NCBI GenBank assembly: GCA_973895155.1
Contig: OZ316896.1
Span: forward strand, 6,562,166-6,626,165
Source: Marsupella aquatica
Lineage: Eukaryota; Plantae; Marchantiophyta
Length of the DNA: 64,000 nt
Reading direction: 5' to 3'
The position numbers and the translations under genes are program-made. Of the stretch, positions 1 through 64,000 are shown one piece after another (positions within the stretch are counted from its first letter, which is position 1; each line of letters starts with the position of its first letter). The notes under the pieces were generated by a model that was given only the letters and a program-made list of their open reading frames with translations, was not told the DNA's origin and did not search any database.

Positions 1-2666
1 GGCTCGTCGGGTCATGGGAAAGGGCTGGACTCAAGGTTGACCGTCTGGACCCCTGGACAGAACTTGAGTTTTGAGAGCTTGAGTGAGAGCTCCTCTTGGG
101 CCCAAGGCTAATGGAATTTACTTCATGCACAACGGACGCTTGGGGCACGAGATACGACCCGACCCAAGTTTGGCCACTTGGGGACCCCAAGCAATAACGG
201 TTTCTGAGAGCCTAGGCATGAGCACTGGGTTGGCTCGATCACAATGGGCTAAGGTACTTCGCCTACGAACGCCTAACTATAAAGTTATGGGCAAAGCCAA
301 TTTGTTGGCGTGCCCAAACATGCGGGTTGGGGTCCAGGTGGGGGGGCCAAAATTTGGGGACCAAAGTATTTTTTGGGGTGACAGGTGTCCAGAAGCATAT
401 ATGAGGGGAGACTTTGTGTCTCCCGGGGGGCTACAAAGTTGTGAGTCGCGGCAGTCGCGACACCAAGGGGAAATGTCAAACAAAAAATGGCAATATCTTC
501 CCAGCGGAAAGTCCATTGGAGAACTTATTGACTGCATTGGAAAGTTCTCAAGGAGGACTAATCCTTGTGAGCTCATCTGGGTCTGGGGATGCCATGGATT
601 TTCAAGGTTTGTAGGGGCTATCTCGCTCATTTGCCAAATCCTGCCAAAATAGCAACCAAGCCGCATTCCATTTCCCAAGGGAGCTTGCGTTGGGGCACTT
701 GAAGCGGAGTGAAGAACTTGGCCCCTAGGCTATCAATTGAGCAAGAACCATGAGTTTGTTGTTAGAGTCGAGTCATTCTGGTCCCGATGTTTTAGGACAA
801 GCTTTAGGATAAGCTACGCTATTTGAGCCATGAGGATGTCCTTGGGGCAGGGCAGTCAATTGGTGATGGATAGATACAAGGGGGAGCCCAGGCTGCACCC
901 AAGGACATTCTAGATGATTCATGGGTGTTGGCTCTAGCTCCGACTTATGGCAAAGGGAGAACCTATCGCTAACCTACTTACCAATGTCTGTTGAGCTTGA
1001 GTTAGGATGCTAGACTTGGGAGATCTAGATCCTTTTGGGGTTACTTATCGGAGTGTTTGGTTGCTTGTGCAAACAGCAAGGACTGCTTAGCAACGGTCAT
1101 GTTAGAGAGTAAGTGCAACTTTGTATGGGAGTGGCCGTCGGGCCAGGGTGCAAGGGGCATCAGGTTGCTTCCTCAAGGAGTTCTGTGGAGGTGTTCGGGC
1201 ACCAAGCCAGGGCACTTAGGCATGGGTCCTGGGACTGGTGAGGCCGATGGGTGGCAAGGTCCACCACTCCGAATGTCAACTAAGTTTCTAACTATGGTCA
1301 ACCTAGTTGCCATAACCTATGACTCACAAGACTAAAAGCAATACTTAACAGGACTGGTCGGAGGCTTCACACAAAGCGCAAATGAGAAAAATGACTAGTA
1401 AATAGAAAATGTTGAAATCTTAAATAGGCGTTGCTGCACTAGCACTAGTCCAAACATGATCATGTTTGGACTCATTTTGAAGCTCTTGATGAGCCCCATG
1501 CATACCGAGGTTCCGTATTTGAGTTCAAGTCTGTATCAAACAACATCATGACAAGGAATTTAATGCTAGTAAAATAACAATCTAGGAGTAGGGATGGTGG
1601 GATGGCCCTAAGAAGGAAGGGCAAACCCACCTTTGTGTGTCCTCTTTCACCCTTTACAAGTTCTCCCATTTTTTGGCTTTCCTTCCCTTCACACTTTGTG
1701 GGGCTCCCACATTTTCCCTTCCCCACACCATGGAAGGGGTCCCCACACTTCCGTCTTCCCTTTTTTTTCACTTGTGGGGTTCTCACCCTGTCTTTGTTGT
1801 GCTTGCTTCCAATGATTGTACGGACCTTGGTCGTACAAATATCAATTTTCAACTGGCTTAGAATGATCTTATTAGGAGCTTGTTACAAAGAGCTCGCTGA
1901 GCTGAATCCAACAAGGTGTGACATAGCCAAAACAAAACTAAGGTGGTAAAGATATAGTAAATTGCGTTTTGATGATAATAATTTTTTGACTTTGGAGCCG
2001 TACGGATGTCTGTACAATAGGGATTGGGGGTCCTAGTTTTTCCCAAAGGTGGAGGAAACAACGACAAAGGTTGGTATCCTTGCTTTGGGAGAAGCCGGGG
2101 CCCCCTTGTGTTGTACAGACAAAACAGAGAGGGGCGATGCCCTGATTGCCGTAAAACTTAAACGGCCGTATCTCGGCCATTTGACCTATGCTTTGTGAAC
2201 CATTTTCAGGGTTGCAATCAGGATGAGCAAGGCTACCCAAATATTTTTTCAGAAGTGGATTTTGAGAAAATTTTAGTTTCAACAATTGTTGAGGCTCCCT
2301 CCTTTTATGACAGATTGGTGGTGAACACCAAGAGGATTGAAGTCGGTAGGTATGGTAGATAGATATAGTATGAAGTTGTGATCTCAAGTGAGTCCCTATT
2401 TAGTGGAGTGGTAGTGGACACCGTTGAAGGCACCGATGGTCTCCCTTAGGATAGGCTAGGGTGGGTGATACATGTGTGTGCTGCATGTTTTAGGTTAGGT
2501 TTGTGATGTAGCAACACCACTAGGATGGCGGTGGCAGTTATCACATTCTATGGTGTGCTTTGGTTTTGAGTATTTAGGGGCAGCCCCCGGTAGGTGCAAG
2601 GGGAAAACTCACTCTAGAAATTTTAGAAGTAAGGATCACACAAGATAGAAGTAGTAGCACTATGTC

Positions 2667-2944
2667 CTCGGGGGTTTCACTTCCACAAAAATGGCACATA
2701 ACGTGCGACGAAGTATATGGTCATTTTATTGATTCAAAGGGAAGACTTAAGAATTTTATGAGAAGAACAATAGGGTCTTTTAAATAAAATTTTGAGACTT
2801 ATAAGAACATTAGGGTCCTTATACCCAAAATTTTAATTTTATAGGGGTTGAAATATAAATATATATTTTCTTACATTTTAGGGGTTTCGAGGCCTAAAAA
2901 CGTCACAGGTGATGGGGAGGCATCCATATAGTGAGACCCCCAAG
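2667..2944. mobile_element. MITE, CTCGGGGG-TIR family, copy 1
   Basis: Starts CTCGGGGGTTTCACT and ends AGTGAGACCCCCAAG. Perfect 8-bp TSD ACTATGTC at 2659-2666 and 2945-2952. Internal sequence is homologous to copies at 29064 and 43821. Confidence 0.9.
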
Positions 2945-3382
2945 ACTATGTCCCATGTAGGCAGGAGTTAGACAGATGACAAGAGGTTGGGTGTCTTTGC
3001 AATGTGCATGTTTTTCTTATCAATAGATATGGATTTGGTTTTACGATTAAAGCTTTGTGTGGTGCCCTTTTTATTGACCCCCATGAGGGGTCCCTTGCAA
3101 ATTCCCTGGCATGAGGATGCGCCATCAGTGAGGATGGTGACAAATAGGACAGAGCAGGTTTTCTAGAAAACAAAAAAGTTGTTGTCATGTTTGTGTCCAT
3201 ATTCGTGTAAATTATAGGGCCCCATGCCGTAAGTATTAAGCGTAAAAAACCAAAATACAAAGGAAGAGATGTCATTTTTTTCACTGTAACCATATTAGTT
3301 ACCTTTCGAGTGTTTTTAAATTGTTAACTGTAATTAATCAATTAGATAATTGCCTCAAAAGTAAATAATGACAAGTAGAAAG

Positions 3383-3600
3383 AAACTCTTCAACCACTCT
3401 AATTTTTACCAAGGTAACATAATAAACCCAACAAACTTTTCAACTTATCTAACATTAATTTTCCAAGGTAACTTAAGAAACCCTTTGGCTATGTACTATG
3501 GATAGAGGAGTAATAAGCAAAGGTAAGAAACACCATAACTACTATAGGTAAAGGAATATCAAGGGACTCTAAGACCTTTCAACTACTATGAAAAAAGTAA
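3383..3600. repeat. Degenerate AT-rich short-period repeats (AAGGTAA / TTCAAC motifs)
   Basis: Recurrent CCAAGGTAAC, AAAGGTAAG and TTCAAC motifs at roughly 50-60 bp spacing. Confidence 0.35.
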
Positions 3601-5750
3601 TGTTTTACATGTATTGTACACATATAAAGGTACTAAGTGAAATTTTTTGCATGGAGAATCACCCTTTGTATTACCATGAATGTACTCATATTTGTCTTCC
3701 ATGAAATTGTCCTAACCACCTTTAAAATTCACTTCATTTAGAATTCTCCATTTAATCTTTGTACTCTTACTCATATATCTATTCTAATGTGCAAATCTTC
3801 ATCGTTCCCAATAGTTCAATAAAAGAAGCTCACATAATCAAGGTGTCCTCAGACTAATTAAGTTTATGGATAAGTTAAGGTTTTGTTCCCTAGTGTATTT
3901 TTGTTGCTAACAAGTTTTACTACAATTTCAACTTGAGAGTCTCTACATAGGGGTTGACTGTGTAGAAGAAGGGGGAGAATGGTGACAGTATTCATCCACA
4001 GAAAAATGGAAGAATGTGTGGGGTAGCCTATAGGACTTGATCAAAAATTGGGGGTGGTTTGTCGATAGACTTGATCAAAATTTACATTTCTGGGACCAGA
4101 AACAAATATACTCATTCCTACGTGTGAAACCATCCAGATAGTGACCTTCCATGTCCCCGTAATACGATACAAATAATTTAGGGAAGAAAAAGGTCTATGT
4201 GTTGTATAAATTATTTGATAAGCAAGTGACAAAACTCTTCTGCAAACTCATCTACTACTAGCTTAGTACCAATGTTTCTTAAGGTAACTTGATTAAGGGG
4301 TTGCCTATCTTGAATGAAACGTAACTTCCCGTCCTTCTTCTTCATAGTAAACAACCAAATCATGCAAGTATGGAGCTTCTGATAGCTCAAGAATCTTAGC
4401 TACTCCATAAATTTTGGCATCAAGGCACGAGGGACTGGAAGAGGTCTCAAGTCCCTTGGAACATATGGCACGTCTATACAAATAATCATTGGGGTTTACT
4501 TCTCTTGGGTTACAACAACCAATCTCATCTAATTAAACAAAAATGCTCTCCCATGCTTACTAATTATCTCCTTAAACCTTTACTGCTCAACTTCCCAAAG
4601 CAACCCATCATCTCCTATCCTAATCTGAGAAAAGGTGTTGCTACCTGAGTTGTGGCTCGGCCCTGGGGTGCCGACGTGGGTCCAATGGATGAAGTAAGAG
4701 GCTTGCTTCCATGGCCCTGTGGTGGAGCCGCAGGTACGTTGTGCCTATTGTTGAGCCGAGTCGCCCATGTGGGCCGGTCCTGGCTGATCTCTTTGTAGCT
4801 GCACATCCAATACTTTGGGCACATGATCAGAATAACTTTGTTGTAGTTCTGAGTCCCTTGGAAACTGTAGATGTAATGTGGCAGGCGGACAAGCCCCCAA
4901 ACTGACAAACACTTTTATCTATCAAAGAATAGTGGAGAGGAAATGTTTTGAAGTGTATGATTTGTTGACTAGCAGGGATATGTCTAGCACATAGTGTTGC
5001 AGGACCACTTCTATGATATGCCTACATAGGCCTCTCTCTATAGAAGCTTGCATGGAATTGTATTGCTGAGGGATCCCACCATGTACCTCTCGCCCAAAAT
5101 GTCAAGTGTAAAATGAGAGTGGGAGGAGGGCCCCGCTCCTCCTTATGCCTCTAGGCCTGGTTCAATCATTTAAGCCCTCATCATTACGCTACCAGTTGCT
5201 GTATTGGAGAAGATTTTCACTCTCAATCTTTGGTCCAAGCTTGATTGTGACTAGGATCGGCTTGCCCATCCTTACTTCGGTCCCAATAGCAATTGCCACT
5301 ACGTATAGGGTAAAGACGGTTTGGTCTGGGGTTACTAGGCTATAACCATTGTGACCAGAAGTGAGGAAATGCTGACCGGCGACAGCTCGGAAGCTTTTCT
5401 GAGCTTTGTGGGAACATGTTTCACACTAGAGCCCAAACAATCATTATCATACGTAATATTTGTCTGGAAAAAAAATTACCAGGTCAGACTTTCCGGGCAT
5501 AAGGTTATAGAAATGGTAGCACCTATTAGAAAAAGCTACACACCGATAACCTTTCTTCCTGTCAGGAATTCGTGCCTCACAATCACTGGGTACTTCAGGT
5601 GTTCTGCCATTGGCTCACATTCTTAATGCCTAACTAATCTATTCCTAGTCTAAGCCACATTATCAACTTAATTCTTGACAATTTTCTAATCAATACGGAA
5701 TGTGGATGGCTAATTGTTAAGTACTGCATGTAGACATGGTTTTGAAATAA

Positions 5751-5826
5751 ATAAGTGTGATTTTCAAACAAACGAGGAATACTAATGGATATAAGTGTGA
5801 TTTTCAAACAAACAAAGAACACTAAT
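5751..5826. repeat. 40-bp-period tandem duplication
   Basis: ATAAGTGTGATTTTCAAACAAAC...ACTAAT at 5751 and 5791. Confidence 0.8.
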
Positions 5827-6094
5827 TGATGCCTTTTGATTGTGGGGGCCTCCTTAGCTTTTTGTTCCTCTTTGGTCTTTTGGGGGCCTTCCCCCCCCTT
5901 TATTGTGCTGTTTTGCCTTAGGGATCCTGTCTCCCAGTTTGGAGTTTATGTCCCCTTTGTATTTTGAAATAATTCTGAGTTCAAAGGTTTTGATTGAGAA
6001 CCCATCCAAGCTTATCACTTTAACATATGGCATTTATTGGGAAACGAGCCCTATGCCAGTGCGTTGCATAGTGCAAGGAGGGCCGGCCCATATT

Positions 6095-6420
6095 GGAGGG
6101 AGCATTTGCAAGGGGGAATTGTCCATAATGAAGGGAGGGAGGGAATTGCTAAGGTAGAGGGGATTTGAGAGGGAGGAAGGGAATGATGAGGCACGGAGGG
6201 GAGGGGGTCCATAATTAAGGCATGGAGGGGAGGGGATGGACTGACGGAGGCGTGGGGGGAGCATTTGCGACGAAGGGAGGGAATGATGAGGCATGGAGGG
6301 GAGGGGGAATGATGAGGCATCGTTATCCCCTCATTGATGGCGATGCGAGGGTCCGGCGTGAGGCACATATTCGCAAGGCACATACGCGCGAGGCAGGCAT
6401 AGGCGTGAGGCAGGCATAGA
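6095..6420. repeat. GA-rich low-complexity degenerate repeat
   Basis: GGGAATGATGAGGCA x3, GGGAGCATTTGC x2, GTCCATAAT x2. Confidence 0.6.
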
Positions 6421-6603
6421 GGGACCGGATGATATTGTTGGGAGTGGAAGCTGGTAGTGGAAGCCCTCGTGAGTGAATCAAATGGATACAATAAATCCAC
6501 TCAAATATCTAAAGGTCCCGCCTATATTGGATTTTGTAAGGGGAGAAAGAACTAAAATGGAAAGATTGCCTATTAGAGTTGTAGATGGGTTTCGCATAAA
6601 GCC

Positions 6604-6669
6604 CTTCCTTACATCGGACCGTCTATTTCCCTTAAAGCGCTTCCTTACATCGGACCATCTATTTCCCTT
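6604..6669. repeat. 36-bp-period tandem duplication
   Basis: CTTCCTTACATCGGACCRTCTATTTCCCTT at 6604 and 6640. Confidence 0.8.
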
Positions 6670-6701
6670 TGCCAACAATTTGGTGCTGATAATCCGAGTG
6701 C

Positions 6702-6811
6702 TGTTAGACTCTACCTTTGACCGGACGACCGGACCAGCCGGTCACCCTGGTCCCACTATATGTAGTCCTATTCCCGACTATACACATGTTCATTCCATTC
6801 ATATTCTTACA
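6702..6811 (+). repeat. 5' LTR of copia element
   Basis: TGTTAGACTC...TTCTTACA, repeated at 13543-13652. Confidence 0.95.
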
Positions 6812-6825
6812 CGTTATCAGCACGA
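6812..6825 (+). promoter_or_regulatory. Primer binding site, half-tRNA-Ile type
   Basis: Reverse complement TCGTGCTGATAACG matches the tRNA-Ile(IAU) anticodon arm as I recall it (TCGTGCTAATAACG), with G at the inosine position. Confidence 0.7.
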
Positions 6826-8560
6826 AAGCTTAACGAGCGGAGAGCAGAGCAGAGAATTGAGAATGATAAGAAACAACGATAAGGCGATAACATTTTTTTT
6901 CCAAAAAACGAAGGAGAGGGGTAAGCAATGCAAAGCGAAAGGGTTCGACGATTTACTGACTGAATTTAGGACTCCGACGATTAAGAGAAAGAAGGTCTTG
7001 ATGAAGCATCGAAGAGATTGAGAAGGAAACTTTCGAAGGCTTACGGAAATCAGAGGTGATAAGGAGCATTGAATCATTAACAAATTACAAGGCTCCAAAT
7101 GAGTCGGTCTATCACAGGCGCAGCGAGAAAGGACAATGAGGATGCCATAAGAACTTTTGAAAATAGAGGAGAACCGAGAATGATAAGAAACACTTCGAAG
7201 GACGAAGCCCGAAATCGAAAGAGAAGCCAAAGCAGAAACAAAATCTCATAAGGAATTAGAGACAAAACGAGATCGAGAAGCAAAGAAAAAAAAAGGAAAG
7301 AAAGCCCTGGATGAAGCATCAACCTGCGCTCTTCCAATTGCTCTTTGATAAGGAAGGCATCGATCTGCATTCTTTCAATTCGCTCTCGATAAGGAGAAAA
7401 ATGAGGAGAAACGATAAGGACGAGAAGAAGAAGACAATGATAATCTCATAAGGATCAAAGAAAGCAGGCAGCATCGCGACTCCATAAACATAGGCTGAGT
7501 GGAACAATTGAGAGGAATCCATAAGAGCAGCGAAGCAGGAAAAGCGAGACAGACCATAAGGACTTAAAGAGCAGATAGAAAAGAAGAGAAACAGATCAAT
7601 CATCGAAGGAAGGAAGAAGAGACACCTGAAGATCGATAGAGAAAAGGAGAGGGCACGATCCTATTGCAGCTTCATAAGGACCCAAAAATTTCATAAGGAT
7701 CGAAGCAGGATTAAGAACGACCGAGTAAGGCAGATCCGAGAAAGAGGATCGGAGGCAAACATTCAACAACTGTGAGCACTTTCAGAAATGAAATTTTTAA
7801 CAAGGACATTGACGAATCAATGAAAGAAGCGCAACATCGTTCGAAGACGATAAGGACAACCTGAGAGAGACAGCATCGATCGAAACCGAGAAGGGGCAGC
7901 ATCGAAAACACTCAATCAGGGCAGTATCGAATGAGAGATCGCCTACCAAAGACGCAACAAGAATGGATCAGAGACTCGCCAGAGAGAGAGACACGGGATT
8001 AAGAAAAGCGTTGGACACCTAGCAAACATTCGGACTTCGAGGACACCTCACAATTGCAGCAATAGCCCCACCATAGCCAAGACATCGAAGGAGATTCGAA
8101 GGGCAGCAGAAGCGCGCATAGGGGCCACCAAGAGGGGAGATTGCACTACATTTCATCGAGAAAACGTCAAGTCCGATCAAAAACTGCTAAGTGCACCACC
8201 TATAACCGCAAAACCTCCATAAGTGCATTTCGTAACAAAGGAAATCAACTCTACAAAGCCACATGTGCACTTAACCAAGTCACGAGTAAATTACCACCCA
8301 TAACTGCACAAACTGCACAATTCCATTACTGCATAGTTTAACAAAGGAAAAAGCAAATACAAAGGAAACTTTGCAGTTAACTAAATAGCAAGGAAAACCT
8401 AAATCCTAAGTGCAAACCCTAAAATTGAATTCCAGATTTGCATGCTCTCCCCACCCAGCCCCACTTTGCATGCCGCAGAAATGTGCTTTGTTGTTTCTTA
8501 CTATACTTACTAGTATATAAGCCTCAACTACCATTAAAAGGAATCAAGCCACCAAACCCG

Positions 8561-11500
8561 ATGACCAACCTAGAGAAATTAACATTTCCAGCCCTAGACA
8601 TCGATGGTAGCAACTACCTGGAATGGTCAATGAACCTCAGAGAGAACCTTATCTCGCTAACCCTACTCCCAGCTATAGGGATGGCTCAACCTATACTAGC
8701 TGGCGAACCCCAACCAGACCCGTTAACTAAAGCCAACGAATCTAAGGCCCTTGTATTCCTTAGACGCCATATCCATAGATTCCTACAAAGACAATACATG
8801 CACCTCTCAACCCCTCGTGAACTTTGGACAGCGCTCCAAACCCGATTCGATCACCAAAAATTGGTTGAACTACCTAAAGTCAGACAAGACTGGCTAAACC
8901 TACGAGTCCAAGACTTTACCTCTATTTCAGCCTACAATAGCGAACTCTTTAGAATAACATCAACCCTCGCACTATGTGGCGAGCCGGTCATAGACAAGGA
9001 TTTGCTAGAGAAGACCTTGTTGACATTTCATTCATCGAATGTGTGGCTATCAACACAGTATCGAAACATGAAGTTCGGGCAATACTCCTAGCTCATAGCC
9101 CACCTCCTAGTCACCGAAAGAAACCAAGAACTTCTTTTCGTAAACTCTAGAAAACGACCTGCGGGCACAATGCCCTCAGGACAACAAAATGAAACCCATA
9201 ACATAGAAAATGATGAACCCTCCACATCAAGGCAAGGCATTAAACGCACTAAGAATAGCAACCGGAGAAACACCTACAACAGGGGGAGTTTCTATAACCA
9301 ACGTCCACAATAAAACTCCCAACAAACCTTTAGAGGATGTGGTGGACGAGAAGGACGTGGAGGAGGAGGAGGACGTGGTGGACGTGGCGGACGCGGAGGA
9401 CGCAGCGGTGGTAGAACATATAACAACAACCGTAGAAATGATTGGTCATAACCCCGACAACAACGGGAACGACCGAAATGCCATGCATGTGGCATGACCA
9501 ACCACCTAGCCAGAAACTGTAGAATCCCGCAACACCTTAAAGAGCTATATCAACAATCCCTCAGGGACGGACAAACCTCTAGGGCACCACCCCGTGAAAC
9601 CCACGGGGCGTTCATGGAATCTAGTGATCCATTCCAAGACTTCTCAGACCTACCCGCCCAACCCGAGGCACACTTAGTGGCAAGTAGCTCCACTACACCA
9701 GATTTAAATAGTCCAAGCACATGTATTATCGACAGTGCGACCACGCTGCATACCATCCTCAGGGATAGGCACCTTTTCCACAAGATTACACCCTCACGTA
9801 GATCCCTGACCACTATAAATGGCCCTAGCCAAATAGAAGAAGGCTTCGGCCCAGCTTCCATTAGACTACCGCAGGGTACAGCGATTCACATAGAATCTGC
9901 CATTTTCGCCCCGAACGCAACCCGTAATCTCCTCAGTTTTAGAGATATACGAGCAAATGGACTACATGTCCAGACAGGCAATACAAGAGACCAGGAAGTG
10001 ATACACTTGGTTGAAAATACCCCTATGGGGAAAATCATTAAAGAAACCCTTTTCTCGTACCCTTGCGGGTTTTATGTAACCCATATTGAATGCCTGCATA
10101 ACAATGCTCAAACAAGTGAATTGCCCGCGCTTTGGCATGCACGCCTCGGCCACCCCGGCCAATCAATGCTAAGCAAAATAATTAAGAACTCAAGTGGCAT
10201 TCCAATCAATACACGCCACATTCCAGCTAGCACCCCATGCACTGCATGCTCACGCGGAAAATTAATAACAAGGCCCACGGCATCAAAATTGCCAACCAAC
10301 ATACCCAAATTCTTGGAAATAATCCACGCCGATGTTTGCGGGCCAATTAACCCTCCGAGCAGACCTTTCCGCTACTTTATGGTATTAATCGACGCATCAA
10401 CTAAATGGTCAAATGTGACACTACTTTCAACGAGGAACATGGTTATGCCTCGGATTTTGGCGCAAATCCTGCGCGTGAAAGCACAATTCCCAGACCACCC
10501 CATTAAGACACTAAGAGTGGACAATGCAGGGGAATTCACATCTGAAACATTTGACGACTTTTGCACATCACTTGGCATAGACGTACAATATCCTGTACCT
10601 CACATGCATTTTCAGAATGGATTAGCTGAAGCGGTCATTAAACACCTTCAGTTAATTGCACGCCCATTACTAATGCAGTCAAAACTCCCCGTCTCAGCAT
10701 GGGGACACGCCATATTACAGGCTAATGCATTAATCCAATACCGCCCATCGGCTTTTAATACCTACAGCCCATACCAAATTGCTAATGGTATAAAACCTGA
10801 CTTATCCCACCTTCGTTCATTTGGATGTCAAGTAATGGTCCCCATTACTTCACCCAAACGATCTAAGATGGGACCCCAACGACAGTTGGGGATATACATC
10901 GGATTCGACTCTCCGTCCATAATCCGATATATGGAGCCTACAACTGGCGACGTTTTTAAATCTAGATTCCTAGATTGCCATTTTGATGAACATGTTTATC
11001 CACCGTTAGTAACCCCTGAACACCCACAACCACCTTTGGAGTGGGAAAGACACTTGTCATTTTGGCAAGACCTTAGAACCAATCAAGGGGAGAAAGAAGT
11101 TCAGTGAATTTTGCAACTCCACAAGATTGTGGAAGAACTTCCAGACGCTTTTGTCGATACATCACAAGTTATCCGCTCACATATTCCAGCTGCGAGAGCA
11201 CCTGCTCGCATCGAATTATCAAGTGAGCCAGCAAATACATCCCAACCTCGTGCCAAACGTGGCAGACCCTTGGGATCAAAGGATAAACAACCAAGAAGGC
11301 GTGGTTCATCTATACCACCTTCACCTAATGTCGATCATACCGAATCCACAACTCATGAAGAGATTTCTATCCACTACGCACACACCGGTACGATGTGGGA
11401 TAGAAATACTACTTCAATAGATGATGCTTTTGCATTAATGGTGGCAACACATATTACTGACGATACACCCGAACCAATATCTATCTTAGAATGCCAAAAT

Positions 11501-13231
11501 AGACCAGATTGGCCTGAATGGCAAAAAGCTATAAATAGAGAATTAGATTCCCTACTCAGCAGACACACTTTTGGCCCAGTCAAGCCAACACCGCAAGACG
11601 TACACCTAATTGGCTACAAGTGGACATTTGTCCGCAAAAGAAATGATAAAGGCCAAGTTATACGCTATAAAGCACGTCTGGTAGGGAAAGGATTTACACA
11701 ACAACCGGGAATTCATTACGATGAAACCTATTCACCGGTTATGGATAGCACAACATTCCGATATCTTATCAGATTTGCCATTTTCCATAAACTATAAATG
11801 CGACAATTGGATGTTGCAACTGCATATCTATATGGCACTTTAGACACTTGTCTGTACATGTGATCACCTCCCGAGTTGGAGCAACGTCGCCGAGCTTTAG
11901 CTCAAGGCGCTAAATCGCATATTCCATATTTACATAAGATTATAAAACAATTATCTCAAGTTACACCTCATGTGTCATCTACACATGTAACTCATAATAA
12001 CGACACCGCTGTATCAACTGTACGGAATACTCGCCGCGGACTAGCTATCCGCGTGTTGAAGGCATTATATGGCGTGAAACAAAGTGGCAGAGTATGGTAT
12101 CAAAGATTTACTGATGAAATGATTGCCATGGGTTTTTCCCATGATGCCATTACACCATGTTTATTTATTAAACATGTGGATGATGAATATGTCATCGTTT
12201 CTATTTATGTTGATGACTTAAATATATTTGGGACACCCCAACTTACAGAAGATACTATTACCAGCCTTAAATCCACATTTGAGATGAAAGACCTTGGACA
12301 TACAAACTTTTGCTTAGGCTTACAACTAGAGATCCTACCCACTGGCATGATGCTCCATCAAACAACACAAACTGAAAAGATCCTAAAACAGTTCAATATG
12401 AACCTAACACACCCATTGACATCACCAATGGTTGTACGTTCATTAGAAAACAATACTGATGTTTTTCGCAAACACGAAGAACACGAACCACTATTAAGAC
12501 CAGAAACTCCGTATCTTTCTGCGATAGGAGCATTAATGTACCTAGCAAATCAGACTAGGCCAGACATTGCATTTGCAGTTAACTTACTAGCCAGACACAG
12601 TGCAACTCCCATAGCCAGACACTGGAACGGAGTTAAACACGTATTTAGATATCTACGTGGAACCACCGATACCGGGTTATTTTACCCATTCGGTACAAAC
12701 CACGAACTCATAGGATATGCGGATGCCGGATATCTCTCCGACACTGACACCGCAAAATCCCAAACTGGATATGTTTTTACTATAGGGGATACCGCTTTTT
12801 CTTGGAAAAGCGTGAAACAGACCCTAACAACAACCTCATCGAATCACTCAGAAATCTTAGCTCTACATGAGGCTAGTCGTGAAGCCGTTTGGTTACGATC
12901 CTTTATAAACCACATCAACACCAAATGCGGCCTACCATCACTAACAAAGCCTACTAACATTTTTGAGGATAACGCAGCATGTATACAGCAGATCACGAAA
13001 GGATTCATCAAAGACGATCGTGTGAAGCATTTAGCTCCAAAGTTTTTCTACACCCACGAATTACATGGAAAAGAGATCAACATTTTGCAAATTTCAAGTG
13101 CAGACAACTGTGCGGATCTCTTCACCAAATCACTATCGCCATCAGTTCATCACCGACACTGCCAGGCGATTGGACTACGGAGCGTGCGACGCATGATGAT
13201 CGTGGAGGCTACTGCTCCACATGATACTTGA
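8561..13231 (+). pseudogene. Copia gag-pol polyprotein, single frame with 5 premature stops
   Basis: Gag (FPALDIDGSNYLEW), RGG tract, zinc knuckle CHACGMTNHLARNC, protease IIDSATT, GAG-pre-integrase LWHARLGHPG, integrase HADVCGP / RVDNAGEF / NGLAE, RT YVDDL, RNase H YADAGY / FEDNAAC / ADLFTK. In-frame stops at 9089, 9311, 11105, 11795, 11861. Confidence 0.95.
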
Positions 13232-13542
13232 TGATGCTGACGACATGTTGTTGACGACCGACTGATGAAATAGATGTTAAAGCTAGATTTACTATAGCAT
13301 CTAACTTTATACACTATTGACATTTATTACGACGAGGACTATTAGGCTGCACTCTTTTTCCTTTAGCACTCATATTTTTCTCTGCTACACTGGTAGAGTT
13401 TTTACTAAACTAGAGTTGATAAAGGTTTTTTAACGAGACAGTTTACCTCGATTGTATTTATATCATGTATATCCTATGAACATGATATAATAGGTATAGT
13501 CTATGTTGTCTATATAGTTGTCACTATATATCCAAAGGGGAG

Positions 13543-13652
13543 TGTTAGACTCTACCTTCGACCGGACGACCGGACCAGCCGGTCACCCTGGTCCCACTAT
13601 ATGTAGTCATATTCCCGACTATACACATGTTCATTCCATTCATATTCTTGCA
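13543..13652 (+). repeat. 3' LTR of copia element
   Basis: Preceded by PPT AAAGGGGAG and followed by TSD AGTGC. Confidence 0.95.
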
Positions 13653-13766
13653 AGTGCATAATTGTGAGAAGAGTTCATCCCACTATATGTAGTCATATTC
13701 CCGACTATACACATGTTCATTCCATTCATATTCTTACAAGTGCATAATTGTGAGAAGAGTTCATCC
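13592..13766. repeat. 86-bp tandem duplication of 3' LTR end plus flank
   Basis: TCCCACTATATG...GAGTTCA repeated at 13592 and 13678 with TCC microhomology. Confidence 0.9.
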
Positions 13767-14411
13767 AGCACAAGAATCGATCTGTTGGTAACTTCTTACA
13801 ACTGACCAAGGCGCTTGTGGATATCGAAAAAAACTGGATTGAGGCTTTATATCGCGGCTGAGAAGTGCTCCAACGAGTTTGAAGCCCTTGTCGAGGCTAT
13901 TCCAGTCTGCAGAGAATTCTCCCATGCGCCTTGGCCAAGCTTTGTACTTCTATGGAAAATGTCGCCATAATTGGTGATCGAATCGCGGGTTTACACTCTG
14001 GTGCGTTATTTCGTTTGCTTATTAGGATTGCTCTGCTCGCGTTCTTCGTCTGCTGCTCTGTTGGACTGAACCGCTCTCCTGCGCCGGTTTTACACATCGC
14101 CGCGACATTTTTGCTCATAATCTTTCTCGTCACTGGAAAATTCCTTTGCTCACGGTTTTTTGTAGCTTTGCAATGCCTTGCGTATCTAATTTGTTCGTAT
14201 TTGTTCTTATCGTTTGTTTGTTGTTTCGTTTGATTCTCATATGACCGTCCAGGCTAGCTTCGAAGACTTTATACCACGCCTCTCCGCGGCTCCTTAGAGC
14301 TTCGTGGCGAGGTCACTACGGAGAGTGCGCCGTCAGACTTACATTCTGTGCAAAATGTATGTCCAGCTGAGGCAGAGCCTGGTTCCTAATCACGTTAAGG
14401 TATCCAGGGAC

Positions 14412-17400
14412 ATGTCCCCGCTCTTCGGGGCCCGGTGGGACCGTTCATCGATGATGATTCACGGCTCCGTCAGGTCTTGTGCAATGCTCTCACATGCTCA
14501 TTCGCGAATCGCTAATGATGCTGCTGCCATGTCACCATTCTTTGCGGGGAGCCTCGTAAAACTATCCGAAGAATGCAAGCAGGCAGAATGGAGGCGCGGA
14601 AGGAGGAGGTTCACAAGAACACGGTTTAGAGTTACAGCATCTATGATGCCCATGGATTCTGCTCGCATCAAAGTTATCGGAGTTGGTGGTGGTGGAAACA
14701 ATGCCGTCAACCGCATGATAGGAAGCGGTCTCCAGGTCGGTTATCTATGCTCTGTTACGCAGCTTCATTACTTTTCCTCGCGTATGTGGTCGTTTGCCTT
14801 TCTCATTCCTTCAGCAGCGTTTCTCGAGAGAAATTTCTTTCCCGTCTGTTCCTGCCCTATTCGGGAGTTGTCATGACCACGCGCTTTCTTTGAACTAGCC
14901 ATTCTGAATGTCGTCCAACGGTCAAAATGTGCGATCCCAACATGTCAGCCTTTTTTAATAGAATTTAAGAAAAAATAGTTTAACTATTTAATTTTCCTGC
15001 GCGTATCGAATATGTGCCCGAAGGTGTTCCTAGAAGCTATTGGCAAGTTTCCATCCCAGGTATTCACTTCGCTGACTTAAGTGAAAATTTCGCCCTAGCA
15101 TAAATCCTTCCCTCTAGGATAGAATTACTTTCACATGTGGTCCACCTGCAGTATTAGGTTTGAGAAGTAAGTGATGGCCATTGTGACTTCTGAGTGGCGA
15201 TTTTGACTATCCATGTCCGCCAGTCCAACCTAGCATTCTTACGATAGCCCGTCTCTATTGCCGCGTCGATACCCTTTGCAGTCGATTGTGCGATAACTTG
15301 AGATAAGCATTAAATCTAGGTTTTGCCAGTAACCCACTATTCAGGTCTGGTCTTCATCTTTCTAATTCCGCTCTGTTATTTGGTCACGACAATCTCTTGT
15401 TTTCTTTTCTGTACGTTATGGAGCGTCTGTGTAGTTTAGTGTTTGAGCTCTTCAATTCTTGGAATGTAGAAGTGCAGATCACCTTTGATGTTAATCTTTC
15501 GACGTACAGAGTTAGCCTTCTTGGTGGAGAATAGATTGCATACTGGCTTAAAAATACTTGATCCCACTGTGTTCACTTCTCAGCCCGCCGATTGCTGGTT
15601 GCTTGTCACGGATATTGACTGCCTTTTCTTATGTGCCTGATCTAAATACCTAGGGAGTGGAATTTTGGGCTGTCAACACAGACGCTCAAGCCCTGCTTCA
15701 ATCAGCAGCCACGCACCGTGTACAAATTGGAGAGACACTCACGCGTGGGTTGGGTATGCGGAACTCCCTCGTCCTTGAAATCTGTGGTTGAACTAATGAC
15801 CTTGCATATCTTAAATTTATCCAGCCGCCGTAGTGTAGGGGTTCATTTGTTGGTCATGCGAACGCTGGATCACAAAGTTCAGTTCCAAATTAGTCAGAGA
15901 TTTCCTTCCTTGACCGTCAATCCATTTGTCCCCGATGCTATCGGACTTTTTATCCTTGCCTAGGCTAGGTTAACGAGCTACTCCTAGAACTACGGTGACG
16001 AAATGGCGTCATTCACCAATCGAACTTCTGTGTATTTTGTTGCCTTATTACTCTTTGGCGATGCGGCTGTAGGCCATCTTATTGATTAATGCCTCGGAAT
16101 TTCTGTAGGGACTGGCGGTAATCCAGAGCTGGGGGAGAAAGCAGCTGAGGAGTCTGTAGAGGCTATTGCAGAAGCTGTTTCAGATGCGGATCTTGTATTC
16201 ATTACTGCTGGTATGGGAGGAGGTACAGGATCTGGAGCTGCACCGGTAGTTGCTCGATTAGCGAAAGAGGGAGGACATTTGACTGTTGGAGTCGTCACTT
16301 ATCCTTTCACTTTTGAAGGTCGACGCAGGGCACAGCAGGTTGGCTACTATTGCAAACGCAGCAAGATTTTGTGCTGGAAAGCAATACAGTTTGGCACGCA
16401 CTTTTCTCTCTGGTATCATTAGACTTGTCTCGACGAACCGTTAGTGCATTATAGTCGAAGTGAATCTTCACAACCAGAGTTAGGGTGATGGGTCAGCGCC
16501 TTACGGCTGGGGCTTGGCCATTTAGTCTGTGGTGCTACACAAAGCATCGCACCTTCAGGGTGGTTTTTCCTATTGTTTTGTAAGGACTAATTGCCGAGTT
16601 ACGCTATCACCAGCCAATCCTTTTCAATGGAGCTTTATATTTCAGAGGAAACACCATTGCCCTGCTTTTGTCCGTGTAGAGCACAATCACGAACCTGTAA
16701 TTGTTCAGCAAAGTCATTTCATTTTAGCAATGAGTACTAAAGTTCTATGGCTTAGAAGCATCTAAGATTATATTTGTTTTGTGTAGGGCCTGGAAGCAAT
16801 TGAGCAGCTTCGCAAGAATGTCGATACACTCATTGTCATACCGAATGATAGACTTTTGGATGTGGTACAAGAACAAACACCTTTGCAAGAGGCTTTCTTA
16901 CTGGCAGATGATGTGTTGAGGCAAGGTGTGCAGGGCATTTCAGATATCATAACGGTACGCTGCCAACTCTGACATCCTATGGGCCGACTGGATCTCTATG
17001 GACTTCACACACGTTCATGCATATACTCCCCTCATTTATCAATTGATCCGTAGAAATGTGCTGTATTTGATAAGCTTATAGACTAGAAGATTTCCTCAGA
17101 AAGAGTTCACGATCTCTGCTGTGCGGTCTTTCACGAGGACAAGATTCACTAAACCCTGTCTATGACATGATTGTCCCGCAGATCCCTGGGTTGGTGAATG
17201 TTGATTTTGCAGATGTTAAGGCTGTCATGAGCAACTCCGGTACAGCTATGTTGGGAGTTGGCATGTCTACAGGAAAGAACCGAGCTGAGGAGGCTGCTCA
17301 GCAGGCCACCTCTGCTCCACTCATTGAACGATCAATTGAACGAGCTACTGGTGTTGTATACAATATTACTGGTGGAAAGGATCTCACACTGCAGGAAGTG

Positions 17401-17982
17401 AACAGAGTTTCCCAGGTATCTTCTGCTTGTAGATCATAAGAACTGCAAGCTTTATGACTAAAAATCAACTGTTGTCATAATCTTCAAATTTTTCAAACTC
17501 AAATCTTGTAGGATTTACTCTAAAGATTTTGAAAACTTTCATCCACGCACAACAAAGTTCATAGATATGACTTCCGGTTTTTTTCACAAGCTGATGCCAT
17601 CGATCTTTAAATTAATTGTTCCTTTCAAATGATTTACAAGTCTGTTTGTCCGTCAAGTTTGCGAGACATCTGGTCTTGGGCTCTGGTCGTTTCTTAATAA
17701 CTTATGGCCATTCATGTTGGTTAACAGGTTGTGACCGCCCTAGCAGATCCAGCAGCGAACATAATCTTCGGGGCCGTAGTGGATGATAAGTACACAGGCG
17801 AAGTCCATGTAACAATTATTGCCACAGGCTTTTCTCAAACTTTTCAAAAAACACTTATAGATCCCAAGGCTGCTAAGCAAGAGCAACAAGAGGCATTAAA
17901 GGGTGTAGAGTCCCCTTGGAAAAGACCTGCCCCTGTTTCTTCACGATTTCCTCAGGGGCTTGGGAGCAAGGGTTTCTTGTAG
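14412..17982 (+). CDS. FtsZ1: Plastid division protein FtsZ1. Exons 14412-14735, 15654-15753, 16109-16338, 16787-16954, 17182-17415, 17728-17982 (about 436 aa; start codon uncertain)
   Basis: [35 protein letters not shown] GTPase signature, PFTFEG, IPNDRLL, NVDFADV and VTIIATGF. All five introns are GT-AG and splice in frame. N-terminus looks like a transit peptide. C-terminus GSKGFL lacks the FtsZ2 IPxFL peptide. Alternative in-frame ATGs exist, e.g. 14355. Confidence 0.95.
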
Positions 17983-18449
17983 CATACTGTCTCCTATGTG
18001 CAATTGTCACCTCGGATTTATTTTTGCTTGTGCCTGAGTCCTGGGTAAAAAATGAGACAATTTCCCCGGGTAGTCTCCCTTGTATCTGTGTTCTTGATCA
18101 ATGGGTTTGAATGGAGATGTCTGTGTTGTGTGGTCATTAACATTTGAATATCAAGAAGACAACCAATTTAGTGTTCTGTATTTAGCCATTTGCAACTGCC
18201 ACTTCTACTCTTGCATCGCCACAGGTTTCTGTTGCCAATCAGTCCAAAAACAAGTTACACTGCATTGCATTTCATTGAGGGTTAATTATGATGGGGTCAA
18301 TTTCATTTTTTCATCAGCAAGAAAAGGGCCCATCATACTAAAAAAACAACCCTCAAAAAAAGTGGTCTGGCACGTTCCATTTTGGTACTTTTGTCAAGTA
18401 GTAGAGTTGGTCTCAATCATGTTGGCAAATATAACAATCCAGCATCTAC

Positions 18450-19895
18450 ACCAAAATGTCCTTAGTTTCCCTCCTCGTACTACCCCCTTTGATGAGACCC
18501 AGCCTTCACAAGATTATTCCCCCAAGACTCCACTTGGCCAACCCACGATGGCTTCTTTTCTTGCTTGAACACACTCTTGTAAAACTCGGCCAAGCTCAAC
18601 TCCACCAGAGTGTGCCTAAATTAATTTCCCTTGAAGTCTCCCACGTTCCGTTGAAGTCCAGTGGCAGCAATAGTTTCCCTTAATGAACCACCAGAATTAG
18701 AAACGGGATGTTTATTCTTCTTCCGCGTGCACTTGAAGTGCACTACGAGCATCTGGTGTTCTTGAACCTTCGCGCACCTCCTTGTCTCTTCCACCACTGA
18801 CATCTCGAGATGGCTCGGGTGTTGCATTCCCAGGGTTCCCTGACACCAACCCGCGTCTGATTTTTGAGACCCTACAAGCAAAAACAATACTGGTTAATTA
18901 TAGCGCCCAGTGCTAGCCAAATTTCAACATGCACAGATATTCCAAATAGAAACAGTCTAGAATCTGGACTCATTCTTTTTGGTCTCTTTCTGAGATCCCG
19001 ATGGGGTTGTTTCTTGTTTGGCTTTCGCTTTGGGTTTTCGACTCCTTGCGACTTGAACAACTTGTGTCTCGCAAATCCTCTGCAGATCTATAGCTGATAG
19101 ATCAATCTCAGTATCAATCCCTTGCTTCATTTCCGACAAAATGTTTCTTGGATCAATATTCTTGAATAACTTGTGGAACGTATCCTTCTCTGTATCATCA
19201 AATGGGCAGCTCCACTTATCTGAGTCAAGATACCATGGGCAATGCAAAACTTCCCACTTTGCCATCTTTTATGGTGGATACTTCCCTTCTGCTGGGTACA
19301 TTGAGTACCAAAGAGAGTCTCCGGATGATTCTGACCTCAAATTTATACTGGTCCATTTCAGGAATACAACAGGATAAGCCCAGAAATAGTTTGGGTCATT
19401 CCTCTCCATTTTCATGTAATATCGATTCATTGAATTGCTGTGAGTACGACTTGATCTTGTTCTCACATAAGATATAGACCAAGGCTTCCATGGGCATTTT
19501 CTTAGTAAACCATGAACCCTTTCGGGTTCCTTTCCGCATCTTCTCAAATTTTGCATAATTTGTCTCATCAATGATTGGTTTGTAATGTTCAAGATCATGT
19601 GCCAAAACCCTCCTAATTCGGTCAGCATCCAGAATCCACAAAGACTCCACTACTGCCTGTCCCGTCCTGAGAAACTTAACTTGTTAGAAATAGCACCAGG
19701 CGCTAGCGTAAAGTCTACAACCAAGCAAAAATTGAAATTAATCTACAAAACCACACAACAAATACATTCTAATTAATATGGGCGATAGAGAACTCACTGG
19801 ATAACAATATGCTCTGCTTCAATTTTGATGATGGATTCCTTGTCCCCTTTGAAGATTGTGCAATGCACACGAAGATGTTATTTTGGATTCTCCAA
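18450..19895 (-). pseudogene. 3' part of a decayed, intron-containing TE-associated gene split by the 15.4-kb retroelement
   Basis: ORF fragments 19396-19650 and 18957-19265. Putative splice sites near 19797, 19669 and 18873. Frame joins that of 35286-35466 across the insertion. Confidence 0.45.
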
Positions 19896-20273
19896 TGTCG
19901 TGCGCATACACATCGCTACACAACATACATCGCTTGTCACATACATCCAAACATAGTCACACTGCCACATCACAAACACAAGAGAATGGAATACAAGCTC
20001 CTCTCTCTCCAAGGCTCAACATTGAAAGATGACCTTTCAATGCCTCACAAGTGAGAAGTACCCTCTCACACAAACCTGACGGAACCTTATCGGCTCATAT
20101 AGCACACATACCAAACATACGGATCTAGATAGTACGATACACTCTAACACTACCTAGAATGGTGTGACAGCTGTCGTGCGCATACACATCGCTACACAAC
20201 ATACATCGCTTGTCACATACATCCAAACATAGTCACACTGCCACATCACAAACACAAGAGAATGGAATACAAG
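19896..20273 (-). repeat. 3'-terminal repeat block Y-gc-X-Y of the DNMT retroelement
   Basis: 19896-19997 is identical to 20172-20273. 19994-20169 matches 35110-35285 with one mismatch. Junction GACA-GC-TGTC at 20166-20175. Confidence 0.92.
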
Positions 20274-20379
20274 TGGAACTCATGTCCACACATGTCCAAA
20301 ACCCACAATCGCCCCCCTAGCTGGGAGTAAGGTCCCCTAACTCTAGCTAGCCATGAGTTCTACAAGGTTGATATACACC

Positions 20380-21410
20380 CCCTGGGCCCTCACTCTTACT
20401 ATATCAAGTGAACCCCCCTGAGAACAGATACCCCCCGTGTACCTCTTCTTAATATTTTTGTTCACAAAAAAAATCCCCTTGTTAATGTAAAAATATTAAC
20501 TTTTCATATTAAATTTTATCCTTTTATAAATTATAATAGAGTTTTTCAAGGAATTGAAAACACCCTTGAATTTTTAGAATTACAAATATCATACTGAAAT
20601 AGTTAAAACTTTATCTTTCATAGGGGACTTGTATGTTATGCTCGATGTTCAAGGTACATATTTTATATAGATAAACAAAATTAGGACGAGAGAAAATTAT
20701 AGTTCTTCCTATAGTTTACACATAGACCTGCAGTTTTGTCTTAGTGTTCGCAAAAGTGCCTCTGAACTTCTAGTTTTCATTAGTACTATATATGTATAAT
20801 CCAAGAATAATACTTCAAAGTCTGAACCAACTATAACAAACATTGTTTGAGCGCTCGAGACCCCTCCCTCAATACACAAACACATCTGGCCTCATACATG
20901 GCTGTTTGATTCAAGGGAATTCAAAAGTAATCTTGTCCGTCCATGTGGGATTAATCCATGGATCCCCATCAATCCCAGTTTCCCAACCAAGTTGGGCCCA
21001 AAGATCCTGGCCCAAAATTTACTCAACTCCCCACTTAACTCCTAAACATGCGGGTAAACATGTCTACCTTAACCCATTTGTTCCACCATAAGGGGACCAA
21101 CGAAACCAAACTTGCCTTAAGATGATAATAATTAAATATCTGATTTACTATATGGACACGTGTGCAAATGAAGTGATGACATGTGTGTCAACCATATAGT
21201 GACGCGTGTACTTGGCATTTTGGGTACCCTTGCATAAGATTTATGTGACATGTATTTGATTCTTGCCTTATTACTAATATTGTGGTGAATGTATATAGAG
21301 GGATGTTGCCTACTTTAAAAACTGTTATAAAAATTAGTTTGCATTACATTAAAAATACCCTTGCGTTGTTCGCACGTCCTCCCTGTATTAGTAACACTAA
21401 GGGCCCAGGG
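20380..21410. mobile_element. Non-autonomous TIR DNA transposon (1031 bp) in the retroelement 3' UTR
   Basis: TIRs CCCTGGGCCCTCACTCTTACT / AGTAACACTAAGGGCCCAGGG. 8-bp TSD TATACACC at 20372-20379 and 21411-21418. AT-rich interior with no convincing ORF. Confidence 0.85.
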
Positions 21411-21522
21411 TATACACCTTTTTAGGTGTGAAGATCAGGAGGCCGGGTGCAAGTGAGCCCCATCGATCACCTACTTGCAATCCATATCTGCCAAGAGAAC
21501 ACAAATGATAACTAGTCGGGCT

Positions 21523-21598
21523 TCACCGACACTGAGGACACAACCATGATCCACTAGGAATCACCTGCAATGGTGGTGTCAAACATGACATGTGCCAT
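21523..21598 (-). pseudogene. C-terminal half of the PHD finger and the pol stop codon
   Basis: Translates WHMSCLTPPLQVIPSGSWLCPQCR*, completing CMLC...CDKCSRGW from 26378-26450. Confidence 0.9.
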
Positions 21599-24500
21599 TG
21601 TGATGCCTAGCCAGGAATCACTCGGCCAGTTAAGTGGGTAAAGCAGAAGTGCACCCTAGAAACACCTTAGTATAGGGACAAAACAAGGAAAATATAAACA
21701 ATTAGGGGCGACTATGGAACCCGGGCCGAGGCCGGAGGTAAGGACGCTGGGGGTGAAAACAAGATTAGGGTTACCCGCACTAAGCGTCGGCGGCTAGGAA
21801 GGATCAATGGAAGGAAGGACCGGAAGAGGAGAGGGGTAAGGACCGCTCGCGAGGAATAGTGGCTCATTTGCAAGAACAAACTGGGCAGACGACTACGGGA
21901 GGCCAAATACTGTCAGCTGCTTAGACAAGCACTCGGGGTGGGAACAGATACCAACGATCGACTCAAGGAGGGTATGAGCAACGTCAATCAAGCGGCACAT
22001 TTCTGGGGATGCCTGTTCGAACGGGCAACTGAGTACATCAAGACTTACAAGGACGAAGAATCAGAAAGGGCAGCTCGAGAATGGCAGGAGCTCGCTCGAT
22101 TGTGGGAGCTGCAGAAGACGGCTTTCTTAGGAGGCAAACTCATCAAGGCCGAGTTCTTGTGGACTCCTACTTCCAATCAGCTCGACGATCTTCTGTTTTG
22201 CGAAGATAGAGTCGTCGGCATCCGAGAAGCCATCAAACGCTGCAACAACATACACTGGGAGTTGAAGGGTAGCACGGAGGGGTGGACAAAGGCAACCGTG
22301 CTAGGAGAGACATCCACGGGAGCCAAAATGAAGAGGAAGGGAGCCGTCAACGATGAAGCCACCCCGGCAAAAAGAACGAGGTCGGCGGCACCCAAGAAGC
22401 CAGCCGAGCAGCAGAGCAGGAGGCAGAGAGAAGCCAAAGAGGAGGAGGACGATCCCATCAATGCCATTCCAACCAGGGATGACACCTGGAAAGGCTGGGC
22501 GGCAACCCTACCAGAGGAGGTGCAACTACATTTTGCACGGGAGGAGGATGCATGCTTTACGGCCATGCAGACCAAGAAGTACCAAGGCTTCATGGCCGGA
22601 TCCGGCTTAGAGGCCTTTGTAAGATTACCATGGCTGAAGCCAGAGGTGCCGGATTCAGACCTATTAGAATTCGTGGGGTCATGGGAACCCGAGACCAATT
22701 CCACGAGGATATATGGGAAGGATTTCTATCTTACTCCCAAGGTGATTGCCGAAGTGTTTGGCTTGCCGATAGGCAATAAGACCAAAGTTGATACCAGGAA
22801 GACCTTGCCTGACAAGGAGTTCCGGTCGTTCCCCGGGCCATCAACGAAGAATGGCTTCTTCCGGAACACTTGCACCAACCCGCACATAGGAGAGATGATC
22901 GACTTCTTGCGGGTGACCATGCATTGTAACTTGCCGAGGGCAGAGATCGGCAAGGCTCAGGTCTACCTGGCAGAAAGGCCAGACCCAAGCCGGGATTACA
23001 ACGGGTACCTCCTCAACCAACTGAAGAAGATCTTGAAGGAGGAACAACAGGTGATTGGCGTGGGAAGCGTGTCCCGGCTTGGCTATCACATGCCGCTGTT
23101 GTGCCGGTATGCCAAAAGTCAAATCTTTGCCCCAGTACTTCCCCTATCGGCAAGAGCACCGGAGGAGGATCCGGAGCAGACGCCGGCAATGGAGAAACCC
23201 AACCCGCCCGACAGTCCTACAATCGAGCAGGTGTTTAGGCCAAGGACGGAGGACTTGCCGATGCAACAACCAGGCATGCAGAATCTGCTGAAATTACTGG
23301 AGAAGGAAAAGAGAACGGCAACGGCAACGGCAACGGCAACGACACCAATGCAGGACACTGCTCCAGAGGTGGGCCTAAGCCGGCTTACAAGGGAAAACCC
23401 CTTTACTGGGGTCAAGGAGAGAAGGAGGCCGGAACACGAGCCGGGAGTCCGGATGTATGTCGGAGCCTTAAGTCCCGAAGCCGAGGAGAAGTAGGCCGTA
23501 GCTCCCGGCCACAACAAGGAGAACAAGAGATCAACACGGAAGCCGGAGGAGGAACCAAGACCGGTGAGAGGTGAAGCCGTGTTAACAACAGAACCAGGAG
23601 AACAGCGGGAGAAGCCGGTAGTCCAAGCCGAGGAGGAGGCGGTAGAGGACTACAGCAATGATGACTCCGGCTACGGGTCAGATCATCATGTTCCAGGAGT
23701 AAGGACTTGTGGCCGGTTCATCCCCACGCTCCCAAGAGTAGTTTGAGGAGACCCAAGCCAGCAGAGCAGCCCCGAGTCTCCCCCACCTGATGTCGCTCCC
23801 CCGAGCTTTGACAGCATAAAGCAGACGGCACAGGAATTTCAGGAGCGACTTAGGGAAGCAGAAAAGGCAGCCCTGGCTAGGGAAAAGGATTTGCCAGGAG
23901 GAGATTGGCCGGAGGACATCAGGCGGCTAGCCAAAAAAGGAAGCAAACCTCTAGCCACGATTGAAGAGATCCGCAAGACGGCTTGGGAGCAGAGGCCGCG
24001 ATGGGCGATGCCGATCACTTCTACTTACTCCACCTACGCTAAGAATAGAGCCATGGAGTATGGTGAGATATGTGGGGAACTTGCGCTCGGCATCTTTGGG
24101 GAGGAGTTGGAGGTAGGACCCTTTTTCCATAGGGAGCAGTTGGAGAAGCACCAATTAGAAGAAGTGGTGGCTTTAGAGAGAAGCAAGAAGGACGAGGTCA
24201 TCCGGCGGCTTAGGAGGATGGAAGCCGAGATTGAAGATCTAAGGGCGGCCAAGAAAGCCCAAGATGAACTGCGGATTAAGCGGCATGAGCTGAACATCAT
24301 GCAGGGGCAGTTGGACACCGCGCAGGCTGATAATTAGATTATCAAGGATAAACTGACTCAGACACAGGGAGAATTGGCCGACGCAATCAAGGACAGGGAG
24401 AAATGGAAGAAGGAGCTGAGAGACGCAGAGGAGGCCCACATAGCAGTCAACAACCGGGTCACGGCGGAGACTCAGAGAAGGGAGAGGGCGCTGAAGGAAG

Positions 24501-26377
24501 AGCTCGAGGTCATCCGCAGAGCCCTTGAGCAGAAGGAGGCCGAGTTAGGGAAATCCTATCAAGGGATTCTTGCGCTACAGCAGGAGCTTGCGTCCCTGAC
24601 GGCCAGCTTCAAGGCTGACCTGCGGGAGAAGGACGCCCAGCTCGACCAGACTTATGCCAAGATGAATAACATGGAGTCTGAGGTCGTAGCGGAGCTCGAC
24701 AAGGAGCTAAGAGCAACCCAGGAGGAGAGGGCTACCACCAAGAAGGAATTGGAGGAAGCCCACAGGGAATTGGAGGAAGCCCACAGGGAATTGGAGGAAG
24801 CCAAAAACGAGCTGGAAGAGGCACATAAGGACCTGGATGAGACCTAGGAGGAGTTGGAGGAAATCACGAGGAAGATGGAGAACCTACAGCGGCGGGCCGA
24901 CAACCAAACAGAGCGGCTGAAGAAACAAGCCGCAGTATTTAAATGCTTAGCTGCATCAGGTCCATCTCCCGTTGGGGCAAACCAGTTACCCGGGGTGGTA
25001 ATTGCCGAAGGACCAGCCGTGACACACGGCCCGGTGCTGGACGTTGGCGGCAAGGGGAAGGAACCGGCTATGGAGATAGTGAAGAAGAAGAAGCGGAAAC
25101 CTTCGGGGTCCGGAGGTTATTTGACCCCTCAAGCCGTACTCAAACCGGTACCAACCTCCGACATGAACACGGCAATAGATTCCGCTATCACCAAAGGTGG
25201 GGATGGCGCGGCCCAAGCCGAACTACTCAGTAATGAGGCCGGTATCCCAGACCCACCTCTTGAGCAGGCCGGGGAGGCCGTAGCCGAGGCTGAGGCCGTA
25301 GCCGAGAATGATTTCCGAGCCGAGGCCGAAGCCGAGGGTGGACCCAGTCAGGCCGATGGAGAGTTGACTCAGTCAAGGGCAGGTAATCTGTCAGAAAATG
25401 AGCCTACGGTAGTGGCTGAGGTGGAAGCGTTAGGGGCGTCCATTGAGGATCCACCACCGGTGTCGTGACGGTGCAAGGGCGCCGTTCCTTTTAGGAAGGG
25501 CGGACGTGGAGGGAGGAGGCGTGAGTGGGCAGGGCGGGCTCAGATCTCTAAGTTTAGGATTAGGATCAGGACCAGGAGGCGGCCCTGACACTTAGCTTAG
25601 TGGGATTGCGGTTCCACTGGTAAGAGCAACACTTGTACTTCTGCCTCGCTGTACATAGGTAGATCCAGTTAAGTAGATTAGGCTTACGCTGCAAAGAATT
25701 AGGCGGATCCACTACCAGGATAAGTACCTGGGCAGCGGGGAGCTTAGGGCCTCTTCTTTAGCAAGTTTTTAGTTTGCACCAGCCGGGCTGGGATCAAGTA
25801 GTAAGAGAAGCTCTCGGTTAGTCATACAATGACCCTTGTGTATATTCATGTTTCCTCATGCCTAAGAGCTGAATAGAGTTGGCCTCACGGCTTAGTTCGC
25901 AGAGCTTGTGTATGAGATGTACTGTTTGTATGGCAAGCGCATGGTATGATCGACTCAGTCAGAAGGAGTCATTTTGCTATTTGTGTGTCGCATTAACTTG
26001 TGTGAAGAGTGCCCACATCAACCAACAGAGGAAGGAAAGTAAGCAGGGGAGTGAGAGTTGGATGTGTCGAGCTGAAAGAGGTCTTAGCGGCTTAACCAAG
26101 CCTATTGGGGATCATTCTGGCGGCGGAATCCAAACATACCTAACCAGAAGGAGAGGAAGACAAGGGAAGGCCTAGATTAGGCCGGCTACGTATCTCATGA
26201 CCCGATGAAGGATCTGTCCAGTATATGTGTGTAAAATGTTAATAGTAGTAGTAGAAGGAGGTTAGCAGCGTCCCATGCCGCTAAGCCGCGGAAACGGCCT
26301 CGCCAAGCGTGAAACCTGCGGGAATCGGCTTGCGCTGGGGGGTTTCTTGGGTTTAGGGAGCCATGGGACGCACCACA
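21599..26377. mobile_element. 4.8-kb solo-LTR-like insertion in the PHD finger
   Basis: Termini TGTGATGC...GCACCACA. Perfect 5-bp TSD GCCAT at 21594-21598 and 26378-26382. No internal LTR pair, PBS or pol seen. Confidence 0.8.
21938..25468 (+). pseudogene. Retrotransposon accessory ORF (plant-transposon/mobile-domain-like region plus long coiled coil)
   Basis: ORFs at 21938, 23564, 23891, 24374 and 24854 share one frame, separated by TAG/TGA stops. Motif LLEFVGSW...IYGKDFYLTPKVIAEVFGLP. ELEEAH heptad repeats. May start near the ATG at 21714. Confidence 0.65.
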
Positions 26378-27740
26378 GCCATCCTCTAGAACACTTATCA
26401 CAAATCAACATAGTAGCTGCTCCCTGAGCAAATGCACACAACATACATTTCAAGCCAGCACGAACATGTGCCAAGCTTGGATCTACTGTACCATCAATGT
26501 TGGGAAGGTGACATGGTGCACAGTTGCGCACATGATCCTTCCAAACCATACCATCGCGTCCCTCCAACATCAGGACACCAGAAGGCAATACTTCACGCAC
26601 ACGTAAGATTGTCCGGCCTGCGGTCACATCAAGTATTGTGGGTGCTGTCTGCTGCAAATAAACATAATCACCAGGATGAAATCGTCGAATGCTTGCACGG
26701 TAACCTCCTCCACGAATAGTGGCATACCTCAAAGTATCACGATGTTGGGCAATGGCAAGGTTGTCAAAAGCCATGGGCATCACTCTCTGAAATACCCGTG
26801 CTCTCTCTGAACACACCTTGACCCAAACATCAGGATCATCCAAGTTCACAACTGGTGCAGCATCACGACGAATAGCTGCTGGAAAATCTGGCTCTCTACC
26901 ATAGAGCAAAAAGTAAGGTGAGAAGGATGCAAGTGATGCTTGCCGACTGAAACGGTAGCCCATAGCTAACCAAGGTAGCTGGAGATCCCAATCTCCTAGA
27001 TGACCAACCTGCAAGCCATACTTACGCAATCCTCTCTTCACAGTTTGCACAACTCTCTCAGCTAATCCATCTGCCTCAGGATGATCACGAGAGGTAGTAC
27101 GATGATCAATCAAAGCTTGTTCACACAAACTCTCAAACTCTCCACGGAACTCAGTTCCCTGATCAGTCAACACCTCAGCTGGTGCTCCAAAATGACTGAG
27201 TACGCGATCCAAAAATGTAGCAGCAACTCCTCCACTGGCTTTATCTGGCAACGCCACTAGCTCAATCCACTTGGAGAAGTGCTCCACCATGACCAAAACA
27301 TACCGATTATGGCATTGGGTAAAAGGTAATGGACCAGCAAAATCCAAACTCCAACGATATTCCAAACCCATGATTGGTAACGGGTGCAACTGGGGAGTGG
27401 GAGCATTAAATGATGCTCTCACTCTATCGCATACCACACACTTAGCTATCAACTATTGGACATGAGTGTGCATACCACGCCACCAATACTGTGTTTGCAG
27501 CAAGCTATAAGTGCGCTTCACACCAAAGTGACCCAACTCCTCGTATGCATGTTGCACCAAATGTACTCGTTGTGATGGTTTTGGTACCACCAACACCCTA
27601 CCATTATGTAGTACTCTCAAAAGATGGTTTCCCTCCCATCGAAACCTCTTGGCTCTTTGTAGAACCCTGTCACGTTCTTTGGCATCAACACTACCAACAA
27701 TAGAACCATTGCGCAGATATTCCAACACTCTCATATCATT
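26378..27740 (-). pseudogene. Gypsy DDE integrase plus N-terminal half of the PHD finger
   Basis: Zn domain LGHFG...CVVC, core WSLDFAGP / VLTDQGTEF / HPEADGLAER, then CMLC...CDKC. In-frame stop at 27453. Confidence 0.92.
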
Positions 27741-27949
27741 GTGAATATCTTGTTATCCAAAAGTTACCTCACCAACATCCACATCTGAAGACTCATCATC
27801 CACTTCATCCAATGAGGTAGAGTCCACAGATCCACTGTATGCTGGCACCCAACAAAGAAAGGCAGATGCATGCCATTCTGGCACCATCTCCTTATCTGAC
27901 TCATCATGCCATCTGGCTCCAGTCTCATCCTGCTGATTGGTACATGGAT

Positions 27950-29692
27950 TGCGGCTTAATCCATCTGCATCCAAGTTCACTTTTCCAGGCCTATGCACCA
28001 CCTGGAAATCATACTCCTGTAACAACAATGCCCATTGTGCAAGCTTTCCTGTAAGCTTGTCAGACTCCATTAACCACTTAAGAGGCTAATGATCAGTGAT
28101 CAAGGTGAAGGGGTTACCAAACAAGTAGCAACGAAAGTGTGCAACAGCCCACACTACTGCCAAACACTCTCCCTCATAAGAGCTATACTTAGCCTCTACT
28201 GAATTGTTTGATCTACTGGCATAAGCCACAACAAACTCATTCCCCTCATCATCCTTCTGAGTCAGCACTACTCCAAGTCCTACTCCACTCCAATCAGTGT
28301 GTAGCTGAAATGGTCTGCCTGAAATGTGTCTTCTCAAAATAGGGGATGATGCCAACCTTTGCTTCAACTCCTGAAAGGCATGCTCCTGGTCATCACCCCA
28401 AATCCATTCCTGATCCAACTTAGTGAGTATGGTCAAAGGTTTAGCAAACTGGCTAAATCCTTTAACATACCTCCTGTAGTAGCTCGCCAATCCCAAGAAT
28501 GCACAAACTCTACTCACATCAGTAGGACAAGGAATCTGTGTAATGGCCTCCACTTTAGTCTATTGTACACCCAATCCCCCTTGGTATATAGTGTGGCCCA
28601 AATACTCAATCTGGTCTTGGAAGAACTTACACTTGCTAGGATGGAGCTTCAACCCATGTGCTCTCAATCTCTCCAACACAGTCTGCAAGTGTTGCTGATG
28701 TTCTTCCACAGTAGAAGAATAGACCAAAATATAATCAATATAATATCTGATAAAATCCAAACTTGCAAGGATTCGATCCATGACTCTCTGGAACTCAGGT
28801 GGTGCATTCTTCAACCCAAATGGTAAGAATAACCACTGATACAAACAATCTTTGCCATAAGAATCAATCCCCCAGAATGCTGTCTTGGACCTGTCAGCAT
28901 GCCTAATTGGAAGCTGATGGTACCCTGCCCTCAGATCCAATGAACTGAAAACCTTTGCATGCCCCACAACATCAAAGATCTCCTCAGGTGTGGGCATGGC
29001 ATATCTATCAGATTTTGTCTGGCGATTAATGGGTCTGTAATCACCACACATGCGCCTATCTATCTCGGGGGTTTCACTTCCACAAAAATGGCATATCACG
29101 TGCGACAAAGGATAGGGTCATTTTATTGATTGTAAGGGAAGACTTAAGAATTTTTGTAGAAGAACAATAGGGTCTTTTAAATTCAATTTTGAGACTTATA
29201 AGAACATTAGGGTCTTTTTAATCCAATTTTTGGAATATTCCAAGAATATTTCAACTTTATAGGGGTTAAAAAATAATATTTGTTTCTTACATTTTAGGGG
29301 GTCCAAGGCCTAAAAACGTCGTAGGTGATGGGGAGGTCCCCATGTAGTGAGACCCCCGAGCTATCTATGTAATTGCCATGCACATCCTTCTTGGCTGGCA
29401 TCACTGTGGCAGATGCATACTCCCCATATGAAATCTCCACCAATCCAACCTCCAACAAATCTTGAGTTCTGCTTTGAATCAGAGCTCTCTCCATGTCACT
29501 GTAACGGTATGGCCTACGAAAGATTGGCGCATCACTAGCCAATTCAATCTGAATACCAGGACCCTTTAATGTCCCCAAATCTTTCATGCTAAATGCAAAA
29601 CAATTCCAGTAACTCTTCAGGAATCGATGCATGCGACGTCTCTCCTCCCTTGTCAACTTAGGGCCAAGCTGTGGTTCCCAACTCTCCACCAA
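27950..29692 (-). pseudogene. Gypsy reverse transcriptase and RNase H, disrupted
   Basis: RMCGDYRPIN, LDLRAGYHQ, LPFGLKNAP, YIDY (YxDD mutated), FLGLASYYRR, HTDWS, YASR, YEGECLA, ITDH, ADGLSR. Interrupted by the MITE at 29064-29360. Confidence 0.92.
29064..29360. mobile_element. MITE, CTCGGGGG-TIR family, copy 2, inserted in RT
   Basis: TIRs CTCGGGGGTTTCACT / AGTGAGACCCCCGAG. 8-bp TSD CTATCTAT at 29056-29063 and 29361-29368. Confidence 0.93.
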
Positions 29693-29934
29693 ATCCCTAA
29701 TATCTCTTTGTAGGGTAGAAGAGATAGCCGATGATTGCTATTTAGCAGTAGATTGAGCAGTCCCTTCCTGCTCAACAATCTGTTCAGCCTTGGCCAATCC
29801 TGCCATAGGTCCATGGACTGTCTGCTCGCCCCCAGCTGTGGTCAGTACTGTCTTAGTGGACCGCAAGCTCACCAAGGGACAATCAGTTAAATCCAGCAGA
29901 GCGCATCCGCAACTGTTCAGCTACTCCCAAGCTG

Positions 29935-30876
29935 ATAATCCAAGTCAAACAATTCAGGTCCATTGCTTGACAAAGAACCTAGCGCCGCAAACCCTCTGAC
30001 ATAGAGGCAACTGCAGTGGTGCCAGTCAAAAATCCCATAGCACTCTCTCTCTCATCAGCAGTAGGTTCCACTAACTGCTGGAGAACTGTGTCCCACACAA
30101 GTCCAGGGCCACCTGCTCTGAATGCATATGAAGCAGAGTGGCTTACAAGAGTGGGTAATGCACAACGTGGGCACCCAACTGCATTGACCATTGCCAATGG
30201 AGGTCTATCAGGTTGGGTCACACCCTGTGCACGACGCCCTGGATCCAAAATATCATCCACCACTAAGGCTGGTGAGCGTGGAATGCTGTCAAAATGCGCG
30301 CTTCAGCACCTCACATGGGATCAAATTAGTCCACCACAAGCGTGGATGATGTGCACGAGAACCCACACGTGCAGCATCCAATAACACAGCAAGTCCAACC
30401 CAATACCTCACCTGGTGAACACTGGCAACAATCCGACTACGATCATCACCTGACAATGGCACATTCTCCAAAATGTATGCTGGAGAGTGTGTCTGATGTA
30501 GCTGGAGATGACGCAGCACCCGTAACATCTCCCAAAACAATGCAGAGCGTGGATCATGAAGTCCATGCCCAACACCAGCTCTAGATTGGCCCTGACATGG
30601 CCAACCAGCAATCACCAAATCAATGGGGCCAACACGATGCAGATGATCTGCCCCCAGCAATGAAATATCAGCAGGTAGTGCATGCTGATAACCACGAACA
30701 ACATCCACTTGCAACAATTGTGGATATCTATCCACCAACATAGCCACATGTCGCAATGAGACCCTCCGTGCTATCTCATCTGACTCTACATACAAATAAC
30801 GACGCACAGGAATTCCTGCCTGAAGAACAGCAGCCAATCCAGTGCTAATCCCACCAAAAAGATCCAACAAACAAAT
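29935..30876 (-). pseudogene. DNMT3-like C5 cytosine DNA methyltransferase domain within pol
   Basis: Motif I LDLFGGIST, II YVESD, IV IAGWPCQG, V GLHDPRSALFWE, VI YILENV, VIII LLDAARVGSRAHHPRLWWTNL, IX ERESAMGFLTGTT, X VLCQAMDLN. One frameshift (about 30291) and one stop (29979). Confidence 0.9.
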
Positions 30877-31289
30877 ACCCTCTGGTGGATATTGCCAAGC
30901 AATAGGAGTGGTATCCAATGGTGAAAGAGTCACAGGTTCATCTGCAAGAGGCTGCTTTGCTCCTGACTGTGGTGTAAAAGCATGACGCCATGCATCATGT
31001 ACCAATCGTGCTGCTGTCTGTGGCAAGGCTTGTGCAGTGCCCCACACTGGTGGCACAACACTGCCAACAGGTAATCCTCGCATGATGTGCTTCTTATGAG
31101 ACTCCTCCAATGATGGAACATCTACTGCATGCGCATTACCCTCAATCAAATCATCAGGTCCAGCAATTAGACCACGGAATGTTGCCAAATACAATGGTGT
31201 GAATTTAGGGCCTCCCACAGGTCCACTAAATCTCACTGGAAATTTTCTCAATCGAGCATCTCCTGACTGCCAATCAGGTCTATATGACA

Positions 31290-31640
31290 CTGATTCCTCC
31301 CAAAAATCAAGAATAAATCCCATGGGGTAGAGCACTGTACATCCCACCAACACATCATATGACTCTGCCTTAGTCAAAATAGCTTGCGATTGTATCTGTG
31401 AGCTATCTATGGTATGACCTTCCTGAATCCTCAAATCAAGAGGTCTCCTGGTAATGTGTTGTGTAGGTGTAGGTCCCCCCAATGAAGTCTGAATGGGAAA
31501 GGGACAATCCTCCAAATCCTCTGGACGCAATCCCAATCCACGTATGGCAGACTTTCCCAACATCAAGGGCTGAGCACCAGTATCCAGTAACACCCTCTCT
31601 GGCTGGTATACTGCTCCAGAAGGCCCAACTAATCGGAAGA
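31290..31640 (-). pseudogene. Retropepsin aspartic protease domain
   Basis: VLLDTGAQPL and YDVLVGCTVL motifs in ORF 30289-31944. Confidence 0.8.
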
Positions 31641-31831
31641 TACCACTCCGATTATCCAATGATACAACACTAGGTTTAAACCTAGTCCTCTCAAATGCAG
31701 GGCGTGCTGGTAAATCCACCAACCTCGTTGCTGTTGCATGCCATGTCTCACTAGTAGCAGTAGGTGGCATGGTCTTCACTACATCAATACTGCAAGTTGC
31801 TTCTGCATGGGAAGCAACCACTAGAGTGTCC

Positions 31832-33710
31832 TCACAGAGTGTAGCTGCCAATCTGAACACTTCTGCAGGACCAACTCCCAAGTTCAGCATGTTTGTCACT
31901 GAAAATAATGGGGCGCGTACCATGGCAATAGCCGCCCCCAACAACGTACGTCATCCCTGCTACATCACTACCTGATTCTGCCAACTTACCCACATCAAGG
32001 TTTGTTCGAACCGGGTTCATAGAGGCAGTCTGAACTGTCTCTAACAATGTAAAAGACTGTGAAAGCTTTGTCTGCCGACGTGCATCCCCCCTTTGTGGAT
32101 CTAACTCCACTACTGCTCCTTGGGGCTCAAGAACTTTGGCTGCCCCACGTGTCAAAGCTGCTGATGCATCAATATGTGCAGTGCCACACATGAATCCCAT
32201 GGTGGCAAGGTCTCCATCAGCTCCATAAGATGTGGAAGGACCATGGGATGTGGAAGGTCCATAGGATGTTGATGCCCCATCACCAGAAGTAGGTCTCACC
32301 TGGGAACTAGCCATGGCAGCTAGCTGTTGCTCCAATTGAGCAATCTTAGCATCCTTTGGATCTATGGTTATAGCAGGGGTAGCGTCACCTCCCTGTCTCC
32401 CTGCATGTGGCATGCCATGACCACGTCCACCGCCTCTACCTCCTTCTCTTCCCTGATCATGTGTACGGGATCCTCCTCTCCGTAACTCAGGATGGAGTGA
32501 GAAACACCTATCCTTGGTGTGTCCAGGAGCTCCACAGTGATCACACTGTCGCTGATCAGGCGTAGATGCTCCCCCTAATCCTCTATGATCTGGGCAATAT
32601 CTCTGTGCATGATCCCCACCACAGGTCCAACATCCTGACTGCTGTCCAGCATAAGAGGGCACAGGTCTCTGGCTGGTAGACTCTCGTGCAGTAGGCTTCT
32701 CCCTCTGGCTCTTCCGTGCAGTAGGCTGTGGTGTGGATGTGGATGCAGCCTTTGGTGCTTCCTTGGAAAATCCGGAAGTCACCACCTTCTCATTCACCAT
32801 ATTGAGCTCAATGCGCTCAGAAACAACTGCTAATGTGGGATCTGCATCCCTAAGCAGAGTGATATCTCTCACTCTACGTCGCAATTCTCTGTCCAGAATT
32901 GCATACCAAAACTGGACTGCCTGAGCCTCTGTCACTCCCTTGGTGATAGTGATCAATCTGCGCATACGAGTGTATGCCTCACGTAGACTCTCTCTAGTCT
33001 TGCGCTGGAACTCCTTAAGACCCTTCAACTTATCAGTTCTTACACCCTGATAGTTCTGCTTTAGTACCTCAAAGAATTCCACCATAGGGTTAAATGCTAG
33101 CGCAACTCCAGTTCCTGTCACAATCACACCGGCAGGAGTAGCAGATGATGCTGCTGGTGGATGATGTGCCACTCTGGCTAGTGCTGCTAGAAGAAGCAGC
33201 AGTGTGGCAATGGGTTGGGCAGCCGCACTAGTGCCATAGGTGATGGACACGTAATTAGGCGACCAATGCTGCCTCCATGCCTCAATCTCAACCAAATGAT
33301 TGAGCCTTCCAAAACTCATGGTAGTCATCCATGGGTGGCCCCTCCAAATGCTGAAATAATCCCTTCCATGCCATGAAAGGGGTAAACAATGTGGCGTTAC
33401 GCAATGTCTGCATATCGCACCACGTATCAAACTCCCGGATGAAGTCATCCAGATCAATCGTGCCAACTGCACCAGAGTATTGTCGTGGGCCCTTTGTAGC
33501 CCCGTACATCTCGTCCATATCCCACAACAAAGGTGCAACCACCTGATGATGAGGAGAACTCGTCACTGAGTCCTCATCAGAATCACTATCTGAAGCTGCA
33601 CTGCTGACTGCTACCAATGCCGCTGGCCGAAACTGTGCCCCACTCCGAGTGAAACCGGTCCGTCGTCCATCAGGTAATCCAGCAGCACCAGAAGAATCCG
33701 TGGTGACCAA
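31832..33710 (-). pseudogene. Gag of the DNMT retroelement, frameshifted
   Basis: YSG..DLDDFIREFDTWC, FQRKTRESLREAYTRM, and two CCHC knuckles CWTCGGDHAQRYC and CDHCGAPGHTKDRC. Confidence 0.85.
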
Positions 33711-34269
33711 CCCTAACCTAATCTATGTGCTAACCCTAAGGGCAATCTATCCCTGTCAGCACCACAAGCATTCACCATGGTGTGTTGGACATCACTCCAA
33801 CATCACCAGGAGAGAAATACACAGCACACTAGAATGTCCAGTTGCAAACCCGGATCACTCCTATGGAATCAAGCGCCCACATCGAACCAACATGGCACAT
33901 AAACAGGAAACAAGTGTGGAGAGGATCCAATCAACAAGAATAGTCAAACACTAACTCTCCACACCAAGAGTGATCACACATTGATCAAACAAATATTCAT
34001 AATGTTCAATGAAAGGCCTTCATAATAGGCTTCATGATGTCCCAATGTTATAGATGAGAAACCATGCACAATTGGTTCAATCTGTGTATTTAGATGAACT
34101 CAGAACTATCCAAAACCTCTAAAGAGCCTCTGATTTGGCCCGAAACAAGGCTCTAAGCAAACCCGAAAGTGTATAAAGCCCCCTGGCGCTTGAATCTAAA
34201 TAACAAGTTGTGAAAACTTGTGTGTACACAAGGTGGGATGAGAACTTTTCAGTTAAGTGCTTGCGGCTG

Positions 34270-34440
34270 GGAATAGCCCCGGGATGGGTGACCTCCTCAC
34301 GCTCGACCTTGTGTCTCCCCTTGCGCTCATGACCCGGAATAGCCCCGGGATGGGTGACCTCGACCTCGCGCTTGCTTGCGCTCGTGATGGGTGACTTCGC
34401 GCTCGTGGTTGGGAGCACTTTCGGGATGGGTGACCTCACG
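34270..34440. repeat. Four GATGGGTGACYTC motif copies in the retroelement leader
   Basis: GGAATAGCCCCGGGATGGGTGACCTC at 34270 and 34336, shorter copies at 34386 and 34422. Confidence 0.8.
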
Positions 34441-35109
34441 CGTCCCCTTATGCACGCACAGTTGTGTGTGTACACAAAACAAAAGTCGTCGGGCTCAGAA
34501 ATGGCAACATTTGCCACTCGAAAGTAGTGATTTCCTTCACAAAAACGGCAACGTCGATGGCTCTCGATCTCTACAAACCTGTCGCGCACGGTTCTGGGAC
34601 ATTTTGCGAGCGTCCCTTGACAATAAAATGTTGCGAGCACTCAAAATTCCAACAGATCTGTCCACAAAACAGCAGTGCGATACAAGCAGCAACCTTCGGC
34701 CATCTCTTTCCAGATCTAGACTCCGACTCAATCCAGATCTAGACCAGATCCAGATCCAACAACGTTCAAGCTTGGCCAGAACCAGATCGAATAACAACAG
34801 AGTACTCAAACAATAGAACCAACGATTCAAGAAACATGAATCCGCGTCAAACACAAATCCAATTGATTCGAGCTACCATGAACCGTCACCGTCAACGACA
34901 AACTCAGACTGAGCTTCTGTCTGCACAACAGAGTTTGAAGCTCATGATCTTTCAATGTAATCTCCATACAATCGGCACAACGATCCCGGTCAACAATACC
35001 CCATTGATCCCGCACCGATCCGATCACACACGTATGTCAAGCCAACGCACCTTGCACTACTCAAGAAATCCACGTTACACAAGCGGAGCTCACAGCCACC
35101 ATAGCCACT

Positions 35110-35285
35110 CAAGCTCCTCTCTCTCCAAGGCTCAACATTGAAAGATGACCTTTCAATGCCTCACAAGTGAGAAGTACCTTCTCACACAAACCTGACGGAA
35201 CCTTATCGGCTCATATAGCACACATACCAAACATACGGATCTAGATAGTACGATACACTCTAACACTACCTAGAATGGTGTGACA
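35110..35285 (-). repeat. 5'-terminal repeat X of the DNMT retroelement
   Basis: Matches 19994-20169 except one base. Contains hairpin CATTGAAAG-atgac-CTTTCAATG. Confidence 0.92.
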
Positions 35286-36210
35286 CCAGACTCTCATTTG
35301 TAACTTGAGTCCACAAATACAAACGATGGTTTCCATAAAAAATTGAGAACATCTTGTCCTTGAGGACCAAGAAAGCGGGATCGCCATCACATTCAGTTTT
35401 GAATAGTTGGTTCTCAACTGCCCAAATTGGATCCCATGTGCTGCAAATTTTGTTGGACAGGTGCAAAGTTGTTGAGCACGTTCTTCATTAGATGGCTGGA
35501 CAAAGAAGCGCATGCCAATTGCCGAATTGTACCCAGAAGTCCTAAATGAGTCCTTCAGCTTCACAATCGATTGACTATTTCTATGAAGGGTTCAAACAAC
35601 CTCCATATGAACCAGGCAAGAGGAATTCAGGGAAGTTCTTTTGGCAACCCACTACCATCAACTCCAAACGACATGATGTGCTTGTCGACGACATCTACAA
35701 CTTACTTCTCCACATCTTCAGCATTTTGAACCGCAAAACCACCAAAATGCTCCATTTTGGCTTGCCTAGGTTCTGGAGATTGGAGCTCTATGTGACTGGG
35801 AGGATACTGTGAGGTCAAACGCGTTACTCTTCTACTCGACACACAACTTGAATATGACGACTCCAAAGACTGGGAATGATGTGGAGACCCAGCTCCCATT
35901 TTGTTATACTCTCTACCCCTTGCCATTTTTTCCCGTTTGATGTTGTCCCATACGATAGTTAATTCAATCCAATAACCAACCTTCTTGCCTATGACCTTGT
36001 TCGGTACGGTAGTTTGTTTAGCCAATCACGTACCTCCTGGTCTCCCCTTCCCAGCTCGCTTCCAAGACGGACAACCTGGTCAAACGACCCTAACAGAATG
36101 GCAATTATCTGCCACGCTTGAGTTCCCCCAAAAGGACTATCATTAAAGTTGTTGACAACTAGGATCGAGTAAACCGATGTAAGGTATATGAAGGGTTTGC
36201 AAATGGGCAA
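35286..36210 (-). pseudogene. 5' part of the decayed TE-associated gene, with a ParB/Srx-like GNHR motif
   Basis: Fragments SGYNSAIGMRFFVQP and KMFSIFYGNHRLYLW. Joins across the insertion to NESL|ENPK*HLRVHC. Confidence 0.45.
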
Positions 36211-37590
36211 TGTAAAAATTCACCTAAGACCGCCCAGAGTGGCATGACTTTGTGATAGCTCACTTGATTAGAGACTGATAGGTCTTGGGTTCAACTATAA
36301 TTGTGGCTGACACTTCCCAACTATCCAACTATTGTGGCTGATTCTTCTTTTCTATGGGGTTTCACAGATTTCCCATAAAATGTTACCATTGCAAAATGTA
36401 CCATTTGAAATAGTGTTGGGTGCTAGCATTCATTTATTACCATTAATCATGTTTATACATCTGTAGTATGTAACGCCACCCAATATTCTAGTACTTAGAC
36501 CCTAAATTTATTCACACAGACTTTAAGATATATTTTAATAGCGTGTGGCGCTAGTCAAAATTTAACAATGGTAAAGTGCATAAAAATGTACCGTGACACA
36601 AAATATGATGTTAAACAAGAAAATATGTCATATATTTCAAAACTGCATGATATAATACAAAAATGAACATTTATAATTACCCAAATATAACTTCTCAGTT
36701 GGATAGTGTCGTGGGCTATCATCCAACCGTATAGCTATTGGTGTTTAAAGATGGGTATAATATTCTTTTCTTGGATAGCGCCTGGCGCTAATGTCACTTA
36801 CAAAAACATCCTTTTGTGAGGTGATATCTGTCTTTTCAAAGATCCTCAATGCCATTAGAATGTGACAAATGGTCATTGATTATCAGTATATTTGTCTTAT
36901 TTTGAGATGATAACGGACATTTTTTCATACATGTTAGTTATATGGACGATCATGAGCCTTGGAATGTCATTTTGCAATGGATTTGTGTATTGTAATTTCC
37001 CGCAATCCTCCTTGGGATGTTGTATCTATCCCTCTCCCAAGTCTTATGAAACTTAAAGAAATTTTGGAGGAATATCCCTGGGAATATCTTGCCATCAGGT
37101 TTGGGATTCTCAGTGTGAATATTTGAAATGTTGTCAACTCTGAAGAAGGTGTGGTTGTTGCCATCGATGTCATTGGTGGAGTTTGACATTGGAGATTGTT
37201 AGGTGGTAGTATGAGCTTGTTATTGATTGCAAGCCTGAAGTTGCATGAGTGTCAAGGATGTTGAGCATTGACGACAATTGCAACGGCAAGCCCATGAACC
37301 ATCCAATGCACAAGAGTCGACACAAAGAGATACGTGGTTCACCTCCACATGAGGCTATGTCCACAGGAACACTCAAGAGCTTTACTGCACTCTAGGCCGA
37401 CAGGCCATACCAATCATCCATTGCGCAAGCTTTCCCGATCTCTCAACTAGCTCCGTAACAATGAGCCTTAGTCCCAAAAAGGCTGGCATCAGCCCTGGCT
37501 ATATACACAACAGCACTACCACTAACCTTAGCTAAGTCCTAACCCGAGTTAGCCTAACTATGGTTAGCTCATGAGTCACAAGACTAAGAG

Positions 37591-37874
37591 GAGGCTTTAC
37601 ACCGTGTCAGGAAACAGGAAAATGATTTCCTGTTATGAGCAAAATTTTACTGTTATCAGCAAAAATGAGATATAAAAAATTTCTCATTAAAACTCAAAAT
37701 TTTCAAAATATTTTTAAAAATGATCATTTTTGGCTAGCGCCAGGCGCTAGTAAAAAATGTCAAAAATTTAAACCAAAAAAAAAAATTCCCAAAAAAAATT
37801 CAAAAGAAATTCAAAAAATTCTCATCCATTTTTCTGTTTATTGTTTACTGTTTCCTGGCACGGTGGTTATACCT
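37591..37874. mobile_element. MITE inserted in the copia 3' LTR
   Basis: Absent from the partner LTR. TIR core ACCGTGYCAGGAAACAG. Duplication GACTAAGAG at 37582-37590 and 37875-37883 (9 bp; an 8-bp reading is also possible). Confidence 0.88.
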
Positions 37875-39195
37875 GACTAAGAGCAATACCTAACAAACTC
37901 CCCCTTGACTCTTGTCTTGGGGATTGGACTAATTGCTACCATATGGAATCCTCAGCGGGAAGTTCTAGACAATCACCTAAATAGGTCTCCCCCTAAAAAC
38001 CACAAGAGTTAACTAAGGGTTAACTAGAACTAAGCCGTAGCCAAACTGGAATGAGTAATCCATATACAAATAGTCACAACATTGCTAAATAACTCTACTT
38101 GCGCTACAACTGCAAAACATGCAAAGTAGCACTGTGTCTTGAGAAACTCTCCAAAGGAAATCACTTTGGTAAAGGCATCAGCGGGATTGAGCTTTCCATC
38201 AATCTTGACTAGCTCAAAAGTTTTATCAGACAGTGCTTGTCTGATAAAATGGTACCTGGTATCAATGTGCTTCACTCTGTTATCCATCACCTGGTTAGCA
38301 ACCAAGTGAAGAGCACTCTGACTATCACAGTTTAGAGATATTTTGCCATGCTCTAAACCCATCTCCATGATCAACCTGTCCAATCAAATTTCTTCCTTTG
38401 CCACTTTTGCTGCTGCAACATACTCTATTTCTGTAGTAGACTGAGAGATACACTTCTGCAAGGTAGATTTCCAACTGATACATTCTCCTCCAAGAGTAAA
38501 TACATACCCAGTTGTAGATCTCCTTGTATCAAGACTTCCTCCATAGTTAGAATCTACATAGCCAATCAACGTTCTATTTGATCTGACATCAAATAGCAAG
38601 CCATGGTCCAGTGTTCCCTTCAGATACTTGAGAATCCATTTCACAGCTTCCCAATGTACCTTCCCTGGATTTGACATGAATCTGCTAACCTTGCCCATTG
38701 CTAGGGCCAAGTCAGGCCTAGTACAAGTCATCAAATACATCAGACTGCCTACTGCCTTCTCATAAGGAATCTTAGCCATCAGACCTTTCTCCACAGCATC
38801 CGTAGGAGAGAACGCCGATGATAACTTGAAATGTGAAGCTAAAGGAATACTCACTAGCTTACAATTTTCCACGTTGAATTGTGCAAGTACCTTCCTCACA
38901 TACTTGCCTTGATTCAAGCACAACTGTCCAGTATCAGAGTTCCTAAAAATCTCCATCCCTAAGATCCTCTTGGCCTTACCAAGATCCTTCATCTTGAATT
39001 TAGAACTCAATTTTGCCTTGACTCTGTCAACCTCAGATTGGTCTTTAGCCACAATTAGCATGTCATCCACATAGAGAACCAGAATGATGAAACCAAACAC
39101 ATCATTCTTGACTGATTTTGTATAGACACAAGGATCATACACCATCATTGTAAAACCTTGAGCAAACATGAAATCATCAAACCGCTTGTTCCATT

Positions 39196-39479
39196 CTTGG
39201 GGGGTTAACTAAGTGTATATTTTGGGGTACCACGTGCGATCCTAGCCTAATATAAATAGACCTATTTTATAAAGAAATTATTCCAAGAATATTCTCTATT
39301 TTCAATATTAATAACCTATTTTATTTTATAAAAAGTATATATTAGAGAATATTCTATAAACATGAGTTTATAATACCTTCTTTTGCCTCCTACGCTTTTT
39401 AAAAATTTAGTTAATTTCTATCAAAAATACCTATTTTGGATCGCACATGGTTCCTAAGATTTTTAGTCAACCCCCCGAG
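39196..39479. mobile_element. MITE of a related CTCGGGGGG-TIR family, inserted in copia RT
   Basis: TIRs CTTGGGGGGTTAAC / GTCAACCCCCCGAG. 8-bp TSD GTTCCATT at 39188-39195 and 39480-39487. Splits QWN|KRFDDF. Confidence 0.9.
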
Positions 39480-40429
39480 GTTCCATTGTCTAGGAGCTTG
39501 CTTCAATCCATACAAGGACTTGAGCAATCTACAAACTAAGTTCTCTTGGCCCTTCTTCATAAAGCGTGGTTGTCTCATGAAGATCATCTCTTCCAAGTTG
39601 CCATAGAGAAAAGCAATAACAATGTCCATCTGATCCATCACCAGACCAAAAAACATAACAAGATGACACAAGATCCCAATTGTGGAATACTTAGCCACTG
39701 GTGAAAAGACCTCATTGTAATCCACTCCTTTCTCCTGAGTGAATCCCTTGGCAACAAGCCTTGCCTTGTAGATCTTGTCTCCACCCTCTGAAGGACTGTC
39801 CTTCAACTTGTAAATCCACTTGCTGTCCACCACTTGCTGACCTCTTGGAAGCTCCACAAGTTCCCATGTCTTGTTGTCACTCAAAGATTGCAACTCCCTC
39901 TGCATTGCTGCATTTCATTCATGCTTCTGCTCTGAAGTACAAGCCTCACTCTACAAAGAAGGCTCTCCTTCAAGATCAAAGTCATATCATCATCATCAGG
40001 TGCAATGTCAATATCATCTAGCTTAGATGAGTCTGCCCATTGACCATACCTGGTAGGAGGTCTAGTAGAACGACTAGAAGTTCTCCTAGTAGATGATTCA
40101 GGCTGATCTACTACTATTGCTGGCTGAATTTGAGGTACCCCAACAAAAATCTGCTCCTCTTGTTCCATCACAGGAACCAGCTCCATACTCGGAGCTTCTC
40201 CATCTCTCCTATCATGAACATCATCAATGACTAATCTCCCCCTCAACCCGGTCCGGGCTAGGAGATTTTCCTTTGTCAGTATGGGAGTCCTGAGAATTCT
40301 CTCCCTCCTTTGATGATCTGGATTCATTAAAGGACACATCTCTACTGACAATTAGCTTACAGGTTACTGGATCCCATAACCTATACCCTTTCACACCTTT
40401 CTGATAACCAAGGAAAATGCACTTCTTTG

Positions 40430-40483
40430 ACTTGGACTCCAACTTGGATCAAAGCTACTTGGACTCCAACTTGGATCAAAGCT
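40430..40483. repeat. 27-bp tandem duplication
   Basis: ACTTGGACTCCAACTTGGATCAAAGCT x2. Confidence 0.9.
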
Positions 40484-41444
40484 GGGAAGGTGTAAGCACA
40501 TAAGCATCACATCCAAAATCCTCAGATGTGAGTAATCTGTTGGACGCCTGTACCTCATTTCAAATGGCGTCTTGAATCCAATAGAACTTGATGGTGAGAA
40601 ATTTACCAAATAAGCTGCAATGTTGATAGCTTCAACCCAAAACTCATGTGGTAAGCATGCTCAGAAGAAGCAAGGCCTTATCCTCATCTTCAACTCCCTT
40701 ACCCAGGTCATTTGACAGATCCACCGCCAGGCTGTCAAACTCATCCAGGTGATCCTGTAGCTTGCTCCAACCTTCAACTTGAGCTATAATATGCGATGTC
40801 CCAAACACCGCACAGCTCACTCTGTTGAAAAAACAATCTCTGGTCTCTCCTCCAAAAAACCATCGAACACAAATAAATCTAGAACAACGCAAACTCTGAT
40901 TCCTCTACACCACGGATACCGATCAATGAGTTCTCACCACTGTTAGAGAGCCCTCTCACTAACCTATCCGCTCAGCCACACACATTCGAGTTTCATGCGA
41001 CAAAACTCCGAATGTCACACCGACAATGAACGCTGGAAAACCATCACAAAAAACCTTGTCACCTCCCAGACATGCTCTGATACCACTTGTTGAGCATTGA
41101 CGACAATTGCAACGGCAAGCCCATGAACCATCCAATGCACAAGAGTCGACATAGAGAGATATGTGGTTCACCTCCACATGAGGCTACGTCCACGGGAACA
41201 CTCAAGAGCTTTACTGCACTCTAGGCTGACCGGCTATACCAATCATCCACAATGCAAGCTCTCCCTATCTCTCAACTAGCTCCATAATAATGAGCCTTAG
41301 TCCCAAAGAGGCTGGCATCAGCCCTGGCTATATACACAATAGCACTACCGCTAACCTTAGCTAAGTCCTAACCCGAGTTAGCCTAACTATGGTTAGCTCA
41401 TGAGTCACAAGACTAAGAGCAATACCTAACAAAGGAAGGGTAAA

Positions 41445-44400
41445 ATGAAAGTGGAATTTGTTGACCTTTCCGATAGTGGCGATGAACAAGATTTTGCCAA
41501 AAATCTCCTTCCTGACAAGAATGTGAAACAAGAACTGTCAAACGAAGTTGGTCATGTGAAAGCTTTAATTGTTTATAGGAGGAGTGCGCTTGACGTAGTT
41601 CTAAAAGCTAAAGGTCAGAGTGAGATTAGTAGATTCATGCAAAAGAACAATTATTGATTTGAGCAAGTGTCAAGCTTGCCAGTCACTTACAATGGAAATG
41701 TCGTGTTTGAATTGCCCCGTGTTGTTGGAGTTTTCTTAAAAGGTGAACGGCTATGGGATATGGATCGGAGCAAAGATTGCTACTATATATTGGAACCATA
41801 TTGTTACCACTTAAATGCTAATGTTCTCCCCCCAAAAAATGTGGGATTTTTGGAAAGTGTTTTGCATAGGTTTGCTAGAATATTGTAATAATTCTTGCGA
41901 GTTTTGGGTCGATTATGGAATTTGGAATGCAAAATTTTGGGTTAGATTTCCAAAACTTTTAGGGCTGCATATTGTTGGTCAACTCATTCCCAAGGGTGGA
42001 ATTGTTTGTCATTACTATTGCAAGCATCCTTTTTGTGTTCAATCTTGTCCAACAATGATGTTCTACATGTACGCATCTTTCAAAGTTGACGTAGAGTCTG
42101 CAAAGCATATGTTGCACCTTGCTATTCATATGGGATTTCATAACCATCTGAGCAAACAAGTGTTTTCCCAACAAGTGAAGAAGGTGGCAAAGATCCACTA
42201 GAGCAAGGTTTTGGTTTGAATCCCCAAGCAACTGCCTCGGGTATAAAGAAAATGGTCACCAAATCTCTTTTTAATGCCATGTGTGAGTCATCTGTGTAGG
42301 ACATGGTCCCAATAGAGGAGAACGAGATTTTTGAATCTCTCCAAGTGATCTCTACCCCATAGAAATTTCTCAATCTTCTGAGAAGTATTCGGCAAGACCA
42401 AAAAGGGAGAGGGGAATTGGAGTTCCTAGTTAGTATGCAAAAAAACATCTTCTTCCCATTTCTACAAAGGTTCATGATGTCGGGGCAAGGGTGTCGAGAG
42501 GAGAGTGCACACATTTTCAAAATGACAATTAAAGGAGAAGGCTCGAGACTGGATCTTCTTCAAAGGATGCAACATGGAGGGTCTCTTGAGATTGCTTGGG
42601 TTAGTTTTGATGTAATGCATCAAATGACTAAGGACTGGCTTATGTTTAGTGTCCATGTTTGCACTTTGCATTTGGGAAGTAAAGCACGCCAAACATCGCT
42701 TCTTATGGGATAGGTTGCGGAATGTGGCAACATTTATTGAGGCATGTCATATTTGAAGAGAAATTGATTCCTAGTGGAAGTCCGGGAATTGCTACCCCGG
42801 TAAATTGCAAATGTTGCAAGGTTGGCTTTCTTGGTGCGATGTCCAGTGGCATGAGTGTGGAAATTTCATTCGATTGGTAAAGCATTCTTGACACTCTTTG
42901 GTTTCTTAGCATTTGGCGCTCCTTATATCTGTTTATCACTAACCAGATATCTTTATTTGAATTGTTGGATCTTCCTATTGAGTTGGCTAGCGCATGATGC
43001 TATTAAACTAGTCTTAGCTTATCTGATAAAGATTATCTCTATTGATTTCCACAAAGCAAGAGTGCCTAAGAGGCGGCCATGATTCCAAATTGCACGGGTT
43101 CAGAGTTGTCTCATGTGTCAATGCTTGGCAAACAAAGATGAAGGTTGATATTTTTGAAGGATGCAAAACTTATCAGAACAAAGCGATCTCTCAAGTTGGA
43201 GCCTATACAGCTTGTAAGAGGGGATTGAATAGAGGGAATGGTCCAATAGTGTTTGAGTTGGCTTTCCATTTTTCCAACCTTGTAGGGTCACCACAGTTTT
43301 TTGAAGAGGAACCTTTTCCTTTCCAATGCGGTTGAATTCAATTTGGAAAGGACTTCCCCTTTGAACAAGGACGTCGTTGCTCAATTTGTAAAGAGGAAGG
43401 GGAATGCTACTGGAAATGTCTTGGCCCAAGACTCCCATTAACACGACACTATCCTCATTAATACTCCAAACACCTGAGGTACGTTTGAAGTGGAGGAACC
43501 TTAACAGAACTGAATTCTCAACCATTATGTCAGAACAATTTGTTCAAGATTGTGTCATTGTGAATCTTTCAGAGAGCGATGGTTCAGATGGCCTTTGTGA
43601 GAGAAGTACGGCCCCTCCTGCAATGGAAACTAGATCACTTGGGACTCCAAGAACACCTCCAGTGGAAGTTGTCAACGGAGAATCCCTGCCAATGCCAGAG
43701 GTCAATGTTTCTTCTGGATCCTGGCATATTCGGAGAACTTTGAAATGTGGCGCTTGACCGGTATGCAATGGGTCACTTGGCAGATGAGGTGAACGTGATG
43801 AATGTAGAAATTGATTGAAGCTCGGGGGTCTCACTATATGGGGACCTCCCCATCGCCTGCGACGTTTTTAGGCCTTGGACCCCCTAAAATGTAAGAAATT
43901 TTTTTAATTTTTTAACCCCTATAAAGTTGGAATATTCTTGGAATATTCTAAAAATTGGATTAAAAAGACCCTAATATTCTTATAAGTCTCAAAATTGAAT
44001 TTAAAAGACCCTATTGTTCTTCTACAAAAATTCTTAAGTCTTCCCTTAGAACCAATAATATGACCCTATCCTTTGTCGCACGTGATATGCCATTTTTGTG
44101 GAAGTGAAACCCCCGAGGATTGAAGAAGGTAGGTTACCTGAATTCAAATGGAGTTGTTGGCATTGCAGCTTGAGTAGCATGGCTCTTTAGAGGGGAACCA
44201 CATCTTGAACTTATTTGGTCCTATCCGAACAAATTTTGTTACAAAAGCCGTCCCTGGAAGGATTTGGTGAATGTTCCCACCCCTCTTGATACCCTCCTTG
44301 TTGCAATGGCCACAAATCTATTGGTTGTGAAAATTGAATTTCTAAAGCAGAATGGAGTGTCGCTCAATGTTGGAGGTGGAGATATTGGAACCGGACCAAG

Positions 44401-45200
44401 TGGACTAGATCTTCGGATTGATGTGAATGTATACCCGGAAAGAATCAATGTACTTGAGCCTACTATTTGGTGTTTGTCTCAAAATGGAAGGACATGCTTG
44501 CACAAAGTGCATCTTACCAGGTCACACTATAAAAAATTGAAGTTGCTGAGAAAGAAGTGATGAAAATAATTTGTTTGAGGGGTGTCGCAACAGGTAATGC
44601 ATGGGGCCCGACATGGGGGCCTAGCATGGGGCAAACAATTTTGCATCCAAACGCATAGCCTAGTCTATGATTGCTTACTGGGTTCAGATTTGCTACTTTC
44701 CATGCTGTTCTTTCCAAGATTTCTATTGTTGTCATGATTGCCCATCAAGAACCTTTCACGCCTTGCAAACATCTATAATGTATTTATAAGACTGTTTTCT
44801 CATTGGACCTACGAGAATCTGCCTTGTCAAGTTAGCCGATACTCACCCTTGGAGAAATACGGCACTTGTTGGAACAGCAGAATTTAGCAGCAACTTAAAC
44901 TGGTATTGATGGTGTCGTTTATCTTGCACCGCTACATACTTTGTTGTTTGCCCAATTGTATTATCGTTGAATTAATCTGTGGACCCCTATATTCATCTAG
45001 GAATGTGTGTGTGATGAAGGGAAATCAATTTTCAGCAAGGCGGTAATCGATGGTTTTGAGTCTCCCAGTGATCTTGGTGTGTGCTTGTACAAAAGAGAAT
45101 GCTCAAAAGATAGAAAAGATCAATCTGGTTGAGATGATCTCTCTGGTTTATCAAATGAACGGTTGAATGTGGAGGAATTGACAAAGTTTTTTGACAATTT
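41445..45200 (+). pseudogene. Highly decayed DNA-transposon gene (Cys/His-rich GCM-like region, possibly a MULE-type transposase)
   Basis: Collinear fragments YNGNVVFELP, CIGLLEYCNNSCEF, CHYYC..PFC...C, LAIHMGFHNH, VSFDVMH..WLMFSVHV, WHIRR and ATNLL..EFLKQNG. Family assignment is from memory only. Confidence 0.4.
43821..44117. mobile_element. MITE, CTCGGGGG-TIR family, copy 3, reverse orientation
   Basis: Near-identical reverse complement of 29064-29360. 8-bp TSD GATTGAAG at 43813-43820 and 44118-44125. Confidence 0.93.
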
Positions 45201-45659
45201 TTGCTTACACATTGGAGAAATAGTCTTTCTACCAAACCTGTTTGATTGTTTGCGAGTTATGTTGAGCATTACCACCACAAGACAGACTGGAGGACAACAC
45301 TCAGCTGTTGACGAAAGAGCGCTTGTCGTTTCGGTGGGAAGAACGCACAAAATGGATGAGCCATCACTTTACATGAAGGTTTTGTAGTTTTTTGATTTAA
45401 GAAAGCTATGGTGTGAGGGGGAGACCAGCAATTGTGTCTTTGACAGAGACGTTGCAATTGGAGTCAACCAGTGTTCAGAGTTTGCTTCAGTTGAAGATTG
45501 GAGGGACGCAAACAATTCAAGTTGGGAAGCAAGCGTTGCGGACAAGCGATGACAACGTAATTGAATAAATTTGTGACGATGAAGTTTGTGACGGTGACGA
45601 GATTGTGACATCTCTTAATCGAGAAAGGGTTTCCAATGAGCCTCAAATTGACAAATTTA

Positions 45660-46009
45660 GTCAAGTTCCAAATGAGTTTTTGAATTTCTTTGCCTTTTGA
45701 ATGATTGTGACAATAAGAAATTTTGATAATGAGTTCATGAATTCTTTTAGTTTTCCAAGATTGAGTCCGACATTGACAAATTCATGTCAGATTTTGTCAC
45801 GGTACTAAAGAGATGATGAAGTTTTCAATCTCTCTAGTTTTCTAATGTGTGATATTGGGAGTATTTGTCAAGAATCAGAGAGATCATGAGTATCCAAATT
45901 TCTCTAGTTTTCCAATGGACCTAACATTAATAGATTTTGTCAAGTACTACTAAGGAAATTATGAGTTTTTAATCTCTAGCTTTCCAATGTTTGTAATATT
46001 GAGATATTT
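45660..46009. repeat. Degenerate ~70-bp repeat array (TCTCTAGTTTTCCAATG ... GTCAAG ... ATGAG), continuing at 54015-54150 after the LINE
   Basis: Recurrent TAGTTTTCCAA, TGTCAAG and ATGAGTTT motifs on both sides of the LINE insertion. Confidence 0.55.
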
Positions 46010-46383
46010 CCTTGAAGTTTGTTTTCTTTTATTACTATAACCACGAAAGACCCCGTGGCAGGGGGATATAGCCCACAGCACCGAAAAAACCAGAAACAGC
46101 CACGTCCAATATGAAGGACAGTCAGTGACGCAGATTGTGTTTGCCCCAAATCAACAGTGGGGGCCAGCAACAAGCCAAGCATATCATGCACGCCCAGAAT
46201 TCAGGGGGCCAATATCTATCAAGGCAAACTAACCAGCTATACACAGCTCTCTTGTACCCGAGCCCTCCAAGGGCCAATACAGAGCAAGGCAAACTAACCA
46301 CCTATGCACTGCACACAAATGCCCGAGCCATCAGCTAGAAACCAAGGCAACAATATACTTCGTCCCTGAGATCCAAAAAGACC

Positions 46384-49300
46384 TCAGCCAGACGTGATCC
46401 AAACCTGACGACTACGTAGCCACACCACTCTCTCCTGATTAATAAGCTCTTTAACACGCATCATTCTTGTGCGCCGCCTGCCCAGGGGCAAGCTCAAGCC
46501 CACCGCAGTAACATGATCGGCTGCCTCCGATAATAGGAATCTAAGATCAAATTTCCTGCAGCCATTCGCCTGAAACTCATCTACATTCCGTCCTAACCAC
46601 AATGACCAGAGGATCTGGTAAAAAATGAATAGATTTGCAACTGTTCTGTGTTCTCTACCTAGTGTTAGATCCAGCATGGATAACATCCTACTCGAGTAAT
46701 CAGGAAAGGTGCCTTGGAAGCACCTAGCACTTAATGCCCAACATTTGCGGGCATGCACACACTGGGAAAAGAGGTGGGGCATGGTTTCAGTGACACTGCT
46801 ACACAGCTTGCAAAATCCATCTCCCTTGCCTATGCAGGATGCTCGGATTCCTGTAAATAATCCGGAGGCTAGGACTCTCCAGACAAAAGTTTTTGCCCGT
46901 GAGGATAGATCGGATCTCCACAGCCCAGTCCAGGTCGCCTTCCATTCACCTACCAATTTTGTGCTACCCCAAGTGCAATTCAGACTAAGAAAATCCTCCA
47001 CAGTAGGACTAAGTAGAGAGTAAGCCCGCCTATTGGTAATTCGAAAGGCATTCATAGGGGCCGGATGATCCGCCCATCGCCAACATCGAGCTCCAGTGAC
47101 ATAGTGCATACAACATCCATCAATCTCTGTAACCTTCTCTAGAAACTCCCTGCAACAGCCTCGCTCACGTGCAGAGAACCCTCTAATGTGTGCCAGTTGT
47201 GCAACCAAATCACGCCACGTTTGCAACTCAACTGACCAAAGATCTTGGATACTGCGTATGCCCAAGCGTCCACAGAGCACTATTACCGCCATAAAATCCG
47301 CATTAGGCCACGACTGAAAGTCCTCAAGGCAGCGTAGTGTATCCATTACATTCCACCTGCCAGGCATTAAATCCATTGGGGAAAAGATCAGATGAGGTCT
47401 TAATTGCATCCAAGCTTTCCATAATCCTCCAGTATATGTAAGGCCATTAAATGATCGTGGAAAGCAAAGCAACATTTTATCCTTGAAAGAATACTTATTC
47501 CTCCTGATCCACTTAAAATTTATCCAGCTAACCAATTTCAGATTTTCTACAAAGAGGCAGGCCCATTCCGTGCCAGGGGAGTCCAGTGCTCCCGTAAACC
47601 ATTTAGAGAGAAGAGCGTCCAAGTGGCAACGAAAGTCTTTCAGCCCCAGGCCCCCATCCATCCTAGGCCTAGCCATTCTAGCCCAAGAGACCAGAGGTAC
47701 CCTTCTGCCTCCTTCAGAGTTGTAGCCCCACAGAAAATCCCGACATAGTGCTATCAATTTCCTTGCCAGGCCGTCAGAGGCTTTCAAGAACATAGAATGA
47801 TAAATGGGTATCGCCTGTAAGATGTGCCTGATCAAGAGGATCCTCCCAGAGAATGACAGCAGCTTGTTTGGCCCAAGATGACAAGCGTGCACCAATTTTA
47901 TCAAGAACAAAGCGATGTAAATGATCCTTCCGCAACTCCACCCCCAATGGTGCACCCAGATACTTTTGTAGCTCCCCTTTCTTGTTGATTACACACCCTG
48001 TATTCGTCAACCACCTTGGTATAGAAGCCATTGCCAATGGTATGATCACAGACTTGCGTAAATTGAGTCTTGCTCCAGTTGCAGATTTGTAACAGTGTAG
48101 CACCATTGTGGCCATGTGGAAGCACTCCTCTGTAGTAGGGATCAGCATTCCCAAGTCATCCGCAAAGAGTCGATAACAGAGGGTCAGTTCCTCCGATATC
48201 TGTATCCCCAGTAGTCTCCCAGCCACTAATTCTGCATCCATGAGATCCATAAGGGGCTGGGTCGATATAACAAATAGTAGAGGGGAAAGCGGGCAGCCTT
48301 GTCTTACACCTCTCTTTAGCCCAATGGTCTCGGACATCAAGCCATTGACCTGCACACGTGACGACGGTTCAGCAAGCAAAGCCTGTACTAGCTTGATGAA
48401 ATGGCTGCCAATCCCTAGCAGGTGCATTGTCTCCCAAATGTACTCATGATTGACTCTATCAAATGCTTTTTCAAAGTCTAATTTGAGAAACAAGGATTCC
48501 CTGTGCTTGTTTTTGGTCCAGTCACAAGCTAACCAGGCTAGTGAGATATTTTCCAAAATGTTCCTGCTAGGAATGAATCCTGTCTGCTGTGGGTTAATCA
48601 GCTTGGGAAGGATAACCATCAACCAATTGGCCAGTATTTTGGCAATGAGCTTGTAAATGGTGTTCAGCATGGTCAGGGGTCTCCAGTCCTTCAGAAGCCT
48701 CTTATCTAGTTTCTTGGGGATAAACTTAATGATACCATTGTTAATGCCAGCAGCTAAGTTGCCAGACAACCAAAACACCTATATCATGGCAATGAGATCC
48801 GTCTCAATAAAGTGCCAGCAAGCCCGATAAACCTCTGCTGTCATTCCATCAGGGCCAGGGGCCTTATGAGATGGCATTTGCCAAAGAGTATCTTTGATTT
48901 CTTTACCATTGGGGAGCACTTCTAATCTTGTCAGTTCAGCGTAGGTTAAGGTGTGTCTAGTGTGAGCGAGGAGAGAGCTCCTGGCCTTCCTCATCTCCCC
49001 AAGCTCACCTGTAGTCAGATCAGGGGGGGCATACAGATCTAAACATTGTCTGGCTACTTCCCTCAGAATGTGAGCGGGTTCAGTAATCTCTGCTCCGTCT
49101 GCAGTGGTAAGAGATCTCATAGCTTCCCTGCTTTGCTTTGCTGCTACCGTAGCAAAATAAAATTTAGTGGGCTCTTCACCTTCTCCTAGCCATTTTATCC
49201 TTGCTAGTCGTCTCCCAACATGTGCCTCTTCCATCTCCATTGCATGCAGGAGATCCTCAGCAATTATATATTCTCTCATATCCTCCTCTAAGTTGTCCTC

Positions 49301-50302
49301 CAGCAGGGACTCTTTCAGAGTTTGAAGCCGAGTCCGCAGGAGGTTCATCTCTTCCGCTCGTGCTTTAGGGGAGCCCTGTTTTAAATGGTACATCTTGCGC
49401 AAATGGCAGGAAGCTCATTCAAAAGCCAACAGTGGCTCAGTGTAGTTGCCCTTCCCCAGCTTCTAGGCTCCTTCCAATGCCTCCAGATGATCTTTGTTTC
49501 TGACCACAGCCGGGTTCGCTTTAAACCACACCGGCCCACCCGGGGGACAACCGATGTCCTCCCTATCTCCCAGTCAAATTATGATCACTACAGGATCGTG
49601 GTCAGAAAGTGCTGACCCCCCATCATGTATCAGTTCCAATAGGTCCCCCAACCATTCCCCTTTTTCACTGAAGTAAAATCGATCCAGACGTGACTGCACA
49701 ATTACCTCGTTTCTGCATCTGCGCCAGGTAAAATGGGAGCCAGTAACCTCTTTAATCAGCAATGCATCCGCCAGATCTAGCCGGACTTTCAAAAAACGCC
49801 AAAACTTGGCTTCCCGGCCCTTAAGCAAAGGTGATAGCCCACTCAAATCTTCTCTAAGTTCTGTCATGTTAAAATCCCCACCAAGAATCCAATTGCCTTG
49901 AGGAAGGAGTGATTTCAGCTCGTGCCATAAGCAAGCCCGTAGTCGAGGCGAGTTCGGAGCATAGATGCTAACCATTCCAAATTTTCCTCCTTCCGATTCT
50001 ATCACAGCCCATACGGCCCTTCCCAGGTCAATCACGCTCGTTGCCAATATCTTCAGATCAGGGTGAATCAGCAGAGCAGACCCCCCCCGACCCTCATCTG
50101 GTGCAAAAGTGAGGTGCTGATATAGCGGCAGTATAGCCCTCAGAGCAATATCCAGCTGAAATTGATTTGCTTTTATTTCTTGTAACGCCAGAATATCTAT
50201 CTTCTCTCTACAGGATTCAATCCAGTTCCTGACTACCATTTTCCTATTAGGTTCACACAATCCGCATACATTCCAGGAAGCAATCCAAAGCAGGCATGTC
50301 AT
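46384..50302 (-). pseudogene. LINE ORF2 (APE endonuclease, RT, zf-RVT), frameshifted
   Basis: SWNVCGL, LQE, GDFN, SRLDRFY, SDHDP; KAPGPDG, WRPLTMLN, KLDFEKAFD, GVRQGCPLSP, LFADD, KYLG; CKLC...HLFSQC. Confidence 0.92.
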
Positions 50303-50343
50303 ACTTCGACCCCCTTTCCGCTACCAGAGTAGAGTGCCAATCC

Positions 50344-52430
50344 TCAAATGCGTGCACGTCCACCCGGGGAGGAGCCATTGCCATCCCTTGCAGTGATAAG
50401 GCCTTGACGGTGACGCGGAGTATCCACAATAGTATCCTCCGTCATTGTATCATTCAGGCCTGTCAAGAGTGGGAGCTGGCCACCAGAGGGGACGGCCCTC
50501 CATCTAGGGGACCGCTCAGCTTCCATTCTGCTATCCTCTCCATCCATTCCTGTCCCTGCATCCGACACAATTGTGGGTGAGAAATGTAAGGAACGTTGCT
50601 TTTTAGAGTCCTGAGTGCTACTGTCCTTTACAGGAGGCGGCGTCCGAGTATCCAGCTTCCGAACTCTCTCTTTCCCTTTACCAGAGACATACTCCTCGTA
50701 TTCGGACATCTCTAAGTCCACATCAGAATCTTCGTGATATGAAAACGCCTCGGGGTCTACATTCTGTGAGTGCACAACCAAGGTTCCAGGTTAGCAGAGG
50801 CGAGCTGACATCTCCAGACGGAACAAAGATACTTGCGTCGGCCAAAAGCTTAGTAACTGTCGGGGCAGGCGAGGATATCAGGTTCCCTTGTTCTTTAGTG
50901 GGCAGGGTGATCAAATCTTTCTGAGGGATGGAAATTCCTCCCGCAAGAGCCACACGTTCCCGTGGAATGCCACTAGTCAGAATCGGTATCACTTTAGGCA
51001 CATCCTCAATGTGTTCCAATAAGGACTCCACCGTGTTGAGGTCAGTTGCCACCGATGGGCCGCCAGCGCAAGGCAAATGCTTGTCTCTGCCCCTGGCACG
51101 CAGATTCGAGGCCAATTGTGTCCTCAGTACCTCATCGGGGTCCCCTTCAGCCACCCCATCAAGTTCCTCAGGTGTGTGAGCGTCCTCCTCCCCTTCAATG
51201 TGCTCAGCAGACGTGTTGGCCGCCTCTTCAAAGCCATCTCTGCATTCTCTAGCTAAGTGTCCCTTCTTATTACATTTAAAGCAGTGAAATGGTATATTCT
51301 TGAATTGAATAGGTTGCCAGATGATAATATCCTCTCGGATCCTCACACGAGCGCTGAAAGGAACCTCTCATTCCGTATCCCAAAGGATACAAGCTCTGTC
51401 ATGTGAGTATGAGTTGTATTCATCCCCCTGGATGTAGTGCAGCAACTTGCCCAGTGATTCTGCGATCTTAATCCGGCACCCTTCCAACACCAGTGCCCGA
51501 AAAGGAAGCTCAATCTAGACTGGTAGTTTGGTATATTTCTCTGTCGAATATCAAATGTGGGGTCCCATGGGAATGTAAAGATTAGTTTGCGTTCAATGAA
51601 CCATGGAGCAGCAGACAGAGCAAGATCCCGATGATCAGCACTCGCAAAGACTACCAGGTAAAAGTTCTTACCAACGAATTTGACCTGCAGCACCGGCCAG
51701 CCTCGCCCACATACCATTTGCTCATCTATCCAAGCTCGAAAAGTGGGAAGCATCGGAGGTCTATCAGTGAAATAACAAAGTAGAGCACAATTGGACAATT
51801 GTCAAACATTGTTGGCTGCTTCTTCCAATGGCCATTCCAATGTAGTAAAGAGTTTATGGTGCCAGTCATCCTTTGTGACTTCTCCAATCTCTTTTAGTAT
51901 GTTAATGCAATCCTCGGTAACAACAGCCGGTTCTATCCCTGATCCAAAAGCAGCATTCTTCCAATTGGCAGACTTCTCCTGAACATGAGTCGGAGTACGG
52001 CCAAGCATTGTGTCCTATGCCACCGGAGTCCTTTGGGGAGCATGAGGCATTTCAGCATCCCTGGGGGTGCTAGACGTGGTTGGCTTTGCATTTTCCTTGT
52101 TCTCAATTCCCTCCACAGGGTGTGCACGATGCAGATCCTTGGTGGAGTTGTATCCTCCTGATTGATCCGCAAAGAGATTGTAAGTTGGCTGAGCAACGAA
52201 CGGGGGGCGTCCCGACCTAGCGGAGAAAGGTCCATGTCCACCTCCGCAAAGTGGCGAACTCCAAGAATCCTGTCTGCTGAATTGCTCATGTCCATAGATA
52301 TCCTGCCCCTGGAACTCCTGATAAGGTCGAGCCCCATGATAGCCAGCAGCACGAGAGGAATTCTCACCCTCCCATCCACCCGTTCTGCCATACTCCATGG
52401 TGAGTCCACTCGAAGCAAAGAGCATCGATG
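50344..52430 (-). pseudogene. LINE ORF1 (DUF4283-like region plus CCHC knuckle), fragmented
   Basis: VKFVGKNFYLVVF...APWFI...FPWDPTF and CFKCNKKGHLAREC. Confidence 0.75.
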
Positions 52431-54540
52431 CAAAAGAATGTGAGCTTGGATCTCGGTCTCACCTTGTTTGGATTGTTGTGTAAGTGTCGTTCAAGTGTGT
52501 CTATCCAACCCTTCTTTGAACACAGCCGACCTTGGGCACGTATTGCTCCTTATCCAAGTGCGTTGATAAGTATTGTTGCAAATACTTAATATCGTTGCAG
52601 TTCAATCTTATCCTAGCTAGATAATCCGAGGTTCCCCAGGCCCCCAGCTCAATAATCTTCGAGCAAAGGGTTGGAGTTCATCCGGCGTTCAACAAGGCTT
52701 GATCGTGCAGGCATTTAGCTAGTAGAGGAGTCCAATGCACCTTCAGCTAGTAGCGCCGCAGTGGCCCCGCATCCAGTGTCGTGTCGTCAAAAGAAGTCTC
52801 GAGTAACCGGCAGCGGCAGATTCAAGCCTTCCAATACTACGCCCTCAAGAGATAGTCAATGGGAGCATGGCAAATTCCACTTCAGAGTGTCACCGTACCA
52901 TCTCGCTTCGCCTTGTAGAAATTATCTTGAACCATCTAGGACAGAGATGGAGTGCTCAACCACGATCCCAGTGGGGCACAGAGCGTACTCCCCTATGATC
53001 CTGGTGTAGTACCCCATAAAACGCTCCACGATTCCGTAAGCCTCCAGTTTACATCCGAGGTAGCTAATAAACAATTTGCGCTTCCAACTTAGACCATCGC
53101 ATCAGAGTTCACCTGTGAATGTTCGGAAGCCCCAAAGCTTAACGGGGCCAAGCACAATCTAGACCTAGCCAATACCTCAGACCTCAACCTCCCAGCGATC
53201 AGTCGATGGCAGGCCCCGCAGTCCAATGCTCACCTTGTGTAATCCCTCCGATTGTCAACTGTTGGGCATAATGCTGTAGTGCACTGACCTTCGTATCGCC
53301 ACTCAGAGGTCTTCCCAATTCAAGGTAGTAATGCGCAATGCTGCCGCTCGCCGTCTATTATGCAGTGTGCAATTCAGCTTACGGCCTGTCAATACAGGCT
53401 TAGCTCATACCAAAAATCTTTCTTCCCTGTCCAGCACCGCCCATAATTCTCCTGCTACCCTATTTCAATTTAATCAATGCAGACAGCTCTCTCCACGCTG
53501 CAGCCTTACCTATTCACGTCCTTAGCTCCAATTCTCATTCATTTCCCATGAGAACTCCCTTGTCTTTGTTAACTTCCATTGACTATCAAACAAATGCGAA
53601 TTCTCGCATCCACCCTTCCTTGTCCCAATCCCACTTGTAGCGAAATCCACTCAACGCACACCCTCTTAAGGATCACCGCGGCCCAAGTCCAAACATTCCC
53701 GCATCACTTGGCCCCGCAAATCTCAAATGATCTCCCCCGACGCACACTTCCTCAAAGCAAAATTCAATCCCTAATATTGGTTAGCGAGTAACTCATACTT
53801 CCAATAACCAAAACTCCTGTAAAGACAGTCAATTGGAAGCAAAACACCCAGCTGCAACGAGGCATCCACCCGCAACATAACAGCCAGATGACGGGCTCAG
53901 CAATCCAACAGTCAATTTCTAACCTACTGTTACCCAGGTCTGTCAGCTCTGCCTTTTCTTCAGCTCTCTTCAGCTCCTTCTTCCTCTCAACTCTCTCATA
54001 ATATTGAGATATTTAATCAAGAGAGTACTAAAGAGGTCATGAGTTTCTAAATCTTGATCTTGAGTTTTCCACTGAATCAAACATTGACAGTTTCATCAAG
54101 TACTAGTGTTTGTGAAGAATTTCCTGATGAGAGTAAAGTTTTTAGCCGATATCATAAGATTTTGCCTCATGTGAGGAAAATTATTTATGGTAACAAAAAA
54201 TTGTTTTGTTTTTTCATGTCACGGTGTAAATACTCATCAAAAGGATCACTTACTTTTCCAATCATTCAACACTTTTAACCTTTTTTTCTTCATTTTTTCA
54301 TTTTCTTCATTTTTGAATTTCTCATTTTTCCTTGGAATGGATTTTTTATAAATTTTAATACCGTGAAACCCCACGGATAGGGGGGGACAACAAAGGCCAA
54401 TGCAGCCAGAACCTAACAACATAGCAGGGGCAACAGTCCGGGGCCAACACACCCCAACAGCCCCACACCCCCAACAGGGCCCCTGGGAGCCCAAGAAAAC
54501 TAATGAGCAACTAACAATGACACTACCACGCCAAAAGACA

Positions 54541-57500
54541 TCACACCACGCCACCACCAAAGCGAAGCCGACCAGCCCGAAACCAACCCTGACGATGAAA
54601 AGCAAGCCATTCGCCGGCCCGGCTCACCCGGGCATGACGCCTGCCAAGCGGAAAATGGCAGCCCACAGCAAACAAGTGATCTGCCGTCTCAGTGAGCACC
54701 AAACCAAAATCAAATTTCCTACCAGCACCGGCCTGGAACATATGATCATTACGGGCCCTCCAAATCATCCACAACATTTGGTAAAGCATAAACAGCTTCA
54801 CAGAATGAATAACTTCCTTCCCCAGGGAATCATCCAACAGGGGCAATAGACCAACACCGAAAGGCACCCGTAGAGTCCCAAGCACATCCCTATACATCTG
54901 CCAGCACCTGATAGCAAACTTGCATTGAACAAACAGATGTGGCATCGACTCCAGCAGCCCACTGCAATACTTGCATTCGCCGTTACTAGCTTTAATTCTA
55001 AGAGCCCTCTCACCCGTGAACAGACCCCCAACAATCACCCTCCATATGAAGGTCTTGGCCCTGCAAGAGAGATCGGACCTCCACAGTTGACTCCATCTCT
55101 TATTCCACTCCATCTCAGTCCCATTTGATGACCAGATACAGTTCAGACGCTCATAGAATGACACAGATGGTCTAAGAAACTCATACACCCTGCAATTTGC
55201 AATATCAAAGTTCTTCAGGGGCCCAACCTTATCAGCCCATCTCCACCTCCGAGCCCCAGGGTCCAGGTTCAGGGTACAGGAGCCAGACGCCCAGATCTTC
55301 GCCAAAAATGCCTTAGTCAAACCGCGTTGCTCCTCAGAGAAACCCCTCATTTGATGCCACCGCAGGGGCATCTCCTTCCAACCAGCACTCTCCGTACACC
55401 ATCCATCCCTAATACTTCTCAAGCCCAGCCTGCCACAAATGGCAGTGATCCCTAATATATCCTCGTTTGGCAGCGAGTTAAACTCTGTAATGCATCTCAG
55501 GGTATCCTGAATGCTCCAGCGCCCTGGAATACCCCACATCCCAGGTTTGAACGAGAGATGTGCTCTCACCTGCTCCCAGGCCTTCCACAGACCAGCGGTA
55601 TATGAAAGACCACCTCCGGTGCGGGGAGAACACAGCAAAAGCTTATCCTTGAGCGAATACTGATTCCTGCGTATGACCTTGTAATTCAACCAGCCCATTA
55701 AGGAGAGGTTTGCAGCAAGCATTCTAGCCCATTCCAGATCAGGGGAATTCAGAGCTTTAATAAACCATTGTGACAAAAGAGCATCTGAGTGGCTCTTAAA
55801 GTCTTTAAAGCCCAGGCCACCTTCGACCTTTGGCAGAGACATCTTTGCCCAAGCAACCAACGGAATTTTCCTCCCTCCAGCAGGATTATAACCCCACAAG
55901 AAGTCGCGACTGAGAGCACTCAGTTTCATTGCCAACTCGGCTGAAGCTTTGAAATGCATGATGTGATAAATTGGGATTGCCTGCAACACATGTTTTACTA
56001 ATAAGGTCCTCCCTGTAAATGAGAGCAGCTTGTTAGTCCAAGATGCTAGCCGACCACTCACTTTATCCAGACAGAATTTGTGAAGTTGCTCCGTCCTCAA
56101 ACCCACACCAATGGGGGCCCCAAGGTACTTTTGTATCTCCCCTCTCTGGCAAACGTGACATCCAACTTCCAGCAGCCACCGTGGGATGACATTAAGAGCC
56201 AGCGGGATCACCACAGATTTACGCAGGTTCAACCGGGCTCCAGAGGCCGTCTCATAGCACGCCAACGCCACCGTGGCCTCCTTGAAAGCCTGCTCTGAGG
56301 CAGGAATAAACATACCCACATCATCTGCAAACAGACGATAACAGATAGTCAATGTTTCTGAAATTGCAATACCACTCATCCTACCCGCAGCCAACTCCGC
56401 ATCTAGGAAGTCCATTAATGGTTGGGTTGAAATGACAAAAAGCGGTGGCGATAGAGGACAGCCTTGACGCACACCCCTTAGCAATTCAATCGGCCCAGAG
56501 CAATAACCATTCACCAGAACCCTCGATGAAGCTTGCGAAAGAAGAGCTTGTACAAGCTTAATGAAATGACTGCTTATGCCCAATACGTGCATAGTCTCCC
56601 ATATACTCATGGTTAACTCGATCAAACGCCTTTTCAAAGTCCAGCTTTAGAAAAAGTGATTCAGCCTTCTGCTTCTGCACCCAATCGCACGCCAACCATG
56701 CCAGTGAAATGTTCTCCAGGATATGACGACCTGGGATAAAACCAGTCTGCTGCGGGCTGATCATCTGGTTCAATAGAGGCTTCAGCCGCAAAGCCAAGAT
56801 CTTGGCAATGATCTTGTATACCATGTTGAGCATCGTGAGCGGTTGCCAGTCTTTAAGGAGTCGTTTATCAGGTTTTTTCGGAATCAGCTTGATGATCCCC
56901 TCCTTGATCCCCCTGTCCAGCTCCCCAGTAAGCCAGAATGCTTGAATCATCTCTACCAGATCTTCTCCAATAAAGTCCCAACAAGCACGGTACACCTCTG
57001 CAGTCATCCCGTCCGGCCCAGGTGATTTGTCGCAAGGGAGCATCCATAATACATCTTTCACTTCCTTAGTTGTGGGCAAAGCATCCATTCTCCTCATTGC
57101 CCCATTCGAAAGTGCAAACCTCGTGTTCTGCAGAAGCCTTGACCGTTCCCTCCTTTGCACCACTCCCTCGTCCCAGGTCATTTCAGGAGGAGAGTAGAGA
57201 GCCGAGCACATCCGCTGTACTTCCTTCAGTATAATCTGTGGTTCTGTAATCTCCGTTCCATCATCTCTTATCAGCAACTTCATTGCTTCCCGAGCTTGCT
57301 TCGCTTTGATAGTGGCAAAAAAGAATTTAGAAGATTCCTCTCCTTCTCCCAGCCATTTAACTCTTGCAAGTCTACGGCCTCTGTTCGCCACTTCAAATTC
57401 TGTCAAATGCAAAGTATCCTCCATTAACACGTAATCCAGAATGTCTGTCTCAGTCTGTGAGTCCAAAATGGCATTTTTAAGAGTGCGCAATTTTGCCCTT

Positions 57501-58465
57501 AAGAACTCCAGTTCTTCCTCTGCCTCCTTTGGTCGTGCCTGCAGCGCCTTATAAGTACTTCTTAGTTGCATACTTGCCTTGGCAAATCGAAGGTGAGGAT
57601 CCATGAATCCTCTCCTCCCCTCCTTCCAGGCCAACTCGAGCAGCTCCACGTCGGCCTGCCTCCTAAGTAAAGCCGGATTTGCCTTGAAAAACTTTGCTTT
57701 ACCTCTCTCCCCATCAGTACAATTTCCTTGCAGCCGAACCCATAGCATAATCGGGTCATGATCCGATAATGCAGAACCCCCCTCATGTCGCAACTCCATA
57801 ATTTTGCCTAGCCACCAGCCTTTGCCGCTAATATAAAAACGGTCCAGTCTGGACTACGACCAAACTCCATTCCGGTTCCTTCTCCATGTGAACTTAGCTC
57901 CCACAACACCACCTCTTAGTGTGTACACATCTTCCATGTCAAACCGAACTTTAAGAAATCTCCAGAACTCCGCCTCCCGGCCACCGATAAGAGATGAGCC
58001 ACCAGTTGAGTCCTGTTGCAACTCAGTCATGTTGAAGTCCCCACAGAGAATCCAATTCTCCGCTGGGAGCCCCACCTTGAGGTCATACCACAGCACGGCC
58101 CTTTGTCGTGCTGAATTAGGCGCGTAAATTGATACTACTCCCGTCCTTTCTCCATCAATCTCCAGGATAATCCACACCGCCCGCCCCAGTTTTAACAGTC
58201 CCAATGCCACTACCTTCAGCTCCGGGTGAACTAGCAGAGCTGTGCCTCCTCTTCCCTCATCAGGAGCCGACGAGAAGAATTGATACATAGGGAGGATAGC
58301 CCTCAAAGCCAAATCCAGGCGAAATTGTTCAGCTTTAACTTCTTGCAGAGCCAAGATGCTGACAGGGGCCCGTAATGACTGCACCCAATTCTTTACTACA
58401 TGCTTACGATTTGTCTCACATAAACCACACACATTCCACGATGCCAACAACAGCAATTCGCCCAT
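54541..58465 (-). pseudogene. LINE ORF2 (APE, RT, zf-RVT) with one stop (57854) and one frameshift (~56600)
   Basis: SWNVCGL, GDFN, SDHDP, KSPGPDG, KLDFEKAFD, GVRQGCPLSP, LFADD, CKYC...HLFVQC. Confidence 0.93.
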
Positions 58466-58521
58466 CTAGCCTAAATTTGAATCACCGAAGCAGCGGCCTC
58501 CATCTCTGCCTCCGAGTTGAG

Positions 58522-59305
58522 TTAAATTCGAGCGCGTCCCCCCGGAGACATCTCCACATCCAAGCTAATTCTCAGGTTGCCTAAGACCGCAGCAAAAGGT
58601 ATCAACTTAAGCCGGTTACCACCCCTGTTTACACCAGAGGACCCCTCTCCCACAACCTTACCTATCTCCTCTCCATCGGATCGCTCGGTACCTGCCAGCC
58701 CTTTGTGTCCCCGTGAGGACCTGTCACCGCCACCTGCATCAGACAAGCATCCTCGTGAGAAGCTTAGGGAACGTTGTTTCTTGGAATCACCTTTCAGTTT
58801 GTCTTTGGTAACAGTGGGAGGAGTTCTCAGCTCCTGCTTCCGTGCTCTGGCCTTGAGTTTACTGTTTGAAATGTAAGTCTCATATTCAGACATCTCTGCG
58901 TCCGAATCACCATGATACGAGAAAGCTTCTTTGCCAGAGTCCCCCCGATTAAAGTCAGAGGCCTGTAGCAGTCCAGAGTTCCCTTGCTCCGCAGGAAAAG
59001 GGGGCGGCTCAAAAATCAAAGCCTTGGCATCCAGCACAGTCTCCTTCCTTCCATACTCGCTCCTGCACGCCAATGGGAGAACCACCTCCACCGGAGCCAA
59101 CTCATTTCTAGCCACCACTGCCAAGGGCATCCCAGCATTCAGATGAACAGGCTCACCTGTCATTAAGCCCGAACCCTCAGCCCGGTTTTTGTGCCTGCTA
59201 CTCTCAGAGACCATCCTCTCGATCTGCTCCATATCTACCTCCACAGCCTTCCTCTGCTGATTTTCCACCTGCAATGCCCTGGCCTCCCTGAATTCCGCCC
59301 TGGCC
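58522..59305 (-). pseudogene. C-terminal part of LINE ORF1
   Basis: EAFSYH.DSD..MSEYE.Y...RTPP...DSKKQRSL.FS...SPGGRARI is shared with ORF 50344-50781 of the first LINE. Confidence 0.8.
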
Positions 59306-62300
59306 TTTCTCATTTTTATTAATATTTGTGGAAATGTTTACTTTTCTAACCTAATTTTATCTTAGTCTTTCTGAAAAATCATCAATTTCATTTATAACCC
59401 ATACTTAACACTAATTCATTTTAACTTTTAAACTCAAATGCTTGTTTACACTTCTTTTGTTTTTCTCACTAATGTGGATCCTTAGAAAATTCTAGAATCA
59501 TTGCACTTCACAATAAGATTTTAATTTAACTTCCCTTTATTCTTATAAGCTTTGGTTAAAATTGACATCATGTTTTTTTGGGAAGCTGTATCTAGCTCCA
59601 GCTAGGCTCTTATTTTCTTGGTTCTGGTTGGCTCTTCTTGGCTTTGGTTCAACTCAGACCATTCTTGCTGTGGGTTCAGTCATCAATCATCTTGCCCTGA
59701 CATACCCTGCAAAGTCTCAGTCTTTGCCTCGCCTCTTCCTTTTTGGCGTCTTTTCTCATTTCCTCATGTGTCTCTTTTCTTTCCCCTCCTGCCCCTCCAC
59801 TTTGACTATCCAGTCCCATAGAAAGAAGAACCTTCTTCCTGACATATATTTTTCCTATTGTCTTCTTCTATCTACCAAAAAGTAATTCAACTCTAATCTT
59901 CCTCCTATTGCAACACTCTTATACTAAGCTTAGATTCAGGGTTTTGCCGTCCTTTGAATTAGTTCAAACTATCTATCTTGTTTTGCCTTTTTCCTTCCCT
60001 TCCGCCAAGGATCTTCATATCAGCTTATATAATCTCTCTATACACATTACACGAGCCTTATTCACGAATCCTCTCGCTTCAGTATTGCTGTTCATCCTTC
60101 TTCTTCTTCTCATAGTATTCTTTCCATCCCCGAGAATAGTTAGTCTCCAAAACACACAGTCTTTTCTTAGTGCTTGAATCGATCCTTCCCGATGAAATCT
60201 TATGTTCATCTTATTTCCCTTTTTACTTCTGAATCCGCTTGTCCATTCCTTCTTTCCTGAAACGCCCAGTCAAATGCAATCCTTGTTTTCTCAGCAACAT
60301 CGTTTCTTCTCCACGAAACAATCGGCCATCAAAGAAACTTTTGTTTGGGCTTTCTTTTCCCTTTTTAATCCACTTCAATGGATTCCACCAAATGAAAAAA
60401 TTGATATTTCACTATGACTAGCTTTTTCATCTCAGAACATGGACAAGAGTTCCGGTTTTGTTCGGCTTCCCTATATTTCAAATTCCTTTTTGCTTTGGCA
60501 GCGCCAGAGCTCTCAACACACAGCATTGATCGTATGATCATAGTTCAATTTGATCATACAAATCAGCAAAGACAAATTGTCTCCAATGTTAATACTCCAA
60601 CTACGCATCGTTTCGCATCAGATCTTATGTAGAGCGAGAGTTTTCACGGAAATCTCCCGGCTGGACTCCCAATGGTATTCACAACGCTTTAGCTTACTCC
60701 ACGTAAATCAATTGCCAAAGAATGATGACATCTTCCCAACCGGTTCTCCACTGCTTTTCCCGAATCCATTCCCTTAGCAATGTCCTTATCTCTCAAGTCC
60801 TGCTTGATTCAGCACTCCATTGCGTAGTTTGCAACATCATCCGATAGCATTCTCTCTCCAAACCTCGTTCACCGAAGTAAAAGGAAAAATTCCTGAACAT
60901 CCTCTGAATGCCGCGCTCATCAACTCTTCATCGATTGTGAGCATACTTCTTAGTCCTAATGAAAGCACTTCTTGTTCATCTCGTAAATTCAGGCAGCAAG
61001 AACGCAGGATTCTAATCATTCCCAAGTTTTCCTTGATCTCATAATTTCTTTGCCACATTATTCATTTCTCTTCCATAAACTCCTATTTTTCACCTTCCTT
61101 TCCCTGCTCAACTCCGTACGCCATTGCTCAATCTCTTCCGTTCAGTTACTGCTCAAAGTGCTCCTTGTTACCTCACACACAATCTGTCTTTGTTTTCCAG
61201 AATTTTCTGACTCCTTAGCCTCTGCGTAACCTCCTCAGGCATCAACGACGTTCACCTCAACAAATCCCCCCACCACCACAACAATATAGCTTCCCTTTCT
61301 GGTCCCTCTCTTCATGAAAAATTCTACAATAAAGTCAATTCAACTAGTATGTGGGTCCAGCTCAATTCTTTTTTGAGTGGATCTTGCATTCAATAGAGTG
61401 TTGTGTATGGGCTAGATCACATTGTCAAAGTGCATTCAAAGGGGTGTTCTACATATGTAGGCTAGATCAGATTGCCAAAGTGCATTGAAAGGAGCGTTAT
61501 AAATCTGTCGTTTTAAATTCATGTGCTTAAAATTTAATTTTGGTGAGAATGACATCTAAAGTTCATCTATAATAATAAGAGGATACAACAAGAAAAATGA
61601 TGACTTGGATTGAATCAATAGTTGTAAATATCTATGATATTATCTTGGGCAACTTAGTTTGAAGATTCAATTTGTTAATACATGCTAATAAAACAAAATT
61701 CTCATCAATGTCCTAATGATCATGGCAAGTGGAAACAAAGACAAAAACCATAAGTGTAGAATCATCATAGGTGTTGGAGAGAGAGGTCATATAGACCAAC
61801 TTTCATGGGACTATGAACACTTGTTTTCTTGCATGATGTGTATTATGTAATCAATTATACTTTATGATGTTATTTTGTCTTATTATTAAATGTAGTTTTC
61901 TCCATTATGTAGAGATTATAACTAATAAACTGAACAAAAATAGGTTGGATAGGAGATTTAGTGATGTTGTGTCCAATATTAAGGGACTAATTTGTTGTGC
62001 TTGTGGAGGCTGATTGGAGGTTGAACTCATGACTCTTTTGGTGTGCCTAGGGTGATCATAGTGGTGTGTAACAGCATACTTCAGGCTAGGTGGAAGTATG
62101 GTTTACAGGAGACATTCAAGCTTCGAGGCGGACATCAAGTGGCAGAGTATTTTTTGTATGGCTCTCATCATGTGACCCAGGTAGGTTTGTAGCATTGCAT
62201 GTTTTGTTTAATAATTACACTTTGTATGGATTTTATTAGTTGTGAAGTGGCCTAATGTCCTTTCAATTCAATAGTTGAGCCCCCCTCTTCACCCTTTCTT

Positions 62301-62850
62301 GAGATGAACATTTTACTCTTGGTTGCTAGACAAACTTGGGAGAGTTTACGAATTATTTTATAATCAATAGCAAGCTCAACTTGTTGACAACACTTGAAAT
62401 ACAGGTTTGCCTTCTTTCTCTTATCTCCTTCTGGTCCAGAAGTGTGATTGCTAATATATTTTGTGATAAACCTATTTCAAACATTTGTTCAATTCCAAGA
62501 TTTCACTTTAGTCCATTGGTTTGTGATAATTGTTTCTAGATAAAAGAAAGTGAAAAGTTCTAATTTGCAACATCTGATATTCAGATCTAAACTTAGTGAA
62601 CTATTTGACCTGAAAATTGGAGTTTCATATTTTACTTGTAAATACTTTTTCAAATCTTGACAACTGAAAAGATGTAAATATTGATACTCTATCTAAGGAA
62701 CTTTACTACAAAGAAAGGCATAAGAAGACTTTAGATTGAGAGTTATTTCCTTTTGAAATTTCTTTTCCATATAGAAATAGCAAAAGCAAGATCAACATTT
62801 GATACTACTCTTAACATAACATTGTCTTTACGTTAAAAATTAAGAAGATC

Positions 62851-63047
62851 ACAAGTTAAGGCATCTTGGTGCCCACATCCGGAAGGTTGGTGTACTGTTT
62901 GACCCCAATTGTAACTTTAAAATTAATAAGGTTACAAGTTAAGGCATTCTGGTGCACACATCCGCAAGGGTCTGTGTACTGTTTGACCCCAATTATAACT
63001 TTGAATTTGATAAGGTTATGAGTTAAGATATTAAGGTGCACACATCC
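62851..63047. repeat. 83-84-bp tandem repeat, about 2.3 copies
   Basis: AGTTAAG...GGTGCMCACATCC...GTGTACTGTTTGACCCCAATT...ATAAGGTTA units starting near 62854, 62937 and 63021. Confidence 0.85.
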
Positions 63048-63190
63048 TTAAGTAGGCTTAGCGTTATTGGGATTGGATTAAGACAAAATTGTCATATCAA
63101 TATATTTTTAACTCACAATTTGGAGCTAAGTTTGAGGTCCAACTTTAATACTAGATTTCCTCAGCTTTTCTCTATCCGGGGTACACAACA

Positions 63191-63689
63191 TCATCAGTTA
63201 TCTCAAAAATTTTAGAATCTCAGCTGAGGAGTTGAGATGGGGCCTTCGAACTTCTGCTCAACTCAGCTGGGCAGCCGAGGTTGATTCAATCTTGGCTGAC
63301 CTCGCCAAGATGGGCGTACGGACCGAAAAAAATCCAAAAAAAAAACACCAAAAAATTTCCAAATTTTTTTTTTCCCCATCTCAGCTGGCCTTGCCAAGAT
63401 GGGACGTACGGACCGAAAAAAATGTGGAAAAAAAAACCCAAAAATTTGAAAAAAAAATTTTGAAAAAAATTCAATTTTTTTTCCCATCTCGGCTGGGCTC
63501 GCTGAGATAGGTGTCCGTACGGTATGGACGCCTCATGGCGAAAAAAAATTTCCTTCAAATTTTCAAGAAAAATTCAAGAATTTTTTTCCTTCATTTTTTT
63601 CCTTTTTCTCATCGCAACTTGGCGGCCTCTCTGAGATGAGGTGACAGCTGATATCAGGTACACTAATGAAAGTGACTGATAACTGATGA
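63191..63689. mobile_element. Possible MITE or foldback element
   Basis: Inverted TCATCAGTTATC / GATAACTGATGA. Internal GCCAAGATGGG.CGTACGGACCGAAAAAAAT x2, ATCTCAGCTG motifs and A/T tracts. No clear TSD. Confidence 0.4.
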
Positions 63690-64000
63690 GATTACTTATC
63701 TCCCTCTATCTGGTAGAGAATGTTTAGCCCATTTGGTTGAGTAGAACAAAAATGATTTTTTTTAGAGATCCATGTTGATTTTGGCTTGAACTTAGTTGAC
63801 CCACATTACTGGCCCATATTTAATAATTACTCTTTCCCAGTTTTTGAGTGACAACTAGCATAGATTTGACATGCGTTATACTTCTCACACACATTACTAT
63901 TCTTGCATGGGCTTCCATTCTTGCACACATGGCAATTTTTACACAAGAGACTTTATTGTGCATCAACCCACGTTGCATAACTCTCATCATTGATCAACAA

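Follow-up and report, generated by a model that had tools for sequence, protein, structure and literature searches.

Split direct repeats in a Ty3/Gypsy retrotransposon family with a DDE integrase: probable integration at a palindrome inside the LTR

Introduction

In the standard model of LTR retrotransposon integration, integrase uses the ends created by reverse transcription. HIV integrase is reportedly also able to cleave palindromic 2-LTR junctions. For foamy virus, cutting of palindromic LTR junctions by integrase has been described (PMC1180852). With regard to repeat structure, the most relevant described element is KnitGypsy-Dnmt3 from the alga Klebsormidium nitens, for which a DIRS-like layout has already been published in the legend of Fig. 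4c (de Mendoza et al., 2018; PMC5890265), while the accessible portion of that article gives no mechanism, target-site duplication (TSD), priming site or palindrome. A second point of reference is provided by Tf1, Tj1 and Tcn1, in which the sequence behind the 5' repeat is the complement of the predicted 5' end of the RNA and no tRNA primer-binding site is present (PMC4600332; PMC6317226). The PAT, Ngaro and SymbioDIRS elements, finally, combine the order A-ORFs-B-A-B with a tyrosine recombinase.

The element described here was found in a window of 64,000 nucleotides, i.e., the whole stretch of DNA analysed. It shares the domain order protease-DNA methyltransferase (DNMT)-RT-RNase H-integrase with KnitGypsy-Dnmt3, the integrase being 58% identical to that of GAQ92009.1, but resides in a land plant, probably a bryophyte, and not in an alga. 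It resembles Tf1, Tj1 and Tcn1 in its priming site, but differs from these elements with their normal terminal LTRs by a permuted LTR and a C-terminal PHD finger. It has the repeat order of PAT, Ngaro and SymbioDIRS, but a DDE integrase, TG…CA ends and 4-bp TSDs in place of a tyrosine recombinase. No description of a permuted LTR in a retrotransposon was found in the literature searched, which lay mostly outside subscription papers and Repbase/Dfam notes. While the layout is thus known from one alga, the inside-out integration that may explain it is a proposal of the present analysis.

Results

The element at positions 19896..35285 is a broken (dead) copy of a Ty3/Gypsy retrotransposon, which is read from the minus strand and in that orientation displays the order A-ORFs-B-GC-A-B. 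Typical of Ty3/Gypsy are the order protease-RT-RNase H-integrase, the D,D35E integrase, the TG…CA ends with a TSD of 4 bp (4-6 bp in the group) as well as two putative priming sequences, a primer site behind the 5' repeat and a polypurine tract in front of the 3' repeat. Two complete terminal LTRs are absent, the LTR being permuted. The split direct repeats A-ORFs-B-A-B agree with the DIRS order (PAT/Ngaro), yet no match to a tyrosine recombinase was obtained in Pfam scans of element ORFs of at least 100 aa, and PF00589 is absent from the precomputed domains of 120 homologues. The preliminary description of a gypsy DDE integrase without an accompanying recombinase is therefore upheld. A C5-DNMT inside Gypsy Pol in the same domain order, as judged by pairwise similarity, and the DIRS-like repeats are features shared with the KnitGypsy-Dnmt3 lineage.

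The broken gag-pol region (21523..33722, minus strand) was delimited from ORFs, Pfam matches and homologues, the two PHD halves being read from the sequence, and encodes gag with zinc knuckles, protease, C5-DNMT, RT, RNase H, integrase and PHD finger in this order, interrupted by several stops and frameshifts. The C5 cytosine methyltransferase domain occupies approximately 29960..30880 on the minus strand (PF00145, E 6.5e-10) with a frameshift near 30290, and the ORF containing protease and DNMT matches K. nitens GAQ92009.1 (E 2e-37). The DDE integrase core and the first half of the PHD finger follow at 26380..27452 (minus strand; rve, E 1e-13). The closest solved relative of the integrase is Ty3 Gag-Pol (E 4e-14), and the catalytic residues D37, D97 and E132 are present and invariant across 36 aligned relatives. 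Two later insertions, neither assigned to a strand, are foreign to the element: a MITE-like sequence of 299 bp in the RT (29064..29362), which is skipped in sibling copies and has further copies at 2667-2949 and 43819-44117, and a TG…CA insertion of 4.78 kb (21599..26377) with a 5-bp TSD that splits the PHD finger and is likewise skipped in sibling copies, where 21593 is joined to 26378. The preliminary description had captured the DDE gag-pol and had overlooked the methyltransferase, the PHD finger and both insertions.

Two direct repeats had originally been reported, X of 176 bp and Y of 102 bp, together with a gc spacer. The coordinates bear this out: X is present at 35110-35285 and 19994-20169 with one mismatch, Y at 20172-20273 and 19896-19997 without any, and the 2-bp GC spacer lies at 20170-20171. 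X and Y are nevertheless only the surviving parts of longer repeats. Because sibling copies connect 34958/34968 to 20308/20309 in 4/4 runs, repeat A extends from 35285 to 34959 and repeat B from 20309 to 20172. Accordingly, on the minus strand, A1 (34959..35285) comprises 327 bp, starts with TGTC and contains X as its first 176 bp, and B1 (20172..20309) comprises 138 bp, ends with GACA and contains Y as its last 102 bp. A2 (19994..20169, minus strand) is truncated at its 3' end in the window copy, while B2 (19896..19997, minus strand) is truncated at its 5' end, ends with GACA and shares the CTTG microhomology at 19994-19997 with A2. This 4-bp overlap, CAAG on the plus strand and CTTG in element orientation, had been taken for two matching inner boundaries; it is the scar of a single 191-bp microhomology deletion, specific to this copy and no trait of the family. 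The further suggestions of an LTR-less unit and of a head-to-tail dimer with a deletion at CAAG likewise find no support; as to the former, the repeats can be understood as a single permuted LTR that has a G-tract and a site for self-priming. The joint of 20308 to 34958 was also considered as that of a non-autonomous deletion derivative, a reading dropped because the G-tract context in loci L002, L008 and L081 puts the start of B at 20309; solo A-B or deleted copies would yield an identical joint and are a possible source of it.

The element is flanked on the minus strand by CTGG on the 5' side (35286..35289) and TTGG on the 3' side (19892..19895), which agree in 3/4 bases and differ by a C/T transition. 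Ten elements could be evaluated for 4-bp TSDs: six were perfect, three contained one transition and one (L054) had none. TG…CA ends combined with 4-bp TSDs are what a DDE integrase leaves. B is joined to A by the palindrome GACA-GC-TGTC (20166..20175, no strand assigned), the predicted cut site of integrase, which is conserved down to 42-54% integrase identity. The pattern occurs downstream of integrase in 35/87 loci, two of which are chance flank matches, and it was restricted to 2-bp spacers and missed L045, L058, L064 and L072 (spacer of 3 nt in the latter); upstream, 166,823 bases contained no match.

A primer-binding-like site at 34947..34958 (minus strand) adjoins A1, lacks the tRNA-type TGG start and is complementary in 12/12 positions to 35135..35146 (minus strand), the predicted transcript 5' end and 12-nt self-primer; none of 50 control 12-mers paired equally well. 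Transcription probably starts at 35135..35146. A clear TATA box was not detected upstream of this predicted start in the window copy, while a TATA-like box lies 30-34 nt upstream of the self-primer in 12/13 relatives (12/14 elements including that of the window). The 12-mer following A matches the site within A in 10-12 of 12 positions in 13/14 elements, the A ends of L038, L067, L081 and L009 having been placed by hand from the motif; the value for L020 is only 9/12, reached by 5/50 controls. Pairing is kept despite sequence change between lineages, e.g., L081 vs. L009, and complementary pairs of 12-14 nt of similar kind occur in 4/6 distant loci. At the other end of the coding region, a polypurine-tract-like G-tract (20312..20318, minus strand) lies just before B1, with the same context in L002, L008, L009 and L081. 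In at least 28 loci of family 2 a G-run directly precedes B, which begins at the edge of the tract.

The split-repeat layout is family-wide. As had been proposed, independent insertions were compared: A-ORFs-B-GC-A-B is common to seven distinct full-length relatives (eight loci) and is also seen in 19 distinct 3' ends, and a normal LTR, the arrangement named in advance as speaking against the layout, occurs in 0/11 elements with a visible 5' end. B is found neither directly after nor upstream of A1 in any of these 11, and none of eight double elements has the mirror form A-B-GC-A-ORFs-B (probability 0.004 at 50:50). Copies of the form A-ORFs-B are frequent. L088 and L089 (23% identity) were excluded from the family counts, and the viral contigs scanned contained no relative. 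Many loci recur at an identical insertion site, so family 2 may derive from one host species. L081 and five others (L009 and algal-type loci) read B-GC-A-leader, the ends of L081 overlapping by 127 bp; this was discounted as evidence for circular DNA, as assembly collapse can give the same picture.

Among 16 distinct copies of family 2, the A2/B2 joint is full in five, short by 1-2 nt in nine and affected by larger deletions in two. When mapped on the tree, these classes show no clustering, with 15 changes against 14.4 after shuffling; the power of this comparison is low because the tree is nearly star-like (7/23 branches well supported), and a few trimmed joints fall in sister copies (L060/L066, L025/L044). 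Within the family of the window copy, the joint looks mostly precise in four runs, among the joints listed, a result that inheritance would give too.

Discussion

The scrambled A…B-A-B order is likely explained by an integrase that cuts a palindrome inside the repeat and not the ends made by reverse transcriptase. We consider it probable, judging from the sequences compared, that the cDNA ends are left unused and the element is inserted inside out. Transcription would begin about 140 nt into A1. The RNA 5' end would then serve as primer for the minus strand at the position directly following A, comparable to self-priming in Tf1, and the plus strand would be primed by the G-tract at the start of B. 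With priming at these two positions, reverse transcription would thus yield an ordinary linear cDNA with the LTR B-GC-A. The DDE integrase would then cleave the upstream GACA-GC-TGTC, discard the 2-bp spacer and join the TG of A and the CA of B to target DNA cut with a stagger of 4 bp. The ends made by reverse transcriptase (end of A, start of B) would be joined to each other, either prior to strand transfer or following it, which would produce the A2/B2 joint. A-ORFs-B copies could arise via B-repeat repair, from cuts at both palindromes or from a 1-LTR circle. Layout, ends, TSDs, the G-tract before B, the complementary 12-mer, the palindrome and the variable joint are observed, and the steps connecting them are inferred. 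The sole use of the upstream palindrome is left unaccounted for by the model. In foamy virus (PMC1180852) and HIV, too, a DDE integrase is reported to act on a palindromic junction of the form CA-(n)-TG that is internal, as is predicted here; their junction arises from the cDNA ends, whereas the palindrome described here is encoded in the LTR and its use apparently the normal route.

Several other routes to this layout have to be weighed. In a PAT/Ngaro-like route, the transcript would run from A1 into B2, B1-GC-A2 would template end repair into a circle, the A2/B2 joint would be inherited and a DDE integrase would have replaced the recombinase. The repeat layout equals that of DIRS-order elements as presented in the accessible part of PMC5890265, and the mostly precise joints listed for the window's family fit as well. 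We regard this route as unlikely, as it does not account for the self-complementary primer site at the end of A, the G-tract at which B begins or the scattered variants of the joint, and a circle carrying the palindrome twice in identical form should produce the very mirror forms that were not seen. The latter also bears on a strictly symmetric 2-LTR circle, formed from the same cDNA as in the preferred model and cut at either palindrome. Such a circle would account for layout, variable joint and TSD, and circle-junction cleavage has been reported for foamy virus (PMC1180852, in the part available). With equal use of both sites, half of the copies should nevertheless read A-B-GC-A-ORFs-B, and the lack of mirror forms, together with the lack of B upstream of A1, therefore renders this circle improbable. 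Of the initial suggestion of a non-canonical replication route, possibly through a circular intermediate, the first part is likely, while a simple symmetric circle is disfavoured.

Insertion in DIRS/PAT style by a tyrosine recombinase acting in trans would fit the layout, and a single window leaves room for trans factors, but it is rendered very improbable by the 4-bp TSDs and TG…CA ends, by the fact that the 2-bp spacer is lost and the D,D35E integrase intact, and by the negative recombinase searches among homologues and ORFs. That a normal LTR element was rearranged on a single occasion, or misassembled, would fit the copy-specific CAAG joint but is refuted for the layout, which recurs in the independent full-length insertions, the distinct 3' ends and K. 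nitens; a contig from a sequencing run also spans each host junction without any difference. We consider this explanation next to impossible.

Returning to inside-out integration, a wider formulation is advanced tentatively, as plausible rather than probable: a clade of Gypsy elements of the green lineage, bryophyte-type and algal-type, may have shifted integrase attachment away from the cDNA ends and onto a palindrome in the interior, with only the upstream site of the linear cDNA being cut, both halves being inserted and the break in the new copy being closed either by host end-joining (A-ORFs-B-A-B) or by B-repeat annealing (A-ORFs-B). If true, this would constitute a third route of integration among LTR-type elements. 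An uncoupling of priming sites from integration ends, as proposed here, would represent a distinct integration route and might connect LTR architectures with those based on split repeats (DIRS/PAT). The high-copy family would escape annotation tools that demand an LTR at both termini, as does the survey described in the accessible text of PMC6317226. A paper of 2019 stated, in the portion available, that 'land plants, such as tracheophytes' lack DNMT-carrying transposons (PMC6338049); in contrast, DNMT-carrying Gypsy elements are now placed in a land plant.

Structure and Boundaries of the Element

The broken gag-pol on the minus strand of the window gave Pfam matches to C5-DNA methylase (DNMT; E 6.5e-10), reverse transcriptase (RT), RNase H and rve integrase, with Ty3 Gag-Pol as the best solved relative. 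Pol closes with a PHD finger, and so does that of most of the 120 listed homologues. A 4.78-kb TG…CA insertion of later date splits the PHD finger, and a 299-bp MITE-like insertion interrupts RT, both of which are skipped in sibling copies. The larger insertion (21599–26377) is flanked by a 5-bp target-site duplication (TSD), lacks an internal repeat pair, has very high read depth and contains about 1,100 codons of plus-strand ORF pieces, for which Pfam returned no family above cut-off and weak coiled-coil matches only; one possibility is a giant solo LTR carrying an additional gene. The MITE-like element of about 300 bp has three copies in the window (2667–2949, 29064–29362 and 43819–44117), and the copy inside RT is bordered by a short duplication.

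The preliminary description had reported split direct repeats X and Y, a GC spacer and a 4-bp overlap, and all of these were borne out, with X at 35110–35285 and 19994–20169 (176 bp, one difference) and Y at 20172–20273 and 19896–19997 (102 bp, identical). Contigs from four runs, mapped on 19300–36300, indicated a highly repeated element family, and those of all four runs contained a joint from 34958/34968 to 20308/20309. As a G-tract precedes position 20309, the same context as at the start of repeat B in the related loci L002 and L008, joint and G-tract together define the true repeats as A (35285–34959, 327 bp) and B (20309–20172, 138 bp). The window copy has thus lost 191 bp across its A2/B2 joint at a 4-bp microhomology, and L067 carries a comparable private deletion. 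The earlier argument from a shared CAAG boundary therefore falls, the overlap being private to the window copy, while the layout A-ORFs-B-GC-A-B stands.

Elsewhere in the window, a plastid FtsZ gene with introns (about 14300–17440) lies near the element; one 60-aa exon matches two liverwort proteins at 100% identity, against no more than 90% for named green algae. Judged by this single exon, the host is a land plant and probably a bryophyte. A Copia element (6702–13766) with matching ends of about 113 bp has an 86-bp tandem duplication in its 3′ end (13592–13766), a truncated Copia element (37259–41419) lies between 332-bp repeats at 94% identity, and two L1-type LINEs occupy the minus strand (46384–52490 and 54541–59337).

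Distribution of the Split-Repeat Layout

Relatives were gathered by integrase alignment; the best 80 were taken from 453 confirmed metagenome loci, together with nine genome-contig loci. The complete form A-ORFs-B-NN-A-B was present in eight loci representing seven distinct insertions. When 3′ ends were counted only with enough flank and loci with identical flanks were merged, 19 distinct ends read B-NN-A-B and 17 a single B followed by host DNA, while two were B-NN-A without B2 and two were degenerate. Normal two-LTR copies with B directly after A1, which according to the preliminary description would reduce the layout to a one-off, were absent from all 11 elements whose 5′ end is visible, the window copy among them, and in none of these 11 did B lie upstream of A1 (the mirror form, A-B-GC-A-ORFs-B). 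The split-repeat layout is real and family-wide. Many loci recur at identical insertion sites, so that few host species stand behind them. Seven loci (L081, L082, L083–L087) are plant/algal retrotransposon contigs filed under prokaryotic MAGs (cyanobacteria, Halorubrum, Mollicutes), for which binning contamination is the likely cause.

Elements end in TG…CA, and the 4-bp TSD is perfect in 6/10, differs by one transition in three including the window, and is absent in L054; L003, a single A-ORFs-B copy, has a perfect one. GC stands directly outside an element end in L054 (2323–2324), L032 (1994–1995) and L049 (880–881), which could be coincidence or a spacer that was retained.

Internal Palindrome and Putative Priming Signals

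The B1/A2 joint reads GACA-GC-TGTC or has the spacer AC, GT or AT, variants that we infer to be the expected products of cytosine deamination. A pattern limited to 2-bp spacers, by which four degenerate joints were missed, occurred downstream of integrase in 35/87 loci (two of the 35 being chance flank matches) and not once in 166,823 upstream bases. The palindrome is kept in loci at 42–54% integrase identity, some with the Pol order RT-RNase H-DNMT-integrase. DNMT precedes RT in the window and in the K. nitens protein, and lies between RNase H and integrase in L056, L076, L087, P0048 and P0084.

A G-run immediately precedes B in at least 28 family-2 loci (all those listed). The 12 nt following A in the window are complementary at 12/12 positions to a site inside A (0/50 controls), and such pairing reaches 10–12/12 in 13 of 14 elements, four A ends having been set by hand from the motif and that of the window independently from reads. 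The 12-nt sequence changes between lineages with pairing kept, and a TATA-like box lies 30–34 nt upstream of the complementary site in 12 of the 14. The arrangement agrees with the self-priming described for Tf1/Tj1 (PMC4600332). Among 16 distinct family-2 copies, the A2/B2 joint was full in five, short by 1–2 nt in nine and more extensively deleted in two, classes that did not cluster on a weakly resolved tree.

Proposed Route of Replication

Judging from these signals, the minus strand would be primed at the 3′ end of A and the plus strand at the 5′ end of B, and standard reverse transcription would yield a linear cDNA flanked by B-GC-A, with ends devoid of TG/CA. Since inserted copies begin and end at palindrome halves, without GC and with a 4-bp TSD, the DDE integrase likely cuts the internal palindrome, which would drop GC and create the TSD; foamy virus integrase is reported to cleave a palindromic LTR junction (PMC1180852). 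The A2/B2 joint would be a join of two RT-made ends, which would explain its variability and the start of B2 at the G-tract edge.

Integration from a symmetric 2-LTR circle should produce half of the copies in mirror form, but 0/8 were found (probability 0.004). The upstream palindrome therefore seems to be preferred, e.g., if linear cDNA were cut by integrase and its ends joined afterwards. Single A-ORFs-B copies would be compatible with such cut linear cDNA, as well as with a 1-LTR circle, with cutting at both sites or with B1 x B2 recombination at a later stage. The whole mechanism is deduced from sequence and consists of predicted steps.

Relation to Known Elements

KnitGypsy-Dnmt3 from Klebsormidium nitens combines a DIRS-like repeat arrangement with Gypsy domains according to the legend of Figure 4c in de Mendoza et al. 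(2018; PMC5890265), and going by this legend the layout has already been published. Its domain order is shared by the window element, whose integrase is 58% identical to a K. nitens protein and which is a dead copy of a KnitGypsy-Dnmt3-like lineage. Literature searches turned up neither a mechanism nor an analysis of the ends, and no member from a land plant. The layout is known; the mechanism is apparently new to the literature and testable.

Follow-up and report, generated by a model that had tools for sequence, protein, structure and literature searches.

The window, by which we mean the whole 64,000-nucleotide stretch of Marsupella aquatica DNA that was analyzed, almost certainly contains a decayed member of a multi-copy Ty3/Gypsy retrotransposon family, whose Gag-protease reading frame ends in a conserved DNMT3-type cytosine methyltransferase (DNMT) domain. 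The element spans positions 35285-19896 on the minus strand (15.4 kb), beginning with TGTCA and finishing with GACA; domain scans recover the Ty3/Gypsy order Gag, protease (PR), reverse transcriptase (RT), RNase H (RH) and integrase (INT) with a DDE integrase, and the best PDB match of the pol frame is Ty3 Gag-Pol (E=3e-86). A Gypsy-Dnmt3 element with the same repeats is already published for Klebsormidium, and the larger surprise here is the logic of the repeats. On balance, the best explanation of the whole is an element with a Gag-side DNMT3 domain that probably methylates its own DNA and probably integrates from a two-LTR circle.

The split repeats announced in the preliminary description are present both in the window and in relatives. 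Along the element the order is A1, coding region, B1, GC, A2, B2 (A-coding-B-A-B), and the two full, equal LTRs expected at the ends of an inserted copy are absent; this arrangement is complete in the window, L033, L077 and L080 and partial in L002, L047, L054 and L079. On the minus strand, repeat A1 (34959..35285, 327 bp) starts with TGTCA and marks the true 5' end: read depth falls from thousands to about 10-350 beyond 35291, and diverse loose ends begin at 35285. Repeat B1 (20172..20309, minus) ends with GCACGACA and is supported by the joint 20308->34958. Repeat A2 (19994..20169, minus) is identical to A1 at 175/176 positions, and repeat B2 (19896..19997, minus), identical to B1 at 102/102 positions and ending in ACA, marks the true 3' end, single-copy contigs stopping at 19921; at the border between A2 and B2 the window has lost 187 bp at a 4-nt microhomology. 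B1 and A2 meet in an end-to-end junction, the palindrome GACA-GC-TGTC (20166..20175), which is the predicted integrase attachment site. The whole is flanked by a target-site duplication, CTGG on the 5' side (35286..35289, minus) and TTGG on the 3' side (19892..19895, minus). Duplications of 4 bp also flank relatives: among nine distinct copies with both ends visible (the end of L080 being placed by eye) the duplication is perfect in seven and differs by one transition in two, the window included. The possibility that the LTR of some other element had served as insertion site for the DNMT element was rejected, because layout, junction and duplications are the same in relatives.

The LTR of reverse transcription is best defined as the unit B-GC-A, because a site complementary to the element's own RNA lies after A and a polypurine tract lies before B. 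The predicted RNA 5' end, preceded by a hairpin arm, offers a 12-nt self-primer (35135..35146, minus) to a complementary primer-binding site (34947..34958, minus); that is, 12 nt at the end of A pair with A position 140, a match found in 0/5000 shuffles. The corresponding pairs are 17 nt with A position 164 in L077 (0/5000 shuffles) and 13 nt with A position 183 in L120, where 8/300 shuffles hold such a pair anywhere. The self-primer sequence differs from family to family, and a hairpin arm precedes each site. A match of at least 10 nt is present in only 10 of 23 A1 ends of one family, and no self-primer was found in the decayed L079/L080 family; folding of the whole region gives weak z-scores (-0.97, -1.87), only the primer duplex being significant. 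No tRNA-type primer site was seen in the element. A self-complementary primer site at the 5' repeat is the signature of Tf1 self-priming, and self-priming is very probable here: the RNA would prime itself in the fashion of Tf1, giving a linear DNA with B-GC-A as the LTR at both ends. The polypurine tract CAGCTAGGGGGGCG (20310..20323, minus) lies directly before B1; the tract GCTAGGGGGG adjoins B1 in three families, which have the tract and GACAGCTGTC in common.

At the join between A2 and B2, the last base ahead of the primer site is fused to the first base that follows the polypurine tract, and this exact fusion recurs in L033, L047, L054, L077 and the window's family (joint 20308->34958). 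B1 and B2 share six copy-specific columns with no fixed difference (four copies), which indicates either one template for both or later homogenization; A1 and A2 likewise share ten such columns with no fixed difference (three copies). Inserted copies end at the internal junction GACA-GC-TGTC, with TG...CA ends. Because these ends lie at the internal junction, and because the A2|B2 join is that of a two-LTR circle, we lean toward integration by way of a circle. The ends of the linear DNA would be joined into a two-LTR circle, after which the DDE integrase would cut at the junction within the upstream copy of the LTR, with loss of the 2-bp spacer; the inserted element would thus be the circular permutation that results from opening the circle at the upstream GACA-GC-TGTC. 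A DDE enzyme acts on abutted ends in the junction circles of IS3 and IS911. The integrases of foamy virus and HIV can also cut palindromic LTR-LTR junctions, a shared DDE action on two abutted palindromic ends (PMC2884000). In retroviruses, however, such cleavage is a side activity and circles are dead ends (PMC3148978), whereas the junction here is fixed, inherited and marks the ends that are seen.

The permutations observed are one-sided, and this counts against the circle: a symmetric two-LTR circle predicts a second permutation, A-B-GC-A-coding-B, which occurs in 0/19 distinct 5' ends. There is also a short form, A-coding-B, in 9 of 17 B1 contexts. Its interpretation as the product of one-LTR-circle integration was abandoned, because L029 (short) and L054 (full) are the same insertion, so that a later B-to-B deletion or assembly collapse suffices to produce it. 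The circular contig of L120, with one B-GC-A unit, could also come from assembly collapse and is therefore no evidence for a circle. A separate observation concerns the same pair of loci: L029 and L054 are 91% identical in the element body and 95-99% identical in the flank, a contrast that suggests either that the methylated element mutates much faster than its flank or that the assembly is chimeric.

The replication mechanism of Ngaro provides the comparison for a different route, which we consider possible but the less probable: the RNA would span B1-GC-A2-B2, the internal junction would template both ends of a linear DNA ready for direct use by the integrase, and no true two-LTR circle would form. 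Such a DIRS/Ngaro-like route explains the single permutation (none of the 19 5' ends is preceded by B) and fits both the nearly constant A2|B2 join (4/4 copies of one family) and a repeat layout that is that of DIRS (PMC5890265). Against it stand the conservation of a canonical primer site and a polypurine tract around B-GC-A, for which it has no need, and the failure of B2 to form a separate lineage; in addition, the variant joins are such as end-joining gives, namely the 187-bp microhomology deletion of the window and the rearranged L025 and L051, which keep about 10 nt of primer-site sequence at the join. SymbioDIRS-Dnmt3 and the DIRS/Ngaro elements resemble the window element in having direct repeats that are split, a methyltransferase as cargo and, by inference in our case, an intermediate of circular DNA (PMC5890265). 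A difference is that DIRS/Ngaro elements use a tyrosine recombinase (PMC5890265). Such a recombinase is absent from the window element: its enzyme of integration is a DDE integrase, represented by rve and H2C2 domains only, its ends are TG...CA and the duplications at its target site measure 4 bp. Returning to the circle, we tentatively suggest a streptophyte-wide Ty3 lineage with attachment sites in mid-LTR, for which the circle would be the normal precursor and whose Gag-level DNMT3 would methylate that circle and might choose the junction.

All coding features lie on the minus strand. The Gag region (31950..33518), with a CCHC knuckle at 32545-32504 and 46-88% identity to the Marchantia protein P0006, is followed by an aspartic protease (31250..31690, limits approximate; LLDTGA at 31590), by the DNMT3-type C5 cytosine methyltransferase as the C-terminal domain of ORF1 (29935..30900, PCQ and ENV intact) and by a conserved in-frame stop in a readthrough-type context, TAG CAA TCA (29732..29740). 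Downstream come the RT (28563..29722), which is split by a MITE and whose YxDD reads YIDY, RNase H (28089..28400), an integrase with an H2C2 zinc finger and a DDE core (26900..27749; DFAG, TDQG and GLAER intact) and a PHD finger in two pieces, the N-terminal half at 26378..26450 and the C-terminal half at 21526..21598. Both the PHD integrase and the damage reported in the preliminary description are real. The PHD finger is recognized by Pfam (E=1.1e-5) but is interrupted by a 4.8-kb insertion, and comparison with intact relatives reveals four frameshifts (near 33300, 31940, 30291 and 29891) and five internal stops (29981, 28562, 28088, 27755 and 27455), in addition to the MITE and the nested insertion. 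The DNMT domain itself is broken at the frameshift near 30291 and the stop at 29981, with a further frameshift near 29891. Given the frameshifts and stops, the MITE in RT, the insertion in PHD and the YIDY motif, this copy cannot be autonomous. The repeats of the window differ at only 1/278 positions, yet the element body is badly decayed, which suggests that a defective copy moved recently in trans or that gene conversion has occurred.

The initial assignment of the domain as a DNMT3-like C5 methyltransferase, with its motifs in order, its catalytic PCQ and ENV intact and the protease in the same reading frame, is borne out at each point. With the motif numbering I-X that we assume for this domain, the motifs run unpermuted from I to X (30867-29958, minus): I, LDLFGGIS (30867-30844); II, YLYVE (30798); IV, DLVIAGWPCQG (30621-30589); V, GLHDPRS (30564); VI, YILENV (30477-30460); VIII, RAHHPRLWW (30357-30331); IX, EPTADERE/AMGF (30068-30030); and X, QAMD (29969-29958). 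The permuted order that characterizes plant DRM enzymes is thus absent. The LLDTGA of the protease (31590) and motifs I-VIII lie within one stop-free frame (30289-31950). The Pfam DNA_methylase profile matches above its cut-off (E=6.5e-10). For the structure model and the PDB sequence search we used P0001, a break-free relative with 89% identity: its best PDB sequence match is DNMT3A (E=3.6e-11), followed by DNMT3B, with weaker matches to HaeIII (4.5e-5) and DRM2 (3.9e-3). The predicted structure of P0001 matches DNMT3A at E=8e-17, with TM values of 0.71-0.82 across the top five matches; its mean pLDDT is 67, the DNMT domain being mostly above 80 and the catalytic loop (residues 442-449) below 50.

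In 24 aligned sequences the catalytic Cys, the EN of ENV and the residues of motifs I and VIII are invariant or nearly so, while motif IV reads PCQ or ECQ across the wider radiation. For the window compared with L002, L010, L016 and L033 the dN/dS of the DNMT domain is 0.13-0.16, and between families with unsaturated dS it is 0.13-0.17, indicating purifying selection, although these ratios are rough because dS, at 1.8-2.0, is near saturation; the values are similar to those of gag and protease and above that of RT. Within one family dN/dS is 0.59-0.76, as post-insertion decay predicts. The element shares the unpermuted DNMT3-type catalytic domain with host enzymes of plants such as Physcomitrium DNMT3a/b (PMC6453930). 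The host genes, however, stand alone and carry a C-terminal DUF3444, whereas the element's domain is intronless and fused into a polyprotein, and DUF3444 gave no match in our Pfam scans (PMC6453930 for the host genes).

The place of the domain in the polyprotein differs in one respect from what had first been described, which was a position in pol directly before RT. The domain does lie upstream of RT, but a tail of 76-99 aa and a conserved stop (29740-29738) intervene: the DNMT is the end of ORF1 (Gag-PR-DNMT) and is separate from the RT-RH-INT-PHD unit. We surveyed this stop in 81 sequences, 52 of them anchored and 43 distinct at 98%. Among the latter, 31 have TAG and 11 have TAA, and the next codon is CAA in 42/42; the remaining sequence, L070, was mis-anchored and has an in-frame TAG at the same place. 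The 42 contexts comprise 38 CAA CCC, two CAA CCA, one CAA TCA and one CAA CTC, most of them from one family, which leaves as independent cases the window, this family, L016, L070 and L120. In L120, which is intact and divergent (47% identical over the N-terminal half of the DNMT), 1162 open codons of Gag-PR-DNMT are followed by TAG CAA TCA and by 1047 open codons of RT-RH-INT-PHD. Reading frames from Marchantia and Calypogeia terminate at a similar distance past motif X, and a continuous DNMT-RT frame without a stop is seen only in distant relatives, e.g. P0038, P0057 and P0060. The sequence CAR YYA after UAG is the readthrough signal of TMV (PMC2754532), matched exactly in only 3 of our 42 contexts, and in-frame stops fix the ratio of Gag to Pol in other retroelements (PMC10085805). 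Readthrough of the stop is, in our judgment, highly probable. It would make Pol rare and the DNMT as abundant as Gag; the protease may release the DNMT, and at the end of ORF1 the enzyme would likely be packaged in many copies.

Priming and stop together invite comparison with Tf1/sushi elements and plant Tcn1, which also have a self-primer at the RNA 5' end pairing just after U5 and some of which share an in-frame readthrough stop (PMC10085805, PMC6317226). Those elements differ in having a chromodomain and canonical paired LTRs but no methyltransferase, and their stop comes directly after Gag. In the window element the stop follows protease and DNMT, the LTRs are permuted, and the integrase, from which a chromodomain is absent, bears a PHD finger instead.

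What would such an enzyme do? A capsid-level methylase surrounding DNA that persists extrachromosomally until it is circularized would most simply methylate that DNA, and we think it rather probable that the cDNA is its substrate: the DNMT would methylate the long-lived extrachromosomal DNA, which would then arrive pre-marked or protected. Self-methylation of cDNA was proposed in 2018 for DIRS elements, SymbioDIRS-Dnmt3 was found to methylate CG, and KnitGypsy-Dnmt3 produced no methylation in yeast, a result that its authors call inconclusive (PMC5890265). In coding regions the CpG observed/expected ratio lies anywhere between 0.22 and 0.78, depending on the copy, the highest value being that of the intact L120, and a spread of this size gives no lineage-wide CG-decay signature of self-methylation. 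The PHD finger, for its part, might tether integration to nucleosomes with unmodified H3 tails. Its best structural relatives are those of CHD4, PHF12, UHRF1, KDM5A and PHF21A, which we take to be readers of unmodified H3 tails. Selgy elements, once considered as PHD carriers, were dropped from the comparison when the literature gave no support.

Three other roles compete with methylation of the cDNA. The enzyme could act mainly on host chromatin or on the integrated copy, damping the element or remodeling flanking methylation. Expression at the level of Gag would supply much enzyme for this, and moss DNMT3b performs de novo CG and CHH methylation (PMC6453930), but we regard such a role as unlikely, since the K. 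nitens methylome is ordinary and plant-like despite such elements (PMC5890265) and the PHD reader sits on the integrase, not on the DNMT. It is more doubtful still that the element retains the fold to bind nucleic acids or to methylate RNA inside the particle, and not for DNA methylation. In favor of this, the algal relative showed no activity in yeast (PMC5890265), the domain lies at the Gag C-terminus and motif IV varies between PCQ and ECQ in the wider radiation; against it, the 24 aligned sequences hardly vary at the catalytic Cys, at EN within ENV or at the residues of motifs I and VIII, and the related SymbioDIRS-Dnmt3 methylates CG (PMC5890265). Lastly, the DNMT might act at the junction, methylating the CG of GCACGACA on the strong-stop duplex so that the two LTR copies would be marked on opposite strands and the integrase could pick one junction. 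A one-sided permutation needs a mark, the CG is retained at the end of B in four families (the window, the L033 family, L080 and L120), and a methylase occurs together with split repeats in SymbioDIRS-Dnmt3 and KnitGypsy-Dnmt3 also. End choice based on hemimethylation operates in IS10. Nevertheless, this scheme is purely inferential and seems to us improbable: CG-to-TG/CA changes, common at the B-end site in old copies, speak for methylation but do not indicate its source, and the missing permutation could instead have decayed by A-to-A recombination.

The domain is a trait of the family and not a one-off capture, because relatives are spread over Marchantia, Calypogeia, Sphagnum and Closterium. 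The N-terminal 203 aa of the DNMT retrieve 39 longer relatives with 38-89% identity: a single sequence reaches 89%, numerous gene models of Marchantia polymorpha fall at about 58-76%, Closterium stands at 43%, and others come from Calypogeia fissa and Sphagnum troendelagicum. The liverwort and moss sequences agree with the first impression that the element belongs to land plants, and the domain, far from being limited to this copy, occupies the same position in many copies and several hosts. Scanning of metagenomes confirmed 204 of 272 pattern matches, of which 80 loci were kept; most of the 40 loci longer than 6 kb show gag-PR-DNMT-RT-RH-INT-PHD as far as the contig extends. A profile search returned 459 clusters (50% identity) at E<=1e-30. 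In 4/4 sequencing runs from two organisms the DNMT has a depth like that of RT and INT, hundreds-fold over the flanks, a ratio that is not a copy number. In a quick DNMT tree, thinned to 76 rows and built without host DNMT3, the window groups with Marchantia, Calypogeia and metagenome copies (support 98), and in RT-RH a Calypogeia protein matches it with 81% identity, which points to a host of bryophyte type. Capture by chance of a host DNMT3 fragment in one copy, for which only the broken state of the window copy speaks, can be dismissed in view of the same position in dozens of copies from several genera, the purifying selection and the DNMT depth like that of RT and INT in 4/4 runs.

Viral contigs yielded no element of this kind: a single DNMT query found no match, an alignment query found 32 loci with only distant phage methylases, and the 16-nt junction pattern gave seven matches, none with element domains. 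The searches also brought up a second architecture, RT-RH-DNMT-INT-PHD (P0063-P0077, P0081-P0089 and many of P0096-P0238), whose members cluster together with a support of 99 whether the quick tree is built from the DNMT or from the RT. In this large sister lineage a DNMT3 of the same kind occupies a different position within the polyprotein. Some of its members have no recognizable motif IV, and P0073 and P0088 carry a G-patch domain, which in P0073 lies between DNMT and integrase. L120 (1-9285), a fully open element on a circular contig, is filed in a cyanobacterial genome bin and is evidently mis-binned eukaryotic DNA.

The closest published element is KnitGypsy-Dnmt3 of Klebsormidium nitens, which has in common with ours an intronless, unpermuted Dnmt3 domain under purifying selection in a Gypsy element (PMC5890265) and, according to a figure legend, DIRS-like A-coding-B-A-B repeats combined with Gypsy domains (PMC5890265). 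Purifying selection was judged there by Ka/Ks < 0.2 (PMC5890265), and the window DNMT has values in that range. The two differ in that the algal DNMT lies in the Pol ORF with RT and RNase H, that of the window element on the Gag side of the conserved stop, and in that KnitGypsy-Dnmt3 is described as an acquisition of the K. nitens lineage, the window element being found in land plants (PMC5890265). The accessible text of that description gives no primer, polypurine tract, junction, target duplication, PHD or mechanism (PMC5890265). Among the relatives that we retrieved there was no DNMT from an element named for K. nitens; identity is 40-45% for three RT-INT proteins of K. nitens, of which one has a PHD, and these were placed in an RT quick tree that is unrooted and has no outgroup. 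We therefore file the element as a relative of KnitGypsy-Dnmt3 and not as a member, because its DNMT is not in the ORF of RT.

A search of the open-access literature returned no report of the land-plant range, the readthrough or the circle model; two papers that cite de Mendoza 2018 speak of 'streptophytes'. With the present family, DNMT3-carrying retrotransposons extend from an algal curiosity to liverworts and mosses, the model Marchantia included. Several annotated Marchantia 'DNA methylase' genes (e.g. Mp_4g09160 and Mp_8g17980) belong to such elements and could distort the tally of host methylases. The question raised in 2018, what an element gains from a methylase of the sort that normally silences elements, becomes testable in a genetic model. 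The permuted LTR, if true, would exemplify in nature a route with the circle as precursor, an idea once put forward for retroviruses and later rejected, and split repeats would hide the family from surveys based on paired LTRs, e.g. the LTR-FINDER set of REXdb.

Several further features of the window concern its other inhabitants. The MITE in RT (29064..29362, 299 bp) is bounded by an 8-bp duplication, CTATCTAT, which we take to be hAT-like; with its inverted ends it occurs three times in the window (29064-29362, 43819-44117 and 2665-2949). The nested 4.8-kb insertion (21599..26377, plus strand) runs from TGT to ACA within a 5-bp duplication, GCCAT, and is foreign to the family, the joint 21593->26378 being present in 4/4 runs. 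On the strength of that joint, the reading frame at 21860-25468 was assigned to the nested insertion, and its interpretation as an ORF antisense to the element was rejected. This frame, on the plus strand, is a decayed coiled-coil ORF of 1200 codons with only weak atlas leads, to Transposase_32/ATHILA clusters. The insertion lacks long repeats in its interior, and its depth exceeds that of the DNMT element 2- to 10-fold, depending on the run; it is possibly a giant solo LTR. The flanks of the DNMT element (35286-35500 and 19800-19895, minus) had no match in an atlas search; they read in one frame across the 4-bp duplication and look like the remains of an older low-copy coding repeat. Elsewhere, Copia fragments and two decayed LINEs (endonuclease, RT and zf-RVT) lie at 9452-13231 (plus), 38384-39914 (minus), 46384-50790 (minus) and 54541-59337 (minus).
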